A stretch of DNA of 64,000 nt, from the sequence record MN850597.1. The stretch is one strand, 5' to 3'. Position numbers and translations under genes: made by a program. Origin of the DNA: Escherichia phage isim. This document shows positions 1 to 64,000 of the stretch, one piece after another (the first letter of the stretch is position 1; each line of letters begins with the position of its first letter). The notes under the pieces are model-generated. The model was not told the origin of the DNA and made no database searches. It saw nothing but the letters and a program-made list of their open reading frames with translations.

Positions 1-242
1 TAAACCTGAATTATTTATAGAAAATACCACAACACCCATTAAGTCTTTGATTTTACACACAAATCCTACAGATATTCAACCTCCATATTTAACATACTTG
101 TAACATATTCCATACTCTACCTGTCTGATCAACTCACCCAACTACATCCTCCATATTTCCCCTGTCTGTACTACTCCTGCCCCGCCGGGAGTCCCGTCAT
201 ATCTGGCTTTCCAGCAAATATCACACCCACAAATATCATTGC

Positions 243-399
243 CTGAAGAGGGTTTCATCCCATAATACATGCCTTACCTGAAGAGCGCTTCATATACCAC
301 GTAAATTTTTTAATTGCCCCCTCCCCGCCGCCGGAGAGGTTGGCTTTTCCCACACAGACCTGAAGAGTCAGCCAGAAATATCTGAAGAGGGTCTAGTTC
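243..399. repeat. Four spaced copies of CTGAAGAG (243, 278, 359, 392) in non-coding DNA
   Basis: Direct reading: cctgaagaggg / acctgaagagcg / acctgaagagtc / atctgaagaggg; no ORF. Confidence 0.6.
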
Positions 400-945
400 T
401 GCCCTGTCATGAGCGGTAGCGACTGGAGTGCTGCCAGGCGGACGAAATGGGAATACTTCTCATTCTTATAACAATTCTCAAATATCGAGGCAGTGAGGCA
501 AATTAATAGGTGAGGCCGTTCACACAATGGCACAACATTTGCAACCTATTTTGTGGGGCTGAATGAGAATACCTATCATTGTGAGAATAGTTATCATTAC
601 GGGCAATTTAACATAATACCCATTATGCGCACCACTGGCGATACATACAGGGATTGATAACATGAGTTACCGTTTACGCACATAACAATTATATTTCTTA
701 CTATTTGTGTGGGATATAGTTAGCAGCCAATAGATTAGATATTAACCTGCGGACTTCTGACCGTCCAGACGTCTAAACGCCCACACAACAAGGGTTATAC
801 ATACACAACTGAATGTAAACAGGGCCGCAAAAATGCTACCATACCAGTTTGTAAATTTTCATGCAGCACTTGACAAAGAGGAGAAAAACTTGTCTGACAC
901 CTTATACACTTTCGACACAATAACGACTGTTATTATTTCATGTTT

Positions 946-1015
946 CACTGTTCACGTATAGATTGTTCCCGCATAGACTGTTTACGCCTGGATAGTTTAC
1001 ACCTTGACTGTTTAC
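946..1015. repeat. Iteron-like direct repeats GACTGTTTAC (976-985, 1006-1015) plus degenerate copies (946-955, 993-1000)
   Basis: Direct reading of three to four copies within 70 bp; non-coding. Confidence 0.6.
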
Positions 1016-1090
1016 ACAGATAGGATAAGCCATGACATTCGTTTGCATGAAAACAATTAGCAAGTTAACAATTAACAAGTTAATAATATA

Positions 1091-1155
1091 TGACATAATA
1101 TAAAAGCAGGGCAACTATTAGCAGATCTATAGTTGCCTTGCTTATTATGTCATGA
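1091..1155. repeat. Large imperfect inverted repeat (about 27-bp arms, 10-bp spacer) with extra GGCAACTAT and CCATTCGTTTGCAT copies nearby
   Basis: Left arm tgacataatataaaagcagggcaactat, spacer tagcagatct, right arm atagttgccttgcttattatgtcatga; CCATTCGTTTGCAT recurs near 1030 and 1262. Confidence 0.6.
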
Positions 1156-1937
1156 TTAACTGAATACAAGGCAACTATGATCTGATTAATAGATTGCAGA
1201 CAAACTATCACGGGGGTGATGGTTACTGCTTTTATATTATGTCGCGACTCCGTCGCGCCATGCCATTCGTTTGCATAGTTGCCTTATTGTTACAGATAAA
1301 ATAATTGTATTGTTAATTATTTCTTATCTTTCTCTTAGTCATCTAATGATTCCAGTCAGTATAGTAATGTACAGTAAACATTAGACGACTAAATATTTCT
1401 CTGTTTATGATAACTCACCGTGACAATTCCAGACTGTTTACGAAAAATGTTGACACCTGGGCCGATTTATGTTATGCAATTTAAACGAATAATTATTTTA
1501 TGCAGGTATTGACTATTCCATTATTCTATGGTTGGAATAAATGCTTAGCAGACTATAGAATGGTGAGCGTACGTAAATTCTGAGATCTGGCGGCTATAGT
1601 TATACTCGATTTTTCACGTAGAACACGCTTTTGTGAGTGTGTAAGTGTATGACTTATAAAGATTTTTAGTTGTTGACAAGATATTGAAGATGTGCATCAG
1701 GTTAAATTTTGTGCAATAGCGGCATTACGTGCAATTTTGAGAGAGAAAACGGGTAAAAATGGACCTGCTACCACACAATGAAAAATTATGCAATAGTTAT
1801 TTTACATGTATGTTTGTACAGTGTGTGGGATTGATGGCTAGACAATTATTCCACTTGCCAGGCTGGGCCGTTTGTGGTAGGAGGAAGAGCAGACAAAAAG
1901 AAAGGGGCCTAAGCCCCTTGATAATTCAGTTAAAAAA

Positions 1938-2357
1938 TTATAATGATTCGTATATTTCAAAAATCCGATTTGCCAGGTCGTTACGGTAGCGGAATTTTTC
2001 CTCACGTTTGATCATCAGATCTTTAAAGCCATATTCTTTAAGCACTTCATTAACTTTATGGCGGCATACCTTCATATTATCCTGTGCGTCACCAATAAAC
2101 CTGTTGCTATGGTGCATGGCTTTAATTTCTTCTTCCAGGACCAGGGCAACTATGCGGACCGGATCAAGCTGATAGGCGGTAACATCAATGCGGCATTGTA
2201 AACGGCTTTTTACGTCTGCCACCGGATATACTGCAACCTCTTCCCCGTCAACATTGACAATAATTAGTTTACCATCGATTTCGAATCCTTTCGCCGCCGG
2301 ACCGTGACAAAAAGCGTTATCAAAGCTATATGCCGGATTATTAGATTTAATGTTCAT
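1938..2357 (-). CDS. hypothetical early protein (139 aa)
   Basis: ORF with RBS AAGAGG upstream (minus sense); tandem minus-strand packing. Confidence 0.6.
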   Translation of the reverse strand: MNIKSNNPAYSFDNAFCHGPAAKGFEIDGKLIIVNVDGEEVAVYPVADVKSRLQCRIDVTAYQLDPVRIVALVLEEEIKAMHHSNRFIGDAQDNMKVCRHKVNEVLKEYGFKDLMIKREEKFRYRNDLANRIFEIYESL

Positions 2358-2500
2358 GGTGTTTTTACCTCTTAGTTAATTTTCTTACAACTTCCCTTCA
2401 AAAAGAATATAGCAAAACTGCCGATCCTTGTCAACCAAGGATAGCATAATTTTTATGTGATCAAGGGGCTTTATTGCCCCTGATCGTGCAACTTGTTGTA

Positions 2501-2764
2501 TTATTTGTTGCTCATCCAGTTTTCCCAGGCTGCCTGATAATCTGCCTCACTGCGGCGGATCTCTTCTTGCTCTTCAAGTCGGATCTCTTCTTCCAGGTAC
2601 CCCAAGATATCGGCTTTTTTGGTCTGGCGTAACATCCAATCATCTTTTTTACGGGTAAAGATCTTGTACGCTTTCTCGCAAACCTCTTTTTTGCTACCTT
2701 TTTGGACTTCAAGAACTTTGTAGGCCATGTACTGAACTAGTTTAAGCTGATCAAGACGTTTCAT
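2501..2764 (-). CDS. hypothetical early protein (87 aa)
   Basis: ORF; RBS AGAGG 7 nt before ATG. Confidence 0.6.
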   Translation of the reverse strand: MKRLDQLKLVQYMAYKVLEVQKGSKKEVCEKAYKIFTRKKDDWMLRQTKKADILGYLEEEIRLEEQEEIRRSEADYQAAWENWMSNK

Positions 2765-2824
2765 GATGTTTACCTCTTTGTGTGGTTCTGATTAGTGGGC
2801 CTCCCGGCCCGTGTCATTATCTTA

Positions 2825-3097
2825 TTACTTACGGCGGCAGAATTCAAGCGTTTTTAATTGATAATCTTCCTCAGCCTGGAGTACAACCGCCTCGATCATT
2901 TCGTTGGCATTGTTGAAGCCATACCCTTTAGCGAACTCGTCCGCACCACCTTCGTGATCATGTTCTGCGTTCATCGCTTCCACAAAATGGAATTCCAAAT
3001 TGTTGAGGTAGGGGCTTGATGTGCCGTCTTCTTTTTCGATGAGATCCCAAATAGCATTAAAACGTGATTCGACTTCTTGATTAATCCAGCTTGACAT
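2825..3097 (-). CDS. hypothetical acidic early protein (90 aa)
   Basis: ORF; RBS GAGAGGA upstream. Confidence 0.6.
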   Translation of the reverse strand: MSSWINQEVESRFNAIWDLIEKEDGTSSPYLNNLEFHFVEAMNAEHDHEGGADEFAKGYGFNNANEMIEAVVLQAEEDYQLKTLEFCRRK

Positions 3098-3315
3098 AGT
3101 GTTTTCCTCTCTTCTGGTTGTTGTGTGGGCACCTTTGCCCCTTCAAGATAAATGTTACCCCACCCCCTGGCAGATGTCAACGGTTTTTATAGTTCTTATA
3201 TGACAGGCAGGCCTGGTGATTGTCTCCACCTGTTCCCAAGTGCCGCCCGTTTAATAAGAATAGCAAAAGGGGCCGAACAAGTCAACCCCAAAATCAGTAC
3301 CAAAACACTTTTTAT

Positions 3316-3627
3316 TTATACTGTCCGGTCATTGGCCTTTGTCCAGGACCTGGCGATCCGTTTCCCAGTCACCTGGAACGGAGACTGCATTGTGTGTAAT
3401 GAATCCAGCGTAAGGGAGGACCGTTTACGGCGTATCTTCAGGATCGCCAATGTATTGTCCATCTCACGGCCAGGTCCTGGGCGGTATGGTGTGCCTCCAG
3501 CGTTAAGGTTGATGATCTCATGTATTGAGATCCGGCGTTGTTTTGCTTCCGCATCTTTGAAGATAGCCAGCGGAGGCGCTATGCGTTGCCGATACCAATC
3601 TAAAACGGTTGGCGTAATAGCGATCAT
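3316..3627 (-). CDS. hypothetical protein (103 aa)
   Basis: ORF co-oriented with neighbours; overlaps a likely spurious plus-strand ORF. Confidence 0.4.
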   Translation of the reverse strand: MIAITPTVLDWYRQRIAPPLAIFKDAEAKQRRISIHEIINLNAGGTPYRPGPGREMDNTLAILKIRRKRSSLTLDSLHTMQSPFQVTGKRIARSWTKANDRTV

Positions 3628-3815
3628 ATTTTACCCCCTATGTAGTCCGGTCGGTTTTTCTCTGTCATGCGCTTTAGCAATTCTTGCATGTTACTTATGG
3701 CTTGTAGTGTATCCTCTTCCAGGCTTGAATCGACATAATCAGGATCGTCTATGACCTTTCTATGATTATGATAACGCAGTACCGCCAATACCTTTCTAAC
3801 TTGTTCAGTATTCAT
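3624..3815 (-). CDS. hypothetical protein (63 aa)
   Basis: ORF; stop overlaps next start. Confidence 0.45.
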   Translation of the reverse strand: MNTEQVRKVLAVLRYHNHRKVIDDPDYVDSSLEEDTLQAISNMQELLKRMTEKNRPDYIGGKI

Positions 3816-3831
3816 TTTACATCGCCCTTAC

Positions 3832-4122
3832 TTATTGTTGGCGGTTTACGTAAGCTTTACCGTTTACCGTCATCGGCAAATCTTCCAGGTCTGGATCTTC
3901 CTTAAGGTCGCGAGCAAGTTCACCGCACCGGATACCCTCGAATCCGTAGTACTCTGTTGTACCGTCATTAAAAGTTTTAGTGGCAAGGCATAAGCGATAA
4001 GTAACCCCGATTCGATTGACGGCATGAATATCCGTTAGATTAACCTCTTTTGCCAGCTCATTAGCCATTGCAGGCGCACTAAGTCCAACAACCAGGGCAA
4101 CCACTGCGATCATCTTTTTCAT
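3832..4122 (-). CDS. small secreted/periplasmic protein with N-terminal signal peptide (96 aa)
   Basis: N-terminus MKKMIAVVALVVGLSAPAMA is signal-peptide-like; RBS AAGAGGA. Confidence 0.6.
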   Translation of the reverse strand: MKKMIAVVALVVGLSAPAMANELAKEVNLTDIHAVNRIGVTYRLCLATKTFNDGTTEYYGFEGIRCGELARDLKEDPDLEDLPMTVNGKAYVNRQQ

Positions 4123-4213
4123 TGTGTCTATCCTCTTTCTGCTACGTTTAAGGCGGCGGTAACCGCCTGTTTATGATTTGTTGGTTAATTTTCGGGTATC
4201 GGTATAAATTAAA

Positions 4214-4429
4214 CTATGCTGTACGCTCAACTATAACAACGGTTTGGGGGATCTCCCCTTCCACCACTAGTAAGGCCTTTTTCTGCGTGATAGATATCTT
4301 TACCCGTTGCAGCGTGGCGGTGAAGTCTTTCATTTCGTCACGCGGTGTTTTAGTGCAGTACCAGATCTCAGGCTTGCCGATCTGTAAGTTGCGTAAAAAT
4401 TCTGTTTTGCCTGTTTTGTTAGTGATCAT
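4214..4429 (-). CDS. hypothetical protein (71 aa)
   Basis: ORF in the minus-strand series. Confidence 0.4.
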   Translation of the reverse strand: MITNKTGKTEFLRNLQIGKPEIWYCTKTPRDEMKDFTATLQRVKISITQKKALLVVEGEIPQTVVIVERTA

Positions 4430-4438
4430 TTGCCAACC

Positions 4439-4543
4439 TCACCCGATACCGTTGGAAGACAAGATCATATTAGACATGGTTGCAATCAGGCCAATACCCA
4501 TGACAATAACCAAGATCACTGCATCGATTAATTTCTGTTTCAT
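4439..4543 (-). CDS. small hydrophobic peptide (34 aa, MKQKLIDAVILVIVMGIGLIATMSNMILSSNGIG), below ORF-track cutoff
   Basis: Hand translation; RBS AAGAGA upstream; one predicted TM helix. Confidence 0.4.
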   Translation of the reverse strand: MKQKLIDAVILVIVMGIGLIATMSNMILSSNGIG

Positions 4544-4620
4544 GGTGTTTATTCTCTTCTGTTAGTAACCTTATTCATGGGGCCGCTACCACAGCCCCAG
4601 GGTAAGGCAGCTATGTGCTT

Positions 4621-4866
4621 TTAGTGTTTCATTCCAACCATCGCGGCACGGATCGCCGTAGTGCTGTACTTGAAGCCGTCCGGGGTCTTATCTTGTCCGG
4701 TTAGCTCCAGAAAAAGCATCATATCCCGCGCCGCATCATTACGATTAGCATTGGCGTTAATAAAGCCTTGGGCCAACCGGTACAATGACTCATCGTTATT
4801 AATCCAAAGGCTTACATTCCAATGAGTTTTGTTTTTGTAACCGTTATAACCTTTATTGCTTTTCAT
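4621..4866 (-). CDS. hypothetical protein (81 aa; start moved to internal ATG)
   Basis: Strong RBS AAGAGGTAAACACC directly before ATG at 4866; the longer ORF start at 4947 lacks one. Confidence 0.5.
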   Translation of the reverse strand: MKSNKGYNGYKNKTHWNVSLWINNDESLYRLAQGFINANANRNDAARDMMLFLELTGQDKTPDGFKYSTTAIRAAMVGMKH

Positions 4867-4953
4867 GGTGTTTACCTCTTCTTTGTTCCAGGTGGCGGAC
4901 CATTCCACCGCCTTATGTATTATGCTTTGTAAGATGGCTGTTGTCAAACTATT

Positions 4954-5133
4954 TTAACGATAATCATCGTACGCTTTATTAACCTGGCGGATATAACATT
5001 CAAAAGCCAGATCAATAGATTTATATTCACGGATATACTTACCATAGGAAACCACATACATTTCTATAGCTTCCTCATATGCGAGGAGAATAGAATCTAA
5101 GCCTACGATCTCAGTCTTTGCAATAATAGCCAT
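4954..5133 (-). CDS. small protein (59 aa, MAIIAKTEIVGLDSILLAYEEAIEMYVVSYGKYIREYKSIDLAFECYIRQVNKAYDDYR)
   Basis: Hand translation; RBS AAGAGGA upstream; fills an otherwise empty gap. Confidence 0.4.
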   Translation of the reverse strand: MAIIAKTEIVGLDSILLAYEEAIEMYVVSYGKYIREYKSIDLAFECYIRQVNKAYDDYR

Positions 5134-5208
5134 GATTTTTATCCTCTTTGTAGTTGGTGGGGTTCGTTGCCCCCTTTGATTTATATATTACAGTCTTATA
5201 GGGTCATG

Positions 5209-5442
5209 TCAACTATTTTCAAAAAATTTTTCTGCTGTGATATTCTTCCCGGTAGGGTTCGCTACTTTCAAAATTTTATCATGCACTGGACGCCCAAAAG
5301 AATAAGCGCCGTACACAGTAAACCAATAATCGCCGTCAGGTTGTACTATTACTGCCGCATATGGTACGCCTTTTTCGTTTTTGCTGACAAAATAGATCAC
5401 GTTGCCATTAATAGCCTCGGCGCGTTTAATTTGTTCCATCAT
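5209..5442 (-). CDS. hypothetical protein (77 aa)
   Basis: ORF; RBS AGAGAGG. Confidence 0.55.
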   Translation of the reverse strand: MMEQIKRAEAINGNVIYFVSKNEKGVPYAAVIVQPDGDYWFTVYGAYSFGRPVHDKILKVANPTGKNITAEKFFENS

Positions 5443-5497
5443 GATGATTTGCCTCTCTTTATTTTCATAATTGGGGGCCTTTTCGGCCCCGCCAGGT

Positions 5498-5782
5498 TTA
5501 TTTATTGATAGCGTGCAGCGGGAAAGCTACGCCAGGTTGATAAATAACCTTTACAACCTCATCAGGACAAAAGAAGTTGCAGAACTCACCGCAATAGGCC
5601 TCATCCTCTTTCAACTCTTCATCAACATACTCAAAAAAGTAGTCGATGCTTGGATAATCCTGGCCGTGATTATAGTCAACCATCGTTAATAATAACTCTT
5701 GATCATTCCGTAGGATGTGCATACCCGCTTTTAAGTATTTTGCTTCCATTTCTACTACATCGCCAGCGGTAACAATAGCCAT
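5498..5782 (-). CDS. hypothetical acidic protein (94 aa)
   Basis: ORF; RBS AGGAG. Confidence 0.6.
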   Translation of the reverse strand: MAIVTAGDVVEMEAKYLKAGMHILRNDQELLLTMVDYNHGQDYPSIDYFFEYVDEELKEDEAYCGEFCNFFCPDEVVKVIYQPGVAFPLHAINK

Positions 5783-5984
5783 GATTTTAACTCCTATCTA
5801 TCTGGTCAACGATTGGGGGCCTCCCCCTCGACAACTCTTATTATCCATATTGTCGGGAATGATGCAAGTACTTCTTTAAAAATTTTTTAAGCGCCCCGTA
5901 TGCCGTTGTAACGCCAAAATAATAAAGGCCATGCAACCGCATGGCCTTTATGTGATTATATTGCTGCAGGCCCTGCTAGGGGCC

Positions 5985-6335
5985 TTATTTTACATTCTTG
6001 CCTGTATTGCCGCCACGGTACCAGCGTTTGCGGTGAAAATGGTAATAATCACCCTCGGCATTAAACATCAGATGATTTTCAATAACCAGCTTACGAAGGT
6101 GGGCCGGATCTTGTTCCATTCTTGCCAGATTCCGGCGGCTGTTACGTAAGCGTATAAATTCCATATTCAGGCCGTTGATTGCAGCATGGATGTCAAAGTA
6201 ACCACCTTTGAGACGTTCACGCATGGCGTTAAGCTCAACACAATATACAGATTTCTCACAAATCAAGGTATTAGCTAGGGCGCGGACCTGGGCAAGGGGG
6301 TTAAGCTCATTAAGGTAATATAGTTTGACTTTCAT
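5985..6335 (-). CDS. hypothetical protein (116 aa)
   Basis: ORF in series; weak RBS. Confidence 0.5.
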   Translation of the reverse strand: MKVKLYYLNELNPLAQVRALANTLICEKSVYCVELNAMRERLKGGYFDIHAAINGLNMEFIRLRNSRRNLARMEQDPAHLRKLVIENHLMFNAEGDYYHFHRKRWYRGGNTGKNVK

Positions 6336-6352
6336 AAAATCGCCTGCTGAAA

Positions 6353-6661
6353 TTAGTTTGAGAAAACATCGTTCACAATAGCGATCACAATGCCGCCCAC
6401 CTTGTCACGGTCAACAGTGCACAAATCACCATGGATCATGTGGTAGTCTGGATGATCTTTCACAGAATAGTCAATAAGTGTTTTCTTGTCATCCAGCTTC
6501 GTAACTTCCATTCTCATAACGATATGAGAATCATCAAAGGCATTATTCCGAAAAGTCATAGCCTGACCGCCAGGGCACCCGGTGATCTCCACTTCCACAC
6601 CATCTACGATCTGACCATCAAAGAAATAAAGATTATTAGCCTGGATAAACATGTCTATCAC
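6353..6661 (-). CDS. hypothetical protein (102 aa)
   Basis: ORF; RBS AAGGAG; preceded by palindromic promoter module copy 1. Confidence 0.6.
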   Translation of the reverse strand: MIDMFIQANNLYFFDGQIVDGVEVEITGCPGGQAMTFRNNAFDDSHIVMRMEVTKLDDKKTLIDYSVKDHPDYHMIHGDLCTVDRDKVGGIVIAIVNDVFSN

Positions 6662-6696
6662 TCCTTGTTAACTGCGTGGTATTTTAACAGGGTTTA

Positions 6697-6745
6697 AATT
6701 TACTTTATCGATGGCCCTGAAGTCAAGGCCATCTAAAAATAAATT
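6697..6745 (-). promoter_or_regulatory. Conserved promoter/operator module copy 1: palindrome GATGGCC-N10-GGCCATC overlapping a -35 TTGACT, N18, -10 TAAATT
   Basis: About 48-bp near-identical sequence at three sites; sigma70-like hexamers on minus strand about 36 nt upstream of the 6661 start. Confidence 0.55.
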
Positions 6746-6946
6746 TTACAGGCCTACAATCTCTTTGATTCGTTTAACTGCTGCCTCAGCGCCTTGGGGG
6801 TAGAAATTATGATAACCAATCACGCGAGTGATACTAATCGCCGTTTGATGATCTTCATAGTCGCCCTTGAAGATTTCTTGACCGTCAATCAGCACGGCAA
6901 TTTTTTCTTCTTTTTTGAAGTTAATAACGCGGATATTGTTGCTCAT
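6746..6946 (-). CDS. hypothetical protein (66 aa)
   Basis: ORF; RBS AAAGGAG. Confidence 0.55.
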   Translation of the reverse strand: MSNNIRVINFKKEEKIAVLIDGQEIFKGDYEDHQTAISITRVIGYHNFYPQGAEAAVKRIKEIVGL

Positions 6947-7084
6947 TTTGTTTCTCCTTTCTGGTTTTTGTGGTGGTGGGGATTAGCTCCCCGTTGATTG
7001 TTATTATCCACATTCCGGACCGGATTGCAACACCCCGGAAGAAAAATTTTTTAAAAGATAGGCCCCCATGATCGGGGGCCGCTC

Positions 7085-7204
7085 TTAGTTACTTACAGCG
7101 ATAAAGTACATCCCTACGCCTAACAATATTTCAAGGGCGATAATCTCAAGCCATACCATAACACGGCGCACCTTATCAGCGCATGGCTTATCCTTGGTTG
7201 TCAT
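7085..7204 (-). CDS. small membrane peptide (39 aa, MTTKDKPCADKVRRVMVWLEIIALEILLGVGMYFIAVSN)
   Basis: Hand translation checked codon by codon; RBS GGAGGG upstream; hydrophobic C-terminal half. Confidence 0.4.
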   Translation of the reverse strand: MTTKDKPCADKVRRVMVWLEIIALEILLGVGMYFIAVSN

Positions 7205-7224
7205 CGTCTCCCCCTTCCCTCCTG

Positions 7225-7464
7225 TTAGTAGTGACGTGGTTTACAATGGCCCCCAGGAGTCCTATCACCACGCACACCACAAGAAAAATTATCTCCGCTG
7301 TTGTTCGATCCATTGTTATAAAATTCCTCAAGATCAGGCCTGAAAATAAAGCGTTCGTTATTGAATCCGTCACGCCAGGCGGCTGGCTTCAAATCTTCAC
7401 TAAAGGGATTAATTAACGTGGCGTTATTTAAACGGCTGGTCCACATATTTTCTATTCCTCTCAA
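7225..7464 (-). CDS. hypothetical protein (79 aa; frame and start uncertain)
   Basis: ORF with RBS GAGAGGAA; competes with an overlapping alternative-frame ORF (7188..7373). Confidence 0.3.
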   Translation of the reverse strand: MRGIENMWTSRLNNATLINPFSEDLKPAAWRDGFNNERFIFRPDLEEFYNNGSNNSGDNFSCGVRGDRTPGGHCKPRHY

Positions 7465-7795
7465 ATAGGCGATCCGCTTCAGTTAAACATATCTCATGGG
7501 CTTGGTCTCTGGTTTTAGCCTCATCAAAAACCTGTTGTGCCAGGCTGCAGCGTAGGGAGACTGGAAGATCACTATAATAGGCGTTGACAAACGTTTGTGC
7601 GTCATACAGGTCGGAAAACACTTTACCCTTTCTATTATCGCCCTTGTCAACAATTGCAAGGATAACCAATACAATAGTTGCAACCACTCCCAGGAAAATA
7701 GATATAACAAACCATAGAAAAGCGGATCTACCTATCTTGCCAGCGATCCAGGCGTTGAACAAGGCAACTACTACAGCCAAAATAATAAATTCCAT
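7424..7795 (-). CDS. membrane protein, two predicted TM helices (123 aa; start moved to MEFIIL)
   Basis: RBS AAGAGG before internal ATG at 7795; the longer ORF would overlap the upstream gene by 70 nt. Confidence 0.55.
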   Translation of the reverse strand: MEFIILAVVVALFNAWIAGKIGRSAFLWFVISIFLGVVATIVLVILAIVDKGDNRKGKVFSDLYDAQTFVNAYYSDLPVSLRCSLAQQVFDEAKTRDQAHEICLTEADRLFERNRKYVDQPFK

Positions 7796-7859
7796 TCTAT
7801 GTACCTCTTTTGCAGTTCTGTTTAACAATAAGGCGGCAAATATGCCGCCTGTTACCTGA

Positions 7860-8240
7860 TTAAAAATTATCGCCGTAAATCTTTCCGCTTTCTGCCCACA
7901 CCACCACGCGGGGCATGTTATCCCATACATCTTGTTTCAGATTTAACGCGTGCAATTCTTCGGTGGTGCTCATACCAGGCACGGGCTGATTGTATACTGC
8001 AAAACGACCACCTGCATAATCATAGGCCAGAGTTAAATCACACTGAATCATCTTTTTGATCATGGCGTTAAGCATAGCGTTAGCCGCATACTGGTCACGT
8101 TTTAAAGGCAACTCTTTGATTAGTTTGCGATAGTTTTCAATGTGATCGCACACTGTTTCACGTGGAAGATCTTTCATATCTTCACGGAATGTAACCAGGT
8201 TAAACATAACGGTGTCAATAGCTTTAGTAGTGTTTTTCAT
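7860..8240 (-). CDS. hypothetical protein (126 aa)
   Basis: ORF; RBS AAGAGGAA. Confidence 0.6.
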   Translation of the reverse strand: MKNTTKAIDTVMFNLVTFREDMKDLPRETVCDHIENYRKLIKELPLKRDQYAANAMLNAMIKKMIQCDLTLAYDYAGGRFAVYNQPVPGMSTTEELHALNLKQDVWDNMPRVVVWAESGKIYGDNF

Positions 8241-8294
8241 GATGTTTTCCTCTTTGTTTTGTGTGGGGGCAAACGTCTTGCCCCCTTGAGTTTT

Positions 8295-8322
8295 AATATA
8301 GCAGGTTTTTAGGTTATTGCAA
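8295..8322 (-). promoter_or_regulatory. sigma70-like promoter (-35 TTGCAA, N16, -10 TATATT) followed by 5' hairpin GGGGGCAAGACGTTTGCCCCC
   Basis: Hexamers read on minus strand; hairpin sits between the -10 and the RBS of the 7860..8240 gene. Confidence 0.5.
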
Positions 8323-8330
8323 CACTTTAT

Positions 8331-8954
8331 TTATGAAAAAGTCATCTCACCATATTCATCGACATCAAACCGCCAATCATTGGCCTCGATAAGGCCGATC
8401 AGGTTTTCTGCGGCGAACTGTTCTAGATAGGCCTCCTCCAGGTCTACGTAAACCTTGCGGGATAGCTCCCGTACCGTCTCGGTGATCAGTTCTTCCAGGT
8501 CTTCCACTTTGTTTTCTTGTTTGGCGGTCAGGTCTAGCCATGTAGTATCGATGTACCCGCTTACAGTGTTTTCGTGACTATAACGGCTATATGGATCACG
8601 CTCAACACTTGCGGATAGCTCGCCATCGTGCATTGTGCCGAACAAGTGACGAATTGAGCGGAATTTAGTCAGAGACTTGACTTTACGCAAGAATTTTTCT
8701 AAATCCACGTTTTCCGCACTGATTGATGCGCCGTCGCCCTGGCACCAAAAGCCGGACCAATGTACTTCGGTATCTTCAAGGCCATACTCTGGAAAGATAT
8801 ATTCTTTATAGTCTTCAATTACACTTTCTGCAAAAAAGTTATCCCCGCTGTGTTCTTCTCTTTCGCGGACCATTTCAACGGCTTTTTCTTTTTGTTCGTC
8901 GGTCAGCACGTCGAAAGCTAAATTGTAACCTGTGGTAATGTTAACGGTGGTCAT
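8331..8954 (-). CDS. hypothetical acidic protein (207 aa)
   Basis: ORF with RBS GGAGAA; preceded by consensus promoter. Confidence 0.65.
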   Translation of the reverse strand: MTTVNITTGYNLAFDVLTDEQKEKAVEMVREREEHSGDNFFAESVIEDYKEYIFPEYGLEDTEVHWSGFWCQGDGASISAENVDLEKFLRKVKSLTKFRSIRHLFGTMHDGELSASVERDPYSRYSHENTVSGYIDTTWLDLTAKQENKVEDLEELITETVRELSRKVYVDLEEAYLEQFAAENLIGLIEANDWRFDVDEYGEMTFS

Positions 8955-9011
8955 GATATTTTCTCCTGTTTTCTTTGTTAGTGGCGGGAAGTTTTCCCGC
9001 CTGTGTGTTTA

Positions 9012-9039
9012 ATTATACTTATTGAGATTTACTTGTCAA
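9012..9039 (-). promoter_or_regulatory. Near-consensus sigma70 promoter (-35 TTGACA, N16, -10 TATAAT) followed by 5' hairpin GGCGGGAAAACTTCCCGCC
   Basis: Plus 9034-9039 tgtcaa and 9012-9017 attata read TTGACA/TATAAT on minus; hairpin at 8985-9003 lies before the RBS of the 8954 start. Confidence 0.6.
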
Positions 9040-9289
9040 CACTATTTTTTAAATTATTGTGGCGCAAAATGTTTAAAATCTCCTCAACGTCATCAACACG
9101 GCGGCAATTTTTAAACGCTACCAATTGCCCCATGATTTTAATCACTGGGCGGCCTTGCCAGTGCCCCTGAAGAAAGCGCGCTTTGACTTTATCGGTGGAA
9201 CTATCACGCCACCAAATAGCCTTGTTGTTGCAGTAGTAAAAATTATTCAGGATAACATCAACTTTATCAAAATTTTTTAATTTACGCAT
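9029..9289 (-). CDS. hypothetical protein (86 aa)
   Basis: ORF; RBS AAAGGAG. Confidence 0.55.
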   Translation of the reverse strand: MRKLKNFDKVDVILNNFYYCNNKAIWWRDSSTDKVKARFLQGHWQGRPVIKIMGQLVAFKNCRRVDDVEEILNILRHNNLKNSVDK

Positions 9290-9506
9290 GGCGTTTACTC
9301 CTTTCTCTCTTTGATGTGGTTAGTATAGCTAACCTGTTGACGATGTCAATGATATTTTTAACGCCATAAAACGGCCCTGGGCGATGTTTTCAGGTTAAAG
9401 GGGCGATTGCATAGGTGGGGGCCTTTTTGGCGCTTACAGGGCCAACCAGGGGCGCTATTCGTAGGATAGAAATAAAAAGCCCCGCACAATGGCGGGGCGT
9501 TGGTTG

Positions 9507-9704
9507 CTATTTGTCTTTGTGGCGGTATCGTTCCGCTTGTCGTTCACGTTCCAAAAGTAGGCCCGGCAATTTACGATCATAATGATTCCGCCAGATCTTC
9601 CCAAACCTTTTTGGCTTATTCAGTTTATTGTTACGCTGGCGGCGTTCTGGCAGCTCTTCGGAATCATGAGGGCGCTTTACAATTTTCTCGAAATTAATTT
9701 TCAT
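9507..9704 (-). CDS. small basic protein (about 65 aa; start uncertain)
   Basis: Lys/Arg-rich ORF; internal ATG at 9704 preferred. Confidence 0.4.
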   Translation of the reverse strand: MKINFEKIVKRPHDSEELPERRQRNNKLNKPKRFGKIWRNHYDRKLPGLLLERERQAERYRHKDK

Positions 9705-10047
9705 ATATTCCCCCCTTGCTAACTTCAATATTGGCCTGAATAGCCCGGATACGGCGCTTTATAACTTCCTGATCTGTGTGGTCGTATCCCCAAAAGTCTA
9801 CAATTTTTGCGCCCCCCGCCTCCAGGCGGTATAGTGTTTCCTGCATTTTGTAAGCCGGGATCGGTCGCGGTGTTACTTGGTCACCTTCTTTATTTTTATA
9901 CTTTATAATATAATCTTCGTTATCGTTGAATGCCCAAAATGGATATTCTGCAAGGGCGGTACTTCCTCTTTCCTTTTTATCCTGGATCTTATTTACAATT
10001 AAAGCCGTAGCAATAGCGCCAATGATAAAACTAGCCCCGCTGATCAT
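9694..10047 (-). CDS. N-terminally membrane-anchored protein (117 aa)
   Basis: N-terminal hydrophobic helix MISGASFIIGAIATALIV; RBS AAAGGAG. Confidence 0.55.
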   Translation of the reverse strand: MISGASFIIGAIATALIVNKIQDKKERGSTALAEYPFWAFNDNEDYIIKYKNKEGDQVTPRPIPAYKMQETLYRLEAGGAKIVDFWGYDHTDQEVIKRRIRAIQANIEVSKGGIYEN

Positions 10048-10121
10048 GTACTTTCTCCTTTCATGGTGTTAATAAATTATCTTTATAGATGGCCCTGCAG
10101 CCAGGACCACCGAAAAAATAA

Positions 10122-10367
10122 CTATTTCACAATGCCTACAAAACAGATCCCGCCTTCACCTATATAAGCAATATCGGTCACTTTATAACTTGTCAAGATC
10201 TGTTTATTCAGTTCATTAATAAAATCGGTCATTGCGTTGGTGTAGTTGTCTTCCGTGTCTAAGGCATAATCCCAGGTGTACACCTTTTTACGTCCGAAGC
10301 CTTTTACCATGATACGGGCGCTTTTGGTGTTGGTAGGGGCATAATATTTGGTGATTAGTGCTGCCAT
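10122..10367 (-). CDS. hypothetical protein (81 aa)
   Basis: ORF; RBS AGAGGAG; preceded by palindromic promoter module copy 2. Confidence 0.55.
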   Translation of the reverse strand: MAALITKYYAPTNTKSARIMVKGFGRKKVYTWDYALDTEDNYTNAMTDFINELNKQILTSYKVTDIAYIGEGGICFVGIVK

Positions 10368-10407
10368 GGTTTTAACTCCTCTGTATTGGTTAAGTGTTAA
10401 CAGTCTA

Positions 10408-10456
10408 AAGTTTACTTTATTGATGGCCCTGAAGTCAAGGCCATCTAAAAATAAAT
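10408..10456 (-). promoter_or_regulatory. Conserved promoter/operator module copy 2 (-35 TTGACT, N18, -10 TAAACT inside the GATGGCC/GGCCATC palindrome)
   Basis: Same 48-bp element as 6697-6745; about 40 nt upstream of the 10367 start. Confidence 0.55.
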
Positions 10457-10798
10457 TTACTCGTTTTCTTCCAGTTCTGCAAGCTCTTCTTTCACTTCTT
10501 CCAGCTCTGTCTGCAATTCTTGGTACTCTTCATCGTCCTCAATATCCAGGCTGTCGATGTAGTCGCTAAATCCGCAGCGGTAAGCGATAGGATCTAGCTC
10601 CTTGAGGATACGCGACGGAAGAAAAGAAATGTTTCCGATCATAATTTCGCCGTAGATCTCGTCTAACCATTCATCATAGTTTTCGTCGTACTTGTCCTCG
10701 TCGATTTCAAAGTTATCGATCTTATTCTCAAGGTCTGCGATCTGTTTTTTCAGGGCAGCGATCTGAATAGCTTTTTCTGCGGCGGTCATAGTGGTCAT
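10457..10798 (-). CDS. acidic coiled-coil protein (113 aa)
   Basis: ORF rich in E/D with heptad-like segments; RBS present. Confidence 0.55.
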   Translation of the reverse strand: MTTMTAAEKAIQIAALKKQIADLENKIDNFEIDEDKYDENYDEWLDEIYGEIMIGNISFLPSRILKELDPIAYRCGFSDYIDSLDIEDDEEYQELQTELEEVKEELAELEENE

Positions 10799-11027
10799 GG
10801 TGTTTTCTCCTTTTGTGTGTTCTGGGAAGTTTTCCCGTTGATGTGTTTAGTATACCGATCTAAGTTAGCTTGTCAATTAAAAGTTTAAGAAAAATTTTGC
10901 GACACCGTTGGCGCTACCCATCAACATTTGCGCCAGGATATAACCAATGATGCAAACGATAATAGTTACCTTTGTGTGCTGGCGTGTAGTGCTCATCTTC
11001 AAGCCTCCTTTTAGCTTAACTGGGATT

Positions 11028-11076
11028 AGTTTACTTTATTGATGGCCCTGGCGTCAAGGCCATCTAAAAATAAACT
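11028..11076 (-). promoter_or_regulatory. Conserved promoter/operator module copy 3 (-35 TTGACG, N18, -10 TAAACT)
   Basis: Third copy with one substitution in the palindrome (ctggcgtc vs ctgaagtc). Confidence 0.5.
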
Positions 11077-11471
11077 CAGTAAGTTTTCAGTACTTTCCCG
11101 TCCAACCTGTCTAACTGAATCTCAATAGCTGCAGAAAACCTATTGTAAACCACATCGCCCAGGGAGTCCAGCCAATCTATGACGTTATACACCTGCTCTT
11201 TATTCTTGCAAGTCCGGATCCGTTTCATTACGTAAGACGGATCAATATTAGTACTCCCGTTGTTGTGGTCATGCGCCTGGCCTGCTGCACTGGTTATAGA
11301 TTTTACAACCACCTGAAAGGGCTTTAAGGTGCCTTTTGCGTTCATCTCACGCGCTTTTGCGGCGCGGTTGTTATATGTTACACAACGGCGGCAAATGTTG
11401 AATAAATGCATGTCAATAATTTTTTCATCGTTTGCCAGTTCGTTCATGATGCGGCGTACGTTCTTATTCAT
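11076..11471 (-). CDS. hypothetical protein (131 aa)
   Basis: ORF with RBS; upstream 5' hairpin GGCGGGAAACATCCCGCC. Confidence 0.6.
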   Translation of the reverse strand: MNKNVRRIMNELANDEKIIDMHLFNICRRCVTYNNRAAKAREMNAKGTLKPFQVVVKSITSAAGQAHDHNNGSTNIDPSYVMKRIRTCKNKEQVYNVIDWLDSLGDVVYNRFSAAIEIQLDRLDGKVLKTY

Positions 11472-11516
11472 AGCTTTTCCTCTGTGTTGGCGGGATGTTT
11501 CCCGCCTTTTGTGTCT

Positions 11517-11544
11517 AGTTTACTTGAATTTTGCAGCGTGTCAA
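11517..11544 (-). promoter_or_regulatory. sigma70-like promoter (-35 TTGACA, N16, -10 TAAACT)
   Basis: Hexamers read on minus strand upstream of the 11471 start. Confidence 0.45.
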
Positions 11545-11551
11545 CAATTTT

Positions 11552-11950
11552 TTATTCGTGGGCACATGTTACAATGTGCTTTTTATAGCCCAGGTGGGCA
11601 GCAAGTGCCGCCAAAAACTCATCTTCATAGATCCAGCCGTTGGCAGTGATCCCCATAGCATTTAATGCGCTCTCAAGTGCTGCGTTAGCTTTATCATAAC
11701 CGTGACCGCTCGCCTTGCCGCCAGTATAACCGTACTTATTGTTCTTGTTGTCGTGTATCCAAAAAACGCAGTAGTTAGTGTTACCGCTGGCGGCGGCATA
11801 GTACCGGATCTCCGCTACTTCGTGCAAATTATTATCATCGTCCAGGCCAACCAGATTATAAGCCTTGTAAAATCCACGATCACGGCGGCAATTCTTAACA
11901 TCAGAAAAAGAGAAGTCGGCATTGTCAAAATTAAAGGTTGTAGTTTTCAT
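11552..11950 (-). CDS. hypothetical protein (132 aa)
   Basis: ORF with RBS; consensus promoter upstream. Confidence 0.6.
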   Translation of the reverse strand: MKTTTFNFDNADFSFSDVKNCRRDRGFYKAYNLVGLDDDNNLHEVAEIRYYAAASGNTNYCVFWIHDNKNNKYGYTGGKASGHGYDKANAALESALNAMGITANGWIYEDEFLAALAAHLGYKKHIVTCAHE

Positions 11951-11982
11951 GATTTTATCCTCTTAGTGTCTTTTGTGATTTA

Positions 11983-12011
11983 AGTATATTTTGTGTCAGA
12001 CTACGTGTCAA
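11983..12011 (-). promoter_or_regulatory. sigma70-like promoter (-35 TTGACA, N17, -10 TATACT)
   Basis: Plus 12006-12011 tgtcaa and 11983-11988 agtata read TTGACA/TATACT on minus. Confidence 0.5.
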
Positions 12012-12014
12012 TAT

Positions 12015-12212
12015 TTATTTTTTATTAAACCAGTGGTTGATCTGACCTTTTGTCAGGGCGCAACGGTTAAGCTGTTGCAGGGTATAGCTATGACCGCGAC
12101 GAAATTTATAAAGGCCTTGCCCGTTGTTGATGGTTACATCCACCCGGCAAATCACTTGGTCGGTGACCACCTGGCGAGTGTTGCGACGTACTTTGATTCC
12201 GTATGCGTTCAT
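12015..12212 (-). CDS. hypothetical basic protein (65 aa)
   Basis: ORF; RBS AGAGAGGA. Confidence 0.5.
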   Translation of the reverse strand: MNAYGIKVRRNTRQVVTDQVICRVDVTINNGQGLYKFRRGHSYTLQQLNRCALTKGQINHWFNKK

Positions 12213-12296
12213 GATTTTTATCCTCTCTGTTAATTGGTGTGGTGTTGTTCACCTTGCGAGGATAAGAATAACAAGAACTGTCCGAGCTGTCAACCA

Positions 12297-12473
12297 TTAG
12301 TTAAAATTATTTTTTGGGTAGAATTCTCCAGCCGCCGCCCCTGCCAGGTTAACCATCATTTTTTCGTACTCTTCTTTATGTTCCAACGCTCCCACCATAG
12401 CCTTTTCAACCAGGGCGATAGCCTCAGCGTCATTAATAGCTACATTTTCCAGGGGGATCATATTACCTTCCAT
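12297..12473 (-). CDS. small protein (58 aa, MEGNMIPLENVAINDAEAIALVEKAMVGALEHKEEYEKMMVNLAGAAAGEFYPKNNFN), first gene of the early block
   Basis: Hand translation checked; strong RBS GAGGAGG 8 nt upstream; overlaps a likely spurious plus ORF. Confidence 0.45.
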   Translation of the reverse strand: MEGNMIPLENVAINDAEAIALVEKAMVGALEHKEEYEKMMVNLAGAAAGEFYPKNNFN

Positions 12474-12656
12474 TTTTGTACCTCCTCTTCAATTGTTACC
12501 TATCCTATAGCATAGGCCCACCAGGTTTGCAAGCCTTCATTATCTCCTACCTGGTCAGTTAGGCCCTGCCAGGCTGGCCCCGCCAGGTTGCAGCGGTCAG
12601 CGCATCAGGTTAGAAATTTTTTTTTTGAAAAGTGTTGACAGCGGCCCCGCCAGGTG
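12337..12656. repeat. Cluster of GGCCC(C/T/A)(G/A)CCAGG repeats (12337, 12515, 12562, 12576, 12643; one more at 5485)
   Basis: Direct reading of a 12-13-mer recurring five times within 320 bp. Confidence 0.55.
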
Positions 12657-12900
12657 GCAAAATACACCTATCGAAAGGACGGCAGGCACCGGTGACGGGG
12701 GAGACAACCACCGGGGATGGGCGCTGCATGAAATGAGAACGATTATCATTATCGTCTAAAAATTTATGCAAAAACTTCTTGCTTTCTTTGTCCTGTGTGT
12801 TACTATAATAACAAGCCGGGGCAGTAGGGGCCGGGAGACAATCACCGGGCCTGCCCGTTATTCTGCAAACGAGAATGATTATCATTCAAAATTCTAAATG
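12635..12900. repeat. Two tandem copies of a structured non-coding unit (core GGGAGACAAYCACCGGG ... CTGCA-AAA-GAGAAYGATTATCATT), each with a Fur-box-like palindrome
   Basis: Units at about 12647-12760 and 12812-12900; plus-strand TTGACA at 12635 and TATAAT near 12809 precede them; GAGAACGATTATCATTATC at 12735-12753 matches 16/19 of the classical Fur-box consensus. Confidence 0.5.
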
Positions 12901-13059
12901 AGAACTCCTCGCATTTAATAAATTTAATTAGCACGCTAATTACCCTCCGTAACAATTTCCTATAAAATAGTCTCCACTAAAATATTCCCATATAGAAATT
13001 TTAAAAATCCATTTCTGAAAACGAAAAATCGATTTCGTCCCCAAAAATTTCAGGTCGAG

Positions 13060-13200
13060 AGCCGGAACGATTTCCAGAAAATCCGATTCAGAAAACGAAA
13101 AACAGATCGAGTACTGAGAAATTTATCGAGAAAAATTTTCAGAAAATCCAAGCCATGAAATGAAAAGTAGATCGAGTACTGGAAAAATTGTACCGCAACT
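13060..13200. repeat. AT-rich tandem direct repeats (about 52-bp unit: CAGAAAATCC ... GAAAA ... AGATCGAGTACTG ... GAAA)
   Basis: Two near-complete copies plus a partial copy; no ORF. Confidence 0.5.
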
Positions 13201-13419
13201 CACTGATAGTGATGGGTTTTCCGTCATAAATCAATAAGGGTGAGTGGAGAAAGGTATGGTGGAGAGGTGTGTATGTGTAGGAAATCTGGAACGGTGATCT
13301 CGAATATGGTGCAAACGGCTAGATAGGTTGGCACAATTTTCCGCGCCTGTGTTGAAAAAATCCATTTTAGTTTTCGATCCATTTTCTGATTTTCTAAGGA
13401 TTTTAAAATATCCTGGTAG

Positions 13420-13485
13420 GTAAAATATCAAAAGGAGGAAATCCATTTTAGAAATCCTCCTGATCTCTGGCAACCTGATAACTTA
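13420..13485 (-). terminator. Intrinsic terminator(s) ending the minus-strand middle block: hairpin GGAGGA-N15-UCCUCC followed by a U-rich tract, and an adjacent CCTGATA/TATCAGG hairpin
   Basis: Inverted repeats read directly; the U-run follows the first hairpin on the minus strand after the 13491 stop. Confidence 0.45.
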
Positions 13486-13490
13486 AAATA

Positions 13491-13823
13491 TCAGGCTCCC
13501 AGTGTGTTCTTTCCTTTATACAACCGTAAGGGTATAGTTTTTGTAACAGTCCATCTCCCCAGCCCTTCCCAGTTCCAGTTGTAGGCATGGTACCCGGTTA
13601 CGCATGCACTGCTGGAGTGATCATAGGCATAAGAGAACGCTATACGCACCAAATGAAACCAGTCTTTCCACGGTTGTGGTCCGTAAGCTTTTCTCCAACA
13701 CCGACACAAGCTAAATGTCTCAAGAATAGGCAGGATAACAAATCCATACACCGCCACCAGAATAGCCAACGCAATGATTGTCAGGAATACATACCCTGCA
13801 GTTGAAACGATGATCTCTGTCAT
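13491..13823 (-). CDS. membrane protein (110 aa)
   Basis: N-terminal hydrophobic segment VFLTIIALAILVAVYGFVILPIL. Confidence 0.5.
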   Translation of the reverse strand: MTEIIVSTAGYVFLTIIALAILVAVYGFVILPILETFSLCRCWRKAYGPQPWKDWFHLVRIAFSYAYDHSSSACVTGYHAYNWNWEGLGRWTVTKTIPLRLYKGKNTLGA

Positions 13824-14023
13824 TTGTCGTCCCCTTTCTTATGGATATAGATGTGAGAGCCTGCCTGTATATAAATTTCTCGACCATCTTCTGCAAAGAT
13901 ATGAAATACACGATCACCTTCATACTCGATACGTGATATCTTCATAATGGTCTTTCCACCTGGGATGCGGATCTCGTCCCCCACAGCGATGTTCCATGCA
14001 GATTTAAGCTTAAACATCTGCAC
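13820..14023 (-). CDS. hypothetical protein (67 aa)
   Basis: ORF; start overlaps upstream stop. Confidence 0.45.
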   Translation of the reverse strand: MQMFKLKSAWNIAVGDEIRIPGGKTIMKISRIEYEGDRVFHIFAEDGREIYIQAGSHIYIHKKGDDK

Positions 14024-14255
14024 CCTCCTTTGGGAGCTCTAACTCTGGCATAGCCATATACGCCACAACAGGGTTGTAATCAAAGTAGAAATGACCGTTA
14101 ATTATCCCAGTTTTGTGCACATAGTCGCCAGATCCTGCAAGAACAACCTCGCAAACTCCGAAATCCACCTTGCCATTCTCATCTGCCATGGCTACAATAT
14201 ACTTTCCAAGAGGCATGTTTTTAACGCCGTCTACGAATGTCCACCCTTTGTTCAT
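14010..14255 (-). CDS. hypothetical protein (81 aa)
   Basis: ORF in series. Confidence 0.45.
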   Translation of the reverse strand: MNKGWTFVDGVKNMPLGKYIVAMADENGKVDFGVCEVVLAGSGDYVHKTGIINGHFYFDYNPVVAYMAMPELELPKEGADV

Positions 14256-14275
14256 ACTTTATCTCCTGCACGTTC

Positions 14276-14608
14276 TTAAGGCAACCAGTAAACAATCTCG
14301 CCTTTCAGCTTCATGTCGTTTCCAACATAAATTTCCCAGCCATCCATCTTAGCACTTGCAGGCCCAAAGTCAACCGCACCCCTTACCTCTTTCCAGGCTC
14401 TGTAGTCAGGTTGCCAGATATAGAATCCACCTTCTTTGTCCCATGCTCCGTACACTACGTTTAACAGGTTTCCCATTGCAACAATGGTGGGCCGTGGGAA
14501 TAATACATCTACAGATGCGCCACAATTTCTGGTATCTTTTAAGTTGCAATCCCAAAAGATGTCTGCCAGTGTGGCGGCGATAGCTTTACGTCTTTCTAAT
14601 GTTACCAT
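14276..14608 (-). CDS. hypothetical protein (110 aa)
   Basis: ORF in series. Confidence 0.5.
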   Translation of the reverse strand: MVTLERRKAIAATLADIFWDCNLKDTRNCGASVDVLFPRPTIVAMGNLLNVVYGAWDKEGGFYIWQPDYRAWKEVRGAVDFGPASAKMDGWEIYVGNDMKLKGEIVYWLP

Positions 14609-14617
14609 ATATCATAC

Positions 14618-14809
14618 TCACTTGTTGTTAATAAGTTCTAAAACTTTCTGTCTTACTTTGTCAAGGTCTGTTGATTCAAAAACTGTACGATATCCCCAAC
14701 TTTGCCCATAGGAGTGACTGCAATCCCCGTAGCACCATTGCTCAATTTGATAGTATTCAAGGAACGGGTGCTGTCTAACTATGATACCATCCCGGTTAAA
14801 AATTACCAT
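14618..14809 (-). CDS. hypothetical protein (63 aa)
   Basis: ORF in series. Confidence 0.4.
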   Translation of the reverse strand: MVIFNRDGIIVRQHPFLEYYQIEQWCYGDCSHSYGQSWGYRTVFESTDLDKVRQKVLELINNK

Positions 14810-14872
14810 AATACATCGCTCTCTGTTAGTTTATGCGTATACTATACACTGCAGTTTTCAGATGTCAACCTC

Positions 14873-15067
14873 TTATAGATTGCTCCAGTACAATCGGCAT
14901 TTACATTTTGGGCAATGAGGTTCTTTTATGTAATAACCGTCAGTCTTTGGAACACTTTTTGGTGCAGTTTTAAGATTGTACCGAGTAAAACACCTGAAGC
15001 AGGTTACCTCTCCGACCTGTTGATCGTTGATCCACTCGCCAGAGTAAAGCTCTTTCTTGTTTCTCAT
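14873..15067 (-). CDS. small zinc-ribbon-like protein (CxxC ... CxxC; start moved to internal ATG)
   Basis: Cys pairs CFRCF and CPKCKC; RBS before the MRNKK start. Confidence 0.4.
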   Translation of the reverse strand: MRNKKELYSGEWINDQQVGEVTCFRCFTRYNLKTAPKSVPKTDGYYIKEPHCPKCKCRLYWSNL

Positions 15068-15264
15068 AATTCTCTCCCCAATCCTCTGCAATCTTCTACC
15101 AGAATCTCCAGCCAGAAAGCACAAGGGAACACTTTAAGGATTGAATCTTTACTCGGTTCGGAAGTTATTTTTCCGTAGGGCAGGTAGAAATACCCTCCTG
15201 CAGATTCGAACACGGCCCCTTCGGTCGTATCTATCACAGCCAGAATTAAGATTTTAGTCTCCAT
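15064..15264 (-). CDS. hypothetical protein (66 aa)
   Basis: ORF in series. Confidence 0.4.
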   Translation of the reverse strand: METKILILAVIDTTEGAVFESAGGYFYLPYGKITSEPSKDSILKVFPCAFWLEILVEDCRGLGREL

Positions 15265-15320
15265 AGTGGTGCTCCCTCTCTCAATCGTTGTGGTGACTAT
15301 ACCATCTCAAAAGTCAGCTG

Positions 15321-15779
15321 TCAACACTCTTTGTACTCCACCACGATAATATCTATATCAAAAGTGGCGAGGTTAATAACGTCCTCTACGTGCTCCCACT
15401 TCAAACCGCCTATGCCGCACCCTATCTTAGGGATGTAGAATGGTAAAGTCGATCCCTCGAATACCTCATTGACTAGCTCAAAGCCTTTCAGGATTGAGAA
15501 ATATTCAGCATTAGGCCCTGGGTAGAACTGAGTATACAGATTGATTCCGTAGACAATACCTCTCGGAGATAAGTGCTCCCATCGGGAGAACGCACCCAGT
15601 TTACTTAGGCAACCGTGTCTGGTCTCTTTGTCGGCTGACAATGCTTGAGGAAACTCACGGGCAATCTGTTTTGCTATGCCCTTACCCATTGTGTGGAAGC
15701 AGTTACAACCGTGGATTAGGTGACCAGCACCGCTCTTAAAAAGGGAGATTAAATCTCCCTTTACAGTATCAATAATCAC
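15321..15779 (-). CDS. macro-domain (ADP-ribose binding/processing) protein (152 aa)
   Basis: N-terminal VKGDLISLF...HLIHGCNCFHTMGKGIAKQI and C-terminal PKIGCGIGGL resemble macro-domain signatures (GDIT...AIVNAAN...GGGV and ISTGIYGYP). Confidence 0.55.
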   Translation of the reverse strand: MIIDTVKGDLISLFKSGAGHLIHGCNCFHTMGKGIAKQIAREFPQALSADKETRHGCLSKLGAFSRWEHLSPRGIVYGINLYTQFYPGPNAEYFSILKGFELVNEVFEGSTLPFYIPKIGCGIGGLKWEHVEDVINLATFDIDIIVVEYKEC

Positions 15780-16194
15780 GGTATGCCAGCTCCTCTTCTA
15801 CGATACTGAAAAATTCTTCCCAGCTTTGAGGCATGTTGGTGTTTCCGAAGTGACTCTCATAGTAAAGGTTCTCACCACTCGGGAGATAGAAATCTGTTAC
15901 CTCATAGAATCCACAATCGTCGCACTCACCTTCTTCAAACTTGGCCTCAACCTTAATACCGAGGAAGGTGAAAAGTTTATGGATATCTTCAGTTTCGAAC
16001 TCCCAGTGAATGTTGTTTTCCGCATCGGTGTAGAACTGGATCAGCAGACCATTGTCCAGTTTACCAAAATATTCTGTGAAGTAACTTCCTCCCCAGAAAT
16101 CTTTATGACAAATAATATCCATGCGTTTGCCCATAATAATGGTGTGAGCGTTTTGGGCATCGTCACGAATCAGTTTTGGCATTTCATAGATCAT
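15769..16194 (-). CDS. hypothetical protein (141 aa)
   Basis: ORF; start overlaps the macro-domain gene. Confidence 0.5.
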   Translation of the reverse strand: MIYEMPKLIRDDAQNAHTIIMGKRMDIICHKDFWGGSYFTEYFGKLDNGLLIQFYTDAENNIHWEFETEDIHKLFTFLGIKVEAKFEEGECDDCGFYEVTDFYLPSGENLYYESHFGNTNMPQSWEEFFSIVEEELAYRDY

Positions 16195-16262
16195 CTTAGT
16201 TCTCCGGGTTCAACAGGTGGTGGTGCTACAGGAAGATCATAAAACATGGCTATCACAGTCTC

Positions 16263-16460
16263 TTACACAGGAATTGCTTCAAATAGACCGTTATCTATAC
16301 CGTCCTTCAGATAGAGATTATATTCTATGTCGGTATCTGTATAAAGGGCAGCATCCAGCATTCTATCTGTGAGTCCATCCATCGGGTGGAGAAACCACCA
16401 CCCACGCCAGTCAAAGTAACAGCCTGGTGCATCTTCTCTTACACGGATTCGATAAATCAT
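16263..16460 (-). CDS. hypothetical protein (65 aa)
   Basis: ORF in series. Confidence 0.4.
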   Translation of the reverse strand: MIYRIRVREDAPGCYFDWRGWWFLHPMDGLTDRMLDAALYTDTDIEYNLYLKDGIDNGLFEAIPV

Positions 16461-16555
16461 GGGCAGTGGCCTCCTGTTAGTTATACATCCCAGTTTTCTT
16501 CGTTCATCACGTCCTCCCGTCTATGAAGTTATAATTGCACACCTTTCAACCTGTG

Positions 16556-16972
16556 TCAACAGAAAACTTCAACAAACTCTTCCACAGTTTTAATGTCGTG
16601 GGAAAAAGGTTTACGGCTATAACGGGCAATAGCACTATCAACCACCGCTCGGTACTCAAGATCTTCAGAGTATTTCATGAAGCATTGCAGTGTTTCTGGA
16701 CAGATAGCTAGATAGCTCCACCACCCTTCATCAGATTGATAGTCAAAGCCCATGCTCTCCAACCATGAAGCATATACGCCTGCACCTTCCAGCCAGTGAG
16801 TATTTTCATCCAGAAACTTGTTAACAGACATGTGAGCTTCTAAGCACTTGTCCAGCTCTTTTCCGTTAACCAGCCACGCACTAACTGTGGCGCATCCAAG
16901 GTCTACAGATTGAGTTGACAGGTTGTATTGGTCATAGTTCTCAGGTTTAACAATGATATCTTCTAATGTCAT
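16556..16972 (-). CDS. hypothetical protein (138 aa)
   Basis: ORF; RBS AAGGAGA; preceded by a terminator-like hairpin. Confidence 0.55.
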   Translation of the reverse strand: MTLEDIIVKPENYDQYNLSTQSVDLGCATVSAWLVNGKELDKCLEAHMSVNKFLDENTHWLEGAGVYASWLESMGFDYQSDEGWWSYLAICPETLQCFMKYSEDLEYRAVVDSAIARYSRKPFSHDIKTVEEFVEVFC

Positions 16973-16998
16973 TTTTCAGATCTCCTTATACAAAAATG

Positions 16999-17024
16999 CC
17001 CCACCCTTTCGGGCAGGGCTATGT
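16999..17024 (-). terminator. GAAA-tetraloop hairpin (CCCUGCCC-GAAA-GGGUGGGG) followed by a U-run; identical copy at 27975
   Basis: 20-nt sequence identical at the two sites; on the minus strand a UUUUU tract follows, directly after the 17035 stop. Confidence 0.55.
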
Positions 17025-17034
17025 TAACTAGATG

Positions 17035-18261
17035 TTAGAATGGGATGTCATCATCAAAGGCGTACTGTGCTGGATTCTGATCCATCGGGTCATCTTCCCC
17101 ATCATTTACAGGAGGAGCGTCTACAGTGTTTTGCTGTGGAGCTGCTTCCTGTTTGGCAGCCTGAGGTTCTTGATGGTCAGTTGACCCAGCACCGTTCTTG
17201 ATCCAATCGTACAACGGCTCAGCCAGATTAGTCAAGACATCTTTTGCTTCTGCAGTAATTGCCGCTGCAAAATCATCAACTTTCGTTTTCTTGTCAATAC
17301 GGCGACAAGCGTTCAACACCGCATTACCGACACTGGCACCTACTTCATCTTCAGTTCGGTTGGTGGCTTGAGCATACTCTTTCTTAAGCTCAATAGTGAC
17401 TACGTGTAGTGTTTTAGCCACTCCTAGTGGGTCGTCTACCTTAAACCCGCGATCCAGGATGATTTGCAACGCATTGATGCTATGCCCCGTTTCCACACCG
17501 ATAGGGTCGTAAGAGGATTTACGCTTGCCACCAGAGCCTTGAGTACCGTTCTCTGCCTTAGGAGGATAGGCTTTGAAACCACTGATAATGTTTCCGGTGT
17601 CTTTGTCAACAATGGCTGCAACACGACCACCTACCACCAGGTCTTTAAGCTGCTCATCAGTTACAACCATAGCACCTTCGCCAATCTTGTGGTCATTAAC
17701 AGTAACCACGTTGCCAACAATCTGAGTCACATCACCATAGATGCGTAAAACGTCCTGATTGGCATTCTGCTGAGGTTTCTGCTTCTGGCCTTGTGATTGT
17801 GCACCTTGTTGCTGTTTTTGCTGCTGAGTCGCTGCTGGAGCCTCTCCTGCACCCAGCTTAACCATCTTAGCCAGTGAGCCTTTGTAGTAGGTCTTACCGT
17901 TATGCTCGTTTGCCTTCAAAGGGATATTTACGATCCATCCTGGCGTTACGGTTTCCCACTTGTCATCAATTTTAACAGAGACAGAGTCTTGATGACCCGG
18001 TTTAAGCAGCTTATCGCCCATACTGATCCAAATTTCTTCACCACCTTGAAGTAGGTTATCAGAGGAATCCAGTTCAGAAATCAGTAAAGAGATGGTGTGG
18101 CTGGACTCAATTTTCTTACCTTGCCACACAGTGGTTTTAATACCTGTTGTAGGATCAGCACCTTTGATAGGCTTGATGCTGACGCGTTTAATCATGCCGT
18201 GAGCCAGTAAAACAGTTTCACGCGGATTCATCGGGTTAGCGAATTGTTGAATAACGCTCAT
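17035..18261 (-). CDS. putative ssDNA-binding protein with an E. coli SSB-like C-terminal tip (...AFDDDIPF) and a Gln-rich linker (408 aa)
   Basis: C-terminus DDDIPF is identical to the E. coli SSB tip; sits in the replication module. Confidence 0.5.
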   Translation of the reverse strand: MSVIQQFANPMNPRETVLLAHGMIKRVSIKPIKGADPTTGIKTTVWQGKKIESSHTISLLISELDSSDNLLQGGEEIWISMGDKLLKPGHQDSVSVKIDDKWETVTPGWIVNIPLKANEHNGKTYYKGSLAKMVKLGAGEAPAATQQQKQQQGAQSQGQKQKPQQNANQDVLRIYGDVTQIVGNVVTVNDHKIGEGAMVVTDEQLKDLVVGGRVAAIVDKDTGNIISGFKAYPPKAENGTQGSGGKRKSSYDPIGVETGHSINALQIILDRGFKVDDPLGVAKTLHVVTIELKKEYAQATNRTEDEVGASVGNAVLNACRRIDKKTKVDDFAAAITAEAKDVLTNLAEPLYDWIKNGAGSTDHQEPQAAKQEAAPQQNTVDAPPVNDGEDDPMDQNPAQYAFDDDIPF

Positions 18262-18626
18262 TATTTGTCTCCTTGTTCTTCGTTAGTGTTTGCCGTGTGT
18301 GCAAACCCTGCTTGAATTAATTTGTCCTGAACTTGAGCCAACAGGCCCATTGCAAAACTTGTGGTCCCAGAGAGGGCCATCAACATATCTCGTTGTTGAG
18401 CTACCCAACCTAAGGCATAGTCCAAACGACGATATTTTTCTTCTTCACGCAGAGCCTGAAATAATTGTTCAGCCTCCGGTTGTTGTGTGAGCTCCTGAAG
18501 TCTTCCCATGAAAGAAGAAAGCACTAGCAAAAGAGACACTTGATCTTTACTTAACCCTAAGAAAAATTCTTGAGGTTGTTCTTGCTCGTTCATCGCAACC
18601 GACTCTTGATCGTTCATTTGTTCCAT
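18261..18626 (-). CDS. hypothetical protein (121 aa)
   Basis: ORF; stop/start overlap with the SSB-like gene. Confidence 0.5.
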   Translation of the reverse strand: MEQMNDQESVAMNEQEQPQEFFLGLSKDQVSLLLVLSSFMGRLQELTQQPEAEQLFQALREEEKYRRLDYALGWVAQQRDMLMALSGTTSFAMGLLAQVQDKLIQAGFAHTANTNEEQGDK

Positions 18627-18709
18627 TATGGAATCTCCGATTTTATTTGAACAACATAGAAGGAGACACTATTTTAGCATCCCCTTCTGTAAATTACAAT
18701 AGGTATTTG

Positions 18710-18955
18710 TTAGCCAATCACTTCGAAAGTTCCCCAATTCCCGTCCAGCAGGCAGGTGATCGGATCCCCATCGTCGTCAAAGATTTCAAAGTTTTCAGCA
18801 TCCAGGATGTGGCCCTCGAACACAATACTTTCGTCGCCACCACCAGAGATAACAGCGTATTCCTTACCTTGAGTCAAGTTTTGACACCCTTTGCCACCAA
18901 AACCTACTTCAACACAACGTACTTTCTGTCCTGCGCGAGCAACTACTTCAGTCAT
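18710..18955 (-). CDS. hypothetical protein (81 aa)
   Basis: ORF in series. Confidence 0.45.
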   Translation of the reverse strand: MTEVVARAGQKVRCVEVGFGGKGCQNLTQGKEYAVISGGGDESIVFEGHILDAENFEIFDDDGDPITCLLDGNWGTFEVIG

Positions 18956-18972
18956 CTTAAGGTCTCCTGATA

Positions 18973-19293
18973 TTAATCGTCAAGTTCAAAATAGATTTTA
19001 ACAGCTTCATCAAAGATTGGAATCCCAATGTTGTTGATAAGCTGCCAAACTACCATATCTTTACCTGGATCTGGGAGAATGTCAACCTTTCTCCATGCGC
19101 TGTATATCCAGTTCGGACCACCTTCTGCACTAACTGGCAGATTTTCACCAGCCTCCTGCAGATACTTATACAGCAAAAGATATTCTGGATACTCTAGAAC
19201 ACTGTCCCCTGTAGTATATAGCAGTTCACGGTATACTTTTAAGAACCCTGCTGGGGTAATGTTTTCAGTCTTCATTTGCCGCTTCTCCTGCAT
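18973..19293 (-). CDS. hypothetical protein (106 aa)
   Basis: ORF in series. Confidence 0.5.
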   Translation of the reverse strand: MQEKRQMKTENITPAGFLKVYRELLYTTGDSVLEYPEYLLLYKYLQEAGENLPVSAEGGPNWIYSAWRKVDILPDPGKDMVVWQLINNIGIPIFDEAVKIYFELDD

Positions 19294-19657
19294 TCATCAG
19301 GTCTGCCATAGCGTCACCTACGAAGAGAACAACCACATCGTTGACAGCGTCAGCATCATCTTTATTGACGTTGCTGAATTTAGGACACACCGCAATGATC
19401 ATATAGACACCGTTACCAACCTGAACTGTCCGTGTGGTGCACATCATGGCGGTATTTGTGCCTTCTTTGAAGGCGAAGCCTTGAAGACGCTCCTCTAAAG
19501 TGTTACCGGTAGATTTCAGAAGCGCCAGCTCGTCCAAGGCATAGATGATATCTCCGGAAGTTAGTGTTGCCTTGCCATCAGACACCATAATAACTCCATC
19601 AGCACCGTCAAGCTTAGAGGCTTCAAAGATATCAATATCCCAAATATTTTTCATCAC
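19265..19657 (-). CDS. hypothetical protein (130 aa)
   Basis: ORF in series. Confidence 0.5.
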   Translation of the reverse strand: MMKNIWDIDIFEASKLDGADGVIMVSDGKATLTSGDIIYALDELALLKSTGNTLEERLQGFAFKEGTNTAMMCTTRTVQVGNGVYMIIAVCPKFSNVNKDDADAVNDVVVLFVGDAMADLMNAGEAANED

Positions 19658-19974
19658 GCTTCCTCGTCGTCTAAAGAGTTGAAGATTTCACCGAAGTATT
19701 CTAAGACTTCTAGCTCCCGTGTGGTGCAGAAAACACAGTCACCGTTGTCATCCTCGATAACGGCCTCTTTACCCAGCACATCTACTTCAAGTTTATCGTT
19801 CAACAGGACAGCCCCTGTGTAAACTTTGTCGGCTGTGCAGTCCCGAAAAGCAGAGTCTTTCTCCAGATAGTCTGGCTTAACCTTGGCTTTAATTCGTTGG
19901 TATTGTTTGGTCATTGCTGTGGTCCCCTTTCGTTTTGATAGGGCCATTATATTAGGCCCCATCACTGTTGTCAA
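19654..19974 (-). CDS. hypothetical protein, paralog of 19978..20232 (106 aa)
   Basis: Shared pattern AF(R/K)DCT...Y...DD(N/E)GD(C/S)V(F/W)CT with its neighbour. Confidence 0.5.
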   Translation of the reverse strand: MTTVMGPNIMALSKRKGTTAMTKQYQRIKAKVKPDYLEKDSAFRDCTADKVYTGAVLLNDKLEVDVLGKEAVIEDDNGDCVFCTTRELEVLEYFGEIFNSLDDEEA

Positions 19975-19977
19975 GTA

Positions 19978-20232
19978 TTAATGTTCAGGTTTTACAAAAA
20001 CTACTTCATTAACAGTGCACCATACAGAGTCTCCTTCATCATCTTTAAAGGTAAGGCACTGTGCTGAGTTTTCCAGCTCATCGATCTCTTCTTGTGATAA
20101 AGGGGCCCCTTCTTCCAGGAGGGCTTTTACCAGAGGGTTCTCACAAAACTCTGCTTCATAAATTGCACCGACTGTGCAATCTTTAAAAGCTCGGTCATTT
20201 GCAACGCATTCTGACTTCAAAGTAATTTTCAT
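19978..20232 (-). CDS. hypothetical protein, paralog of 19654..19974 (84 aa)
   Basis: See neighbour. Confidence 0.5.
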   Translation of the reverse strand: MKITLKSECVANDRAFKDCTVGAIYEAEFCENPLVKALLEEGAPLSQEEIDELENSAQCLTFKDDEGDSVWCTVNEVVFVKPEH

Positions 20233-20308
20233 CTTAACAGTCTCCTTAGTTATTTAAAAATCAACACTCTGTTTGTGCGAAGCATCTTATATCTAATCTT
20301 ACTTCTTG

Positions 20309-20707
20309 TCAATGGCTATTTTCAATCAGCCACACAGGGTCTAGGTAAATTTGTTGGCGTGTTGCCCAATGACAAACTTCATTGTACATCTGAATCTCTT
20401 TGTCAGTCAGTTCACGAATAGGCTCATCTATACCCTCATTTTTGTGGTAATCCCAGTCGGCATCGATTTCCCACAACCATGACTTGTTGTCACCACGCTT
20501 ACGCACACAGAAGTCACCGGGACGGCCTGCCAATGCATTTAAGAACTCGTTCTCCGCTCGCTCCTGAAGAATACTAAGGAGCAAAACGTTAGAGCATGAC
20601 CGTAAAATATGCTTCAGCTCACAATCATCAATCTCAACTTCAATACGTTGTTTGACTGTGTGGGTACCTTTTACTAACATCCTACCTCCTCTAAACGAAC
20701 TCTGCAA
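20309..20707 (-). CDS. hypothetical protein (132 aa)
   Basis: ORF in series. Confidence 0.5.
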   Translation of the reverse strand: MQSSFRGGRMLVKGTHTVKQRIEVEIDDCELKHILRSCSNVLLLSILQERAENEFLNALAGRPGDFCVRKRGDNKSWLWEIDADWDYHKNEGIDEPIRELTDKEIQMYNEVCHWATRQQIYLDPVWLIENSH

Positions 20708-20885
20708 GAGTTGTGTTGTTCACTGCACCGCAGTAAATGGAGTATCCCAGCCCATTAGAGTGCAGAAACCACGGCGTGCCGAAATTATCTTTCACGTAGA
20801 CATCACCGTTGTTTGTAAAGGGCCAATATTCTTCCCCAAGGGTAAAATACCTATTCATACCTTCAGCAAGATACTTTACTTTCAT
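20691..20885 (-). CDS. small protein, member of a three-gene paralog set (64 aa)
   Basis: Shares F..G..Y......(I/V)KD..G..W(Y/F) with the next two ORFs. Confidence 0.45.
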   Translation of the reverse strand: MKVKYLAEGMNRYFTLGEEYWPFTNNGDVYVKDNFGTPWFLHSNGLGYSIYCGAVNNTTLAEFV

Positions 20886-21109
20886 AGGTCCTCTTCAACA
20901 ACTACAAACTTGGCAAGCAAAGTGGTTCCGTAGATATGATACTCACCGTTTGCCAGGTGAGAGATATACCAGGCAACCCCTTCCTCATCTTTAATCATTT
21001 TGTTTGCACGGGCTTTATCGTAATAAACCTCGTAGGTCTTTCCTTCTTTAAAGAATGACAGGTCTGTCATCTTTTCTTCTACAAAGGTAGCTTTAACCAA
21101 AGTCGTCAT
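20882..21109 (-). CDS. small protein, paralog family member (75 aa)
   Basis: FKEGKTYEVYY...IKDEEGVAWYI pattern. Confidence 0.5.
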   Translation of the reverse strand: MTTLVKATFVEEKMTDLSFFKEGKTYEVYYDKARANKMIKDEEGVAWYISHLANGEYHIYGTTLLAKFVVVEEDL

Positions 21110-21480
21110 TGATCGGTCTCCTTCTTGTTAAGTCTGAATACTGCAATAATAGTATTCCCAAGGTGCAGTGTCAAGTCATTTCCAAGATACCACAGCATCC
21201 CACGGTCATCTTTAATGAAAGGGTAACAATCTGGTGCCTTCCAGACATTGTACACTTTCCCAACCTGAAAGAAATCAGGCCCTGTTGGTATTTTGGTGCC
21301 AGGCCACACTTGAGATACCTGAACACACTCCACCTGCATAATAACAGGAATGGTCATGGATGTAAATGTTTTTGTTGACTCTACTACCATAAAAGTCTCC
21401 TCTTTGCTCAACAGCACCTCCCTGTGCTGATAGTTTACATTAGTGACAATCACCCCAATTACGACCACACAAGTATTCAC
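21106..21480 (-). CDS. protein with C-terminal paralog-family domain (124 aa)
   Basis: C-terminal FQVGKVYNVWK...IKDDRGMLWYL pattern. Confidence 0.45.
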   Translation of the reverse strand: MNTCVVVIGVIVTNVNYQHREVLLSKEETFMVVESTKTFTSMTIPVIMQVECVQVSQVWPGTKIPTGPDFFQVGKVYNVWKAPDCYPFIKDDRGMLWYLGNDLTLHLGNTIIAVFRLNKKETDQ

Positions 21481-21793
21481 CTGTGATCTGGAACGGGACT
21501 CCCATCATTTTAGAAGCTTGCCAGAAGCAATGCACCACCATTTCACCCACAGGGCTCCAGATAAGTTCAAGCTTTCCGTCATCGTTCAGGATAGGATCGT
21601 ACACCGTGTTTCCGTCTCTGTCAACCACTTCGTTTCCGTTTTCATCCTTGCGTGCCTTTTTGTACTTATGACCGTCAAACACATGAAGTTTGGCCTCCTG
21701 CTCTGCCTTAAATGCTTCCAATTCTTCAATTGTGTCGAAGGTGTACACAGTCTTATACTTAGGCGTGTCAGGGACCTGAAGTTGGTACTCATC
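21440..21793 (-). CDS. DNA polymerase C-terminal exon (begins DEYQLQV = motif C, ends ...GRNWGDCH)
   Basis: C-terminus resembles the T7 gp5 end (...GPNWAICH); the frame is open upstream of the listed TTG; no RBS for independent initiation. Confidence 0.55.
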   Translation of the reverse strand, partial: DEYQLQVPDTPKYKTVYTFDTIEELEAFKAEQEAKLHVFDGHKYKKARKDENGNEVVDRDGNTVYDPILNDDGKLELIWSPVGEMVVHCFWQASKMMGVPFQITGEYLCGRNWGDCH

Positions 21794-22635
21794 CAATAGT
21801 TCAGGTAGGTCGTTAAGCTACCCCGCACCATTACGTGCACAGCCATACGGTTTCCTGTATGGATCGGACTATCTCACTACCTTGTTACCAAGGCACCTCT
21901 CATTTCGACCGCACTTGCTGGCCTACTCTACTCGCTTCTTCACACCAAACTATGTTGGAGCTATGCTTTCGATAGTCTCTGAACGTTACTACCAGGTGTA
22001 GTTTTTAGAGATATGTTTCCACTGTCTTCTTTGCTTTATGGCTCTGACCGTCTCATAAGGATACCCAAGATCCCTAATCTCACATTGTCGTAGACCACTC
22101 TGCAACAGTTCACAAATCTCCATTACCTCATCCTCGGTCAGCACAGCGTTGGCATTATACTCACCGACTGGCCTTACTCTGAGCTCATTATCGTAGGCGT
22201 GTTTGATATTTTCACCGGGGGTAGTCCATTCCAGGTTCCAGTATGCATTGTTGTACTTATTTCCATCCTTATGGTTCACCCATGTGAGCTTTTCAGGATC
22301 AGGGTTCGGTACAAAGCATTCAGCAACCAAGTGGTGGACACCTTTTGTGCACTGCCTTCCATCGATGAGCATGGTTACGCAAAGGTAACCTCTACCATTA
22401 TCAAAACAAAACATTGTTGTATGATCACGTTTCGATAAAGGTATTGTTCCATCATCAAACACGATATACCCGTGATAATCAGCTGATCTAGCCATTTTAA
22501 CTACACCCCTTTAGTCTTCGCTGCGGATTAGCATATTGAGTTTTTACCATGTTTAGGTGTAAAAGTCAACTTAGCCTTCCCGTCAATTAAAGAGGTTTTC
22601 GACGTGCATCACTGCACGAAGCCACAATGTTATTT
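21794..22635 (-). mobile_element. putative group I intron (about 842 nt) interrupting the DNA polymerase gene inside motif C and carrying an HNH endonuclease ORF
   Basis: Exon 1 ends ...IIYYH then stops 2 codons later; exon 2 begins DEYQ; proposed 5' junction follows a U and the 3' junction follows a G. Confidence 0.5.
21989..22495 (-). CDS. HNH homing endonuclease (168 aa)
   Basis: VHHLVAECFVPNP...VNHKDGNKYNN...NLEWTTPGEN matches the HNH homing-endonuclease signature. Confidence 0.8.
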   Translation of the reverse strand: MARSADYHGYIVFDDGTIPLSKRDHTTMFCFDNGRGYLCVTMLIDGRQCTKGVHHLVAECFVPNPDPEKLTWVNHKDGNKYNNAYWNLEWTTPGENIKHAYDNELRVRPVGEYNANAVLTEDEVMEICELLQSGLRQCEIRDLGYPYETVRAIKQRRQWKHISKNYTW

Positions 22636-25059
22636 ATGGTAATAGATAATACGACGAACACCTTCATCGTACCACCCACGCTTCACCATTTGGTGGTGCA
22701 TAAGTATCCCAACTAAGTCACACAGCGATGCACCACCATTCTGTTGGTATGCATTAAGTAAAGAGTGTTTAGATCGGGTCCAGATGGCATGACCATCAAA
22801 AGAGTAGATAAACTTCTTACCCGTTGCTTCCCAGAATTTCTCCAGATCCTCTTTACGCCCCTTAAGACCAGGGTTGGCATCCCAAAGTGCATCGATCACC
22901 CTTTGTCCCAACTCTGGAGAGATGTCCAGCATATCTGCAACTTTATCTTTTTGTGCCCCGTACATAACCCCATACGTGATAGGTTTACCGTCGTTACGAG
23001 ACACCTCTCTGCCTGCTACTTTTGTATATGCCTCAGCATTGTTTTGGTGTGCGTCCCCGTTACTTACAACATCATAATACAAGCCGTTGTCGAACTCAAA
23101 GGCACCCCAAGCCCCGATAAGCTGCTCTAAGTTGGACCCGTCAATACCGATCTCAAAGTATCCTGGAGGAACACCCCACAGACTACGCATCTCTTTACCC
23201 ATAACCACTTTAGGAGATGGTTTAGGCATGTTTGCACAAATACTGTGTTTCTGTCTGGAAGTGTTTGTTAATCCAGAGCTTTTAGCAGGAAGCTTATGGT
23301 CAATCTTCAAACGTGGGTGATTAAGAAGACCAGTATCAACCTTATCCTCCTTAATTGGATCAAGGACCGATCTGCGGTTTCGCAATGATAACCACAAGAC
23401 GATATCTTTAGCCATCTCTCCGTTCAATTTTTCAAGATTCGGACATAGGTGTCCAAACGTATCTTTCAGTTGCGGAGAAGTAATAAGTGCTCTGGCTTTT
23501 CTACGTATTTTCCCGAATACTTCCTTTTTAATCCTTTCGGAGTTAGGAAAGCTTCGGAACTTGTGCACGGTTGTCTGGAACTTAGCATCAGTTTTGTTCC
23601 AGAAGTTGATAATCAGGTCACAATACTCTGACTCTAAAAGCTCGTCCATATATGCATATACTCGTGCATCAACATCTGCATCAGGTAGAGCTTTCTTCTT
23701 GCTGTCTTTAGTTACATCCTTAGTTCTCCACATTGTCGGAAGCCAACCAGCACTGATCAGGTATCGCTTAATATCGTCCTGATTGCTGATTTTCATAGGT
23801 ATCTTGCAGTCAGGCATTCGCTTCTGCTGCAGATCGCTTATTGCCTGATCCATCAGCTCTTTAGGTAAAGGTTGTGGTGTGGAGGTGCCCTTAATATAAC
23901 CTCTCAAGAAATCAGCCATCTTGTCTGGGTCTTTGCAGCCCATCTCTTCACACCATTTTATCCCCATTTTACTGACATCTCCTGTGGAGGTAAATGCTCG
24001 CTTAGGTGGGGCTTTGAACTCTAAAGCGCTCATGTCTACAGGATAGCCAAGCTTATCTTTTAACCATTTCCAACCATTATTGGAGATTGTCCCATCTTGG
24101 TTAAACGGCTTTTCAGGGAACTTGGGCCGCTGAGACATTGACAGCTCTTTTAAAGGTAGTTGTGGTTCAACACGATCAGCTATTTCTTTCATCCACGCAT
24201 CGCAACGGTCACGTAAAGCAATAGCCCCGTCTATGTCGAAATACACACCCTGACGGGCCTGCAGCTCCATCAGGAAGTGCTGCAGCATGCCTCGGCGTAA
24301 TGCGTTCTTCCAGGTGATCTTCTTGAACCCTTTTGGCTTCTCTTTGGCAGGATCGTACATAAAGTTCTGCATGTCAGATTTGCCGTAGAATACACCTTTT
24401 GATTCCGCTACCAGCTCTTTCCAGAGCAGCTCCTGGATGATAACGTCCTCGAATACACGATCCACATACTTCCACAGCGGAAGATCGCGCCAGTCATCAA
24501 TTTGAACTTTCTGGTTACCAAGAGCGTAGCCCCATGCCATAAGGCCGTGAGGACCAACAGGCTGCATTTTCTTAGTAACCGGGTTGAATACAGAGTCCGG
24601 GCAACCTTTTGGTAAAGGGCGATCAGGCCACAAGATTCGGCTCATCGCCAACGTATCGAACAGGTTAACCTGGTGGTCGTTGATAGTCCCCATACATTTA
24701 GGATCACGGAACATATCAAAATGAATACCGGATAATCTCTCCATCAGCATAAAGTCATAACTGTAGCAGTTATGGCAGTTCAAAGCTGTTGGTGACCAGT
24801 CGGAATTTCCTGTAAGCCAACCTTCCAACTCCGAAAAATCTGCTATGCGAACTTCAAAATCTTTATAAAGAGTTTTCTTTGCCAGAATAAAGTTCTTAGC
24901 CTTCTCTATATCCTCCTCGGAGTAGTGTGTGCGGTCATTTAGAGGAAGGAACAGCATAAAACGGTTCTTATTCAGCTCTTTAAACAGGCCGCAATGATAA
25001 TAAAGATCTGGGTCTTCCAGCAAACCGGATGACTCAAAATCGAACGACCACATGCTCAT
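22636..25059 (-). CDS. DNA polymerase, family A (T7 gp5-like), N-terminal exon with 3'-5' exonuclease and polymerase motifs A and B; ORF stop at 22630
   Basis: Exo I FDFESSGLLE...HCG (T7 DIEANALLE...HCG), motif A GIDGSNLEQ, motif B RNDGKPITYGVMYGA, then FDGHAIWTRSKHSLLNAY; the HDE motif is missing from this ORF. Confidence 0.85.
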
Positions 25060-25117
25060 ATACAGTTCTCCTTAAAGGGGAGGCGGTTGTACTACCCCTC
25101 CCACTCTTTGTTAAACA

Positions 25118-27196
25118 TTAAAAAGGTGTTTCATCATCCTCAAAACCAGGAACATGGTCAGAGGACGGATCATCGTACTGGAGGTCTTCCTGCGTGTCAA
25201 CAGGCTTAACAGTAGGAGTTACAACCTTATCAGCCACAACCTTACCCATAGGTGTTTCTACAACTGCATGCTCCTGATCCTCAAACATAGCCTGAGGTCT
25301 CCAAACAACCTCCCCACCTTCTCCATCTGTAAACATTTGCATTTCTTTGTCCCAGTACCAATTACTGGCATCATGGAACTTACCTGTATGTGGGTCCATA
25401 ACCAAAGTGTCTGCAATACCTAAAGTTTTTGCTGGACGGTTTTTAAGACCTACCAGTCGGACACGCCCACGAGAACGATCCACCATTTCTTCGGCCTCGA
25501 CACCTATGACTACCCAACTCAACTGTTCAAGCCCAGCCGATCCTCGCAAATTCTCTTTTCGCACAGGATACCAGAAAGGTAACGGGTTACCATCCTTGTC
25601 CTTAGGAGGCACAATCTCTGTACGTTTGAGGTGAGCGATCACCAAGATAAACACATTGAACTGCTTACAAAACGCAGCCAGCTGGGTCATAGCCATGTCC
25701 AGTTCTTTTCGCTCATCCTTAACATTAAGCCCCGAAATTACCATGGACAGGTGATCCAGCACAATATAACGGCAATGGTACAGGCAAACCATTTGCTTAA
25801 GCTTGGTAATCAACTCGTCCACCGGAATAGACCCGAAATGTTTGAACACTTTGATTTTTCCAGCTTTTGCCCATGATTGGTGAATCTCTGCGTGTTCTTG
25901 ATCAGTTAAAAACTGGCTAGGATCTTCAACAAACTCTTTAACATCAAACCCTAGCTGGTTTGCATACAAGGAGTTAATTGCTTCCTCTGGGTCCTCCTCA
26001 AGATGGATCATGCATAGACGATCATCCTCTTCATAGTCATCGGCCTTCGGGCATGTCGGGTCCATCAAGTATCTTGCAATACAATGTTCCAGTTTTTTAG
26101 CTACAGTTGTTTTACCGCCCCCTGATGGCCCTGTAAGCATTACGAGTGTCCCTTTGTGCAAGCCTTTTAGCATTTTTTGCAGTTTTGGAAACTCTGCGCT
26201 GATATCTACCCCGTTGGAAGTCTTTTTCCGCAAAGATTCGATAGAGAAGTCTTCTAAATCCGACACAGCATCAGGCACATACTTAACAGGATGCCGGAAC
26301 ATGTTTACAATATCTTCCAGCTTTTTAGCCTTTAGCATGTCACGGATATCTTTTACACCGTCAGGATCGTTTACCTCACCGGGGTATTCTACGTGGTAAA
26401 CGTTATCAGCCATCAAAAATGCTGCGATATTGTGCGTTGCCTCAACACCTTTAATGACGTGTTTTTGCTTCTCTACCTCGTTAGCTGCATCGTTATCCAT
26501 TGCCAGCACAACTGTTCCATAGCTACGGATAAACTTCTCATTGTTTGCAAAAGTATCTACTGCGTTTGCACATCCACAGTTAATTCCAACAAAAGGCAGG
26601 CATGGTTTTCCTGCCAGATCGCCACCGTTGATAACTGCATCGATCCCGTCCTGGACCTCTTTAGCCCACTGTTTCACCTTTGCCGGGGCTTTAGCGTTGG
26701 TGAGAATCCCTTTTACTTGTATCTGATATGCAGCCTGCCATGCTGCAATAACATCACCTTCTCCCTCACAAACGTTAATCTGCTTACGGTTGTTGGAAGA
26801 TGCACACAGCTTTTGACCAAACATCTGAGAGTTAGCCTTTACTATGCCAACAACGGAGAAATGGCCTCTTTGCTCTTTAGGAATCGTCCAGTCACGCTTT
26901 TTGAAACCGGACAGATTTCCGTAGCGGTCGTAATATGGGAAATATGTTGCAGTGACTGTCACACCATCTTCTTGGGATAATGCTGATCGCACACCAAAAT
27001 ATTGTGCAGCCATCAGACCGATATTTTGTTGTGGGACAGGGACAATTTTAGTATTTTCTAAAACAGTCTCTACAGTTTCAACTTCTTTTTCATCACGATA
27101 GTCTCGTTTCACACTTCCCCCACTTTTATACTTAGTTGCTTTCGGGTTTGGCTCACCGAAACGGTTGTATGCAGATGCCATAAATTTACTTCCCAT
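25118..27196 (-). CDS. DNA primase/helicase (TOPRIM primase plus DnaB-like helicase, T7 gp4-like) with acidic C-terminal tail ending ...EDDETPF (692 aa)
   Basis: TOPRIM EGEGD and MDNDAAN; Walker A GPSGGGKTT; acidic tail ending in Phe. Confidence 0.8.
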   Translation of the reverse strand: MGSKFMASAYNRFGEPNPKATKYKSGGSVKRDYRDEKEVETVETVLENTKIVPVPQQNIGLMAAQYFGVRSALSQEDGVTVTATYFPYYDRYGNLSGFKKRDWTIPKEQRGHFSVVGIVKANSQMFGQKLCASSNNRKQINVCEGEGDVIAAWQAAYQIQVKGILTNAKAPAKVKQWAKEVQDGIDAVINGGDLAGKPCLPFVGINCGCANAVDTFANNEKFIRSYGTVVLAMDNDAANEVEKQKHVIKGVEATHNIAAFLMADNVYHVEYPGEVNDPDGVKDIRDMLKAKKLEDIVNMFRHPVKYVPDAVSDLEDFSIESLRKKTSNGVDISAEFPKLQKMLKGLHKGTLVMLTGPSGGGKTTVAKKLEHCIARYLMDPTCPKADDYEEDDRLCMIHLEEDPEEAINSLYANQLGFDVKEFVEDPSQFLTDQEHAEIHQSWAKAGKIKVFKHFGSIPVDELITKLKQMVCLYHCRYIVLDHLSMVISGLNVKDERKELDMAMTQLAAFCKQFNVFILVIAHLKRTEIVPPKDKDGNPLPFWYPVRKENLRGSAGLEQLSWVVIGVEAEEMVDRSRGRVRLVGLKNRPAKTLGIADTLVMDPHTGKFHDASNWYWDKEMQMFTDGEGGEVVWRPQAMFEDQEHAVVETPMGKVVADKVVTPTVKPVDTQEDLQYDDPSSDHVPGFEDDETPF

Positions 27197-27950
27197 TAAT
27201 TCTGCTCCTTACTACAGGCTCGTTTGCTAAGAATACGGCTTTTGCCCAGCCACGTGGTGTGAGGCTTCGAATCATCTTCGTTCTTGCACTCTTTCCACCC
27301 AGCTTGGCGTGTTGCATGGAATACCCGCTAACCACGTCAACTATTTGCGGGACAGGTTTTGTGGCCGGGATTATAAATCCATTACCTATCCAGCCGCAAG
27401 TTATTTTTGGATAGGCATCACGTGGAGCTATAAATTCAGGAAACCATGGGTTTACATCATCTTCCGGTAAATACCCGCCATAGTCAGAAGGATGAAAACG
27501 GTAATCAGGTTTGCGCCACAGTGTGGACATAACACCTACAGGATTCTCTACATGCCACGGGCAATCGTAAATCTCTCCCAGCTCTTCCGCAACCCGAGCA
27601 TCCCTTACAGCATTAATTTGGATCATGGGATCCTTAGCCAGCTTTTTCTTAAAATGTGCAGCACCTGATACCGCTAAATGCGTGCACGGAGGAAATGCAA
27701 GAATAAAGTCTGGAGCTGGGTACATGCAAAAAGTTTCCTGAGGGAACCATGGGTCAATCCAATAATCCACATAGTGAATGTTGGGATGATCGGTTATCAC
27801 CTCTGCATAACTGCCGTGATCAGCACCTTCTGCATTAAAGCACAGGCACAGATACCCAGCTTTTGCCCAGTCAATGACTGCACCACCAGATCCGTCAAAT
27901 AGGCTCCACACAACACCTTTGTGGTAGTGTTCTTTGTAGATAAATTTCAA
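27186..27950 (-). CDS. DNA (cytosine-5)-methyltransferase-like protein, short form (about 254 aa from TTG; ORF track starts at 27980)
   Basis: Motif I LFDGSGG, motif IV FPPCTH (PC), motif VI HVENPVG (ENV); RBS AGGAGA 7 nt before TTG at 27950; too short for a full target-recognition domain. Confidence 0.55.
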   Translation of the reverse strand: MKFIYKEHYHKGVVWSLFDGSGGAVIDWAKAGYLCLCFNAEGADHGSYAEVITDHPNIHYVDYWIDPWFPQETFCMYPAPDFILAFPPCTHLAVSGAAHFKKKLAKDPMIQINAVRDARVAEELGEIYDCPWHVENPVGVMSTLWRKPDYRFHPSDYGGYLPEDDVNPWFPEFIAPRDAYPKITCGWIGNGFIIPATKPVPQIVDVVSGYSMQHAKLGGKSARTKMIRSLTPRGWAKAVFLANEPVVRSRINGK

Positions 27951-27974
27951 TTTGCTGTCTCCTAATGCAAAAAG

Positions 27975-28000
27975 CCCCACCCTTTCGGGCAGGGCCTAGT
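27975..28000 (-). terminator. GAAA-tetraloop hairpin plus U-run, second identical copy
   Basis: Same 20-nt sequence as 16999-17018; lies between the 28002 stop and the methyltransferase RBS. Confidence 0.55.
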
Positions 28001-28001
28001 G

Positions 28002-28484
28002 TTAAACCCGGATACCTATTGTATACTCGGTGGATACCAATGTCAAATCTAAATTTAAAATTTCTTGCATCTCATAATATGCGTCCAGGGTGAGATACAT
28101 TTCCCCATCCTTTTCTACATACTTGTCCAAGTGCTTGAGGCATTTCGGATAACTATCGAGTGCAGCTTTCAGACACTCAAACTCTGTGCTGTTGATGAGT
28201 CCTTCCATCTTGGCTACCCGTTCTGGGGTAACGATAGCACTGTAGTGAGATTTAGCTTCCTGAATGCAATGGGTCCAAGCATCAACTTTCTCTTCGAAAA
28301 GCCCGAAGAATTTCTTTTTGGTGAGCTTCAGATTCTTTAAGTGCTTAAGCACTCGGTTGCCGATCACAGCCACATCACGAAACTTAAGGATCACTTTGTC
28401 GATATCCTCGCGGCCTATTTTCACAAAGCAAGCCTCACACATTTCAGGAGCTGCGTAACCTACTTTCCACATAAAATCTGACAT
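28002..28484 (-). CDS. hypothetical protein (160 aa)
   Basis: ORF in series. Confidence 0.55.
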   Translation of the reverse strand: MSDFMWKVGYAAPEMCEACFVKIGREDIDKVILKFRDVAVIGNRVLKHLKNLKLTKKKFFGLFEEKVDAWTHCIQEAKSHYSAIVTPERVAKMEGLINSTEFECLKAALDSYPKCLKHLDKYVEKDGEMYLTLDAYYEMQEILNLDLTLVSTEYTIGIRV

Positions 28485-28496
28485 AACACTATCTCC

Positions 28497-28895
28497 TTAT
28501 TCTTCCTGAAAAGCAACGATATCATATGAACTTGCAGACGATCCTGGTGAAGAATGACTCCAGTCTAGGTCATCAGAGTAGTCAGCGTACTGTGCACCAC
28601 TACGTAGTTTATATTTTACCCACTTACCTGGTGCAGGGTTTTCACCACCTTCCCATACTTCCCAGCCTTCTGGCAGGCCGTCCTGGGAATAGTCATCCAC
28701 CTCACTAATAATCTTAGGGTTTGGCACCAAGATCCCTGCAGGCTCTTCCTTCCGGATAAGTGTCCACACAACGTAGGTGTCTGAGCAGGCGCATGATAGC
28801 AAAGTATATCCACTATTCAGAACTTCTGCAAGCTCTTTTTCAGCATCTTCCAATTTGGTTAAGTGGTATTGGAGAATCTTCACACCTGTAATCAT
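28497..28895 (-). CDS. hypothetical protein (132 aa)
   Basis: ORF in series. Confidence 0.55.
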   Translation of the reverse strand: MITGVKILQYHLTKLEDAEKELAEVLNSGYTLLSCACSDTYVVWTLIRKEEPAGILVPNPKIISEVDDYSQDGLPEGWEVWEGGENPAPGKWVKYKLRSGAQYADYSDDLDWSHSSPGSSASSYDIVAFQEE

Positions 28896-29239
28896 CAGAA
28901 ACCTCCCACTTCTTCAGCAAATGCAGCTGCTGTCGTCGCTGCATCCAGATAGGACTCTAGTTCACGGGCTGCACGTTTGTAAATTGAGTGTCGCAAATCG
29001 TTTGGCAGTTGGTGGAAGTCCACCTCTTCACCGTTGTGGTAAACATACACATCGGTAATTTGTCTAAATCCGTAATAGTCAACATCAGAATCACGGCACT
29101 CTGGGTCTGGCAACTGGACAACTGCCTGAGCTTCCACAGTGAACATATCGTCAAGTTCGAAATCGATTTCAAAAGTGTATGGTTTATAACATTTCATCAT
29201 TTGATTGTACTCTTTATTGATCAGACTTATCTTTCGCAA
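28895..29239 (-). CDS. hypothetical protein (114 aa)
   Basis: ORF; start overlaps the methyltransferase stop. Confidence 0.55.
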   Translation of the reverse strand: MRKISLINKEYNQMMKCYKPYTFEIDFELDDMFTVEAQAVVQLPDPECRDSDVDYYGFRQITDVYVYHNGEEVDFHQLPNDLRHSIYKRAARELESYLDAATTAAAFAEEVGGF

Positions 29240-30539
29240 TTAAGGTCGGGGCAAGTTTGTAATAACGGAAGCCACCACCACCTTGCCAGTTTACAGACTT
29301 AGAAATACCACCTTGATCTTCACCATCGATCACTTTTTCCAAGCGCGGAATAATATGGGTATGACAATGATCACCTAGCTCGATTGAGATCCAACGTCTT
29401 TTCATCTTGTGAGCTACAGCAGCAGTAGTTCCCGAACCACCGAATGAATCCAATACCAAATCGCCTTCTCGCGTACACATTTCGAAAATTCGCTTCAAAA
29501 GCGCTTCTGGTTTTTTCCCATTTTTGAAACTAACGCCGCCTTCATTTGCTATTCCATTCCAACTAATGTCTGTCCAAACATCAGTTATTAGTTCCGCAGG
29601 TTGCATATCACCGTCAATTTCCAAAAGCCTGTTGGAGTAAAAGACCATTTGCCTACCATTTACGATATAAAATCCTTCAACATCTTCATTTGGATGTACA
29701 TAAACCTTATCCCTATCTTTCTTTGACTTCTCGATAGTTTCTTTTCTCTTTATTTTAGCACCACCGCCGATTGCAACAGATTGAAATACACGTTCTGCAT
29801 TATCAATTGCGAATTGTGCTAATTCATCATCGAATGTATCAGGCAGTTTTTTCTTGGCCTCTTTTGCATCTTTATAGCCATTGGCCTTTGCAAACGCATC
29901 GGCAATACCGCACCACGTCCAATTTTTATAATGGTCATCCGGGTTTAATAGGTATTTGTTATATCCTGTATCATACCCTTTAGGTATATAGATTTTGTTA
30001 AGCGGTTTCTGGGTGCGATCTTTTGCATATACAAGCAAAAAGTTTGCTGTGGAGAAAACTGTGGCTCCTGTTGCCTTAAATCCCGAAGGGGAATTTGTGG
30101 TCATCGATATGGTATTTAACTGATTTGCACGACCAAAAATCTCGTCCATCAAAACTTTTAAATACGCCATTTCGCAATCATCTAAGTGAACGAATATTAC
30201 CCCATCATCACTTAGAAGATTACGAATTATTTCTAACCTATCCCTCATTAAGCCCAGCCAAATGGAATGCTCAAGGCTATCATCGTAGTGCTCAAAAGCC
30301 CTTCCAGTATTGAATGGTGGGTCTATGTAAACACACTTCACTTTGCCTGCATACTCTTGCTCTAGCGCCTTCAATGCTAATAAGTTATCTCCAAAAATCA
30401 GTTTATTATCAAAAATATCGTTTTCGGTCACTTTCTGGCTGTGGTAAGACTTGCTAGAATCTTCTAACAAAATGTGCGGCTCTAACTTTTTGCGCTCGTT
30501 TTTACCTATCCAGGTTAGTTCTAATTTGGTTTTGCTCAT
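29214..30539 (-). CDS. N6-adenine (or N4-cytosine) DNA methyltransferase, beta-class, type III Mod-like, orphan (441 aa)
   Basis: Motif IV VYIDPPFNTG precedes motif I LVLDSFGGSGTT; no adjacent restriction gene. Confidence 0.8.
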   Translation of the reverse strand: MSKTKLELTWIGKNERKKLEPHILLEDSSKSYHSQKVTENDIFDNKLIFGDNLLALKALEQEYAGKVKCVYIDPPFNTGRAFEHYDDSLEHSIWLGLMRDRLEIIRNLLSDDGVIFVHLDDCEMAYLKVLMDEIFGRANQLNTISMTTNSPSGFKATGATVFSTANFLLVYAKDRTQKPLNKIYIPKGYDTGYNKYLLNPDDHYKNWTWCGIADAFAKANGYKDAKEAKKKLPDTFDDELAQFAIDNAERVFQSVAIGGGAKIKRKETIEKSKKDRDKVYVHPNEDVEGFYIVNGRQMVFYSNRLLEIDGDMQPAELITDVWTDISWNGIANEGGVSFKNGKKPEALLKRIFEMCTREGDLVLDSFGGSGTTAAVAHKMKRRWISIELGDHCHTHIIPRLEKVIDGEDQGGISKSVNWQGGGGFRYYKLAPTLIAKDKSDQ

Positions 30540-30600
30540 CGTTTGGTGCTCTCCTTAGTTTTTTGTGGGGAGGAGGCCTCCCCTTTATACTCACATCTTA

Positions 30601-30942
30601 CTACTCAAGGTCTTCAGAGTCAAGCTCAAAAAGAATCAAACTGTGCATGCCTGCAGAGAGATCAACACACCCTGCAACAATAAGGGTCTGATAGTAAGGT
30701 TCAGCACCCTCGATGTCTTCGTTAAAATCCACAACAAGGTAGTCACCTTTGTTAAAGGTGTATTTGTCCGATGTGAATGCAAAACCTGCCCAGTCCCCTA
30801 CTGCAGGATCTTTATCAGTCACCTTTGTTAGCAGTAGATCTTTTTCACGAGATCTTTTAGTAAAATCGTGAATCACAACATCCTTCTCTTCAGGAGTTGG
30901 ATTGCCACACACGTAGTTAACGATATTTCTCCACAAACTCAT
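30601..30942 (-). CDS. hypothetical protein (113 aa)
   Basis: ORF in series. Confidence 0.5.
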   Translation of the reverse strand: MSLWRNIVNYVCGNPTPEEKDVVIHDFTKRSREKDLLLTKVTDKDPAVGDWAGFAFTSDKYTFNKGDYLVVDFNEDIEGAEPYYQTLIVAGCVDLSAGMHSLILFELDSEDLE

Positions 30943-32309
30943 ACGTCCCCCTCTTCGGCTCTGGTTTCAAAATCTTTCCTGACAATTTTGTCTAAGTCAG
31001 GGAATGTTGTATTGTAAAACTCTACGACTCGCGGGTCAACAATAATGTCAACTTCTCTTAGTGGACGCAACAAGTTTATTCCTTGTATTGTCTTAACTCT
31101 GCTCAAAGCGACATACGTCATCCCAGGAGAGAAAGCTCCGTTCTTTCCAAGGTCTAGGTTGTAACAATCTAGCGTAAGTCCTTGACTTTTATGAGATGTT
31201 ACGGCGTACCCAGATTTCAGAGGAAGTTGCTTGTATGACCCAATCACTACCCTCTCTATAAACTTCTCCATCTTCCTTTCTGCAATGTTGTATCTCTGAG
31301 ATGGCTTATACTCGTTATTCTCCCACAACCTCTGCTCTATGTCAACCTGTGTTCCATCTTCAAGCTCTACCACCACCGCCTTGTTCTTAAATTTAACAAT
31401 TGTGGCACGTGTTCCGTTAACATAATAAGGTACTTTGTGCGTCGGGTCAACATCGTTGGCGGTTATCATAACTTTCATGCCAATTTTCAACTTCATCTCC
31501 TGCTCAACTGGCAGGGTGGAGGGAAACTTACCCTTCATTTCCCCAGTGTATACCTTCTCCGGGGCGTTGATGGCATCATAGAACCTTCTGTTCACTTCCT
31601 CTGCTTGTTTGTTGGTGGCGCAAATTGTGAGAGCGTCTGTTGGTACACCGCCTTTGTAACAGCGAGCATTAAGTTCTGCTACAACCTCTTTTATGCGACG
31701 ACCCTCACGAACACAGTTGAGCATTGTGGCAAATCGAATAGACTCCTGTCGGAACTGATCTATTAGGGCTATGTTGTGGAGGTCAAGCTCTTTCCAAGAT
31801 TCGGTATAGCAACACAGGTCTGTATGGTAGAAGTTGAAGTAGGCTTCCTTCTCCATAGAAGAGACAACAGGAGGTGCCTGGTAAAAATCGCCAAACAATA
31901 TGACCTGTATGCCTCCGAAAGGTTTGTCATTTTTTCGAAGGAAGCGAAGTTTCCTATCCATCTCTATAAACTTATCAGCACGGATCATAGAGATTTCATC
32001 GATAATCAGGATGGTAAATGCCTTGCTTTTCAAAGGCTTTGCTGTTTTTGCCCTTATTGCGGTCCAGTCTGACTCCATGCTCACACCTGCTGCAAGATCG
32101 AAGGTTCGGTGTGCTGTTGCTCCATTAACGTTTAAAGCGGCTACCCCTGTCGGGGCAACCGTTATGCAAGAGTCTCCATACATTGACTGGATCATGTTGA
32201 TGAGGTACGTCTTCCCACAACCTGCGGGTCCTGAAACGAAGACATTCTCACCGCTCATGATTGCAACGAGGGCAGCATCTGTGCCTACATCATACTGCCC
32301 TTTTTCCAT
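30939..32309 (-). CDS. SF1 helicase, PIF1/RecD/Dda-like (456 aa)
   Basis: Walker A VSGPAGCGKTY; Walker B-like IIDEISM; C-terminal ...YVALSRV... typical of RecD/Dda-type helicases. Confidence 0.8.
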   Translation of the reverse strand: MEKGQYDVGTDAALVAIMSGENVFVSGPAGCGKTYLINMIQSMYGDSCITVAPTGVAALNVNGATAHRTFDLAAGVSMESDWTAIRAKTAKPLKSKAFTILIIDEISMIRADKFIEMDRKLRFLRKNDKPFGGIQVILFGDFYQAPPVVSSMEKEAYFNFYHTDLCCYTESWKELDLHNIALIDQFRQESIRFATMLNCVREGRRIKEVVAELNARCYKGGVPTDALTICATNKQAEEVNRRFYDAINAPEKVYTGEMKGKFPSTLPVEQEMKLKIGMKVMITANDVDPTHKVPYYVNGTRATIVKFKNKAVVVELEDGTQVDIEQRLWENNEYKPSQRYNIAERKMEKFIERVVIGSYKQLPLKSGYAVTSHKSQGLTLDCYNLDLGKNGAFSPGMTYVALSRVKTIQGINLLRPLREVDIIVDPRVVEFYNTTFPDLDKIVRKDFETRAEEGDV

Positions 32310-33514
32310 TACGCCTCCTCGTAAAGAATGTCGATAGTGTTACCGTCTCGGTCAACCACGTATTCAATCGGGTCTCCGTCCTTGCGTGCTTCCGGAGCTA
32401 CCACAATCTCATAGCGGCATGCACGGCACTTAGCGCTATTGTGTTGGTATGGCACACTAACCACATCTGCAGGGTCAACCATGACAGTCATTACAGTGCC
32501 GTAGCTCTTCGCATACTCTTTGCTGGCGCAGTGTAAGCCATAGGAGCACGCAGCTTCAGGATCATCCTCTACAAAGTTACGAGGCATGGATACAAAAGCA
32601 CCTTGGTATTGTGGGACTTTACCACTGTGCCAATCCACCCACTTGCTACCGTTAAACTGAACCCCTTTGTAGCAAATGATTCGACCATCTTCTGCAATCT
32701 GAATATCATTGGCCTGCATAAAATCGTAGAGCATGTTTACAGATTTTGCAGAAGGATTGCGTAGCAGGCGAACGAGGAATTTCACATAGCGGTCATCCAG
32801 CGTTCCGTCTGCATAATCTTTCTCAATTTTCTTTGCAATGGTGGATCGCATCTCTACACCGTAGTAGTAGAGCTTACCATCTTTCATGATCAGGTTGTCT
32901 GCAAGTGTGGTGAACTCATTCTTGCGTTCCAGCCAGACAAGGATTTCACCAATTGCCTCGTCATATTCCTGAACAGAGATATGGTCGAAGACTTTCTGGT
33001 AAACTTCCTCACTTTCGCTGCGGCGAATTTCAAAAATGCCTTCGTTGCAGGTGATCTGGAGGAGTTCCCCACAAATAACTACCAAAGGCTCGATGCTTCG
33101 AGTTTGTTGCTGAGACACACTGCTCACCACCTCCAGCACCGGATCTTTGACTTCTACTAAAGGTTCTTCTGACTTGATTGCCACCCCAGTGAACCCCACA
33201 CCGTGAACAACACACAGTGGGTATACCACGCCCCAACGTTTAACGGAACCTTCGCCTAAGTCTAAGATCATGGCGTACTTACCATTATCTTCCAATCCAT
33301 AGCGGAATAAACGGGCCTCTTCGCGGGTTTCAAAATCCTCACGGGTGTAGCAGACGCTGTCACGGTCAGGATCGAACAACTCTGGGGCACCCACTGCCAG
33401 TGTCCAGGTTGTGTCGCCTTTCTCAATGGCACATGTGAAACCCTTCTTCTCAAGTTCTGCACGGCGGTCTCGTGCTTCTTTACGGGTTTTGAAATGTTCG
33501 TAGATGAAAATCAT
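32309..33514 (-). CDS. hypothetical protein, possible rIIB-like partner of the upstream GHKL ATPase (401 aa)
   Basis: No motif recognised; assignment rests on adjacency and same orientation. Confidence 0.5.
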   Translation of the reverse strand: MIFIYEHFKTRKEARDRRAELEKKGFTCAIEKGDTTWTLAVGAPELFDPDRDSVCYTREDFETREEARLFRYGLEDNGKYAMILDLGEGSVKRWGVVYPLCVVHGVGFTGVAIKSEEPLVEVKDPVLEVVSSVSQQQTRSIEPLVVICGELLQITCNEGIFEIRRSESEEVYQKVFDHISVQEYDEAIGEILVWLERKNEFTTLADNLIMKDGKLYYYGVEMRSTIAKKIEKDYADGTLDDRYVKFLVRLLRNPSAKSVNMLYDFMQANDIQIAEDGRIICYKGVQFNGSKWVDWHSGKVPQYQGAFVSMPRNFVEDDPEAACSYGLHCASKEYAKSYGTVMTVMVDPADVVSVPYQHNSAKCRACRYEIVVAPEARKDGDPIEYVVDRDGNTIDILYEEA

Positions 33515-33524
33515 CTTGGTCTCC

Positions 33525-35507
33525 TTATTTGATGTTATTCTTTGTATCGATCAGTTCACGGTATTCAATCATAGCAGGAGTGTCCCAATATTTCAAGCCC
33601 ACATGCTTCAAAAGTGGATATTTCTTTTCCAATCTTGCAATATAGGCCTTCCCGCACTTAACCCGGTTGGCGATTAAGATTTTGGCACGATGATTTAGCT
33701 CACTGTGCTTCCACGCGGTGTTACCTTCCCACTTGTGGAAATGTGGCCGATAATTTCCAAAATCCTGCATGGGGATAATTTTCCCTAATTGTCTATACAG
33801 GCTGTCATATGAAGTTTCATTTGCTGCGCGAGTCAGTAAGAATTTCCAGGCGTCCTCTTTCAACAAATGTTCCACATTTTTCTCTGTAACATACTGGCAA
33901 TCAGGATCAGTCCAAAGCAGACGGGATTCTGATACCAGGTACAGGTCTTCCCCTTCAGGAATCTGGAGTGCCGCACGCACACGGTCATAATTTTGCTGGT
34001 AGATGTTACTCAGCTGTCCCAGCCAACAACTTCCACGTTGGATATCACCCTCATAAGGAATGCAGTGCTTAATCTTCTTGAACTCTGCCTTAGTAATACG
34101 TTCACGACGGAAGTAACCATCCTTCTCAAGCTTTTTAACCCAATAACCTGGCTCGTAATGAGTTTTTGTTTCACCTTTCTTCGCAGGTCGGCGAGGGAGC
34201 TCTGATAACAATTTGACAGTATCTGCAAAGAACGGATGGTGTGCCGCCTCTTTAAACTCTTTCACTAGATCCGTGTTCCGGCAATAGAAAACGTTGCGTC
34301 CGGTGATTTCGCTTAAATAGTTACACTTATTTCGGTTATATTTGCCATCTCCGTCGTTAAATACAAGGTATACACCTCGTAAGAACTCCGACTTTCCGTA
34401 ACGAGCATAGCCTATGCGGCCTTTATTTAAGCCTCCAGCGAAAATTTCACAATCGCCTAAGTCGCCAAGCCCTGTTTCTTCCCATCTGTCCCACATAAAA
34501 TTCTTACCGAAGATGTGCCCGAACACTCCACTGTTCTTCATCATCTCACGTGCTTCTGAGGATGTTTTTGCTGTCTCCAATTCCGCAACAACTTCTGCCC
34601 CACGAAGACGGATACCCTCTTTGACAAAAGCCTCCAGACGCTCTTGGAATCCACCATCGTCGTGCCCCTCTATGGTCCATTCGCGCCCAGGGTTAATATT
34701 GCAATCCCCGATAGGGATCTCTACACAGATTGCAGGGTAGTCTGTCAATGTTTCCAGAAACTTAGAGCGGTAAGGTTGGTGACCCATCACAACACGGCTC
34801 TCATCAGAACTGGTATAACCTTTCAGGATGGTCATTTTCCAACCATCCTTCTCGTAGTGATACTGCGCCTCAACCTTGTCACCTTCCAGCATCTTACTGG
34901 TCATAGGGTCGGTAACGGTAAACGGAAACTTTGCATAGCGTAGGCATGACGCAATAGCAGTGCGATATTTCAGGACATGCTCTTTCTTAACATGGAACTG
35001 AACTTTTACCCCGTTGTGCTCTTCAGTCTTCCGCTCGCGGATCTTGGTAACGTTTGGGATACCCTGATCCAAGAACAATAGATATGTGCTTTCAACACCA
35101 TTGTGCACACTGATAACATCGAAAGTGTCCACCATGCTGAACGGAGCCTTTGAACCAACACCTTTATTACCTACCAGAGCGTTGCTGTTGCGCTTGGTTG
35201 ACTCCCCGAGGTTCATGAAAGTGTTGCGGACCATCTCTTCTGACATGCCCAATCCAACGTCCTGCACAAAGAAGTATGGTTCAAGGTCTGTAGGGGAGTG
35301 AATGATGATCGGTACATCACCCCGTCCAGACTCAACATGAGAGTCCACAGCATTGAAGATTGGTTCACGGCAGCTTGCCAGCACCTTATCTTCGTAAATC
35401 CCTTTAATGATTAGCCCAAAAGTCTCTTTGTTCAGAGAAATTGAGCCCCTGGTGACCTCCATATTTCCGGTTAGTACTGCTTTAGTTTCATTACTGTTTA
35501 CAATCAT
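33525..35507 (-). CDS. GHKL-family (HATPase_c) ATPase, possibly rIIA-like (660 aa)
   Basis: N-box-like FNAVDSH and G1-box-like VQDVGLGMS near the N-terminus. Confidence 0.55.
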   Translation of the reverse strand: MIVNSNETKAVLTGNMEVTRGSISLNKETFGLIIKGIYEDKVLASCREPIFNAVDSHVESGRGDVPIIIHSPTDLEPYFFVQDVGLGMSEEMVRNTFMNLGESTKRNSNALVGNKGVGSKAPFSMVDTFDVISVHNGVESTYLLFLDQGIPNVTKIRERKTEEHNGVKVQFHVKKEHVLKYRTAIASCLRYAKFPFTVTDPMTSKMLEGDKVEAQYHYEKDGWKMTILKGYTSSDESRVVMGHQPYRSKFLETLTDYPAICVEIPIGDCNINPGREWTIEGHDDGGFQERLEAFVKEGIRLRGAEVVAELETAKTSSEAREMMKNSGVFGHIFGKNFMWDRWEETGLGDLGDCEIFAGGLNKGRIGYARYGKSEFLRGVYLVFNDGDGKYNRNKCNYLSEITGRNVFYCRNTDLVKEFKEAAHHPFFADTVKLLSELPRRPAKKGETKTHYEPGYWVKKLEKDGYFRRERITKAEFKKIKHCIPYEGDIQRGSCWLGQLSNIYQQNYDRVRAALQIPEGEDLYLVSESRLLWTDPDCQYVTEKNVEHLLKEDAWKFLLTRAANETSYDSLYRQLGKIIPMQDFGNYRPHFHKWEGNTAWKHSELNHRAKILIANRVKCGKAYIARLEKKYPLLKHVGLKYWDTPAMIEYRELIDTKNNIK

Positions 35508-36004
35508 TTATTGCGCTCCTTGTAGTAGATATGACTCCCGAACTGAGCTGTCCTCTGCATCTTTTTTGCCCATTTCGGTCGTACTTTGGTTGTATGGTAG
35601 TGTGTTGCTCCACCTGTTATGTCCATAGCCATGTATGCAACATGGTTGTTATTATAGACCTTTAGAAGCATCTTTGCAAGACTTTTAGCGTGATCCCATG
35701 AATCTTTTTCTGTCACCTTAAAAGTTTTGCCGTGGTTTGTCCACGAAAACTGGTTAGGTTGGTAGACAATCTTTCTTATGGTGTCTGGGTATTTGGGGTG
35801 AGATTTCCTGTTTAGGGTGGCAAACCCAGATGCCAGCATACCCATCGTGCCATCCCCTCTAGCTTCCCTGTAGATATTGCATGCTAGAATGTTTTCCTTA
35901 GTATCTGATGGCTTGCAAGTATGGTATACTTTTTGTTTTGGTGCTGCAACAACAGGCAGCGATAAAAATGCGCTCAAAATAATAGCAAAGATCTTAATTT
36001 TCAC
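35504..36004 (-). CDS. secreted SleB-like cell-wall hydrolase (166 aa; GTG start)
   Basis: Signal peptide MKIKIFAIILSAFLSLPVVAA; NIYREARGDG...ATLNR...YPDTI...VYQPNQFSW matches the SleB-type motif pattern. Confidence 0.7.
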   Translation of the reverse strand: MKIKIFAIILSAFLSLPVVAAPKQKVYHTCKPSDTKENILACNIYREARGDGTMGMLASGFATLNRKSHPKYPDTIRKIVYQPNQFSWTNHGKTFKVTEKDSWDHAKSLAKMLLKVYNNNHVAYMAMDITGGATHYHTTKVRPKWAKKMQRTAQFGSHIYYKERNK

Positions 36005-36024
36005 AATAACTCCAAATAGAAAAT

Positions 36025-36045
36025 CCCCGCCGAAGCGGGGGAGGT
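36025..36045 (-). terminator. UUCG-tetraloop hairpin (CCCCCGC-UUCG-GCGGGG) plus U-rich tract; near-identical copy at 62436
   Basis: Read directly; follows the 36054 stop on the minus strand. Confidence 0.55.
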
Positions 36046-36053
36046 CTTAGAAA

Positions 36054-36434
36054 TTAATCGTAGTGTGCCAAAATCTCTCCATCGTTGCAAGTTCCCTCTA
36101 CAAAGTTATGAAGATTCATGCACTCATCTTGATAGAAGAATTTACCGCTTTTCAGCCGTAAGCCAAACAACTCCGCATCTCCACGATGGCAAGCCTCTAC
36201 AAGTTCATAGATTTCATACGGCAACTCTCCGTCGTCATGGAAGAACCCAGCCTTATCGTTGACATAGATGAAGAAATAATCACTGCTGTCGCAAGCGTCC
36301 AATATTTTAAACCAGATTTCATCTACATCTTTTTCTCGGATATCGATCACGCAAGTGGAGCTGCATTCGTACTCCTTCTCCGGCTCCTCGGTCAATACCA
36401 CCAGGTAGTTTCCCCGCTTACCTACTTTAGCCAT
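36054..36434 (-). CDS. hypothetical acidic protein (126 aa)
   Basis: ORF in series. Confidence 0.55.
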   Translation of the reverse strand: MAKVGKRGNYLVVLTEEPEKEYECSSTCVIDIREKDVDEIWFKILDACDSSDYFFIYVNDKAGFFHDDGELPYEIYELVEACHRGDAELFGLRLKSGKFFYQDECMNLHNFVEGTCNDGEILAHYD

Positions 36435-36443
36435 ACAACCTCC

Positions 36444-37628
36444 TTAAGCTTTAGCCAAAATGGCGCTAAACTCTTCACCAAACTCTTTTACAATCTTCAT
36501 CAGGTTTGGGTATGCTTTGATCAGCTGAGCAACGATCTTGTCACGACCTTTACCGATAAGCAAGGCATTTCCTAAGGCATTAGGTTTCATCATCGCCATA
36601 AAGACTGAAAATACAAAATCTCGGTTCTCGTCCTTGAAGTTTTCCCAAAGGAAATCGAGAAAGTTTGCCACACAGCTAACAAGATCTTCGTCGGAGATAC
36701 TTGCATTTTCCATCATATTACGAATAGCGATGCAACCTTCAGATCCAAGAATCCACAAGATGTCTGGCTGTTTAGGACCTACGTATTCTTTGCAACCTCC
36801 TGCCATAATCCGACCGATTTCCGGTAAGTTGCGTTTCTTGGTGTGGTAAGTCCAGATCTCTACCGCTGCAGTGTGACCAATAGCACCTTGCAGAAGAACA
36901 CGGGCCATAGCGTCAGAAATAATACCGCTGTCAAAATCGTGCAAGATATCAGATGCAGCAACCCAAGATCGCGGTGTGGCAAAAGATGGACAATTAATCT
37001 CAGCCATGGCCTCATAATTATCGATAGCTGATGGAACTCTTTTCAGATATCCAATTACAGAGGAGTGCACCCCATTAAGGAATGCGTAGTCCTCAATAAA
37101 CACCTCTGCATTGCTTGTAACCTCTACAATGATAAAACGGTTAGCCAGAGGGGCTTCGAGCGCCGAAAGAACCGCACCATCTGTAGAACGGTTACCAGCA
37201 GCCACAAAAACAGACCCCTTAGGGAATGCATAAGTACCGCACTTGTGGTCAAGCATAATTTGCATTGCAACCTTTTGTAGGTAGTTATCTGCATGAGTGA
37301 GCTCATCCAGAAAGATAATTCCGCTCCAGTCAGGATCCGCAGGCCAAAATTCTGGAATTGCAAACACTGTACGTGTAGTTCCATCCGCTTCTACAGGGAT
37401 AGGTAGCCCAGATAAGTCGGCAGGATCTTTATCTGACAGTCGCACGTCAACAAGGTTGTCATCTCGCTCACCGAACATATTATCAGCGATCTGCTTCATC
37501 ACCTGGCTTTTACCCACACCCATTGGTCCCAAAATTAGGACAGATCGGCTATGACGTTGGGCAAACTGAATAATAGCTGGCAACTCACGGACAGTGATTT
37601 GACCACTTTCGAATACGTTTCTTGACAT
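36444..37628 (-). CDS. MoxR-like AAA+ ATPase (CobS-like) (394 aa)
   Basis: Walker A LILGPMGVGKSQ; Walker B-like IIFLDELTH. Confidence 0.8.
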   Translation of the reverse strand: MSRNVFESGQITVRELPAIIQFAQRHSRSVLILGPMGVGKSQVMKQIADNMFGERDDNLVDVRLSDKDPADLSGLPIPVEADGTTRTVFAIPEFWPADPDWSGIIFLDELTHADNYLQKVAMQIMLDHKCGTYAFPKGSVFVAAGNRSTDGAVLSALEAPLANRFIIVEVTSNAEVFIEDYAFLNGVHSSVIGYLKRVPSAIDNYEAMAEINCPSFATPRSWVAASDILHDFDSGIISDAMARVLLQGAIGHTAAVEIWTYHTKKRNLPEIGRIMAGGCKEYVGPKQPDILWILGSEGCIAIRNMMENASISDEDLVSCVANFLDFLWENFKDENRDFVFSVFMAMMKPNALGNALLIGKGRDKIVAQLIKAYPNLMKIVKEFGEEFSAILAKA

Positions 37629-37897
37629 TAGTAAAAGTCCTCTACTTGTGTGTAAGTGTTTTCAAAGTTTTCCAAAACAGATATCACATCGAATCTGTCA
37701 ATATCATACGTGACTCTCCAGTTGTACGCAACCCTTTCTGCTGTTGCCTCTTCTGGCGCTAGTCGTCTGCTGGCATAAAAGAGTGTTGGAGTACACTTTC
37801 TTGCTTGCCCTCTAACTTTCCCATAATAATATCTGTGAATATCTTTGTCAAAATTTAACTCTTTTTCTGCACGAAGTTCATATTGCTGGTATAACAT
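37628..37897 (-). CDS. hypothetical protein (89 aa)
   Basis: ORF in series. Confidence 0.5.
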   Translation of the reverse strand: MLYQQYELRAEKELNFDKDIHRYYYGKVRGQARKCTPTLFYASRRLAPEEATAERVAYNWRVTYDIDRFDVISVLENFENTYTQVEDFY

Positions 37898-37941
37898 CTC
37901 TACTACTCCTTAAGCGGCATCCTTGCCGCCATTCCTGCCCA

Positions 37942-38322
37942 CTAAAATGCAGTCCGAATCCAGACAAGGTTCTTATCTGCCCAATCATAGAGGCAAGTCA
38001 TTGCGCTATTGAATTGCTCACACGGAGGATAATCTTCTTCCATCTGGCGCATAGCAGAGCCTTGTGGGTAAAGCTCCCGTGCTGCAAGCCACGCATCGTA
38101 GTCATCCACGGTATCGAAGTAGTATACAACATCCTCCAACTCAGGATCGAACTTTGAATTATCAGGATCCAGTTGTTCAGGGAACTTGGAGCGTAACTTG
38201 CCAGCCACAATGCTTGCCAACTCGCTAACATGCTTATTGTCCCACTCTACTAGTTTCCCGTCTTCAGCGATGCGTCCTAACCACTGATCATGAAGGTCAA
38301 CTGTTGTCTTCCACCGGGCCAT
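37942..38322 (-). CDS. hypothetical protein (126 aa)
   Basis: ORF in series. Confidence 0.55.
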   Translation of the reverse strand: MARWKTTVDLHDQWLGRIAEDGKLVEWDNKHVSELASIVAGKLRSKFPEQLDPDNSKFDPELEDVVYYFDTVDDYDAWLAARELYPQGSAMRQMEEDYPPCEQFNSAMTCLYDWADKNLVWIRTAF

Positions 38323-38324
38323 TA

Positions 38325-38582
38325 TCAGTCCACCTCTTCTTCTCGTTGCAGTTCAAGATACCCGTAGGTCTGGATATCTTCAAGGGTGTGGAAATCCCCA
38401 TCTGCCGCTAAGGCACGAACAACTTGGCACAAAACTTTATGAGGGACTTCATCCAGACCCAGATTCAGTGCAGGGAACACCTTATCTAAGTCAACAAAAT
38501 AAACGAACTGTAGCTCACCAGCTTCAAAAGGTGTATCTTCAATAAACATCTTCTCGGCATTAGTCAAGATCTGCACTTTCAT
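38325..38582 (-). CDS. hypothetical protein (85 aa)
   Basis: ORF in series. Confidence 0.5.
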   Translation of the reverse strand: MKVQILTNAEKMFIEDTPFEAGELQFVYFVDLDKVFPALNLGLDEVPHKVLCQVVRALAADGDFHTLEDIQTYGYLELQREEEVD

Positions 38583-38959
38583 TATTCTGCCTCCTCTTCT
38601 TTTTCTTCGGCGTTAGTTTCAGTGCTACCCCACTCTGGAGTTTCCACCTCGATAGTAAACTCACGCACTACACGGTAATTGCCCATGAAGCGCTCCACCT
38701 CGTCAAGGCTTATGGCGAGGCCATTGGAAACCAGGTCTGCAGCACCCTCTTCTACCAGATAGTCCAGATTGGCTTCCAAAGCTTCAGGCTCGAACCCTGT
38801 CAATGCAATCAGATAACCTTTCCCTTCATCAGGTAGGACAATACAGCCCAACTGATTTTCTTTAAAAAGGCAGTGACCATCATTATTGATGGGGTGTTCA
38901 TTGCAGTAAATAGCTGCACGATAAGTAGCTTTAGACATCGGTAAGGCCTCCTTAGGCAA
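38582..38959 (-). CDS. hypothetical protein (125 aa)
   Basis: ORF in series. Confidence 0.55.
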   Translation of the reverse strand: MPKEALPMSKATYRAAIYCNEHPINNDGHCLFKENQLGCIVLPDEGKGYLIALTGFEPEALEANLDYLVEEGAADLVSNGLAISLDEVERFMGNYRVVREFTIEVETPEWGSTETNAEEKEEEAE

Positions 38960-39230
38960 TTGTCATTTTACATTCTTGAAATTTTAACACAAGACGGTGA
39001 TTGTGTCTAGTGTCTAAAAAGATTTTTTCAACCATCAGGCACACGGTATAACCGTCCATCTTGTTAACAACAAAATCTCCAGGGTGAGGGAGGATGTCCC
39101 CTGGATTGGGGAAACATAACCCGCTCAAGAAGGCATCATCGGTGGTGGACTTAATGGATTTCCACACACTATCTGCCTGAACATTCTCACCAACATAATA
39201 TACATTACCACATGCCTTCATCATAGTCAA
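38952..39230 (-). CDS. hypothetical protein (92 aa)
   Basis: ORF in series. Confidence 0.5.
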   Translation of the reverse strand: MTMMKACGNVYYVGENVQADSVWKSIKSTTDDAFLSGLCFPNPGDILPHPGDFVVNKMDGYTVCLMVEKIFLDTRHNHRLVLKFQECKMTIA

Positions 39231-40126
39231 ACCCTCGCATAAATTAAACTTGTATCAGTATACTTTTTTAATGGGTAAATATCCTGTCCATAGATGCAAT
39301 CATTAAACACCTCATCTACCCAAAGGCTACACTTATATCCCATCATTTCTAAAACACCCATCTCTTCTTCGGTAAACTTATCACCGCTCTTGCAAGATGT
39401 CAATACCTCATTCTGAACTCTTGCTACCTCGAAGCGGTTATTGGCAATATCGCTATTGGCGATCAAATACTCACCTAGAGGGTGTGCGGCATTAAAGATG
39501 CACAGTGGACGGCTGACGTAATAGTCTCCAGGTGTATAAAAATTATTGAGGTCTTTCACTAGAACATTCTTATCAGTCACTTCATTTATAACATCATGCA
39601 TATCGCACATCTTTATATGTTTGAGGATTCCATCCCCCATCACAAAATAAAAACTTGCTGAAACACTTTCGGCATAGATCTTACTAGATCCGTTGTAGTT
39701 GTATTTTACTCGGATGCTAACGGGGGTTTTTCCTGTCGCGTTAGCCATCATCCAAAGAAATGGCAGCTCATACTTCTCCTCTGAGGAAACAAAAGGTGAA
39801 GTAGCCAGAGATCGAAAACCTCCAGAGAAGTTGAAAGTTACAGAACCGCTCCGGCGGTATGATACTGCGTATTCTACTTTTATATCAACGTATCCGTTGG
39901 AGTAAGTATGCCCTCCATTATCAAGGTATGTCCACTTATCAGACCCGGATACCAACCTCCGCTCAATTACCTTCATCACCATAGGAATTAGCGGATTAGT
40001 ACAAACCGATCTTGAAGTAGCTTTATCATCCAAAGCCTCGTAAATTGCAGAAAGGATGTCCCCAGCTGAAAGATTGGTTGTTATGTCCTGTTTCCACCGC
40101 GTACTAAAACTGTTAAGATTTGCCAT
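39227..40126 (-). CDS. hypothetical protein (299 aa), first gene of the minus block at the strand switch
   Basis: ORF with RBS; promoter TTGACT-N17-TATAGT upstream. Confidence 0.6.
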   Translation of the reverse strand: MANLNSFSTRWKQDITTNLSAGDILSAIYEALDDKATSRSVCTNPLIPMVMKVIERRLVSGSDKWTYLDNGGHTYSNGYVDIKVEYAVSYRRSGSVTFNFSGGFRSLATSPFVSSEEKYELPFLWMMANATGKTPVSIRVKYNYNGSSKIYAESVSASFYFVMGDGILKHIKMCDMHDVINEVTDKNVLVKDLNNFYTPGDYYVSRPLCIFNAAHPLGEYLIANSDIANNRFEVARVQNEVLTSCKSGDKFTEEEMGVLEMMGYKCSLWVDEVFNDCIYGQDIYPLKKYTDTSLIYARV

Positions 40127-40166
40127 AAGTAAGTGCTCCTATGTTAGTTTTCTTTCGAATGGGTGC

Positions 40167-40237
40167 ACTATATCGGAGATTTAGAGTAAAGTCAACACGT
40201 TTTTGATGTTGACATCTATTGAAACAATTGATACGAT
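40167..40237. promoter_or_regulatory. Divergent sigma70-like promoter pair at the strand switch (minus: TTGACT-N17-TATAGT at 40167-40195; plus: TTGACA-N17-TACGAT at 40209-40237)
   Basis: Hexamers read directly on both strands between divergently oriented gene blocks. Confidence 0.5.
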
Positions 40238-40268
40238 TTCTTCACTTACAGGGCACGAGAGACAACTC

Positions 40269-41246
40269 ATGAATCTTGAAAAATATTATACACCAGAAGA
40301 GTTAGAGCGCCTGCTCAAAAAATATAGACGCAAACAGAATAATGCACGGAAACGAGATATAGAGTTCAACCTGTCATGGGAAGAATACCTCCTATTTGGT
40401 AAAAAACTTTTAGGAGATGGAGTATGCGACTATACCCTTATACCTTTTGACATGCACACAGATGAAAACGGGCTGGGAAATCCTTTCTACCCATCTTTGG
40501 AGCGTATAGATGATGAAGGTCCTTACGCAATTGACAATTGTTGTGTGGTAGGGTTGAGGTGCAATGCTCTGAAAGACTGTTTGGTAGATAAAAAGACTGC
40601 AATCCTGATTAAAGACAAAACTGATCGAAAAATTGTCCAGCAGATGATGCTCCACCTGAGCGAAGAGCGTATGGAGAAATTGAAAGGTGATTATACTTTT
40701 GAAGATTTCATCTTGCAATACGGGACAGAAGAAGATAAACTAGCACTATTTGACGAAGAGGAAGAAGATATGTCACCAATGCAGGACTTTAAAAATTTCA
40801 TGGCTGATCGTGCAGCCAACAAACACATTTCAGACATCGTGAACGAGACTGTGACAGAAGAAGTTGAAGAACAGAACTCTGAAGAGGAAAAAGAGCCTCA
40901 GGAGGTCGAAGAGGGGATTGCAGAAGAGGTTCCTGCACTGCCTGATGATGTTGAGATTGCTAAGGCTTACACTTTCTATTGTCAAACGTTCTACGATGCA
41001 GGTATGAAAGTTGATCTGTCGTTCAGCCAATTTAAGAGTTCGTATATTCGCAAATGCTGTGCTTTAACTGGTGAACGTCTCGGAGCTGGACTTAAACCAC
41101 TGTTGGTGACCGACTGGAATAAAGGTTTCACTAAAGGAAACTTTATGGTAGTATCTCCAATTATGGAGAAAGCTATGACAGATCTTATGAAGACCACCCG
41201 CATGACAATGACCGAGTTGGCAGGTATTTTCAAACACGTTAAATAA
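40269..41246 (+). CDS. hypothetical protein with acidic central region (about 325 aa; start moved to MNLEKYY because the plus promoter overlaps the ORF-track start at 40203)
   Basis: ORF; predicted promoter lies inside the first 35 nt of the longer ORF. Confidence 0.55.
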   Translation: MNLEKYYTPEELERLLKKYRRKQNNARKRDIEFNLSWEEYLLFGKKLLGDGVCDYTLIPFDMHTDENGLGNPFYPSLERIDDEGPYAIDNCCVVGLRCNALKDCLVDKKTAILIKDKTDRKIVQQMMLHLSEERMEKLKGDYTFEDFILQYGTEEDKLALFDEEEEDMSPMQDFKNFMADRAANKHISDIVNETVTEEVEEQNSEEEKEPQEVEEGIAEEVPALPDDVEIAKAYTFYCQTFYDAGMKVDLSFSQFKSSYIRKCCALTGERLGAGLKPLLVTDWNKGFTKGNFMVVSPIMEKAMTDLMKTTRMTMTELAGIFKHVK

Positions 41247-41258
41247 TGACAGGGGCCA

Positions 41259-42740
41259 ATGGCCCCTTCTGGAGTTTTAATGGATAGCAGAAGTTCAGAA
41301 ATCATTACCTCACAGAAAGATGATGCCCTGAGAATGTTGCAGGCTGCACGTATGTATCTCCTTGAAAAGCTGCCGTTTTATGGCACACTACTGTCAGGGT
41401 TGCAGTTCGTAGAAAACCACACATGGTGCTCCACCATGGCAACCGACCATAAACGCATCTATTACAGTCCTGAGTTCATTATGGGATTGGCTGATGAACG
41501 CAAGGCTATTCTTAAGGCTTCTCTAACTGACGAGCAGTTTGAGATGGCTGAAGTTTTCTATTCCCCAAAATCTGTGAAAGAGGTGGCCTTCCTTCTGTCA
41601 CATGAGGTGGGGCATATTATCTGTGATCACCTGGTCCGTGGTAAAAGCTTTGAGCCGGAACTGTTCAATATTGCTTGTGATCACGTTATCAACACAGGCC
41701 TTGTGGTTGACTTTAGCAAACCTCCTTGTGTTTTCTTCCCGAAGGGGAAAAGCACTACGTTCGTGAAAGGTAAGCCTTTTGGCTTCTTAGCCAGCTGCTA
41801 CTGCGACATGAAGTTTCATGGATGGATTGCTGAGAACGTTTATGCAGTTCTTGATAAGCAAAGAGATCAGAATAACGGTAAAAGTAAGAGCGGTAAAGGT
41901 GAGAACTCTCAAGGTGATAAGCGACAAACCGATGATCACATGAGTGGGAATGGTGGCACCAGTGATAATCTTGGAAAGGCTATGGGGTATGATCAGCCAC
42001 AACCTGTAATCAGCCAATCTGATAAAGATCAGGCCATGCAGGACTCTGGCGATATGCTGGAGGCAGCAATGCAAGCGTCCGGAGGCCGTTGCCCTGAGGC
42101 GGTGCGTGAGTTTGTCAAGAACAGAGGTAAGCCTGTAATCAACTATATAGACATCATTAAGCAACGCATGTTGTCTAAAAGAAAGGCCGAACTGACCTAC
42201 AGAAAACCTGGTCGCCGATCTGGGTCTTTGACCAGCACAATGCGAAAAGTTGGGGCTATAAACAAGAACCAGCACGTTATTGTTCCTGGTCGTAATCCGG
42301 AAAACACTATAGATATTGTGGTGGCTTTAGACGTTTCTGGCTCGATCTCTCAGAGAACTTTAAAGAAAATGTTCAATGAAATCACCGGATTGTGCAATCT
42401 GTATAAAGAGTTTAAGGTTACAATGTTCTGTTGGTCAACTGAGGTTGGAGAGGTTAAAGTATACACTCGCGGCAACATAGACGAGATGATCAACTATGAG
42501 GTCCACTCAACATGGGGCACAACAGCTGCTTGCGTGTTCGAGTATCTGGATGCCAACATACCGAATGCAAAAGATGTCATCGTCCTGACCGACCTATACT
42601 TTGAGCATAACTTTGAACAAAAGGCTGTTGACAACAAGTGGAAAAAGTACGATACTCTATGGGTCCTCACTGAAGGGTATAATAAAAATTATATCCCGAG
42701 CTTTGGGAAAACTGTGGAATTAATCGAGTACGCTAAGTAA
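41259..42740 (+). CDS. HExxH plus VWA-domain protein (CobT/DUF2201-like; usual partner of MoxR-type ATPases) (493 aa)
   Basis: HEVGHIICDH zinc-binding-like motif; VWA MIDAS-like VVALDVSGSIS. Confidence 0.7.
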   Translation: MAPSGVLMDSRSSEIITSQKDDALRMLQAARMYLLEKLPFYGTLLSGLQFVENHTWCSTMATDHKRIYYSPEFIMGLADERKAILKASLTDEQFEMAEVFYSPKSVKEVAFLLSHEVGHIICDHLVRGKSFEPELFNIACDHVINTGLVVDFSKPPCVFFPKGKSTTFVKGKPFGFLASCYCDMKFHGWIAENVYAVLDKQRDQNNGKSKSGKGENSQGDKRQTDDHMSGNGGTSDNLGKAMGYDQPQPVISQSDKDQAMQDSGDMLEAAMQASGGRCPEAVREFVKNRGKPVINYIDIIKQRMLSKRKAELTYRKPGRRSGSLTSTMRKVGAINKNQHVIVPGRNPENTIDIVVALDVSGSISQRTLKKMFNEITGLCNLYKEFKVTMFCWSTEVGEVKVYTRGNIDEMINYEVHSTWGTTAACVFEYLDANIPNAKDVIVLTDLYFEHNFEQKAVDNKWKKYDTLWVLTEGYNKNYIPSFGKTVELIEYAK

Positions 42741-42755
42741 GAGAGGAGGTTATTT

Positions 42756-43019
42756 ATGGCAACAGAGTTAAAATTTGCATCAAACCGTAAAACTAAGAAG
42801 TATCTGTCCTCAGTAGCTCCAGGCGCTGTGGTGATGTTTGTTGATGAACTTGGGGATGTGAATACAGCACTTGTTGTAAAATCACATCCTGCAAACATAT
42901 ATGTTGGGGTATTTGACCTGTTCAGAAAGGTGTTTGTAGAACTACCTCACAGTTTGGTTGTTACAGAAATGGATGCCTGCATAGAAATTCTTGGCGAAGT
43001 TATGGTGGAGGAACAATAA
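42756..43019 (+). CDS. tandem-paralog family member 1 (87 aa)
   Basis: MATELKFASNRKTKK...GAVV...LPHSLVVTEMDACIEILGE aligns with the next ORF; overlapping ATGA junctions. Confidence 0.6.
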   Translation: MATELKFASNRKTKKYLSSVAPGAVVMFVDELGDVNTALVVKSHPANIYVGVFDLFRKVFVELPHSLVVTEMDACIEILGEVMVEEQ

Positions 43020-43282
43020 TGGCTACTAGCATTGTATTCAATTCTAAGGTGAAGAACAAAAAGCGTGCAGACAGTTTTCCGTGTGGGACCGTGGTAAGTT
43101 GCGACGGAGACGGTATTCAAAACATAGTTATGATTGTCAAAACAGGAGAACATTGTGTGTGGGGGTTCGATTTAGAAAATAATGAGTTGTACGATCTGCC
43201 GCCAAACATGAAAGTTACAGAGCTTGACACCAAAATTACCATCCTTGGAGAGACAAGCTATTCAAAAGAAGGAGGAGAATAA
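43019..43282 (+). CDS. tandem-paralog family member 2 (87 aa)
   Basis: MATSIVFNSKVKNKK...GTVV...LPPNMKVTELDTKITILGE. Confidence 0.6.
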   Translation: MATSIVFNSKVKNKKRADSFPCGTVVSCDGDGIQNIVMIVKTGEHCVWGFDLENNELYDLPPNMKVTELDTKITILGETSYSKEGGE

Positions 43283-43545
43283 TGACCACAAAAATCACTA
43301 TCGCAGAACCGAAAGCTAACACTCAGCCTATCGAAAAGTTTAAGTGCGGTGAGGTGGTAACATTCACACCAGATAATGAAGATGCTAAGATTTTCGCAAT
43401 GGTCACAGCTGAGTGGATGTGTGACAACACCACACAGGTTCTGCGTTTTGACACCTATCTTACCGATGAAATCAGGAACGACAAGATTGTGACTGGTGTG
43501 GATACTGAGATTGTTTTCTACAAGAGCTTTTTAGAGGGTTTCTGA
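43282..43545 (+). CDS. tandem-paralog family member 3, more divergent (87 aa)
   Basis: Same length; KFKCGEVVTF vs SFPCGTVVSC; ATGA junction. Confidence 0.55.
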   Translation: MTTKITIAEPKANTQPIEKFKCGEVVTFTPDNEDAKIFAMVTAEWMCDNTTQVLRFDTYLTDEIRNDKIVTGVDTEIVFYKSFLEGF

Positions 43546-43546
43546 T

Positions 43547-43780
43547 ATGGCAAAAATTCGAAAATTATCTAGCAATCAGGTTGTGAAAGACTTCGAATCT
43601 GGAGAGATTCTTTATGTTCGTGATGCAGATGACGAAGGTGAAGATCTCGTTATGTTGGTGGGGCACGCTGAGGACGGATGCATCCAAGCTGTTTTTCTTG
43701 AAACAGCTATGGTGCACTGGATAGAGCTGGACTTGAAAGCACGAAAACCTAAAGCAGAAATCCTGATTTACGAAGATTAA
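43547..43780 (+). CDS. tandem-paralog family member 4, divergent (77 aa)
   Basis: FESGEILYV ... acidic patch; similar size and position. Confidence 0.5.
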   Translation: MAKIRKLSSNQVVKDFESGEILYVRDADDEGEDLVMLVGHAEDGCIQAVFLETAMVHWIELDLKARKPKAEILIYED

Positions 43781-43796
43781 CAAAAAGGAGATAGCC

Positions 43797-44246
43797 GTGT
43801 TGAGCAAGCGTGAATGCGACAGCATTAGCCTGAATTCTTATAAGAAACAATGGTTTGGGGTAGAAGTTTGCCGACTGCGGCTAGGCTCCTACCTGAACTT
43901 CGTTTATTATGAGAGCGATAGTCGTATCGTTTCTTATGAAGTGTTCTACACTAAGAACACCTTCGAACTGCGCCGTAAAGTGGATGGCGGGAGAACCACC
44001 CCCCAGAATAATTGGGAAACTATCCTACCTACAGATGTTATAGGAAGTCCTCTGAATGTATCTGAAGATGAAAATCTTATGGTTCATGCTATGATGGGAC
44101 TTGACAGCTTAGAGCTGGCGATCTATGATATGTCCATCGAAGCAGTTAAGCTGGACTACATCGAAAACACTTTAGAGGAAGGTATCAAGAAGTTTCTCAG
44201 TGAGAAATTAAAAGACCACTTTCATAAGGAGCTATATCTGTTATGA
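43797..44246 (+). CDS. hypothetical protein (149 aa)
   Basis: ORF; RBS AAAGGAG. Confidence 0.55.
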   Translation: MLSKRECDSISLNSYKKQWFGVEVCRLRLGSYLNFVYYESDSRIVSYEVFYTKNTFELRRKVDGGRTTPQNNWETILPTDVIGSPLNVSEDENLMVHAMMGLDSLELAIYDMSIEAVKLDYIENTLEEGIKKFLSEKLKDHFHKELYLL

Positions 44247-44488
44247 AGACCCGTAAAGAACGTAACAAAATTTTACCTGGAGCTCTCGAACACCTGATGA
44301 AGTGCAGATCTATTTGGCACTCTGCCAAGGAAGGGCAGAAGGTGGTTGTGGTTAGTGACAATACCAACCCGTTTGGAGATTATGCCACCATGATGGCCCC
44401 GTATGTCCGTGATGGCGTTGTGGAAGTGGTCCCTTACAACGGTCTGCATGAACGGCACTTTGAAAGCACTTTGCTAGTGGAGCTATAG
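44243..44488 (+). CDS. hypothetical protein (81 aa)
   Basis: ORF; start overlaps upstream stop. Confidence 0.5.
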   Translation: MKTRKERNKILPGALEHLMKCRSIWHSAKEGQKVVVVSDNTNPFGDYATMMAPYVRDGVVEVVPYNGLHERHFESTLLVEL

Positions 44489-44490
44489 TC

Positions 44491-45057
44491 ATGGCGGTCA
44501 ATGTGGCTTACAACACAGGAAAGCTTGACAGAGACATTGGGTGTCTTGTCCTTTCAGATACAGAAGAGTATTGGGGTTATGGGTTGCTGTCAGACCCACA
44601 CCCGAGCAACCTTGTATCAACAGTGCTATACCGCTACGACCCTGTGCCAACGGTACACGACAAAGACATTCACGACCTTCGGATCAAGTGTCTGGAAGAT
44701 CTGCTGAACAATGGTTGCAACGATCTGCGGGTAGCCAAAGAGAAGCTTACAAACATTCACAAAGAGGAAGTGATGAGCACCCTCAGTAAGAGATCAGTGC
44801 ACAAAAAGATGATGCTGAACTTTGCAATGGGTATCTACATGGGCGGGTATAAGGGAGGTGATCCGGTCCTCAAGCTTCGCTGCCCGACACTGTGGGAAAG
44901 AGTGGTTGACAGTAAGGACGGCACTGCCCTGCTCGAACTCCACACCGCAGGTTGGATTTGGCGGTATGTAGACGGATACCCTCTGTGGGCATGTGGACCT
45001 GGGGAATTTGTTGACAGACCTAGCGCGGTGGTGGACTTACTATTGCAGTTTGAATAA
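44491..45057 (+). CDS. hypothetical protein (188 aa)
   Basis: ORF in series. Confidence 0.55.
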   Translation: MAVNVAYNTGKLDRDIGCLVLSDTEEYWGYGLLSDPHPSNLVSTVLYRYDPVPTVHDKDIHDLRIKCLEDLLNNGCNDLRVAKEKLTNIHKEEVMSTLSKRSVHKKMMLNFAMGIYMGGYKGGDPVLKLRCPTLWERVVDSKDGTALLELHTAGWIWRYVDGYPLWACGPGEFVDRPSAVVDLLLQFE

Positions 45058-45115
45058 AAAAGGTGAGTTATAAGGTATTCATACACCTACCAACAATACA
45101 ACAGGAGAGACTGAG

Positions 45116-45391
45116 ATGACGAAAGAAGAGGCCGACGTATTAGATTTTGCACTAGAGGCTACGCAGGAGGCTTTGGTGTTAGCTTGGAAAATGAACCAGC
45201 GTGCTGCAGAATGCAACCGTCGCATCAATGAGATTCTGGGCATGTCTATGTATGATTTCACTATGCATGCCGGAGAGATTCCTGAACTAACTGCAGAGAT
45301 GAATGATCTTGACAATAAAATTAATATCATTCTGAAGACAGCAGAAACAACCCACCAAACCGCCCGTAAATTTATCAACGAGAAGGTGTGA
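45116..45391 (+). CDS. hypothetical protein (91 aa)
   Basis: ORF; RBS GGAGAG. Confidence 0.5.
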   Translation: MTKEEADVLDFALEATQEALVLAWKMNQRAAECNRRINEILGMSMYDFTMHAGEIPELTAEMNDLDNKINIILKTAETTHQTARKFINEKV

Positions 45392-45867
45392 ATATGGACT
45401 ACAGCTACTGCGGGGAAGAAGTTCCTTTTAACTACAGTAATCTTACCACAAGCAATCCATACGAGACTCGCCACGGCACACACATCATTGCCATTGACTT
45501 TGATGGAACGTTTAATGCGAGCCCTTTCATCTTCTCCCGCCTAATCAGGGACCTGAAGAAGGAGGGGTGGACAGTATACCTTGTGACTTTCCGATTCATT
45601 ACTCAAGACAATGTGGACATTGAGTATTGGCGCAAGGAGCTCGATGTTGGTGTGTTTTATACTGGCGGTGTTCAGAAGGCAGCCTACCTAGCGCAGTTTG
45701 ATATCTACCCAGATATCTGGGTTGATGATTCTCCGGCATGTATTCCGGCTAAAAATCAGTTAGAGTTTGCAATGAAGGAGATTGAGTACAAGTCTGAGGC
45801 TAAGCGGAACGGATGGCCCTTTATTATTGAAGATTACCCAGATCCTGAACCGGAGAAAGAGCCATGA
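45388..45867 (+). CDS. HAD-superfamily phosphatase, possible 5'-(deoxy)nucleotidase (159 aa)
   Basis: HAD motif I IAIDFDGT and motif IV-like IWVDDSP. Confidence 0.55.
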   Translation: MNMDYSYCGEEVPFNYSNLTTSNPYETRHGTHIIAIDFDGTFNASPFIFSRLIRDLKKEGWTVYLVTFRFITQDNVDIEYWRKELDVGVFYTGGVQKAAYLAQFDIYPDIWVDDSPACIPAKNQLEFAMKEIEYKSEAKRNGWPFIIEDYPDPEPEKEP

Positions 45868-46064
45868 GGCGAAGATATCATTACCTGATGTGGAAGTTAT
45901 ATCATGGTGCTGCTAAAGCTTACCGCACCGTGTTTGGTAATGACAATCACTGCATTATGTTACACCTTACCGCCATTGAACATCACAATGAGTGGATTCG
46001 TGCAATCGTAATAGGTGACAAAGATTTTAAGTAAAGTATTGCTTTCTAGATGGAGACTGATTAA

Positions 46065-46445
46065 ATGTGCAAGTGTAAATCCTATAATTGGAAAGTGAAA
46101 GGTGCCAAGCATCAAAATGTTATCGTTGATGTGCCTAAAAATCTTCGTGACGGCAAAAAACGTGTGTGCCTTGATAAGTGTATGGCTAAGCCTATCATGA
46201 GTTTGTGGGCAGCAGGTTTGAAAACGCTAAACTGCTGCTGTGGTCATAACAAAGATATTCCAAGCATCATTATCCCAGAAGATGCAGATCCTAAAGCTTA
46301 TGCCAAAATACTGACCCGCTATCCCAGCACCTTCCTGATCGGAAAATGGTGTCACGATGAACTCCAATGGTGGATAGCCTATGGTAGTATAGGCACTACT
46401 TTTGGCTTCCCAGCTTTGTCAGAGCGCTATGTCAAAGTGTCATAA
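46065..46445 (+). CDS. Cys-rich protein (126 aa)
   Basis: CKCKSY...CLDKC...CCCGHN cysteine cluster. Confidence 0.5.
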   Translation: MCKCKSYNWKVKGAKHQNVIVDVPKNLRDGKKRVCLDKCMAKPIMSLWAAGLKTLNCCCGHNKDIPSIIIPEDADPKAYAKILTRYPSTFLIGKWCHDELQWWIAYGSIGTTFGFPALSERYVKVS

Positions 46446-46606
46446 TAGAATTTAAGGCCTCAAACGAGGCCTGTGCCTTCATAAATTTCTCCACCCTGTG
46501 CGATTGCCTTCCTGAATAAAATACCCTCTCAGATCTCTTAAAATTAAGCTTGACACCACCACCAGATCTATATATAATTCTCACCAACCAAACAGAGGAG
46601 ATCGTC

Positions 46607-47014
46607 ATGGATAATCTTGCAGATGTAAATGTCGAAATTGTTAAACTAAAGTTCTTGGGCTTTCGAGACCCTTATTCTTTAACAGCCATACTAATGGATA
46701 CTCACTTCACACCAGGTAAAGAGTACACTGCCTTCCGTTATATTTGCGGAGATCACGAATCAGCTTACAGTGTGAATACAAACCTCGGCGAGGGATATTT
46801 CATCAGAGATATCACAGATCACTTGTGGGGTATGTGGGAGTTGGTGGAGGAAGAGAATAAATCCCTTCCTAAAGAGATTTGGGTGCACACCTTCCACACA
46901 GGTAAGTTTGGAGGTACGGAACATAAGTCTATCCACTATGATGAAGAAAGTGCCATCAAACAACAAGCTGTGCTTGGTGGATCTATAGAAAAATTTGTTA
47001 AATGCGAGGACTGA
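46607..47014 (+). CDS. hypothetical protein (about 135 aa; start moved to MDNLAD)
   Basis: RBS GAGGAG 6 nt before ATG at 46607. Confidence 0.5.
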   Translation: MDNLADVNVEIVKLKFLGFRDPYSLTAILMDTHFTPGKEYTAFRYICGDHESAYSVNTNLGEGYFIRDITDHLWGMWELVEEENKSLPKEIWVHTFHTGKFGGTEHKSIHYDEESAIKQQAVLGGSIEKFVKCED

Positions 47015-47017
47015 GAA

Positions 47018-47218
47018 ATGGCTGATTTTTGTAAAGATTGCTCTGAAGAGTTGTTTGGCTTTGACTGCAAAGATTTGGAAGGTCTGATCACTGAGGATCA
47101 GTGGAAGGAAGGCTATGCAGCACCTGTTATTTGTGAAGGTTGTGGCTATACCTATGTTGACCATAAAGGTAAGCGCGTCAAGCCGTCTGAAGATGGGGCA
47201 TGTTGGGAGTATTACTAA
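47018..47218 (+). CDS. small zinc-ribbon-like protein (66 aa)
   Basis: CKDC ... CEGCGY cysteine pairs. Confidence 0.5.
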   Translation: MADFCKDCSEELFGFDCKDLEGLITEDQWKEGYAAPVICEGCGYTYVDHKGKRVKPSEDGACWEYY

Positions 47219-47225
47219 CTATAAA

Positions 47226-47256
47226 AAGAAAGGGGCCGTTTGGCCCCTTTTTATTT
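47226..47256. terminator. Bidirectional intrinsic terminator between convergent blocks (AAAAAGAAAGGGGCC-GTTT-GGCCCCTTTTTATTT)
   Basis: GC stem flanked by an A-run and a T-run between the plus gene ending 47218 and the minus gene ending 47266. Confidence 0.7.
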
Positions 47257-47265
47257 ACCCCCTTG

Positions 47266-50200
47266 TTAACGAGAAAAGGTTGCGTAGGCTTCTAGACGAT
47301 ACTGCTGGTCACCAGGGAACATAACACCTATAGAGGCTGTCCCTAGAATCCTGCCTTCCTTTCCAGACTCCATTCTGAACCCTACCCATCCTGAACTCCT
47401 TGCAGCCTCGATGTTGTCGCTATACCCGAAAGTGGCAAGATCGTCAACACCAGCCCCAAACAGCAACTGAAGCTGACTTCTCGGAAGCCCTATAATTTCA
47501 GGAATATACGCACCAAAGTACACCATCTGCCCTACCTTAGGACCACTGCCGTACTCCATCGGTTTGCTTGTAGAGAAAGTCTTCATACCAGAAGTACCTG
47601 CCGGATTAGGGTATGCCCCGTTTGTTGCTGTACCTATCCACATTCTCCACTGTGGTGCCATCTGTTTGACAGTAAAAGATGTTGAAGACGTTTTGCGCCC
47701 TGCATCATCTGTAACTACAAACTTTATGGTGACATTCCCAGTAGCTTTAAATGTTACCAGTCCTGTGGTGGCATCCACTGTTGCAATGTTGGTATTACTA
47801 CTTTCCCAAGTCTTTCTAATCCCGGATACGTTGGAAGGGGTAATAGAAGGTTCCTGCATCTGCAGTTTACCACCAACAATCCCTATGCCGTTGCCAGGAT
47901 TATACAGCGCACCAACCTCGTCTATAATGTTCCCTGCTTTGAGACTATACTTCCTTGAGAAGTTGTAGGTTCCGTTATAAGTGTGTGTCCCTGAGAAGGC
48001 GACATCTGCCTTCCCGTAAGAGATGCAAACCAAAGCATACTTCCTGTCAGGCAACGTTTCTCCAGTCTCTGGGTGAGTTTTACCTACCTGGAACACACTC
48101 GGGTCAGTAGAGTCGTGACTATCACTAACGGAGCTTGGACCGCCCATCAACTGTGACAAACAATTCCTTACCCATGTCCAGTTATTATCGCTGGAGAAGT
48201 CCACAGTCAAATCAAACACAACCCACTCATTTGGCTTCCACACAGGTGTTGTAATGGACTTGCCTACACCACCTCCTTGGAGTGTTGCCGACTGTTCGGT
48301 GATCAGGGCCGCATAGGCCAGAGTTCCTAAACTCAGAGTCTGGCTTGCTGTCCTCACTACCTTAGAATCAGCATCTGTGAAGTTGTTGATGATTTGGAAT
48401 GTGCCATAAGTGTTTTTACAGGTAATTCTGGCGTTCAGCGTGTCAATCTTCCTCACATCTGCCATAGCAGTGTTAGACACAGAGAAGTCAGAAGCTTTAG
48501 CTGAGTTTGCCGCAACAGCAGGATCAACGTTAAGAGTTGCGTTGAACTGACAGGCAGGGGTAACCAGCAGCTTGTTATCACCTATTTGCTTCCATGAAAT
48601 ACTTTGGACAGGTAGATTCCATTTAATACCTGAGAAAACTTTAGCAACCCTTGGCCCCAAAGCTCCAGTCCTGTTGTCTTTACAGCACATAGACATGGTG
48701 ATCGTTGACGGAGTTGCCTGACCAAATAATTGCTGTGCTTTTGCAGAGGACATAGTGTAGAAATTGTCCTTAACAAACTCATCAGCGGCTAAAGATCCGT
48801 CAGCCCTCCACCATTGAACCTGATACCCTGTTTTGTCCCAACCACCGACCTGCTTCAGGTCTTCCCAGGAGATTTCCAGATCCCCAGTGGTAGGGTTGAT
48901 TGCAGCAGTTCCCGGTGTTCCGGGTGACCACAATGGAATATCGAACCACGCTGGTTTAACCGACTGCACTGCGCTGGGACCTATTGCGGCAGCAAGTTGC
49001 TGGCCCATCAATACGCGAGCATCTTTCACCAGACCCCGCTCGATCATAGACCCAGAGTAACCTTCTTTCTTGTAGGCTGAGGATCCGTTCAAATGGATGA
49101 GTCGGCTTGTGCCAAAGTTATGTGCTCCACCACCGTTGTCGTCTGCAAAATTGGTTATGATTCTATCCCTGATATTTTTCCATGCCCTGCCCCCAATCTC
49201 ATAGTCATGGTCATAACATCTTTGCAGTGTTGTCCAGCAAATGATCGCCATCCTTCTACCATCGCTGAATCCAAAGGCCTGATCGTTAAGCTCTCTCCAC
49301 AAGTAGCAGTTAGTGGTCCACATGGCCCTATGAATGTTAAACCAGTTTATAGATTTGGCTGAGTTGTCCCACTGAGTCCCAGGTAATTCAGGCCATACTG
49401 CATTAACCAGCATGTCTTCTGTTCCTGCATCAACCAAGAACCCTCTTACCTTCTTACCCATGCCTACCCTATCTTTTGCAATCCAGCTGCCAAACAATCT
49501 CAGTTTTGGACCGTAGACAACATCTTCCGGATGCTCAAAAGAAACATATTTTAGGTATATTGTAGGGTCACCATAGGTGCCATCACAAACAGCTTTGTGC
49601 ATGTTCTCGCCAAGGTCTAGACGAAGTCCTGTTACAACTTTAGACGTGTCGGTGAATTTGTCTGTTAAATCAAACTCATACCACCACCAACCTGCACCCA
49701 ACAATACTTTCTTACAACGCTGTGCGTCTGTATCAGATATTCTCTTATCCCCTGCAAAAGGTGAGTCAGCAAACTGATAGTGCAGAGCGATCTCAAAAGG
49801 ATGTGTGGATGTCCCGTTTTCTGCAAGAACTTGTTTACCTATCAGGTCGCACTTAATGATCATCACAACACGTCTGTACCCATTGGCAACTGGAACGTCG
49901 AACGGATACCTTGCACCATCCATATTCGCATGCAAAGCTGCGAAATTTATGTATGGGTCAACAGCGTTACCTAAAGTTTCAGGCCCTGGGATCATCTTGT
50001 ACTTCTTGACCTGTCCCATGATATAGTCGCTGCCGTAGGTTGCAGCCTCGAAGCAAGAACCGCTGTCAGGCAGTTCAGCAGGCCCCCAAAAGTATGCCCC
50101 GTAACAATTATAGAACCACTTGTTAGGGTCATAGTTATTCTTGAAGGTCTGAACCTCGTTTGCCTGTTTTGTCAAGAAAACCTGAGTATCTGTAAAGATT

Positions 50201-52902
50201 GCAGGATTTACCCTTGCCTGACGCGGAGGGTAACCTGTAGTTTGGTTAAACCACAAATTACAAGAGTAATCCCTCATATAGTCATAATCAGAGTATTTGT
50301 TTACATCTTCGTTCCAACACATGTTTAGGTTGGTACCGCCCATGCATACAATATATTCTGCGACATACTTATCACTTCTGGTAGGAATACCTATGAACCA
50401 TCTGTTAACAGGCTCATCCCAAGCTGTGCGCTCATCTTTAACGCAGATAGCAATCCAGTCATGTGTTCCTGTTTTCTTGCACACATCTCGCTTCATACCG
50501 TAGTAGAACTCTTTAGTATTCGGCTCAGGTGCATTTATCAGATAACTCCATGCCTGATTTGCATAAGTCCCATTGGTGCGCGGATCATGATCAAAGGCAT
50601 ACATGATGATCCTTTCCCCACCAAGATGTTCGCCAAGAGTAACTTTGACATTCACATCGCCGTAACCATTGCGAACAACATCCATATTATCAATAGAGAT
50701 ACCTCTGGGCGTGTAGGCAATTTTCAGCGAGCTATCTTCACTAGTGCCGCCAAGTGTAATCCCTATGTTGTTTGTTGTCCCGTCGACATATCTTACTGTA
50801 GCTTCCCAGCGTATTCCGAAATATCCTGCATCATGGCTGACAATTTTCAGTGTACGAGCTCCCGGGTGAGGTTTTCCAGGATCAGGCCAAGGGTCTGGGT
50901 GTTCGTGAACAGTCAACGACGTTCCGTTCTGCTCATTAACCTGCAACATTTTACCACCCTTGCCATTAGGATTGAACTCCCACAAGGCTTGTGTTTTCAC
51001 AATATTGTCATACGTGGCGCGTCTTTGATCGTAGATCTCTTGGGTCACATCATAAGTGACTGATCCAGCATCCATTCTGTGGAGTCTGACCATATACGAT
51101 GTATCCCCTTCTACTGCAGGCTGGGTCCCATTCAGCCCAAAGTATACAGTATCGTTAACATGGAACTGCTTGTTTCTACCGACAGTATGCCACTTGCCGT
51201 TGGACGGATACGCAGGAACTATGGTGTTCCAGTTCAAAGTTCTTGTCGTATGGGTTCTGCCTGTGCCATGCTTGTCATGATAGGTTATTTTTACAGAGTA
51301 CAGGCCACGTCTGTTAACATTTCTGTTATACTGGGTAACAACAACTTCGTTGGCCCCACCGTGGTTCCAGTTGGTGGAGAATTGGTAATTTGCATCTGTA
51401 ACAACCGTACCTGCAGCATTTACCAACTCAATCTTGTCAATAATGAACGTAGCCCCCTCTGGCTGAGGCTTCAATTTCATCTTGACCGTGTCACCAATGT
51501 AGATATTGCTAACACTACTAACACCATTAACGTCGAAAATATCATCAACGCCCCAACTGTCTACTGGGACATTTTTATACCAATTCTCAGGAACCTCTGT
51601 GAACCCCTGACTATTAAGTCTGCCGCCAAACAGGTTATTAGAGCCTGCAAAACTTCCCCTTGGGATGCCTGACCACCAAAGTTTGCCATTAACAACAGTA
51701 AAGGTCCCTAAGAAACCTTCTCTGTGGATACCCTGGAAATAAACACTTTCTGTCCAGCTTACTGGCATCCGTTGCTCGACGTATTTAGCCGTAGCCAGAG
51801 CCTGATAGTGAATAAAATTAGCCCTAGGACTGTTGTTTGCAGATTGTGCACCAATATCATTGCACAGATTGCGAGAGAAGCCACGATACTGTTTGGTGCC
51901 ATTATTGAAGAAAATGCCACTTGTGCCGTATCCACGAGCCATTATCACCTCATGGGTGTAGGTGATATTTAAGGAACGCCATGTGTCATCTCCCCAGACG
52001 TCTTGCCCGTAGAATACGTTAACAAGCTGTTGGTCATCAGGTTTGTGCATCCTTTCTGTGGCTATAATTGCACCATTAGGTCCACACATGAACCCTTTCC
52101 ATGTCTCGCCCACCGGGATGCCTTTAAACTGGTCAAGAGTCACATGCTCGGCTGGATAAACTAGTGTGTTTTTGCTGTTATTTCTTAAGAAATCGTAACC
52201 TGCAATCCAGAATCCGTTAGGACCACCAAAAATAACCGAGTTGTCATGAACTTCACAATTAATTCTTGGATTTTTCCAAGGACCTGTCTCTGGACTTTCA
52301 GATGTTTCACCGATCTTAACTGGAGTAGCGTGTTGACTTTTGTCAACATGAAGAGAGCCGTAAGTATTATTGCCAGAGCCGTACAGGTGAAGCATACCAT
52401 CAGCCTCTGGTGCAGCAATTACCCACACTGTATTGTTTACGCCACCCATTACTTCAACAAGTCTCTCAGGATGGGTGTCCAAATGCAACCCTGTTACGAT
52501 CTGTTCCGGCAAAGGTGTCCACTCTCTGACACAAACATCGTTTCCACCTGCTGCCTCCGATCCGATAAGACCAGCTGTGCAACCAATATAGAAAAATTTA
52601 TTATCGAATGTGCGGATTACAAATGCACGGTCAGCTCTCCAAACATGGTCTACGTTCCAAGCTGCCTCATTAGGATAGTTTATTGTATCAAGATCTCCAG
52701 TCCGACACTCTCCGAACCTATTATAGCCAGTAATATTAAGCTGACCATCATCAAAAAGTATAGCTAAGCTATTTACATAGGATACTGTGTTGCTTGTACC
52801 ATCACTGTTGTCTATTGGGTATGACAGAACAGCAAGTTCCTTAATTCCACCCCTCTTATCGAGGAAATGACGACCAAGTTTTAGCAAAGGGATTGGAAGC
52901 AT
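47266..52902 (-). CDS. very large virion protein, probable tail fibre/adhesin with Ig-like (Big_2-type) domain (1878 aa)
   Basis: Ig-like segment SGIRKTWESSNTNIATVDATTGLVTFKATGNVTIKFVVTDDAG; first gene of the tail module; RBS GGAGAA. Confidence 0.6.
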   Translation of the reverse strand: MLPIPLLKLGRHFLDKRGGIKELAVLSYPIDNSDGTSNTVSYVNSLAILFDDGQLNITGYNRFGECRTGDLDTINYPNEAAWNVDHVWRADRAFVIRTFDNKFFYIGCTAGLIGSEAAGGNDVCVREWTPLPEQIVTGLHLDTHPERLVEVMGGVNNTVWVIAAPEADGMLHLYGSGNNTYGSLHVDKSQHATPVKIGETSESPETGPWKNPRINCEVHDNSVIFGGPNGFWIAGYDFLRNNSKNTLVYPAEHVTLDQFKGIPVGETWKGFMCGPNGAIIATERMHKPDDQQLVNVFYGQDVWGDDTWRSLNITYTHEVIMARGYGTSGIFFNNGTKQYRGFSRNLCNDIGAQSANNSPRANFIHYQALATAKYVEQRMPVSWTESVYFQGIHREGFLGTFTVVNGKLWWSGIPRGSFAGSNNLFGGRLNSQGFTEVPENWYKNVPVDSWGVDDIFDVNGVSSVSNIYIGDTVKMKLKPQPEGATFIIDKIELVNAAGTVVTDANYQFSTNWNHGGANEVVVTQYNRNVNRRGLYSVKITYHDKHGTGRTHTTRTLNWNTIVPAYPSNGKWHTVGRNKQFHVNDTVYFGLNGTQPAVEGDTSYMVRLHRMDAGSVTYDVTQEIYDQRRATYDNIVKTQALWEFNPNGKGGKMLQVNEQNGTSLTVHEHPDPWPDPGKPHPGARTLKIVSHDAGYFGIRWEATVRYVDGTTNNIGITLGGTSEDSSLKIAYTPRGISIDNMDVVRNGYGDVNVKVTLGEHLGGERIIMYAFDHDPRTNGTYANQAWSYLINAPEPNTKEFYYGMKRDVCKKTGTHDWIAICVKDERTAWDEPVNRWFIGIPTRSDKYVAEYIVCMGGTNLNMCWNEDVNKYSDYDYMRDYSCNLWFNQTTGYPPRQARVNPAIFTDTQVFLTKQANEVQTFKNNYDPNKWFYNCYGAYFWGPAELPDSGSCFEAATYGSDYIMGQVKKYKMIPGPETLGNAVDPYINFAALHANMDGARYPFDVPVANGYRRVVMIIKCDLIGKQVLAENGTSTHPFEIALHYQFADSPFAGDKRISDTDAQRCKKVLLGAGWWWYEFDLTDKFTDTSKVVTGLRLDLGENMHKAVCDGTYGDPTIYLKYVSFEHPEDVVYGPKLRLFGSWIAKDRVGMGKKVRGFLVDAGTEDMLVNAVWPELPGTQWDNSAKSINWFNIHRAMWTTNCYLWRELNDQAFGFSDGRRMAIICWTTLQRCYDHDYEIGGRAWKNIRDRIITNFADDNGGGAHNFGTSRLIHLNGSSAYKKEGYSGSMIERGLVKDARVLMGQQLAAAIGPSAVQSVKPAWFDIPLWSPGTPGTAAINPTTGDLEISWEDLKQVGGWDKTGYQVQWWRADGSLAADEFVKDNFYTMSSAKAQQLFGQATPSTITMSMCCKDNRTGALGPRVAKVFSGIKWNLPVQSISWKQIGDNKLLVTPACQFNATLNVDPAVAANSAKASDFSVSNTAMADVRKIDTLNARITCKNTYGTFQIINNFTDADSKVVRTASQTLSLGTLAYAALITEQSATLQGGGVGKSITTPVWKPNEWVVFDLTVDFSSDNNWTWVRNCLSQLMGGPSSVSDSHDSTDPSVFQVGKTHPETGETLPDRKYALVCISYGKADVAFSGTHTYNGTYNFSRKYSLKAGNIIDEVGALYNPGNGIGIVGGKLQMQEPSITPSNVSGIRKTWESSNTNIATVDATTGLVTFKATGNVTIKFVVTDDAGRKTSSTSFTVKQMAPQWRMWIGTATNGAYPNPAGTSGMKTFSTSKPMEYGSGPKVGQMVYFGAYIPEIIGLPRSQLQLLFGAGVDDLATFGYSDNIEAARSSGWVGFRMESGKEGRILGTASIGVMFPGDQQYRLEAYATFSR

Positions 52903-52921
52903 TGTGTTCTCCAGATAAGAA

Positions 52922-52945
52922 AACCGCCCCGTCAGGAGCGGTTAG
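52922..52945 (-). terminator. Hairpin plus U-run after the 52951 stop (CCGCUCC-UGAC-GGGGCGG-UUUUCUUAU)
   Basis: Read directly on minus strand. Confidence 0.4.
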
Positions 52946-52950
52946 ATATA

Positions 52951-54696
52951 TTAACGTTGTGCAATTACTACGTCTACAATATCACCAACACCACAATACG
53001 TTAATTGCAGCAAGGTAACACTGTTAGCCTTGTTGTTAATAACAGGTGTTGCCGACAGGATAGCATACTTATCGTGCAAAGTCACGTTGTGACCTACAGC
53101 ATCCTGAATGACATAGATAACTGCAGTGAATGGATAAGGTTTATCTTCCGCTGATGTCCCAGGCCACTGTCCTATTGTAAAATCCCCTTTCGCGTGGACA
53201 ACATACATGCTGGCCTGCCCGTTAGGTGTCCATGTCCCACTGGACGCGTCAACCTCCTCTAAGTCAAAATCTACCTTTCCTGCGTGGAAAGTAGGGGCAG
53301 TAATGGTTTTACCCGCCTCAATTTCTTGAGAGGTGGTTATCTTACCACTGGAGTTAATGCCATTACAGACAAAGTTGACATTAGAGAAGTCTGGCAGCCA
53401 CCCGGTCACTGTGCCGGATATTTCAAGGTTGTGAAGGTGGGTGGTGCCAGTCCCTGCGGCGTTTAAACTAACATCTCCATTTACCTGCAAGTTTCTGGTA
53501 ATGTTGCAGTTTTCAGAGTTTGCAGTTGTTGCAGTTAAAGTGGTGGTGGTTAGCTCGGTAATTGTACCTTTATTGGCTGTAAGCCCTTCTCCTTCAAAAG
53601 TTGCACGCTCATTGACTCTTAGAGTATTCAGAGCTATATTTTGGATAGAGGCTGTACCTCGAATAACTACAGACCCGCCAACCTCCAAATCGCCATTTAT
53701 CAATGCATCACCCGTGCTTTCAATATAGCTAGGGTAGATCATGGTGCCATCGACAGAGTATGTTATCCCTGTAACGGTACCTGTCACCTCAAGGTTCTTA
53801 ACCCTGGTGGTCCCATCGACCTGCAATGTCGGTTCGGTTGCTGCCTTCATGGCATTACCACGAATGTACACGTAGTCAAAAAAGTTATTACCCAGACCAT
53901 CAAAATGCACATCGTTATTATTAGCCACTGGTTTCCCAGAAGTTATAGTGTCAGCTATAACCCTGTGGGTGGACACTTCATGAGGTTGCAGCTCTGTACT
54001 TCTCCAGTCTGCATGCTTAGGATCGCTCCACGCAAAAGTAAGTGTAGAAGTATTTGCCGTGAGGATTAGATTCCTAAAGCGTGCAGTAGAATCTGCCCCA
54101 TTAACAGGTCCATGTAAGGTAAGGGTGCCACCAACTATAGTGTTAGCGAGTTCTGTAAGACCTTTTACCACCAAAGACCCTACAGTAACTTTCATCCCCT
54201 CCATGGCTTTAAATATGCTATCAACATAGTCAACAACAAACTCTGTGTTTGCTATGGACTCTGACTTATCGTCCATTGGAGGTGTAGGTACTCGTGGGTC
54301 ACCTTCGAACCTCGGGCTGTTAAGTTTTGCGTAGTATTTTGCCATTACTGCAGAGTCGGTATATAATCTCCAGTTTGGAGATTGTGAAGGATCTGCTGGC
54401 ATTCTAACCGGGTTAGATTTTGATGCTGCGGGAGCGTACCACCACTGAGGGCCTGTGTCCCCTTTAAACTCGTACAGCTGGTTAAAAACTGTTGTGGATG
54501 CACCATACGCCCAAGGGATCGGTGGCGTTTTAAAATAAAGGGTGTCAAGCATGGCTTTTCGTACCGTAGGGATAGTGGTCCCATCCTCTACGACAACTTC
54601 ATCCACAGCGTTACCGTTGACAATCAAGTGCAAACGTTCAGAATCAACAATTACTTGATCTACCGCCTGCTCGAAGCTTGTCATGTCTTGCGCCAT
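52951..54696 (-). CDS. tail fibre protein (581 aa)
   Basis: Gly/Thr/Asn-rich beta-repeat segments (GTVTGITYSVDG ...) in the tail gene cluster. Confidence 0.55.
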   Translation of the reverse strand: MAQDMTSFEQAVDQVIVDSERLHLIVNGNAVDEVVVEDGTTIPTVRKAMLDTLYFKTPPIPWAYGASTTVFNQLYEFKGDTGPQWWYAPAASKSNPVRMPADPSQSPNWRLYTDSAVMAKYYAKLNSPRFEGDPRVPTPPMDDKSESIANTEFVVDYVDSIFKAMEGMKVTVGSLVVKGLTELANTIVGGTLTLHGPVNGADSTARFRNLILTANTSTLTFAWSDPKHADWRSTELQPHEVSTHRVIADTITSGKPVANNNDVHFDGLGNNFFDYVYIRGNAMKAATEPTLQVDGTTRVKNLEVTGTVTGITYSVDGTMIYPSYIESTGDALINGDLEVGGSVVIRGTASIQNIALNTLRVNERATFEGEGLTANKGTITELTTTTLTATTANSENCNITRNLQVNGDVSLNAAGTGTTHLHNLEISGTVTGWLPDFSNVNFVCNGINSSGKITTSQEIEAGKTITAPTFHAGKVDFDLEEVDASSGTWTPNGQASMYVVHAKGDFTIGQWPGTSAEDKPYPFTAVIYVIQDAVGHNVTLHDKYAILSATPVINNKANSVTLLQLTYCGVGDIVDVVIAQR

Positions 54697-54705
54697 GATT
54701 TCTCC

Positions 54706-54972
54706 TTAAGCTTTTTGCTCTTCGTTTTTAACGTGGTCAGGGTGCTGGCAACCCCACCGGAGCGAGATGAATTTGCTAATAAGCTGGGGGCAGGCTACTG
54801 AAGGTGCATATATCCACGCATACCATTCAGGAAGCGTATCATTATACCCCATATGAATAAACACCCCAGTCATCACCGCCATGCCTATGTTCGACCATAG
54901 CTTAGATTGGGATACTTTCGTAGGGTCATCAGATGCCGCAACCAGTCCCCATAAAAACTGAGTTAGTTTCAT
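54706..54972 (-). CDS. small membrane-associated protein in the tail-fibre cluster (88 aa)
   Basis: Two hydrophobic segments; function not assignable. Confidence 0.4.
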   Translation of the reverse strand: MKLTQFLWGLVAASDDPTKVSQSKLWSNIGMAVMTGVFIHMGYNDTLPEWYAWIYAPSVACPQLISKFISLRWGCQHPDHVKNEEQKA

Positions 54973-54983
54973 TTACCCTCTTT

Positions 54984-56030
54984 TTAAGCATAAGATATAG
55001 TGATCCATTGACCGTTTACAAGTTTTTGGATAGCACCTGTCCAGTAATCACCTTGATAAGGGTGTTTATAAGCGTAGTTACCAGAGCACATCACATGTCC
55101 AGGGTAGACTCTTGACTCTCTGTAGGTGGTTTTGAAACGGTTCGCTATCCTTACATCGTCAACCCCTCTACTGGGCATAGGGACAGTAAGGTTACCACTA
55201 CCGTCTGCGCTGTTACCGTTTACCCTGCGGACCACGTTTCTTCCACCAACGGTTGCATATTGGCCTCTAACGGTTTCATCGTTACAATCAACTCTTCCAC
55301 CTATTTGAGCGCTTCCGCAGGATTGTTGTCCGTTAACAGTGGCTCTTGGTATCGTGACCGCATTGGCATTTGCAGAGGAACTTTTTACATCGTTGCATTC
55401 AAGATTTCCTTGGATAGCCAGTCTTGCACGGTTGGCAGTTATAGCATTGAGCTTCATAGCCGAAAACACAGGCTGCCCACCAGAAGGTTGAAATCTCCAA
55501 CGGAACCCGTCTATTTGGTGAGAAGGATCATCAAGGTCTGTGCCGTCAGCACCACCGATGTTGTCCATAATCCAGAAGTCCATCGTCGTCTTGTCTGGAG
55601 TTATGGTGGTATATATTGCCGCATTGTCTGTTGACGCAGATGCAAACTCGATTCTTTGAAGGCCTAAAGTTTGAGTCTGAGTCATTATGTCTCCAGACTT
55701 GTCAACATACAGATCGTCCATTTCTTCAGGCGAGTATACATTGAGAACTTGACGTGCAGCAGCTTTGTCTGGAACGTCTGCTAGATTATTAGTGACCCTT
55801 AAGAATCTATTATCCCATCCTGGGACAACATCTTCTGTTAAATGCTTTAACCACGCAGAAAGCATGTGAAGTTCAAAGTTAACAACTTCACATGCCACTC
55901 TTTGTGTCATATCCCAACCTTTCAATCTCTCTTCTTTTTTTGGTTGAGACTTATTCAACTCTCCCGTATTTTCAAGCACAACATCCTGATTGGCCCAAAT
56001 ATCAAGAGGGATAACTGGTTTAGTCATCAC
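54984..56030 (-). CDS. receptor-binding tail fibre protein, paralog B (348 aa)
   Basis: Shares TPDKTTMDF, DGFRWRFQP, LNAITANRA and C-terminal KLVNGQWITISYA with 57042..58082. Confidence 0.6.
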   Translation of the reverse strand: MMTKPVIPLDIWANQDVVLENTGELNKSQPKKEERLKGWDMTQRVACEVVNFELHMLSAWLKHLTEDVVPGWDNRFLRVTNNLADVPDKAAARQVLNVYSPEEMDDLYVDKSGDIMTQTQTLGLQRIEFASASTDNAAIYTTITPDKTTMDFWIMDNIGGADGTDLDDPSHQIDGFRWRFQPSGGQPVFSAMKLNAITANRARLAIQGNLECNDVKSSSANANAVTIPRATVNGQQSCGSAQIGGRVDCNDETVRGQYATVGGRNVVRRVNGNSADGSGNLTVPMPSRGVDDVRIANRFKTTYRESRVYPGHVMCSGNYAYKHPYQGDYWTGAIQKLVNGQWITISYA

Positions 56031-56116
56031 GTTCTCCTGAGAAAATTCCTTAGGACTATTTTAACACTTTAGGGAACAAAATGCAAGAACGGAGTCCTTT
56101 CCGTTCTGACCTTTGT

Positions 56117-56431
56117 TTACCTTTTACTATGCTCTACGAGCATGTGCAAAATCTTTTGTACATCGGCTCTGATGCCGGAGACATCTGTCCTGACATCCTG
56201 CTTAAGGTCGTTAATATCGGCCTCTAGCTTGCTTAACCGGGTCTCTATAACGGAATCAAGTTTATCTTTTGTAACCATACTGTTTTTCACTAAGATGAGG
56301 TCTTTCTCCAGCTCTTCCAACCTCTTGGAAATGCCTTTCCATTTGGTGTGCCACTGGTTGAAAGCCCATACACAGATCGGGACAACGGTACCCATGCAGA
56401 TACCGTACAATGCCGCCAAATCCAACTCCAC
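56117..56431 (-). CDS. small coiled-coil protein with N-terminal TM segment (104 aa)
   Basis: Hydrophobic N-terminus then heptad-like ELEKDLILVKN...LEADINDLKQD. Confidence 0.45.
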   Translation of the reverse strand: MELDLAALYGICMGTVVPICVWAFNQWHTKWKGISKRLEELEKDLILVKNSMVTKDKLDSVIETRLSKLEADINDLKQDVRTDVSGIRADVQKILHMLVEHSKR

Positions 56432-56442
56432 AACACCTCCTC

Positions 56443-57027
56443 TTAGAGGGTAGGTCGCTCCGGGAAGAAAATGTCAGGGGCTTTAGATGTATCTATTTCA
56501 AGAAGTTTTACCCTGTACATTTTCAAATCTCTGATGTTACGTTTCTGGTCATCAGTAAGATCATATTCAAGGTCAATCATGTCTTGATAGGCACCAATTC
56601 TAGCAGTAGCCCAAGCAAGTTCTGTCTCTATGACACCCTCTGCCTGTTGAACAAAGAATTCATTGTCTGTGACAAATTCATCACCAACTAAACGCAAAGC
56701 GTCGTGGTGAAGCATAATGTTTTCTGGTACCTCTTCTTTTTTGGCGATAACCACACGAAGACCTGGAGCAGGCCATAAGGCATCAGGTTCTTCTGTAGAT
56801 GTCTTAAGAATTCCCTTCTCGTCAACAAGTAGGAAGATACACCCTGGATTTTCTTGTCGTAATGTTCGTGACTGCACATACCAATCACCATCATCATTAC
56901 GTAAAAAATACCCAGTGTATGCGGTGTAATCCTCGACCTCTTGAGGGGTCAGCTCCTTGGTTTCCTTGTTGGAGTGGTATTCGCCAGATCCCGGTTGGTA
57001 AAGTTTAAACTCTTGAAGTATTTTCAT
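56443..57027 (-). CDS. tail fibre assembly protein (Tfa-type chaperone) (194 aa)
   Basis: C-terminal LKMYRVKLLEIDTSKAPDIFFPERP matches the Tfa-type signature W..YR..L..(V/I)D.S.APDI.WP..P; immediately downstream of a fibre gene. Confidence 0.7.
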   Translation of the reverse strand: MKILQEFKLYQPGSGEYHSNKETKELTPQEVEDYTAYTGYFLRNDDGDWYVQSRTLRQENPGCIFLLVDEKGILKTSTEEPDALWPAPGLRVVIAKKEEVPENIMLHHDALRLVGDEFVTDNEFFVQQAEGVIETELAWATARIGAYQDMIDLEYDLTDDQKRNIRDLKMYRVKLLEIDTSKAPDIFFPERPTL

Positions 57028-57041
57028 GCTAGTCCTCCGAT

Positions 57042-58082
57042 CTATGCATAATTAACAGTGATCCATTGACCATTTACAAGTTTTTGTAAAGGTCCTGCCC
57101 AGTAGGTTGAACCACGCATCTCTTTTTTGTCACCGAAATGCCAGCCTGTGACAACGTATCCGTTGCGGATTGGAGATTCAGAAACGCCGTCCACAAGTCT
57201 TGCACCGATTCTGATGTCTTGCACACCTGTCTGCGGGATAGTGATCGTTACATCACCGTTACCGTTAGCCGTCACTCCATTCACGGAGCGCACCACATTT
57301 CTGTTACCGACAACACAGTGCTGGCTTCTTACAACCATACTGTCACAACTTGCACCACCATTAACATATACTGACCCAGCCGTCAACTGACTGGCCACAT
57401 TACAGTTGGTGAATGTTGCTGTATTGCTGATAGTAAGGTTATTGCACCTCATGTTATCGACAACTTCAACATTGCCTACCACTTTCAACAGCGCACGATT
57501 AGCCGTGATCGCGTTAAGGTACATCAAAGTGAACTCTGGATTAATATCCGGCTGAGTTGGCTGGAATCTCCAACGAAACGCATCTACTGTAGATGTACCA
57601 CCATCATCAAACGACCCGGTATTATCACTTAACCCAAAGTCGAGGGTTGTCTTATCTGGGCCAATAGTTGTCTCTATCCAAGCCTTATCTGTCTCGGCAG
57701 CTTTAAAGTTGATACGTTGCAACCCCAAGGGGCCTGTCATTGTATCACCTGTAACTTTTACATACCTGGCGTCTGCCTCTTCCTTAGTGATAATCCCAAG
57801 GTTTCTACGGGCAACAGGAATGTTCAAAAGATCGCTCAAGTTATTATCACGTACCAGATAACGGCCTTCTTGAGCTGGGATCTGCTCGTCAGCAATGTAT
57901 TTTGCCCAAGTCCCGAGCATATTGAAAATATAGTTAAGTTCTTCACATGAGGGCTTTTGACCAAGATCCCAACCTTTTCTCCACAAATCATCAATCGGGC
58001 GTAGCCTGTTCTGTCTGTGGGTGTTAGGCAGAACCTGATCCTCCTCTGCCCAAATCTCTAATGGAAAACTAGGTTTTGACAT
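57042..58082 (-). CDS. receptor-binding tail fibre protein, paralog A (346 aa)
   Basis: Paralog of 54984..56030 (GPDKTTLDF, DAFRWRFQP, LNAITANRA, KLVNGQWITVNYA); followed by the Tfa gene. Confidence 0.6.
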   Translation of the reverse strand: MSKPSFPLEIWAEEDQVLPNTHRQNRLRPIDDLWRKGWDLGQKPSCEELNYIFNMLGTWAKYIADEQIPAQEGRYLVRDNNLSDLLNIPVARRNLGIITKEEADARYVKVTGDTMTGPLGLQRINFKAAETDKAWIETTIGPDKTTLDFGLSDNTGSFDDGGTSTVDAFRWRFQPTQPDINPEFTLMYLNAITANRALLKVVGNVEVVDNMRCNNLTISNTATFTNCNVASQLTAGSVYVNGGASCDSMVVRSQHCVVGNRNVVRSVNGVTANGNGDVTITIPQTGVQDIRIGARLVDGVSESPIRNGYVVTGWHFGDKKEMRGSTYWAGPLQKLVNGQWITVNYA

Positions 58083-58094
58083 TTTATCTCCTGA

Positions 58095-60167
58095 TTATGA
58101 GAAGTCTGGCGGGACAACATCTTCTACATACCCTTTCAGAGCAACCTGCCCCATATGAAGCACGGTAGAATCTCTAGCGGTAACAGTGATGCTGTCAGAC
58201 ATTACTTGCGGGTATGCCCACACATACTGTTTTACCTCAGGATATCTATACTCTATAGTTGCCATGTTTCCGCAGATACATCTCCATAAAAATTCTTGGT
58301 AATTCCTGGTTGGGTCGTAACCATATACCGGAGCAAGCTCTTTACTAGGAACGAACCCTGCAAGGTATTGTATTTCAGACGGTTGCCAACCTAACTTAAC
58401 GATAGGTATGTTTACAGACTCTTTTGCCTTTTCAATACCTCCCTGCATCACCCAATCGTAGCACTCGGTGCAGAAGAAATCAAGAGCACCTGCTTCCTTT
58501 TTATATTGGTCAGCAAGGTTAAGCTTTTGCGTAAGCTCGGTTTCCATAATGGTTGGGAAAAACAGCAGAGCTGTCATCTGAGCTGATGCAGCGTGTGCCT
58601 TTATTGCCTTTGAAATAGCCGCAATACGAGCGCCAAGCTTACCACGACAAAATGCTACATACTTATCGTAAACACCGCCAGTTTTAGGATCGTCAATAGT
58701 CCCAATATCTAATGCATACTCGCCTGTCTCATCATAAAACGCCTGTTTTGTAGGGTAATCATAAATACAAGGTCTACGAGTATCGGTATTGTACCACCAC
58801 CACGGTTCACCAACCTGCATAATCACTGGCAGGTTGTTTCTCATAGCGGCTGATGCAAAATTCTTAAATACTGCAGTAAGGAAATTCATACCCTCTTCAA
58901 TGGTTGGAGACAGGAGGTAGCTACAAGGTGTATACCCTGTTTTAGCGTAGTTATCGTTCCAGTCTCTTTGGGTCCATTCCAACGGGCAGGCATCGCTGAA
59001 AAGCTCAAAACTTACAGATTGCATAACGTCGAAGTTATGTCGTTTGGCATTGTACATAAAATCATCATGCCATTTATAAGCTGCAGCGTTTAGCGCTCCT
59101 GTTCTGTTTATAGACCATTGGGTTCCTGACCATGTGTAGTCATAATAATGACTCATACCAACATAATGGTTTATGGTTCCGGTATAGCCCAGACGCTTGA
59201 TATTGTTCAACACCCTTAAAGGAGACACGTTCCACATATCGTCATATGCGGTGCAGATCCCAACATCGTGCTCTCTCACCTGGATATTGTTAAGTTGCAT
59301 CATTTTCCAGCCTGTGTCTGGCTGAAGCAGATCTAGGCGCAACTCACACTCTACATTTTCCGTTCTCGGGTCTGTGCTATTACTTACCCAGTCTTTAGGC
59401 ATAAGCGGTATTAAAATCCTTCTCACCTGCCGAGGATCAACACCCATCATGTTGTTGTTCTGGTCCATCCCGACGCAGTCCTCAAAATCAATATGAATTT
59501 CTGCAACATTCTTATCCTCTGAGATGCTGACAGCATATTGAGCTAAAGGAACATAGATGATTGTGCCATCAACAAGGTCTACAGTCATAATCATCTTTTC
59601 AGGAGTGGAGAAGTTGCTGGCGTTGGTTATTGACATTCTGAACCAAAGCTTGGTGTTTCTCATCTCATAGTGATCATCAAACCCAATACCGAAATGGTCA
59701 TACTTGTCAACTGTTTCCCAAATGCACCCAGCCATACCTCCATATGTTCTTGACACTAAACGGTTAATACAACAGTTGTTATCTGCAACAATACAGGTAC
59801 TTTCAGTCTGCTGAGTGGTTGTAACCCAATATCTTGGGTGAAACATTCTCTCCTCAACAGTATCCCAAGATATCCTGTCAAGATTCTCATCTGAAACTAT
59901 TGTACATTTCGCCCTTTGTGTTCCAATCATCACCCCTTGAGATTTTGATGAAAACTCCATAAAGAAGCTTCTTGGCAACCTGTTGGGTAATTTGTCAACA
60001 ATTTCCACGGGGATCTCAATACTGGTTGCCCCAACTGGGATAGTTACATCGCCCTCAACATGATCATAATCCCTACCAGGAACGGCAGTATCCTGAACTG
60101 TTCGGTAATGAAACCGTGCAGCCATTGTAGAGTAATCACGGTAAGGTTTAAAAACAGCTGTTGCCAT
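58095..60167 (-). CDS. virion structural protein, tail/baseplate-associated (690 aa)
   Basis: Large ORF inside the tail module; no motif recognised. Confidence 0.5.
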   Translation of the reverse strand: MATAVFKPYRDYSTMAARFHYRTVQDTAVPGRDYDHVEGDVTIPVGATSIEIPVEIVDKLPNRLPRSFFMEFSSKSQGVMIGTQRAKCTIVSDENLDRISWDTVEERMFHPRYWVTTTQQTESTCIVADNNCCINRLVSRTYGGMAGCIWETVDKYDHFGIGFDDHYEMRNTKLWFRMSITNASNFSTPEKMIMTVDLVDGTIIYVPLAQYAVSISEDKNVAEIHIDFEDCVGMDQNNNMMGVDPRQVRRILIPLMPKDWVSNSTDPRTENVECELRLDLLQPDTGWKMMQLNNIQVREHDVGICTAYDDMWNVSPLRVLNNIKRLGYTGTINHYVGMSHYYDYTWSGTQWSINRTGALNAAAYKWHDDFMYNAKRHNFDVMQSVSFELFSDACPLEWTQRDWNDNYAKTGYTPCSYLLSPTIEEGMNFLTAVFKNFASAAMRNNLPVIMQVGEPWWWYNTDTRRPCIYDYPTKQAFYDETGEYALDIGTIDDPKTGGVYDKYVAFCRGKLGARIAAISKAIKAHAASAQMTALLFFPTIMETELTQKLNLADQYKKEAGALDFFCTECYDWVMQGGIEKAKESVNIPIVKLGWQPSEIQYLAGFVPSKELAPVYGYDPTRNYQEFLWRCICGNMATIEYRYPEVKQYVWAYPQVMSDSITVTARDSTVLHMGQVALKGYVEDVVPPDFS

Positions 60168-60853
60168 TAACCCTCCTGTCTAGTTGCGTTTACTGTAATA
60201 CTTTCACAATAAATGGTTGTGGTGTCCCAATCAGGTCTTACGTCAGGAACATACAGCAAGGTAGCCAGCCCACCAACTCCAAACTGGTTTTCTTCCCATA
60301 CTGATCCGAAGCCAAGAGCTGTAGAGTCCCCTTCAAAACCAAAAGCTTGCCCTTGCGATTCTGTAAGACGCAAATGACAAGGCAATGGTAGCATATCTAA
60401 GATCTGATCGATAGACTGCAATATGTCAAAGCAAGTTTTTCTAATATTTATGTCAAACCTGAAGTTGTCTCCTTTCCACGTATCGAAATTGTCTCTTCCG
60501 AACAATTGTCGCAAGGTGGAGATGACATCTTCGCGAGTCCCGCCCCTTGATGCTGCGGCCTGCTGAATAATTAGTGTGGCACGAAAATCAGCATCTGAAA
60601 GTCCATTCCTAAGAATACCAAGTTGATTACCAACTTCGTCAAGGTATCTTCCGCTGGCATTGTTAAGCAATCTTCCTTCAGCCAAACCTACCAGCATCTT
60701 ATCAACATCCTCCAACCTTTTAAGGTATACGGTTAAGAATGTGACTAAATTAACCTTCTCAGCCAGAAAATCTCCAGGCAGGTAGTCAAGACCTCCCTGA
60801 ACAAAATCTGGCAGAGTGTGGATGTGGTTAACATCCGACTTAATCTCTGCCAT
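60167..60853 (-). CDS. baseplate/tail protein (228 aa)
   Basis: Position next to the baseplate J-like gene; overlapping junction. Confidence 0.45.
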   Translation of the reverse strand: MAEIKSDVNHIHTLPDFVQGGLDYLPGDFLAEKVNLVTFLTVYLKRLEDVDKMLVGLAEGRLLNNASGRYLDEVGNQLGILRNGLSDADFRATLIIQQAAASRGGTREDVISTLRQLFGRDNFDTWKGDNFRFDINIRKTCFDILQSIDQILDMLPLPCHLRLTESQGQAFGFEGDSTALGFGSVWEENQFGVGGLATLLYVPDVRPDWDTTTIYCESITVNATRQEG

Positions 60854-60864
60854 ATCTCGCCGCC

Positions 60865-62355
60865 TTAAATAGTTTGTTGGAAAGTTATATTACTTTCGTC
60901 GAGGTCAAACACCTCGGTCATGTTCGCAACAATATCGTTTGTAGTGTAAGCTTCATCAGAAGCTCCTACGGATTTAACTTGAATTACCAGCCTATTAAAT
61001 CTGCCTATTGACACAGCAGCAGATGCAGCACCTACCAATTGGATATTATACAACGTATCTGCAACATCCAGTCCGTTAACAACCTGCAAAAGAGCCTCTA
61101 TAATGGCATCTTTTTCGGTTGTAGAAAGCGCAGCACCGGAGTAGGTAATTCTTACATCTAGGCGGTAGGTGTTTGCCTTGGAGTAATAAATTCTTTCAGT
61201 TTGACCGTCAGATGTAGTGACATCGTAGAAAATATTACCATAAGTCCTGTTCGTACAGGCTATAGTTTGGTAAAGTGCTTGGCAAATGTCTTCCGTTGCA
61301 CCACCAAACACAACCACTTGGAACTTGTAAGGAGGTATACCTTTAGCATCAGTTTTATCGGTGTTGTTGGAGAACACTCTCACTTTCTCAACACCTTTCA
61401 CCTCGCTTACAGCGCTAAGGATTGCAGGACGGGTAGCCTTAGATGTTAACTGTTTTGTGCTGGAAGCTCTTAAGCGATACTCTGAGTCTTTCTCAACATC
61501 CCTGCCCTCATTGAATCTTTCTCGGTTGGTAAGCTTGATAAATCCACTAGGAGTAGGTGACATTGTTGTCACGGTTTCTGCTTCTCTTGACAGCTCACCA
61601 GCCTCGTTAGCGATAACATCCAGTGTGATAGTTCTTTCCCCTACAATCGGGGATACTCTGAAATCTACCCTACTGTTAAGTCCAACTTGATCAAGATTCG
61701 AATTGTACCCTATCCACAACGTTCCTGTCAACATATCGATCTGAATCAAATCGTCGTTCAACAGGGTTGTATTATCGACAATGAATTGCTTAATCTCTCC
61801 GTAAAAGCTTGGCAAATCAGAAGAGTCCAGAGATTTATCTGTTAAAACCAGGCTTTTTGTTTTGATACTTCCATCTGTCTGGTTGGTAATTTGGAAGTTG
61901 TATTTCCCAATCCTTAGGTCTGGAGCATTTATTCTGTGAGCAATAAGATTCCCTGCTACTTGCACATCGTTGCTAAGAACAAAGTTGCCACTGTCCAGCG
62001 TATAAGTTTTGGAATCATAAATCATATTGTACGGCACAGTTGTGTTGATTGTCAACTGGCAGGTACCTGATGATTTAGAACGGCCTCTTCGGTAAATACC
62101 CTGTCTTCCAAGAAGCTCATCTAGGTAGATACCTTCTGCCCCATACAGCGTCTGTGATGCGTATACAGATGCTGCCATAAGAATAAGTTGATACTCTCGC
62201 TCGTTGAAGATAGTGGTCAGCTTATCTGCAACGGAGTTACTCTGTACGTTGAAGTTTTCGCCAAAAGCACGGATCAGGCTTTGCTTAGTTTCAACGATTA
62301 GGTCATTTAGGGTTGGTATAACGAAACCAGCCTCTGTCAATCCATACTTAGCCAC
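60865..62355 (-). CDS. baseplate J-like protein (496 aa)
   Basis: N-terminal region follows the baseplate-J pattern (hydrophobic/acidic alternation, ...LYGAEGIYLDELLGRQGIYRRG...). Confidence 0.55.
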   Translation of the reverse strand: MAKYGLTEAGFVIPTLNDLIVETKQSLIRAFGENFNVQSNSVADKLTTIFNEREYQLILMAASVYASQTLYGAEGIYLDELLGRQGIYRRGRSKSSGTCQLTINTTVPYNMIYDSKTYTLDSGNFVLSNDVQVAGNLIAHRINAPDLRIGKYNFQITNQTDGSIKTKSLVLTDKSLDSSDLPSFYGEIKQFIVDNTTLLNDDLIQIDMLTGTLWIGYNSNLDQVGLNSRVDFRVSPIVGERTITLDVIANEAGELSREAETVTTMSPTPSGFIKLTNRERFNEGRDVEKDSEYRLRASSTKQLTSKATRPAILSAVSEVKGVEKVRVFSNNTDKTDAKGIPPYKFQVVVFGGATEDICQALYQTIACTNRTYGNIFYDVTTSDGQTERIYYSKANTYRLDVRITYSGAALSTTEKDAIIEALLQVVNGLDVADTLYNIQLVGAASAAVSIGRFNRLVIQVKSVGASDEAYTTNDIVANMTEVFDLDESNITFQQTI

Positions 62356-62435
62356 GTCACTCCTCCGGTATGAAAATCTCTACAAGGTATTTTACCAAAT
62401 TTTGTAACAATAGTCAATCTGAGCATAAAAATAAA

Positions 62436-62460
62436 CCCCGCCGAAGCGGGGCTTTAAAGG
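62436..62460 (-). terminator. UUCG-tetraloop hairpin (GCCCCGC-UUCG-GCGGGG) followed by UUUAUUUUUAU
   Basis: Read directly; follows the 62461 stop on the minus strand. Confidence 0.6.
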
Positions 62461-64000
62461 TTAGTCGTGAGACTCGTTCCAAGGTCCCTGGAAGCTTGAG
62501 TTAGAACGACTAACGATCACAGTGGGACAGGAGATTGTGACACCTGTCACGCTAGACGTTGACCACGGTGTGTAAATCTCGACAATAATGTCTATAGTTT
62601 GTTCACCTAGACCAGTTATCCCTACCGCACACATGCCGTTGTTGTCGTTTCCGTACTTCTTACCTGCAAGGATTTGATGTCCGGCTATCCAAACGTTAAG
62701 CTGGGAGCCAGACAATGTCCCGTTTAGTTTAAAGAAGAATGTTACGTTCTTACCTTGTCCTGAAACGTTGTCCACATATCTCCACCTCCAACGGCAAACC
62801 CTCTGCTGCGAGTTGTATACTGGAGGACAGTCACCGTAGGTTCTGTGTGCAACTATTGCACCTTCGAACTGGTTAGCACGGATAACAGAAGCTTCTACAC
62901 GCCCACGGAAGGTACCTCCAGTTGCATCTATGGTACCCCTAAAGTTACCATTATTGGCATAAACATCTCCACGGAAGGTACCACTGGTGGCGTTAACTGC
63001 CCCTGTGAAGTTACCAGAACTGGCGTTGATGTTGCCTTTCACCCACACATCCATAAATTGGGCGTGCCCGTTCTTGTTAATGTACCAACCGTATTTATGG
63101 TACCCGTTGCCATCGTAGTTGTTTGACGAAATTTCTTGTGCGATCTTGGCAGAGGAGATCGTGCCATTCTCTATAAAAGCGTCTTTCAAGAACGCTTGGT
63201 TGTTCTTGATTGCGAAAGCAAGGGTTGCTGTTCCATTTCCAGGGTTGTATACCGCAAAATTGTTTGCACTAACCATGAAGTAGGATTGAACTTGTCCTCC
63301 AGACCCCTCCATGCCTAGCTGGATACCTGCAACATACTTATTCCCTGCAGAGTCTACCTGAATCTTAGCTCCCCACTGAGCATTTATTTTACCCTCAAGT
63401 GTTGTTACAGCTTTAGAGGTATTAGATACTGTAGCCCTGAGCTCATCAATATTACCCATTTCGTCAACAATTTCTTGTTTTGCAGAGGTAAGTTCTTGAC
63501 GGATCGCTGTGGCTGTATTATTAACAAGATCAACTGTTGTACTATTAGTTTCTTGAATAGATGCTTGCAGATTGGCAACCTCTTTCTGCACATCATCTTC
63601 CAGCTTGGTGATCTTCCCTGTAGCTGCCACCAGATCCTGCTTAATAGCTTCCGTTGTCTTATTTAGCAGATCTGTTGTTGCCTTGTTGGTTTCTTGAATA
63701 GAGGAGTTAAGTTTACTCTCAGTGTTCTTCAACTCTTCCCGCAGAGTACCTTGAGTTGCAGTTATTTGCTCACTCAATGCTTGAGTTTTACGATTAACAA
63801 GATCAACGGTTGATCTATTTGTTGTCTCGATTAGTGACCCAAGCCTACCAGACTCTGCTGCAAGTTTATCGTCAAATGATTGCTGAGCTGCTACCAGCTT
63901 ACTGTTAAGGGCAGAAATTTCTCCATTAACCCCTGTAAATTTTTCTGTCGTCTCTCTGACAACACCCTCTATTGTATCCCCAAGCTCTTCAAAAATGCTA
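62461..64000 (-). CDS. tail fibre protein with coiled-coil shaft and Gly/Asn/Thr-rich distal repeats; partial, N-terminus beyond the window
   Basis: Repeats GNFTGAVNATSGTFRGDVYANNGNFRGTIDATGGTFRG; the frame stays open and repetitive upstream of the listed ATG (63777) to the window edge. Confidence 0.6.
   Translation of the reverse strand, partial: SIFEELGDTIEGVVRETTEKFTGVNGEISALNSKLVAAQQSFDDKLAAESGRLGSLIETTNRSTVDLVNRKTQALSEQITATQGTLREELKNTESKLNSSIQETNKATTDLLNKTTEAIKQDLVAATGKITKLEDDVQKEVANLQASIQETNSTTVDLVNNTATAIRQELTSAKQEIVDEMGNIDELRATVSNTSKAVTTLEGKINAQWGAKIQVDSAGNKYVAGIQLGMEGSGGQVQSYFMVSANNFAVYNPGNGTATLAFAIKNNQAFLKDAFIENGTISSAKIAQEISSNNYDGNGYHKYGWYINKNGHAQFMDVWVKGNINASSGNFTGAVNATSGTFRGDVYANNGNFRGTIDATGGTFRGRVEASVIRANQFEGAIVAHRTYGDCPPVYNSQQRVCRWRWRYVDNVSGQGKNVTFFFKLNGTLSGSQLNVWIAGHQILAGKKYGNDNNGMCAVGITGLGEQTIDIIVEIYTPWSTSSVTGVTISCPTVIVSRSNSSFQGPWNESHD

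Follow-up and report, generated by a model that had tools for sequence, protein, structure and literature searches.

The DNA analysed here (the window) comprises 64,000 nucleotides of the Escherichia phage isim record MN850597.1 and belongs to a Vequintavirus, that is, an rV5-like E. coli myovirus; it matched 120 phage records at 85-96% identity, all of them Vequintavirus. Positions 1-1900 contain no credible open reading frame. The longest within 1-1750 is 58 aa, and the four that were tested (58, 47 and 46 aa, and a 76-aa frame at 1759-1989) had no PHROG match, while three flanking genes matched PHROGs at 1e-47 to 1e-95. The initial annotation had described 1-1750 as non-coding, and we also find it to be free of genes, but the gap is longer than was described. 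In relatives it extends about 523 bp further upstream of position 1, to the last gene on the + strand, and on the right it is limited by the intrinsic terminator at 1902-1919. The gap sits between convergent gene blocks, corresponding to two transcription units of rV5 (genes 163 and 164), and the homologous stretch was labelled "non-coding" in the rV5 type paper. No tRNA or tmRNA was detected in the whole window, and Rfam 15 gave no match at E <= 1 within 1-2600 and none at the gathering score in the whole window. A sigma-70 scan returned 15 promoter-like sites against 9.2 expected, the sole convincing candidate being 1072-1099, whose -35 region is unconserved. The features of the locus are as follows.

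1-240, + strand: C-rich, G-poor, structure-free tract (minimum free energy just -3 to -6 kcal/mol per 120 nt)
173-212, + strand: GC-rich hairpin ACTCC..GGAGT followed by GGCTTTCC, read from the sequence
243, 278, 360 and 382 (243-389), + strand: four copies of (C)CTGAAGAG
309-340, + strand: second GC-rich hairpin, CCTCC..GGAGAGG, followed by TTGGCTTTTCC
401-436: hypervariable left junction (conservation 0.76, 67 inserted alignment columns)
432-439, + strand: left boundary motif TGCCA^GGC, with a proposed top-strand nick at 436/437
437-894: direct terminal repeat (DTR) of 458 bp, assigned by homology; one copy in MN850597.1, expected at both ends of virion DNA
448, 564 and 582: TGAGAATAnnTATCATT motifs within the DTR, plus a partial copy in inverted orientation at 468-480; weakly Fur-box-like (448-598)
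604-632: island CAATTTAACATAATACCCATTATGCGCAC, conserved in three genera in pairwise alignments with KPP-1 and PVP-SE1
848-894: right-end conserved island TTTGTAAATTT ... CTTGACAAAGAGGAGAAAAACTTGTC, from alignments with relatives, KPP-1 and PVP-SE1
892-899, - strand: right boundary motif TGTCA^GAC (bottom strand), with a proposed bottom-strand nick at 894/895; invariant in 13 phages
895-945: TGACA(C/T)AAT-type short repeats of variable number, directly adjoining the DTR
946-1020, + strand: head-to-tail array of about five 15-bp iterons, consensus TRGAYTGTTTACRCM
1029-1276: module bounded by 20-bp direct repeats GCCATG(A/C)CATTCGTTTGCAT at 1029-1048 and 1257-1276
1052-1087, + strand: tandem AACAATTAACAAGTT, 2.4 copies, very AT-rich (GC 0.27-0.29) and variable among relatives
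1092-1243: compound palindrome of about 150 nt (cruciform or multi-hairpin), its 18-bp outer arms (1092-1109 and 1226-1243) matching perfectly
1243-1257: short hairpin CGCGAC-TCC-GTCGCG
1290-1901: AT-rich spacer (GC 0.25-0.40, skew +0.28 to +0.39)
1432-1441: isolated extra iteron copy
1902-1919, - strand: intrinsic terminator at the end of the leftward (early) gene block; Murica and Gotham have a terminator annotated at the same site

The segment at 437-894 is 95-98.7% identical to the annotated or mapped DTRs of vequintaviruses (458 or 459 bp), with exact end-to-end boundaries. In the records of Gotham, EdH4, HdK5, ECP2309 and YN3, both the first 459 and the last 459 bp match it at 95-96%, and Gotham, whose 459-bp repeat_region is annotated, aligns with window 437 at its position 1 and with window 894 at its position 137025. 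The records of EdH4, HdK5, ECP2309, YN3, bov10K2 and bov25_3 all start at window 437, and each of the first four has the DTR segment twice, once from its position 1. The Pr121LW and ECP2303 records begin or finish at window 894. The EdH4 record terminates in ...AAAAACTTGTC, 459 bp after GGCGGACG. The record of CM1 contains two tandem DTR copies, which is the assembly signature expected from joining a linear assembly at its ends. Published papers and GenBank records already place a terminal repeat here: Gotham was reported with 459-bp terminal repeats and a fixed packaging start (PMC7471380), and EdH4 and HdK5 with 458-bp redundancies (PMC6563267). The comparison with the genome ends of related phages that the initial annotation had proposed thus places the mapped ends at window 437 and 894. 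Vequintavirus ends were mapped by read coverage in the relatives and those of MN850597.1 are placed by homology alone, and the ends of some deposited relatives may have been set by analogy and not measured independently.

Very probably, therefore, this is where the genome of a Vequintavirus ends or, in concatemers, where its units join. By homology, 437-894 would be the 458-bp DTR that the packaged linear DNA carries at each end, with 1-436 lying immediately inward of the right end of the virion genome and 895-1901 immediately inward of the left. Concatemers formed during replication would contain 1-436, the DTR and 895-1901 without a break, as MN850597.1 does; its DTR is single and internal because the sequence was opened at a point other than the physical ends. 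The rV5 type paper, working from low-coverage Sanger data, described its genome as circularly permuted. A circularly permuted or headful genome is disfavoured, since identical fixed ends occur in at least eight records from several groups and two papers report defined repeats. The initial annotation had offered a replication origin, a packaging or terminal region, or an injection-control region as alternatives. A packaging or terminal region is what DTR homology upholds, and a T5-style injection stop is not. The terminal reading had been built on the repeats, and it holds for the region but not for the repeats themselves, all of which lie outside the DTR, in its flanks; the DTR at 437-894 had been overlooked.

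No indel occurs in the DTR, which diverges by 0.050 where third codon positions in the neighbouring genes diverge by 0.084-0.14; both of its edges adjoin hypervariable, indel-rich DNA. Motifs related to TGAGAATAnnTATCATT are also found inside the DTR of KPP-1. Reading these motifs (TGAGAATA..TCATT) as Fur boxes was rejected, as their match to the consensus (13-14 of 19 positions) is at background level and is equalled by 36 sites in the window.

The left flank (1-436) has a mean pairwise divergence of 0.068, and 1-400 evolves more slowly than fourfold sites. The tract at 1-240 has a GC skew of -0.56 to -0.77, and within it 78-157 contains 26 C and 3 G, a C/G ratio of 8.7 that places it in the top 0.6% of 80-nt windows. 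On this composition the + strand of 1-240 is a possible Rho-utilisation zone for rightward read-through transcripts. The two GC-rich hairpins are copies of an ancient duplication of about 145 bp (repeat families D12 and D20), and an indel hotspot with up to 69 inserted columns in relatives lies directly upstream of the second. The four copies of CTGAAGAG reported at 243-399 were recovered; the motif occurs eight times in the window compared with 2.3 expected, a count reached in 0 of 100 shuffles. Copies 1-3 are kept in 12 relatives and copy 4 is variable. Next to the DTR the 16-mer CKACWGGAGYGCTGCC is present once (420-435), and twice in several relatives.

On the right, the GACTGTTTAC iterons noted at 946-1015 proved to be part of the five-unit array, for which Tandem Repeats Finder (TRF) gave a 15-bp period. 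Exact copies of GACTGTTTAC occur only at 976, 1006 and 1432 in the whole 64 kb, with degenerate copies at 946, 961 and 991. Counted by eye, rV5 has about 10 iterons, FV3 about 6 and this phage about 5. TRF likewise returned the tandem AACAATTAACAAGTT that had been noted. With a divergence of 0.277, 895-1090 is the most divergent block of the region. The single DTR copy is bordered by arrays on both sides, the 16-mer and CTGAAGAG on the left and the TGACA repeats and iterons on the right. We found no description of flanking repeats for Vequintavirinae in the literature. The anatomy described here adds some new detail to a known genome-end and packaging region. The hypervariability of the arrays could equally mean that they are under no constraint. 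Beyond the palindrome, the spacer at 1301-1900 diverges by 0.081-0.101, about the neutral or synonymous rate, and its + strand is G-rich over 1500-1900 (G/C ratio up to 3.6), so that leftward transcripts would be C-rich.

The inverted repeat that had been noted at 1091-1155 is real and forms part of the larger compound palindrome, which has a fold z-score of -8.3 to -11.2. Three sites of the 11-mer AAGGCAACTAT lie inside it in alternating orientation (1108+, 1129-, 1168+) and a fourth follows at 1275-1285 (-); there are 10 occurrences of this 11-mer against 1.3 expected. The CGCGAC-TCC-GTCGCG palindrome was found where the outer right arm ends, and the two CCATTCGTTTGCAT copies, exact at 1263 and with one mismatch at 1035, turned out to be the cores of the 20-bp direct repeats that bound the module. 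Of 13 phages, 12 have the palindrome in almost unchanged form, and it evolves at a lower rate than synonymous or fourfold sites. In FV3 it is cleanly deleted: this phage lacks precisely the 228 bp between the starts of the 20-bp repeats, a loss that the flanking repeats explain, and the palindrome is dispensable in FV3. It could form a hairpin or cruciform with a part in replication or the processing of ends, or else give rise to a small structured RNA. No covariation signal was obtainable for the palindrome, as 12 of the 13 sequences are essentially identical there. Reading the 228-bp module as a MITE is rejected for now: its 18-bp terminal inverted repeat has no further match in the 64 kb, and apart from the 20-bp repeats the module shows no target-site duplication.

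The same short motif, TGYYA^RRC, can be read at both DTR boundaries in inverted orientation, and this polarity would permit fill-in. The left and right motifs of the window match at 6 of 8 positions (P = 0.0045 against random site pairs) and those of KPP-1 (TGCTA^GAC and TGCTA^AAC) at 7 of 8 (P = 0.0005), two P values that are not independent since the lineages are homologous. The opposite-polarity control gave 4-5 of 8. The boundary motif is retained in 13 of 13 vequintaviruses, but it is short and degenerate, with about 16 chance copies of TGYYWGRC expected in 64 kb by arithmetic (not by a count of the sequence). Models for T7 need fillable 5' overhangs (PMC4281155), and nicks placed according to the motif here would have the polarity to provide them. 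Five ORFs of 350 aa or more, scanned at 41-64 kb, included no terminase; the gene for the large subunit would lie outside the window.

We infer a T7-like, "exact short DTR" mode of packaging and propose the following mechanism. A terminase-associated nuclease would nick TGYYA^RRC on the top strand at 436/437 and on the bottom strand at 894/895. The nicks, 458 nt apart, would leave recessed 3'-OH ends, and strand-displacement synthesis from these would duplicate the DTR and provide a full copy for both daughter genomes. More speculatively, the flanking arrays (420-435, 895-945 and 946-1020) may be accessory binding or loading sites for packaging or end-processing proteins, with copy number drifting through slippage and recombination at the ends, and the C-rich, G-poor tracts together with the terminator may insulate the junction from both convergent transcription units. 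In its widest form the proposal would hold for at least three genera of Vequintavirinae: a nickase acting on one 8-bp motif, TGYYA^RRC, inverted at the boundaries, would make the exact DTR, the TGAC arrays would serve as loading sites, and the palindrome immediately inward of the left end, conserved in architecture but differing in sequence, would as a cruciform or hairpin serve end duplication or a terminus-proximal origin. We put this wider form forward tentatively, as a possibility and not as the expected outcome.

The closest parallels are Gotham (MT682716), EdH4 (MK327930) and HdK5 (MK373780), which share with the window the first and last DTR bases, the gap and the convergent blocks and differ from it in the copy numbers of the flanking arrays. 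Their reports give the repeat length only, with nothing on flanking elements or cut sites (PMC7471380, PMC6563267). In the Klebsiella phage KPP-1 (Mydovirus) convergent blocks are similarly separated by a gene-poor gap of 1.8 kb that contains a 514-bp DTR; this DTR was defined by two-fold coverage and classed as T7-type by PhageTerm in the KPP-1 paper, from whose DTR coordinates we set this locus, and the records DP and KP12 confirm its boundaries. For the Salmonella phage PVP-SE1 (Seunavirus) we predict a 516-bp DTR in a 2.2-kb gap from identical boundary sequences that distance apart. Both phages conserve the boundaries (left G[C/T]GCTA/GACGGAC, right TTGTGTT/TAGCAA) and the internal islands, although across the whole DTR their DNA is only about 40% identical to that of the window. 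They lack the 15-bp iteron array and have Fur-box-like ATGATAAnnnTTATCAT palindromes in its place. A large palindrome (z = -11.1) also occurs in KPP-1, a few hundred bp in from the left end, alike in architecture and unrelated in sequence. A pattern scan of IMG/VR returned two further loci only. The 101-aa gene upstream of the gap is placed elsewhere in Seunavirus and Mydovirus, and a synteny walk gave no route.

Among better-known systems, the T7/T3 junction resembles this one in having an exact short DTR that is single in concatemers and has to be duplicated at packaging, for which staggered-nick or hairpin models exist in T7/T3, and in having arrays on either side; Dunn and Studier are said to have described in 1983 that the SRL and SRR short-repeat arrays of T7 flank its terminal repeat. 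The T7/T3 repeat is 160-230 bp, whereas the window DTR is three times longer and has no sequence similarity to it, and T7/T3 genes run left to right whereas here they converge on the ends of a myovirus genome of about 137 kb with host-type promoters. Arrays of short motifs also adjoin the terminase cut in lambda (the R sites of cosB) and P1 (the pac hexamer clusters). As in these phages the arrays here stand beside the cut, and the repeats carry TGAC, the half-site of the right boundary motif. Lambda and P1 make cohesive ends or headful cuts, however, whereas here there is an exact DTR, the sites are putative and their copy number varies among close relatives.

Other functions for the sequences around the DTR have to be weighed. 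Outside the DTR the region may be mostly unconstrained spacer, the arrays being by-products of slippage, end repair or recombination with no binding role and transcription termination being all that matters. The hypervariable 895-1090, the roughly synonymous rate of 1301-1900, the gain and loss of entire hairpin modules among phages, and the C-rich, G-poor tracts that face both incoming transcription units, together with the terminator at 1902-1919, are what such a spacer would look like. Yet the array motif is kept as copy number changes, with iteron-like TGAC cores persisting in relatives, fourfold sites change faster than the palindrome block and 1-400, and a DTR gap of about 2 kb without genes is kept in three genera whose genomes are otherwise tightly packed, which makes this explanation doubtful, although it deserves serious consideration. 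A replication origin appears unlikely. Here the iterons would bind a phage initiator, the AT-rich DNA (1050-1150 and 1300-1400) would melt and the palindrome would extrude as a cruciform, the position at the end being incidental or coupling replication to end formation. The five tandem iterons adjoin the lowest GC of the region (0.25-0.29, with 0.27-0.29 at 1001-1150), the strongly structured palindrome carries its four copies of AAGGCAACTAT and evolves more slowly than synonymous sites, and no origin has been mapped in any rV5-like phage, the skew analysis of rV5 having been inconclusive. Against this, the iteron zone is the most variable part of the region in both sequence (0.277) and copy number (about 5 to 10), 1-2000 holds one weak DnaA-box match (51-59) with a window count below chance, no initiator gene is adjacent, FV3 is viable without the palindrome module, the skew switches are explained by the direction of transcription, and KPP-1 has a palindrome with but a single iteron-like site.

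The palindrome block might instead encode a structured sRNA of about 125 nt, transcribed from an extended -10 TGACATAAT (1091-1099) and ending at the hairpin at 1203-1224 with its T-rich tail, the other repeats being regulatory sites. The promoter-like TTAACA-16-CATAAT preceded by TG (10 of 12 matches, 1072-1099), the terminator-like hairpin on the + strand, an RNA fold z-score of -8.3 and the near-invariant sequence in 12 phages all fit such an RNA. It nevertheless seems distinctly unlikely, given that no Rfam family was matched even at E <= 1, that the -35 region is unconserved in relatives, that a DNA palindrome folds equally well on either strand, and that the block is missing from FV3; we found no transcriptome for Vequintavirinae in the literature. 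T5 has a terminal repeat of about 10 kb, with pre-early genes between the end and the injection stop, and control of injection of this type, in which repeats close to the end that enters first hold up transfer until the early proteins have been synthesised, is highly improbable here. The dense direct and inverted repeats in non-coding DNA near a genome end, and the direct terminal repeats, do recall the T5 stop region. However, the stretches from each end to the repeats are free of genes, transcription of both neighbouring blocks runs towards the ends, and two-step transfer has not been reported for this phage group; with a gene-less repeat of 458 bp, compared with the roughly 10 kb of T5, a first-step transfer would have nothing to express.

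How exact-DTR packaging starts and finishes is less well understood than the cos or headful strategies (PMC13595956, a 2026 review). The inverted boundary motif, the sharp switch between conserved and hypervariable DNA at the DTR edges and the natural deletion in FV3 provide testable handles on this process, and they are relevant to a large group of therapeutic phages of E. coli, Klebsiella and Salmonella. If the nickase-motif reading is true, it would offer a sequence-defined and genetically tractable model of end formation in exact-DTR phages. The DTR also accounts for the "non-coding box" left unexplained in the rV5 type paper, and the genome in MN850597.1 should be opened at the DTR, its true length including a second 458-bp copy.

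In a megablast search, positions 1-1750 matched 120 phage records with identities of 85-96%; almost without exception these are Vequintavirus, a genus of rV5-like E. coli myoviruses with genomes of ~137 kb. The stretch is the counterpart of the interval between genes 163 and 164 of rV5, which the rV5 paper drew as a grey box marked "non-coding" with no function proposed; its authors expected bidirectional terminators there and found none, and they put the change in skew at this point down to the direction of transcription (PMC3606486). In relatives the final + strand gene stops ~523 bp before the window starts, and an intrinsic terminator at 1902-1919 closes the first - strand gene. Two convergent transcription units thus enclose a gene-free gap of ~2.4 kb. 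The statement of the initial annotation that there is no credible ORF holds, as the longest is 58 aa and no region ORF tested had a PHROG match, with the three neighbouring genes matching at 1e-47 to 1e-95.

Judged by where its relatives end, window 437-894 is the direct terminal repeat (DTR), because the mapped or deposited ends of those phages coincide with 437 and 894. Gotham has 459-bp terminal repeats with a start sequence identical in all virions (PMC7471380), and EdH4 and HdK5 have terminal redundancies of 458 bp (PMC6563267). The Gotham record annotates a repeat_region at 1-459 and 136567-137025, and by BLAST its position 1 falls on window 437 and its last base on window 894. With 437-894 as the query, the segment was found at record positions 1-458/459, in two places per record, in EdH4, HdK5, ECP2309, YN3 and Gotham; Pr121LW opens and ECP2303 closes with its reverse complement, and the bov10K2 and bov25_3 records likewise begin at window 437. 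The terminal bases of EdH4 (...GAGAAAAACTTGTC) lie 459 bp past GGCGGACG. In the record of Shigella phage CM1 the DTR is present as two tandem copies, the pattern left when the two ends of a linear assembly are joined. On this alignment of ends, window 1-436 is the DNA immediately within the right end, and 895-1901 that immediately within the left end. This supports a packaging or terminal region, one of the options that had been proposed. For close relatives, the identity of this region as the genome-end/packaging region with a short DTR was known before and can be found annotated in GenBank; what is added here is where exactly the flagged repeats lie with respect to the ends, a boundary motif read as lying in inverted orientation, the sharp switch from conserved to hypervariable sequence at the boundaries, and a palindrome whose architecture is common across genera.

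The type-species paper called the rV5 genome circularly permuted (PMC3606486), contrary to which later papers and records give fixed ends with a 458/459-bp DTR (PMC7471380, PMC6563267); for the majority of vequintavirus records in the databases, the start is still an arbitrary point. The tandem DTR copies of CM1 (L008 1501-5121) are ~59 bp apart, and in phage I29 (L009 1562-2266) window 111-653 is duplicated with a 60-bp inverted piece; both duplications look like assembly artefacts at genome ends. Nineteen GenBank records (MG0656xx), named "Campylobacter phage" with C. jejuni given as host and several of them fragmentary, have 86-97% identity to E. coli vequintaviruses across the region, and this host naming looks like contamination or mislabelling.

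The initial annotation observed correctly that the region is special, and the repeats that it named are all present. None of them, however, lies inside the DTR; all flank it. The features are as follows.

243, 278, 360 and 382: CTGAAGAG (8 copies in the window, 2.3 expected)
946-1020: 15-bp iteron array of ~5 head-to-tail units, from TRF
976, 1006 and 1432: exact copies of GACTGTTTAC, with no other in 64 kb
1029-1048 and 1257-1276: 20-bp direct repeat with CCATTCGTTTGCAT as its core
1052-1087: tandem repeat of the 15-bp AACAATTAACAAGTT, confirmed by TRF
1092-1243: compound palindrome with perfect outer arms of 18 bp
1902-1919, - strand: intrinsic terminator closing the first - strand gene and the leftward block

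The inverted repeat first described is real and belongs to the larger compound palindrome. Sites of AAGGCAACTAT occur inside and just past this palindrome. The window has 10 of them where 1.3 would be expected, and a stretch of 180 bp contains four, in alternating orientation.

When the window is aligned to 12 relatives, no column of the DTR contains an indel, and column conservation there is 93-99%. Conservation drops to 0.76 at 401-450, with 67 inserted columns, and to 0.52-0.79 at 901-1100, with ~210. Mean pairwise divergence is 0.050 in the DTR, 0.053 in the palindrome block, 0.068 in 1-400, 0.081-0.101 in 1301-1900 and 0.277 in 895-1090. Set against three neighbouring genes (0.084-0.140 at third codon positions and 0.076-0.217 at fourfold sites), the DTR and the palindrome block appear to be under constraint, 1301-1900 looks to be evolving approximately neutrally, and the DNA adjoining the right boundary is by this yardstick hypervariable. 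Among relatives, CKACWGGAGYGCTGCC varies between one and two copies directly ahead of the left boundary, and directly after the right boundary the TGACA(C/T)AAT-type repeat is present two to five times. The 15-bp iterons number ~5 here vs ~10 in rV5 (counted by eye), and hairpin modules of 33 and 48 bp are present or missing as wholes. Small hairpin modules vary in presence near 1049-1150 in the relatives' loci L006, L007, L012, L013, L014, L016 and L017; the 48-bp module reads TTTCGCTGGCTATGCCAGGTGACCTTTGGTCACCCCTTCGGGTGTTTC and the 33-bp module TTAACA(C/T)CCT(C/T)GAGACGAAGGC..., a related form of which occurs in YP-6 at a location unlike that in rV5 and LL12.

In Klebsiella phage KPP-1 (Mydovirus) the DTR is 514 bp long, as determined from twofold coverage and PhageTerm, which classed it as T7-type (PMC9862379). 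It lies within a 1.8-kb gene-poor gap with convergent blocks on either side, and its boundaries are confirmed by the records DP (with a repeat_region annotated, in two places) and KP12. The KPP-1 and window DTRs are just ~40% identical overall, with the ends and a few islands conserved: GTGCTA|GACGGAC in KPP-1 vs GCTGCCA|GGCGGAC in the window at the left end, and CTTGACAAGGAGAGAGAATTGTGTT| vs CTTGACAAAGAGGAGAAAAACTTGTC| at the right. PVP-SE1 (Seunavirus) shares the boundary sequences, which there are separated by 516 bp and lie within a gap of 2,241 bp. At ~310 bp from its left end, KPP-1 also has a compound, perfect-armed palindrome of 206 nt (z = -11.1); that of the window, at ~200 bp from the left end (z = -11.2), is like it in architecture but unlike it in sequence. 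Four ATGATAAnnnTTATCAT palindromes stand in and around the left-end palindrome of KPP-1 (L022 3940-4165), matching the Fur consensus at up to 16/19, at a site that equals the 15-bp iteron position in vequintaviruses.

Read on the strand that gives the nick in 5'-to-3' sense, the window boundaries are TGCCA^GGC (left, top strand) and TGTCA^GAC (right, bottom strand), a 6/8 match, and those of KPP-1 are TGCTA^GAC and TGCTA^AAC, a 7/8 match. Random pairs of window sites reach at least 6/8 with P = 0.0045 and at least 7/8 with P = 0.0005, the opposite-polarity control gave only 4-5/8, and the motif is kept in 13/13 vequintaviruses. Nicks on opposite strands, 458 nt apart, at the two DTR boundaries would leave recessed 3'-OH ends, and strand-displacement synthesis would then give a full repeat to each daughter genome; this staggered-nick scheme is classic and has been discussed for T7 (PMC4281155). 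We place the chance that staggered nicking at the motif and fill-in make the ends somewhat short of even, in view of the shortness of the motif, the kinship of the two lineages and a possible one-base error in the deposited ends. The arrays at the right boundary contain TGAC, the half-site of that boundary, which suggests that they may bind the same machinery. Repeated elements adjoin the lambda cosN and P1 pac cuts, and the window arrays would resemble these.

The palindrome module is nearly invariant in 12 phages, folds equally well on both strands, as DNA or RNA, and is the sole significantly structured segment across the whole gap. FV3 lacks precisely the 228 bp between the 20-bp direct repeats (window 1029-1276; L015 2568-2587), a deletion that takes out the entire module; going by this record, the module is dispensable for FV3. 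The deletion could be natural or a cloning artefact of Sanger-era sequencing. It is improbable that the block is an sRNA gene, as might be proposed from an extended -10-like element (1091-1099) and a terminator-like hairpin (1203-1224), given that the -35 varies among relatives and Rfam gave no match.

Iterons, AT-rich DNA and palindrome together look right for an iteron-type replication origin, and the vequintavirus group has no mapped origin, which leaves room for one here. Against this, the iterons are poorly conserved among relatives, one weak match in 1-2000 is all that the region has of DnaA boxes and no initiator gene adjoins it, so that we regard an origin as quite unlikely. The DNA-injection control that had also been suggested fares worse: a T5-like injection-stop region is very improbable, since the DNA between the ends and the repeats encodes nothing. 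That the region outside the DTR is mostly spacer fits the neutral rate of 1301-1900 and is a lesser but real possibility, although it leaves unexplained why a 2-kb gene-free gap around the DTR is retained in three genera.

Within the genome-end region, the + strand of ~1-240 is extremely C-rich, G-poor and nearly without predicted structure (C/G ratio up to 8.7, top 0.6% of windows; MFE -3 to -6 kcal/mol per 120 nt), and across 1500-1900 the leftward-transcribed strand is C-rich (ratio up to 3.6). Because a C-rich strand faces each of the incoming units, both might meet Rho-utilisation-like tracts before the repeat, and the leftward block would additionally meet the intrinsic terminator. The 139-aa gene adjoining this terminator (1938-2357, - strand) belongs to phrog_12277, of unknown function, and is annotated in Murica as "Rel homology domain"; Gotham, nomo, WM and FV3 are without it, and there an 87-aa gene comes straight after the gap. 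Outside the window, ~2.1-2.4 kb upstream of position 1, a 101-aa protein (relatives' locus L001, 570-875) has 42-58% identity across Vequintavirinae genera and is annotated in some records as a transcriptional regulator or double-stranded DNA-binding protein; the place of its gene relative to the genome end differs between genera.

A further ORF-poor island of ~650 bp (12560-13200) lies within the - strand early block, with no Rfam match and no tRNA. It comprises two tandem + strand units, each combining a Fur-box-like palindrome and a GC-rich hairpin with a promoter-like site (TTGACA-17-CAAAAT with TG at 12635-12663; TACTATAAT near 12801). Agreement with the E. coli Fur consensus is 17/19 for the palindrome at 12735-12753 (0.03 expected) and 15/19 for that at 12871, and the units could be iron-regulated sRNA-like genes or operators.

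Follow-up and report, generated by a model that had tools for sequence, protein, structure and literature searches.

A block of small genes with composite cassettes

What is the function of the short GC-rich hairpins that lie between promoters and small genes in the putative early region of Escherichia phage isim? The window, a stretch of 64,000 nucleotides from this phage (MN850597.1), belongs to a Vequintavirus, an rV5-like coliphage. The region in question is 97% identical to Vequintavirus records in GenBank, where every gene is annotated as hypothetical, and whole-gene indels and replacements distinguish the early blocks of related phages. Roughly 30 small minus-strand genes had been described in an initial annotation made from the letters alone; indeed, we counted 30 minus-strand ORFs, each with a Shine-Dalgarno (SD) site. 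About 18 sigma70-like promoters lie within the block, and the gene strand carries 11 of the 12 promoter matches scoring at least 10 of 12 positions. The three promoters cited as examples (9012-9039, 11983-12011 and 8295-8322) are exact to the letter (Table 1), and the strong ribosome-binding context recurs as AAGAGG(T/A)AAAC(A)(C/T)C-ATG, repeat family D3. We propose that the block is probably built from composite cassettes of the promoter-early stem-loop (PeSL) type, in which the stem-loop at the transcript start serves as a 5' stabiliser and the cassettes themselves serve as crossover points.

A compact G-run/loop/C-run hairpin was found downstream of nine promoters of the block. When a hairpin was required to reach dG <= -6.5 and to start 3-14 nt after the -10 element, 8 of 16 intergenic promoters carried one, against 0.8 expected from composition-preserving shuffles; the ninth hairpin is weaker (dG -4.0). 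The promoter, hairpin and ribosome-binding site cassette of the initial annotation is thus real for nine genes, but its reach was overstated, since the full triad precedes only 9 of the 30. Promoter 11983-12011, one of its examples, has no hairpin, and three promoters of the block are without any strong associated stem-loop. Two of the four hairpins quoted at the time (8983-9001 and 8265-8285) do stand between a -10 and a ribosome-binding site, but 5474-5490 is intercistronic and promoter-less, and 7061-7080 is an ordinary U-tract terminator.

Table 1. Features of the block and its borders, with positions in the window.
Feature	Span	Strand	Promoter	Stem-loop (dG)	Gene and remarks
Hyperplastic, presumably early block	1938-12473	-			30 small genes, 34-207 aa, function unknown for all (ORF and SD calls)
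Unit 1	11472-11544	-	11517-11544 TTGACA-N16-TAAACT	11489-11506 GGCGGGAAACATCCCGCC (-12.8)	11076-11471; CA-rich leader and SD
Unit 2	10799-10876	-	10849-10876 TTGACA-N16-TATACT	10824-10836 GGGAAAACTTCCC (-4.0), weak	10457-10798; repeat family D4
Unit 3	8955-9039	-	9012-9039 TTGACA-N16-TATAAT, consensus	8983-9001 GGCGGGAAAACTTCCCGCC (-13.1)	8331-8954
Unit 4	8241-8322	-	8295-8322 TTGCAA-N16-TATATT, with TG	8265-8285 GGGGGCAAGACGTTTGCCCCC (-14.4)	7860-8240
Unit 5	6947-7039	-	7003-7030 TTGCAA-N16-GATAAT	around -35, 7014-7039; post -10, 6978-6992 GGGGAGCTAATCCCC (-7.8)	6746-6946
Unit 6	5783-5867	-	5840-5867 TTGCAT-N16-GATAAT, weaker (8/12, by eye)	5815-5827 GGGGGAGGCCCCC (-7.8)	5498-5782
Unit 7	5134-5212	-	5185-5212 TTGACA-N16-TAATAT	5159-5174 (-6.9)	4954-5133
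Unit 8	4867-4947	-	4919-4947 TTGACA-N17-CATAAT	4890-4913 (-12.9)	4621-4866; SD context AAGAGGTAAACACC
Unit 9	3098-3180	-	3152-3180 TTGACA-N17-TAACAT	3127-3140 GGGCAAAGGTGCCC (-6.8)	2825-3097
Intercistronic hairpin	5474-5490	-	none	GGGGCCGAAAAGGCCCC (-13.2)	ATG 31 nt on
Intercistronic hairpin	4578-4599	-	none	(-16.2)	ATG 34 nt on
Intercistronic hairpin	4151-4168	-	none	(-11.0)	ATG 28 nt on
Intercistronic hairpin	2797-2810	-	none clear	GGGCC-GGGA-GGCCC (-10.0)	ATG 32 nt on
Ordinary intrinsic terminator	9479-9498	-			7 T in 8-nt tail
Ordinary intrinsic terminator	7061-7080	-			U tract; upstream of unit 5
Ordinary intrinsic terminator	5922-5951	-			upstream of unit 6
Terminator-like intercistronic hairpin	7831-7850	-			5 T in tail
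Terminator	1902-1919	-			closes the block
Cassette B, reference copy	6696-6746	-	-35 hexamer within palindrome	GATGGCC-TTGACTTCAG-GGCCATC (-16.3)	preceded by T-rich tract, followed by TAAAGTAAAT
Cassette B, copy 2	10408-10458	-			96% identical to reference copy
Cassette B, copy 3	11027-11077	-			86% identical to reference copy
Cassette B, copy 4	10074-10124	-	no recognisable -35		degenerate, 75% identical to reference copy
Promoter with -35 stem-loop	2406-2446	-	2406-2434 TTGACA-N17-TATATT, with TG	2419-2446 (-13.0); no post -10 hairpin	1938-2357
Composite terminator/promoter	3257-3289	-	TTGACT-N17-TATTCT, -35 in the loop	3269-3289 GGGGTTGACTTGTTCGGCCCC, then TTTTGC
Stem-loop around TTGCAA	12514-12536	-			upstream of block's first gene; weak case, p = 0.07
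Promoter	12265-12293	-	TTGACA-N17-TATTCT	none associated
Promoter	11983-12011	-	TTGACA-N17-TATACT	none associated
Promoter	9322-9349	-	TTGACA-N16-TATACT	none strong

A stem-loop at the predicted transcript start

The nine units share one layout. The hairpin has a stem of 4-11 bp and, in 8 of 9 units, a spacing of 9-12 nt from the -10; behind it come a leader rich in CA and poor in U and a strong SD site. With this spacing, seen at about half of the promoters, the stem-loop would form close to the 5' end of the presumed early mRNAs: with 5' ends predicted from the -10 position, it begins 0-6 nt from the end (median, 3 unpaired nt). U makes up 10.9% of the leader but 24.5% of the block, and most of the SD is free of pairing. 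This position, together with an offset from the -10 that is tight and a spacing to the ATG that is loose, suggests a role at the 5' end, and we infer that, of the functions considered, stabilisation by a 5'-terminal hairpin has the best support. The initial annotation had raised this idea, which fits the anatomy; the gain in stability is a prediction.

The hairpin would act like an ompA-type 5' stem-loop, denying a single-stranded end to RppH and to the 5' sensor of RNase E, and the U-poor leader would offer few RNase E sites, so that short early messages would live longer. The leader of T7 gene 10, with a hairpin at its start, is comparable. In E. coli, structure at the 5' end stabilises mRNA by hindering RppH and RNase E (reviewed in PMC3997798), and 5'-terminal stabilising stem-loops occur in the ompA and papA mRNAs (Emory, Bouvet, Arnold, Bricker and Belasco, as cited in PMC3997798). 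The units resemble these messages in having a stable hairpin a few nt from the (here predicted) 5' end, an unstructured leader and a strong ribosome-binding site; they differ in that the module is repeated and portable, placed on many short phage messages, and its stabilising effect is predicted. On RNA reading through from upstream promoters, the post -10, promoter-less intercistronic and -35 stem-loops alike may serve as attenuators or as barriers within the message.

The discoverers of PeSLs read the stem-loops as terminators (PMC2839356), as did GenBank annotators: RNA arriving from upstream would be terminated or attenuated and each small gene would be an insulated unit. One RB49 PeSL stem-loop did cut lacZ expression as strongly as rrnB T1 (PMC2839356), and in the record of phage ASO2A the same hairpins directly after promoters are annotated 'rho-independent terminator (WebGeSTer)'. 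Like intrinsic (Rho-independent) terminators, the hairpins are short and GC-rich, and U-rich tails do follow the -35 stem-loops 3269-3289 and 2419-2446. However, the post -10 hairpins have CA-rich sense-strand tails that average 1.1 U per 8 nt, whereas the real terminators of the window have 5-7. They also lie downstream rather than upstream of the promoter, so that an efficient terminator there would abort the promoter's own message, and their tight spacing to the -10, beside a variable ATG distance, speaks for a role at the 5' end. For the stem-loops as a whole we consider this reading unlikely, while keeping some room for it. For the post -10 hairpins themselves the GenBank label was rejected, as the missing U tract indicates that they are not terminators.

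Termination of antisense transcripts, suggested in the initial annotation, is at best weakly indicated. A terminator scan lists 8983-9001, 8265-8285 and 11489-11506, among others, on the plus strand, but the antisense tails are interrupted and U-poor, averaging 3.7 U per 8 nt against 5-7 for the real terminators of the window (the sister genera have UAUGUGAU), and what U-richness there is follows from the A-rich start region on the other strand. Moreover, no strong plus-strand promoter pointing into the block was found within it, and the sole strong match nearby (12635) faces away; antisense termination is thus highly improbable. The suggestion of RNase III processing, as in the early region of T7, draws on an analogy, since here too hairpins lie between the genes of a phage early region. 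RNase III requires a substrate of about two helical turns, and stems of only 4-11 paired bases are too short for the enzyme, which leaves this idea next to no chance.

Conservation among rV5-like phages

The same architecture was found in four other rV5-like genera. Of the 95 promoter units examined in all five genera, 47 carry the hairpin (6.7 expected), although many promoters of Salmonella phage SSBI34 and of Certrevirus are without a stem-loop. In 42 of these 47 units the -10 and the hairpin start are 9-11 nt apart, a constancy that may owe something to shared ancestry instead of selection because the cassettes are paralogues; between the hairpin and the ATG the spacing ranges from 14 to 31 nt. 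At ten Vequintavirus loci, sequence differences affect 4.9% of sites in stems, 26% in loops and 8.4% in flanks, loops thus changing about five times faster than stems, and orthologous variants keep a mean dG of -8.4, against -5.0 for random mutants with equal numbers of changes. Several stems were re-written among orthologues with pairing intact, as in unit 4 of phage naam and in unit 6, where orthologues read GGAGG...CCTCC, both arms of the stem having changed so that a G-C pair became A-T; a stem mismatch is present in some orthologues. Unit 1 orthologues keep the hairpin with an altered loop or inner stem, and the loop of 2797-2810 reads GGGA, AAAA or GAAA.

These data also bear on a role as binding sites for a phage or host protein, either an RNA-binding antiterminator or arrest factor of the N/Nun-boxB type or a dimeric DNA-binding repressor that would shut off early promoters, with the hairpins as its operators. 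As in lambda-type nut sites (boxA plus boxB), a small hairpin follows soon after a putative early promoter, and the loop of 5474-5490 is GAAAA; moreover, Phapecoctavirus and Justusliebigvirus share a conserved sequence for the element, CACrTAG-GGCGG...CCGCyC with AATrGT as a frequent loop, and it spans roughly +4 to +25, where a repressor would act. In contrast to nut sites, boxA is absent from the window, the GAAAA hairpin has no promoter, and loops and stems are heterogeneous (loops AACA, AAC, GACGT, GCTAA, AGG, GAAAA and others), with variable arm length and spacing. Since the loops are also the fastest-evolving part, we regard protein binding as very unlikely.

Stem-loops around the -35

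In a second class of promoters, absent from the initial annotation, the stem-loop encloses or flanks the -35; 7 of the 18 promoters belong here, where 1.1 would be expected. Within this class, a 51-nt repeat, cassette B, is present in four copies. The record of phage Murica labels it 'terminator', which favours the terminator reading, but the reference copy has no U tract on either strand.

Relation to promoter-early stem-loops

PeSLs have been described in the T4-type phages RB49/phi1, PST/T4 and nt-1/KVP40 (Arbiol et al. 2010, PMC2839356; Comeau et al. 2014, PMC4122927). The cassettes of the block follow the same order: a tract upstream that is rich in AT (75% against 57%), a sigma70 promoter close to consensus, a G_n-loop-C_n stem-loop, a U-poor CA-rich leader in our units, a strong SD and the ATG of a small gene. 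In both systems they are clustered between small ORFans of a hyperplastic region, the stem-loop can lie around the -35 or after the -10, and indels or replacements between close relatives break within cassettes. Unlike PeSLs, those studied here are carried by another family, the Vequintavirinae and their sister Stephanstirmvirinae, and their post -10 stem-loops are without a U tract. The place of the stem-loop also differs: here it is mainly fixed 9-12 nt after the -10 and transcribed at the predicted 5' end, whereas most RB49/phi1 stem-loops occupy the spacer from -35 to -10 or overlap the -10, and those of PST precede the promoter. We found no earlier report of PeSL-type cassettes in rV5-like phages in the literature searched. 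The initial annotation had not recognised this closest known system.

Cassettes as probable crossover points

The cassettes fall into repeat families, and comparison with related phages places breakpoints exactly at -35 hexamers (9344/9327, 5207, 4939 and 3268, the last a recurrent indel breakpoint) and in leader/RBS repeats (2774-2788 and 4563/4852). It could thus be argued that the hairpins have no RNA function and are DNA-level parts of recombination modules, for example cruciform-prone palindromes promoting exchange, which persist by cassette duplication. PeSLs were themselves proposed as recombination sites, with one crossover mapped within a loop (PMC2839356). Sense and antisense strands fold with energies that do not differ, as a DNA-level role would allow; G-U and A-C pairs are about equally common, so that neither measure marks one strand as the carrier of the structure. 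Yet the breakpoints inside cassettes fall outside the hairpins, and hairpin sequences diverge widely between cassettes while pairing and position are kept, which makes them poor substrates for homologous exchange; the faster evolution of loops than of stems also speaks against this reading. A purely DNA-level role therefore has only a small chance of being right.

For the repeated cassettes as wholes, these comparisons support a role as crossover points at which gene modules would be inserted, deleted or exchanged, even between phage subfamilies. The initial annotation had missed this recombination-site role. In two relatives, a 587-nt, three-ORF module lies between the -35 and -10 of promoter 9322-9349. 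In Vequintavirus NHEP1, a foreign cassette typical of Phapecoctavirus directly follows the TTGACA of unit 7, and in rV5 the promoter, hairpin and ribosome-binding site of unit 8 are joined directly to the next gene.

Identity and gene content of the early block

A megablast search with the block of small minus-strand genes (1938-12473) returned 302 phage records. The top matches were Vequintavirus (rV5-like) coliphages, 95-97% identical over the full length of the block, and the genes under the top match are all annotated as "hypothetical". A protein-based search of IMG/VR added two close relatives. The block is the counterpart of rV5 ORFs 164-197. Our calls comprise 30 minus-strand genes, which encode 34-207 aa and all have a Shine-Dalgarno (SD) site; several of them come and go between genomes with 90-97% identity. 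For the whole of rV5, 33 sigma70-type promoters and 20 terminators were predicted in its genome paper, which is silent on hairpins after promoters. The literature searched yielded neither a transcriptome or start-site study of an rV5-like phage nor a Phapecoctavirus transcriptome.

No tRNA gene was found in the window. In its first 1,900 nt (1-1900), all ORFs on either strand are short, and this part may be the one that the rV5 map marks as "non-coding"; in the matching stretch of phage Murica, one 195-nt gene and two terminators are annotated.

Compact hairpins after the -10 element

A consensus scan found 38 promoter-like sites where shuffles gave 24.6 +/- 5.5, and of the 12 block sites with 10 or more matching positions out of 12, 11 lie on the gene strand. 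By pattern matching, this strand holds about 18 predicted near-consensus sigma70-type promoters. Behind nine of the intergenic promoters lies a compact hairpin with a G-rich 5' arm and a C-rich 3' arm; it begins 9-12 nt past the -10 in eight units and 5-6 nt past it in the remaining one. When each leader was dinucleotide-shuffled as a control, a hairpin with dG <= -6.5 was expected at 0.8 promoters; it was observed at 8 of 16, and the ninth hairpin reaches -4.0. The SD and start codon of the downstream gene close the 3' end of these cassettes. Among some 44 comparable promoter-like matches outside the block in the 64-kb window, none showed this arrangement.

The initial annotation had described many of the small genes as preceded by a promoter, a hairpin and an RBS. 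This triad exists, but it is complete in only 9 of the 30 genes. The three promoters quoted as examples were recovered exactly by the consensus scan; among the hairpins listed, two do lie between a -10 and an RBS, the one at 5474-5490 has no promoter, and that at 7061-7080 is a conventional terminator positioned upstream of the following promoter.

A strong promoter match found outside the block (TTGACA-N17-TACAAT) precedes a very stable hairpin, GGCCCTGCCCGAAAGGGTGGGGCT (-19.2), by 21 nt, a spacing unlike that of the early-block cassettes.

A second class of stem-loops around the -35

A further class, overlooked by the initial annotation, encloses the -35 hexamer itself: such a stem-loop is found at 7 of 18 promoters, against 1.1 expected. 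Three of the seven are copies of a 51-nt repeat, of which a fourth copy is degenerate. The repeat consists, in order, of a T-rich tract, GATGGCC-TTGACTTCAG-GGCCATC and TAAAGTAAAC; its stem-loops have no U tract after them on either strand, and two copies are labelled as terminators in the phage Murica record. Only three promoters are without any associated stem-loop.

Conservation of the hairpins

When the window hairpins were compared with 10 other Vequintavirus loci, which are not phylogenetically independent, differing sites amounted to 4.9% in stems, 26% in loops and 8.4% in the flanking leader. The orthologue variants had a mean dG of -8.4, against -5.0 for random mutants carrying an equal number of changes, and several re-written stems still paired on refolding (see table). 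A column-wise count gave no strict compensatory pairs among orthologues, because indels within the hairpins disturb the alignments. Similarly, no structure was obtained with RNAalifold when 43 elements were aligned with MAFFT, since variable loop lengths shift the 3' arms against one another; the elements were instead folded one by one and compared among orthologues.

Neither folding energies of the sense and antisense strands nor the comparison of G-U with A-C pairs singled out one strand. The bias towards a G-first arm is uninformative in this respect, because the reverse complement of a G_n-loop-C_n element is also G-first.

The same units in other genera

We compared the early blocks of ESCO13 (Phapecoctavirus), inny (Justusliebigvirus), Salmonella phage SSBI34 and Pectobacterium phage P7_Pc (Certrevirus). 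Their units are often far more regular than those of the window: TTGACA-N16/17-TAAnaT, gTATCACrTAG, GGCGG...CCGCyC, an A/C-rich leader and an SD. Over the five genomes, a hairpin was present in 47 of 95 promoter, SD and ATG units, against 6.7 expected from shuffles, and the 5' arms contained 230 G and 64 C. In 42 of these 47 units, the hairpin begins 9-11 nt past the -10, whereas its distance to the ATG varies from 14 to 31 nt. Thus, the hairpin is tied to the promoter and start site and not to the RBS. One regular unit used as a blastn query matched 776 places in 157 phage records.

Breakpoints and gene exchange

Direct comparison of relatives places indel and replacement breakpoints within the cassettes, either at -35 hexamers or in repeats of the leader and RBS (see table). 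In MiataMamis and an IMG/VR relative, a 587-nt module with three small ORFs sits inside a single promoter. NHEP1 follows the window sequence up to a TTGACA and continues with TAAGATGTATCACATAGGGCGGGAAATGGTTTCCCGCTC, a cassette typical of Phapecoctavirus, which indicates exchange between subfamilies at the -35. In rV5, the gene at 4621-4866 is missing and its promoter, hairpin and RBS are fused directly to the next gene. The -35 breakpoints offer a concrete, testable route of gene exchange between Vequintavirinae and Stephanstirmvirinae.

Positions of re-written stems, breakpoints and other elements in the window
Feature	Position	Strand	Observation
Re-written stem	5815-5827		GGGGG/CCCCC to GGAGG/CCTCC
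Re-written stem	8265-8285		phage naam
Re-written stem	11489-11506		MiataMamis
Re-written stem	4151-4168		EduardKellenberger
Breakpoint at -35	9344/9327		587-nt module between -35 (9344-9349) and -10 (9322-9327), TTGACA at both edges
Breakpoint at -35	5207		NHEP1 switch, TTGACA 5207-5212
Breakpoint at -35	4939
Breakpoint at -35	3268		recurrent; edge of composite terminator/promoter stem-loop
Breakpoint in leader/RBS repeats	2774-2788		rV5 ORF166 inserted between two repeat copies
Breakpoint in leader/RBS repeats	4563/4852
Promoter match outside block	28018-28046	-
rV5 gp11 counterpart	40270-41246	+	first gene of divergent plus-strand unit
Fur-like site	12735-12753	-	GATAATGATAATCGTTCTC
Weaker Fur-like site (by eye)	near 12868-12886
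15-nt motif CCGGTGRTTGTCTCC	12700-12714	-
15-nt motif CCGGTGRTTGTCTCC	12834-12848	-
15-nt motif CCGGTGRTTGTCTCC	3213-3227	+
Possible small RNA	3195-3260	-	just after composite terminator/promoter 3257-3289
A/T-rich units	12991-13189		non-coding, upstream of block

PeSL-like cassettes outside the T4-type phages

Promoter-early stem-loops (PeSLs) were described first in RB49/phi1 and later in PST/T4 and nt-1/KVP40, all T4-type phages (PMC2839356; PMC4122927). Their stem-loop occupies one of five positions, two of which are around the -35 and downstream of the -10. PeSLs cluster between the ORFans of hyperplastic regions, their recombination yields mini-circles, and they were proposed to be promoter-plus-terminator units that also serve as crossover sites for modular shuffling (PMC2839356; PMC4122927). 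At the level of sequence, every PeSL trait examined appears in the block. Like PeSLs, it contains G_n-loop-C_n stem-loops adjoining or overlapping promoters; it is itself a hyperplastic region of small ORFans, and A+T content in the 20 nt upstream of the -35 is 75%, against 57% for the block. It differs in its host phage, since the known PeSL phages are T4-type and the window is from a Vequintavirus, which places a PeSL-like system in another family. It also differs in the distinctive transcribed position of its stem-loop; location on the transcript itself suggests a role in mRNA survival.

All together, the feature is real, non-random and conserved, and a system of PeSL-type cassettes in a new phage family describes it best. 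No paper mentioning PeSLs together with rV5-like phages was found in the literature searched. If this description is correct, PeSL-type mobile regulatory cassettes are not peculiar to T4-type phages, and would serve large lytic phages more generally in the expression and shuffling of small accessory genes.

Terminators or 5' stabilisers

The main competing explanation is that of the PeSL authors, who, from one reporter assay, took the stem-loops for terminators or attenuators. The GenBank annotators of ASO2A also name these hairpins terminators, and a U-rich tail does follow two of the stem-loops around the -35. However, the post -10 hairpins have no U tract after the stem: they average 1.1 U in 8 nt, compared with 5-7 in real terminators of the window, so that, judged by sequence, they are probably not sense-strand intrinsic terminators. 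The stem-loops annotated as rho-independent terminators in ASO2A (1278-1342, 1758-1830) and Murica (7272-7316, 10659-10703) likewise have no U tract, and some lie about 10 nt past an annotated promoter, including in ASO2A. Such labels are probably a systematic mis-annotation in this phage group; if so, dozens of "rho-independent terminators" right after promoters are probably mislabelled in therapy-relevant phage genomes.

The initial annotation had offered two other roles. Antisense termination is weak at best: antisense tails have a mean of 3.7 U in 8 nt, again against 5-7, and no strong plus-strand promoter of the block points inward. RNase III substrates comprise about 20 bp of double-stranded RNA, and the proposal of RNase III sites does not fit stems of only 4-11 paired bases.

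Several known RNA elements were also considered and set aside. A nut site (boxA, CGCTCTTA or GCTCTTTA, beside a boxB with a conserved loop) was rejected, as the loops are heterogeneous and no boxA is present; GCTCTT is absent throughout the block. A resemblance of the ESCO13 sequence ...CCGCTCAyAAC to boxA was discounted, since its GCTC belongs to the stem and the window lacks the motif. CsrA sites, suggested by eye from GGA in some loops, were dropped because the loops vary freely. Rfam gave no match in the window at the gathering score, and a single chance-level match on 1-13500 (E = 0.28).

A single-stranded 5' end is needed by RppH as well as by the 5' sensor of RNase E, which explains the long-known stabilisation of messages by 5' structures (PMC3997798). 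The post -10 hairpins start 0-6 nt (median 3) from the 5' end predicted from the -10. These predicted starts lie on the minus strand at 11510, 10842, 9004, 8287, 6995, 5832, 5177, 4912 and 3144. In the predicted transcripts, U makes up 10.9% of the leader, against 24.5% of the block, and the SD is mostly unpaired. Considering the predicted 5'-end position together with the requirement of RppH and RNase E, we read the post -10 stem-loops as putative 5' stabilisers, of the ompA type, of short early messages, a plausible function. In read-through RNA, all the stem-loops could act as internal barriers or attenuators. If this is correct, the compact promoter-hairpin-leader units would be ready-made, naturally varied expression parts for E. 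coli.

A bolder idea, which we consider improbable, is that early phage messages carry the fixed-position hairpin as a dedicated 5' tag, which spares the mRNA or is read by a factor and is part of a portable module. The putative tag sequence is conserved in the sister genera (CACrTAG-GGCGG...CCGCyC). Such a tag could spare phage mRNAs from a host-wide decay boosted by the phage itself or, alternatively, be read by a phage factor timing early-gene shut-off; the promoter-hairpin-leader unit would then be a portable expression module traded between phage subfamilies. In T4, Srd stimulates RNase E. The window contains a counterpart of rV5 gp11, which the rV5 paper regards as a probable Srd homologue. 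Its link to Srd is weak, because the best PHROG match of the product is an HNH endonuclease (E = 1.7e-110) and a Pfam search gave no match; PHROG matches to "decoy of host sigma70" (E = 2.5e-12) and "Srd anti-sigma factor" (E = 1.6e-9) were weak.

Non-coding elements in and near the block

Upstream of the block, a Fur-like site in non-coding DNA has 2 mismatches to the 19-bp Fur-box consensus (0.03 matches expected per window) and overlaps a possible TTGCAT-N18-GATAAT promoter. The weaker Fur-like site is located some 130 nt further upstream. Iron-responsive sites would be unusual in a lytic phage. The 15-nt motif occurs three times (0.19 expected), each time embedded in an imperfect palindrome rich in GC, and two of the copies are found immediately downstream of the Fur-like sites.

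The non-coding segment of about 60 nt next to the composite terminator/promoter folds at -21.3 kcal/mol (z = -2.6), and its counterpart is recognisable in ESCO13, in a 254-nt spacer that lies upstream of a gene with its start at 1317. The segment may be a small RNA. Finally, three adjacent A/T-rich units of about 60-65 nt, GAAAATCC...GAAAACGAAAAA, with 65-77% identity to the reference copy, are iteron-like and could form an origin or a regulatory array.

Follow-up and report, generated by a model that had tools for sequence, protein, structure and literature searches.

A putative composite of RNA hairpin and sigma-70 promoter between small early ORFans of an rV5-like phage

Introduction

Promoter-early stem-loops (PeSLs) have been described in the T4-like phages RB49/phi1, PST/T4 and nt-1/KVP40 (Arbiol et al. 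2010, PMC2839356; Comeau et al. 2014, PMC4122927). In RB49/phi1, one of these stem-loops cut read-through in the manner of a strong terminator (PMC2839356). PeSLs occur in dozens of copies per genome, each combining a sigma-70-type early promoter, AT-rich DNA upstream and an overlapping stem-loop. They are sited among small ORFans, and the insertions, deletions and replacements seen between close relatives end in these cassettes. Repeated intercistronic hairpins also punctuate the early transcripts that the host polymerase makes from phage T7, where R0.3, R0.5, R1, R1.1 and R1.3 are reportedly RNase III processing sites, as given by Dunn and Studier in 1983. A substrate of RNase III comprises about two helical turns of double-stranded RNA, and an internal loop may restrict cleavage to one strand (PMC1540722). 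A further system for comparison is the attC site of integrons, an imperfect palindrome located directly 3' of a cassette ORF.

The window analysed here is a stretch of 64,000 nucleotides from Escherichia phage isim (MN850597.1), an rV5-like Vequintavirus. A first-pass annotation had described a 48-bp palindromic promoter/operator module in its early region. The element is best read as a junction of about 58 nt between small early genes, consisting of a predicted RNA hairpin that begins at the upstream stop codon and, usually, a host-type promoter. Among described systems it appears closest to the PeSLs, and its architecture resembles the T7 RNase III sites.

The repeat and its copies

The three near-identical copies first reported (6697-6745, 10408-10456 and 11028-11076) are borne out. 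A 45-nt consensus yields 3 matches with 0-2 mismatches versus none in 100 shuffles, and the palindrome GATGGCC-N10-GGCCATC is perfect in these three copies (c1, c2 and c3), with four matches at up to two mismatches against 0.15 expected. The repeat unit is larger than the 48 bp first given: at about 58 nt, it starts with the upstream gene's stop codon and closes where the -10 region ends. The count of three also has to be raised, since a fourth, degenerate copy (c4, 10070-10127) had been overlooked. All copies lie on the minus strand, which is the gene strand of every neighbouring gene, and the genes flanking them are all ORFans. The copies and the cassettes between them are listed below.

11023..11080, minus strand: copy c3, whole module; upstream stop TGA (131-aa ORF) 11078-11076; 5' arm GATGGCC 11064-11058; -35 TTGACG 11057-11052; 3' arm GGCCATC 11047-11041; -10 TAAACT 11033-11028; downstream 39-aa ORF, ATG 10996, 31 nt after the -10; sense fold -27.4 kcal/mol, z -5.9; 78.9 bits on the minus strand versus 42.8 on the plus strand
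10469..11027, minus strand: variable cassette c3-c2, with the 39-aa and 113-aa ORFs and, between them, a consensus promoter and a 5'-UTR hairpin
10876-10849, minus strand: consensus promoter inside the c3-c2 cassette, TTGACA-16-TATACT
10404..10461, minus strand: copy c2, whole module; upstream stop TAA (113-aa ORF) 10459-10457; 5' arm 10445-10439; -35 TTGACT 10438-10433; 3' arm 10428-10422; -10 TAAACT 10414-10409; downstream 81-aa ORF, ATG 10367, 41 nt after the -10; sense fold -22.4 kcal/mol, z -4.9; 78.2 bits on the minus strand versus 40.6 on the plus strand
10118..10414, minus strand: variable cassette c2-c4, with the 81-aa ORF; missing from phage 241Ecol014PP
10070..10127, minus strand: copy c4, hairpin-only variant; upstream stop TAG (81-aa ORF) 10124-10122; 5' arm GGTGGTC 10111-10105 (two G·U pairs); apex CTGGCTGCAG, without a -35; 3' arm GGCCATC 10094-10088; hexamer ATAATT 10080-10075; downstream 117-aa ORF, ATG 10047; 71 bits; sense fold -26.5 kcal/mol, z -4.6; antisense fold -11.5 kcal/mol, z -0.3
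6692..6749, minus strand: copy c1, whole module; upstream stop TAA (66-aa ORF) 6748-6746; 5' arm 6733-6727; -35 TTGACT 6726-6721; 3' arm 6716-6710; -10 TAAATT 6702-6697; downstream 99-aa ORF, ATG 6652, 44 nt after the -10; sense fold -26.3 kcal/mol, z -5.2; 78.4 bits on the minus strand versus 44.8 on the plus strand

The same element is present in 120 phage records, with three detected places in most of them. Each of the four window copies, and likewise each of 56 distinct copies in a wider comparison, starts at a stop triplet and has the Shine-Dalgarno sequence or ATG of the next gene 24-45 nt downstream. Moreover, the stop triplet lies 11-13 nt 5' of the arm in every one of the 56.

Hairpin architecture and pairing

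The element is predicted to fold into a long interrupted hairpin, common to the four window copies, in which a 2x3 internal loop separates an 11-bp lower stem from a 10-bp upper stem capped by a tetraloop. The lower stem is A/U-rich and holds the upstream stop codon in its 5' strand and the -10 hexamer in its 3' strand. The internal loop is conserved (UA / nAU), and the upper stem is GC-rich (GAUGGCCUUG / CAGGGCCAUC) with a short and variable loop on top. The palindrome noticed earlier is real, but its 7-bp stem and 10-nt loop are in fact a 10-bp stem with a tetraloop plus the 11-bp outer stem. Sense folds of the four copies range from -22 to -27 kcal/mol (z -4.6 to -5.9). The same fold is found in five diverged copies, one of which is slightly better as antisense, and c4 keeps the hairpin via its two G·U pairs despite loss of the -35.

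Among 30 distinct variants from close relatives, 96.5% of positions are paired on the sense strand versus 85.4% on the antisense strand, and four lower-stem pairs show changes on both sides. As a control, sliding the 3' partners by 1-3 columns leaves only 35-56% of these variants' positions paired. In the wider set of 56 copies the corresponding values are 94.4% and 87.4%, with 98 G·U versus 27 A·C cells on the sense strand; A·C cells are present in the outer lower stem, and pairs L5, L6, L8, L9, L11 and U6 covary. Pairing is maintained by compensatory and G·U changes, with a better fit to the sense RNA than to the antisense, although independent compensatory events are few because the copies compared are all related, as paralogues or as orthologues. 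The strand asymmetry is moderate. Additionally, the arms GATGGCC/GGCCATC and TTTTA/ATAAAG are strongly conserved in sequence, even in a clade with unalignable flanks, which points to recognition by a specific factor and counts against the RNase III reading proposed below, a guess based on the architecture. Rfam covariance models gave no match at the elements up to an E-value of 1.

The early intergenic hairpins of T7, folded alongside, have the same layout as the element. Both recur between cistrons of early transcripts made by the host polymerase. In both, a short loop tops a GC-rich upper stem of 9-10 bp, the internal loop is asymmetric, and the upstream stop codon falls within an A/U-rich lower stem; furthermore, the stem sequence is conserved between copies while the apex is variable. 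The stems of 11 and 10 bp on either side of the 2x3 internal loop, found in all copies, amount to about the two helical turns of an RNase III substrate. In contrast, no promoter lies within the T7 hairpins, the sequences of the two are not similar, and the Vequintavirus element is known by its predicted fold.

The promoter and its relation to PeSLs

The -35 and -10 hexamers of the first-pass annotation (TTGACT or TTGACG, an 18-nt spacer, TAAACT or TAAATT) are present on the minus strand in c1-c3, and its placement of gene starts was right in orientation and distance, with the ATG 31 (c3), 41 (c2) and 44 nt (c1) after the -10. These three copies probably carry a sigma-70 promoter for the downstream gene. 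TTGAC is invariant whereas the next 2-3 loop bases vary, and the spacing from -35 to -10 stays constant at 17 or 18 nt while the apex varies from 10 to 22 nt. In diverged copies the hexamers read TTGACA-17-TAAACT or TAACCT, again with a spacing independent of loop length. Every copy bearing a -35 also has a TA-initial -10 hexamer, and a T-rich tract lies upstream of the promoter hexamers. The -35 is absent from c4 and from several diverged copies, in which the hairpin is kept. Judged by the bare consensus alone the promoter is weak, agreeing at 9 of 12 positions over an 18-nt spacer; hits of this class number 26, against 15.7 expected from shuffled sequence. In the GenBank record of phage Gotham, the same hexamers are annotated as a promoter predicted by the PhagePromoter software. 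The element is not among the 33 promoters given in the rV5 genome paper, and a literature search found no study of transcript ends, cleavage sites or start sites for any Vequintavirus.

In several respects the element matches the PeSLs. It lies between a stop codon and the next Shine-Dalgarno sequence or ATG, has a stable stem-loop overlapping a sigma-70-like promoter with AT-rich DNA upstream (as judged by sequence only), and forms indel junctions in a region of small ORFans. However, it has no sequence relation to PeSLs and belongs to a different subfamily, Vequintavirinae, with four copies per genome rather than dozens. Its entire promoter sits inside one long two-part hairpin starting from the stop codon, the family also includes hairpin copies that have no promoter, and a U-tract is lacking, so that it is probably not a terminator.

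Gene gain and loss at the element

Three classes of element-bounded indel occur among relatives, along with one transfer between subfamilies. In ECP32 and magaca, exactly the c3-c2 interval is missing and a single hybrid c3/c2 element is left; such a hybrid is also present in IMGVR contig 2051223002. Phage 241Ecol014PP lacks exactly the c2-c4 interval and retains one hybrid c2/c4 element, and metagenomic contig L150 is without an ORF that L138 has between two diverged copies. The transfer concerns KKE7M, a Justusliebigvirus of another subfamily, which matches the right-hand part of the c3-c2 cassette (10877-10411) at 95.5% identity; it contains the promoter, the 113-aa gene and the element, and homology stops at the element. 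Comparison of these genomes thus demonstrates loss, insertion and movement of cassettes in related phages by recombination between elements, which could act in this way because the copies are near-identical and frame genes from stop codon to 5' UTR. The crossover points differ: that of 241Ecol014PP falls inside ATAAAG, and that of L150 between TTGACACC and GGCCATC. This fits ordinary recombination over short homologies, not a fixed site. A nearby deletion in rV5_ev146 has an endpoint that is not in an element. Loop variants are often common to c2 and c3 within one genome.

The element shares with attC its place immediately 3' of a cassette ORF, an imperfectly palindromic sequence whose outer parts are conserved and whose centre varies, one strand that folds better than the other, and the gain or loss of the cassettes it bounds. 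Unlike attC, it comes without an integrase, a conserved crossover point or an R/L box consensus, and homologous exchange between near-identical copies suffices to explain the junctions seen.

Proposed function and alternative explanations

Taken as a whole, the element is probably a composite intergenic cassette of RNA hairpin and sigma-70 promoter that separates small early ORFans of the rV5-like phage. The hairpin would form in read-through RNA from upstream promoters and act on the upstream cistron at its 3' end. Most likely it would serve for both processing and protection, like a T7 RNase III site, with its two helical turns and internal loop. A single cut may leave the upper hairpin as a 3' cap, and the hairpin would not be an intrinsic terminator. 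In c1-c3, the sigma-70 promoter encoded in the same DNA, with the -35 (TTGACn) in the apical part and the -10 (TAAAYT) 18 bp downstream, would restart transcription for the downstream gene, while c4 would act as a hairpin only.

A strict PeSL, in which an early promoter is combined with a factor-independent terminator or attenuator for the gene upstream, is suggested by the GC-rich stem directly after the stop codon and by analogy with RB49/phi1. It is nevertheless unlikely, as the hairpin is followed by AAUAAAGUAAA, a U-tract is found in none of the 56 copies, and termination does not need a covarying A/U lower stem. The annotations of EdH4, Alma and rV5, as well as a terminator scan, all skip the element, while canonical U-tract terminators lie nearby. 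Read on the antisense strand, the hairpin is followed by UAAAAAUAAA, again with no U-tract. The possibility raised at the outset against the promoter reading, that the elements are terminators of upstream genes, is thus not borne out. The operator half of the first-pass reading fares worse than its promoter half, which stands in silico by its spacing and TTGAC invariance. A double-stranded DNA operator, on which a dimeric phage or host repressor or activator would bind GATGGCC-N10-GGCCATC over the -35 and co-regulate three early promoters, would account for the perfect, sequence-conserved arms that straddle the -35 in three copies, and for arm sequence conserved beyond mere pairing even in diverged relatives. 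Yet the distance between arms is 7, 10, 11, 14, 15 or 22 nt among related copies, a range that a B-form DNA dimer cannot span, which argues against a fixed-spacing site; hairpin-only copies have no promoter to regulate, and none of the neighbouring genes codes for a recognisable DNA-binding protein. A dimer site in B-DNA would select neither the one-strand G·U imperfections nor the compensatory changes in the lower stem of this 21-bp interrupted hairpin. We thus regard the operator as improbable. Half-sites at a fixed distance, each at a promoter, were not found in the family.

About as improbable is a repeat with no function of its own, an intergenic stretch that was duplicated and whose copies gene conversion keeps alike, with promoter-like hexamers present by chance. 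Hexamer matches of this strength are common in shuffles, and the loop variants often shared by c2 and c3 point to conversion. Against it, both the arms and the pairing of the lower stem are retained in a clade whose surroundings barely resemble known phages, as are compensatory changes, a constant -35 to -10 spacing and a fixed placement at stop codons across the copies compared. A main role in cassette exchange is very improbable, whether as a folded single strand or cruciform read by a structure-specific recombination or nuclease activity in an attC-like manner. The site at the 3' end of each cassette from the stop codon, the strand-asymmetric imperfect palindrome with conserved arms and a variable centre, the element-bounded indels and the movement of a single gene plus element into another subfamily would suit it, whereas the differing crossover points and the rV5_ev146 endpoint outside any element speak against it. 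To our knowledge, no recombinase is known in these virulent phages. Equally remote, because the crossovers differ in position and no recombinase is known, is a dedicated gene-cassette junction whose folded strand, as RNA or single-stranded DNA, would be recognised by a phage factor through its structure, in attC style. This idea draws on arms conserved despite unalignable flanks, a variable centre, strand-biased pairing, element-bounded cassettes and the KKE7M transfer. If it held, the rV5-like early region would be a cassette array, in which ORFans with their own stop-codon hairpin and promoter are captured, lost and passed between phage subfamilies.

If the composite cassette is the correct explanation, composite regulatory cassettes that drive modular gene shuffling would extend beyond the T4-like phages, their sole prior case, to an unrelated group of large virulent coliphages, common in collections for therapy and biocontrol. 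It would also offer a testable unit for early-transcript punctuation and ORFan swapping, namely a hairpin with a stop codon, an optional apical -35 and a lower-stem -10. For annotation, four intergenic sites per genome, blank in current records, are flagged.

Copies of the element and their setting

In a similarity search, bases 6000-12000 of the window gave 90-98% identity to about 120 GenBank phages, with Escherichia phage AlexBoehm the closest (98.4%). Each match is an rV5-like Vequintavirus about 135 kb long. Additionally, 17 GenBank records labelled 'Campylobacter phage' share 93-98% identity with this region of the E. coli Vequintavirus; C. jejuni is the stated host for 15 of them, and wrong labels or contaminant isolates are the probable explanation. 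All credible genes within 5.5-13 kb lie on the minus strand, and the element must therefore be read on that strand.

The first-pass annotation had described a palindromic repeat in three copies, and this observation holds. A 45-nt consensus is present at 6699-6743, 10411-10455 and 11030-11074 with 1, 0 and 2 mismatches, respectively, and it had no match in 100 shuffles. All three have a perfect GATGGCC-N10-GGCCATC palindrome and, on the minus strand, promoter-like hexamers (TTGACT or TTGACG, 18 nt, TAAACT or TAAATT), with 31 to 44 nt between the -10 and the start codon. What had been missed is a fourth, diverged copy at 10070-10127 and the anchoring of the element, as the stop codon of the preceding ORF marks the start of every copy. 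The four copies, named c1 to c4, are as follows.

Copies of the element and the stop codons that anchor them
11023-11080, minus strand: c3; stop codon TGA at 11078-11076
10404-10461, minus strand: c2; stop codon TAA at 10459-10457
10070-10127, minus strand: c4; stop codon TAG at 10124-10122
6692-6749, minus strand: c1; stop codon TAA at 6748-6746

A covariance model built from the 30 distinct variants of close relatives scored the four copies at 71-79 bits on the minus strand versus 30-45 bits on the plus strand and, run with filters off, revealed no further copy in the 64-kb window. The element matches no known RNA family in Rfam. A host-derived REP-like repeat was ruled out, with 0 matches across 5,426 E. 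coli genomes. As for a regulator encoded nearby, none of the eight flanking proteins has a Pfam domain above threshold, and all eight belong to PHROGs of unknown function.

Hairpin architecture

All four copies share a common fold of the minus-strand RNA, consisting of the following parts.

Parts of the hairpin
Lower stem: 11 bp, A/U, e.g. AAAUUUAUUUU / AAAGUAAAUUU; one U·G pair is invariant
Internal loop: 2x3, UA / nAU
Upper stem: 10 bp, GAUGGCCUUG / CAGGGCCAUC; position 8 is a U·G pair
Apex: tetraloop ACNN

The lower stem holds the stop codon on its 5' side and the -10 hexamer on its 3' side, and the apex carries the -35 in its 5' half. Sense folding energies of the four copies range from -22 to -27 kcal/mol (z -4.6 to -5.9). 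The antisense folds are less stable, at -18 to -20 kcal/mol, except that of c4, which reaches just -11.5 kcal/mol (z -0.3) owing to two G·U pairs in its upper stem. A Dcm motif, CCWGG, occurs at the arm/apex boundary in many copies (window 11041-11064 and 10088-10111; further sequences L137, L138 and L148-L156). It takes the form CCAGG in c3 and CCTGG in c4 and most diverged copies, is absent from c1 and c2, and may be a by-product of GGCC adjoining CAG or CTG.

Conservation and covariation

The close-relative set comprised 13 GenBank relatives and four IMG/VR contigs. Its 30 distinct variants show no change in any of the 14 arm bases (c1-c3) or in TTGAC, and the two or three loop bases after TTGAC vary freely. 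When scored on the named structure, 96.5% of cells pair in the sense orientation versus 85.4% in the antisense. In the lower stem, four pairs have changed on both sides, accounting for 26 cells versus 8.9 in shuffles, and shifting the 3' partners by 1-3 columns left a pairing of only 35-56%.

Scanning IMG/VR with the palindrome alone returned about 120 unrelated chance matches and one true relative; diverged relatives were reached via flank-specific patterns and one metagenome scan. Weaker copies, scoring 37-57 bits with the covariance model, are present in uncultivated phage contigs of 130-141 kb whose early-region DNA is otherwise almost unalignable to GenBank phages. Across the total set of 56 distinct copies, GATGGCC/GGCCATC is kept in the arms and TTTTA/nATAAAG in the flanks, the arms lie 7, 10, 11, 14, 15 or 22 nt apart, and the 5' arm is always preceded, at 11-13 nt, by a stop triplet. 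Pairing in this set is 94.4% sense versus 87.4% antisense, with 98 G·U versus 27 A·C cells and six covarying pairs. Furthermore, the diverged copies share the two-stem architecture, and the sense strand is the more stable in four of the five that were folded.

A putative, optional promoter

The hexamers alone are a weak match (9 of 12 positions, 18-nt spacer) of a kind common in shuffled sequence, and the element is absent from both the 33 promoters and the terminator table of the rV5 paper. Despite the weak hexamers, the comparative pattern supports a promoter. The distance from the -35 (TTGACA, TCGACA or TTGACn) to the hexamer is exactly 17 nt in the diverged clade and 18 nt in Vequintavirus, unaffected by an apex length of 10, 14, 15 or 22 nt. 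Copies with a -35 always have a TA-initial hexamer (TAAACT, TAAATT, TAACCT or TAAACC), and those without it have ATAACT, GTAACT, GCAGTT or AAAACT at that position. Moreover, PhagePromoter chose exactly these hexamers in the Gotham record. The promoter reading is thus plausible from sequence comparison. The hairpin is the constant core and the -35 an optional part; the presence of a -35, as in c1-c3, would convert the hairpin module into a promoter, and c4 lacks it.

Predicted role of the hairpin

The dyad overlapping the -35 had been interpreted as the operator of a dimeric repressor or activator. This interpretation is not supported, as the spacing of the arms varies and some copies are hairpin-only; the one-strand G·U imperfections and the covariation of the flanking stem are also at odds with it. 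Intrinsic termination, which the first-pass annotation had named as the refuting alternative, is unlikely as well. No copy has a U-tract after the hairpin, and neither a terminator scan nor any of three annotated records calls the element a terminator. Canonical terminators are present nearby, yet annotators passed the element over. With both readings disfavoured, an RNA structure within read-through transcripts is the reading left.

The early intergenic hairpins of T7, which are established RNase III sites although not so annotated in the RefSeq record, have the same layout when folded. As in the element, the upstream stop codon lies in the lower stem and the stem sequence is conserved among copies. 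The classic E. coli RNase III substrate has two helical turns broken by an asymmetric internal loop, and RNase III makes a single cut that leaves a protective 3' hairpin behind (PMC1540722). On the strength of this substrate shape and the T7 parallel, a role of the element as an RNA processing and 3'-end-protection site is favoured, in which the hairpin would form in read-through RNA, be processed, and protect the 3' end of the upstream transcript.

In T7 (NC_001604; L165), annotation places two minor E. coli promoters, B (1514) and C (3113), within or beside intergenic regions holding these hairpins (1429-1499 and 3097-3174). A promoter near a processing hairpin is a loose parallel to the space that promoter and hairpin share in the element.

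Recombination between copies

Phages ECP32 and magaca lack exactly the c3-c2 interval and retain one hybrid element. A hybrid c3/c2 element is also present in IMGVR contig 2051223002, as judged from the element sequence rather than from mapped breakpoints. Between them, the hybrids have 5' flanks that correspond to three c3 alleles (ACTAAG, ATTGAG and ACTGAG), which suggests that they arose in more than one event. Similarly, 241Ecol014PP lacks exactly the c2-c4 interval, with a c2/c4 hybrid in its place, and in the diverged clade the ORF between two copies in contig L138 is missing from contig L150. The crossover points differ from event to event, a pattern more in line with short-homology recombination than with a fixed site. 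Additionally, c2 and c3 often have the same loop variant within a genome and different ones between genomes, suggesting gene conversion between them.

The exchange seems to extend beyond Vequintavirus. Positions 5583-6050 of KKE7M (PQ356295; L141), a Justusliebigvirus of the subfamily Stephanstirmvirinae, match window 10877-10411 at 95.5%, covering the promoter, the 113-aa gene and the element, and the homology stops at the element's -10. Several other short patches are common to KKE7M and the window at 77-92%. These matches indicate that early ORFans have been exchanged recently between subfamilies.

The element does not bound the deletion in rV5_ev146 (window 11482-10985), which shows that some rearrangements here do without it. 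At window 5995-6345, a 116-aa ORF (5985-6335) is missing in rV5 and V18, and this indel is likewise not element-bounded. The 5' UTR downstream of c1 exists as two alleles that diverge directly after CCCTGTTAAAATA.

Relation to PeSLs

The closest described kind of element is the promoter-early stem-loop (PeSL) of T4-like phages, a cassette that fills the intergenic space from stop to start codon, combines an early promoter with a stem-loop overlapping it, and occurs in ORFan-rich regions and at indel junctions (PMC2839356, PMC4122927). The element has all PeSL features that can be tested on sequence. However, it belongs to an unrelated phage group, its promoter is enclosed in a two-part hairpin that begins from a stop-codon anchor, it lacks a U-tract, its family includes promoter-less copies, and its copy number is low. 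The literature search found no description of such elements in rV5-like phages, no link between PeSLs and these phages, and no Vequintavirus transcriptome. The element is a PeSL-like cassette whose function is predicted.

Other repeats nearby

A second repeat family consists of GC-rich, GGCGGGAAAACTTCCCGCC-like hairpins. Three near-consensus promoters (TTGACA-16-TATAAT/TATACT/TAAACT) each have one directly after the -10.

Hairpins of the second family and their promoters
8974-9011, minus strand: hairpin; promoter at 9039-9012, minus strand
10812-10849, minus strand: hairpin; promoter at 10876-10849, minus strand
11480-11517, minus strand: hairpin; promoter at 11544-11517, minus strand

Owing to this position, the hairpins are predicted to lie at the extreme 5' end of those transcripts, and they may be 5' stabilisers. 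The one at 10812-10849 moves with the 113-aa gene cassette into KKE7M. Further along, 12991-13189 holds a tandem array of three diverged repeats, each about 65-74 bp and rich in GAAAA/TTTC motifs, which also appears in BLAST self-matches. The genome map of the rV5 paper has a 'non-coding' box that may be this region; the repeats are possible iterons or a possible origin.
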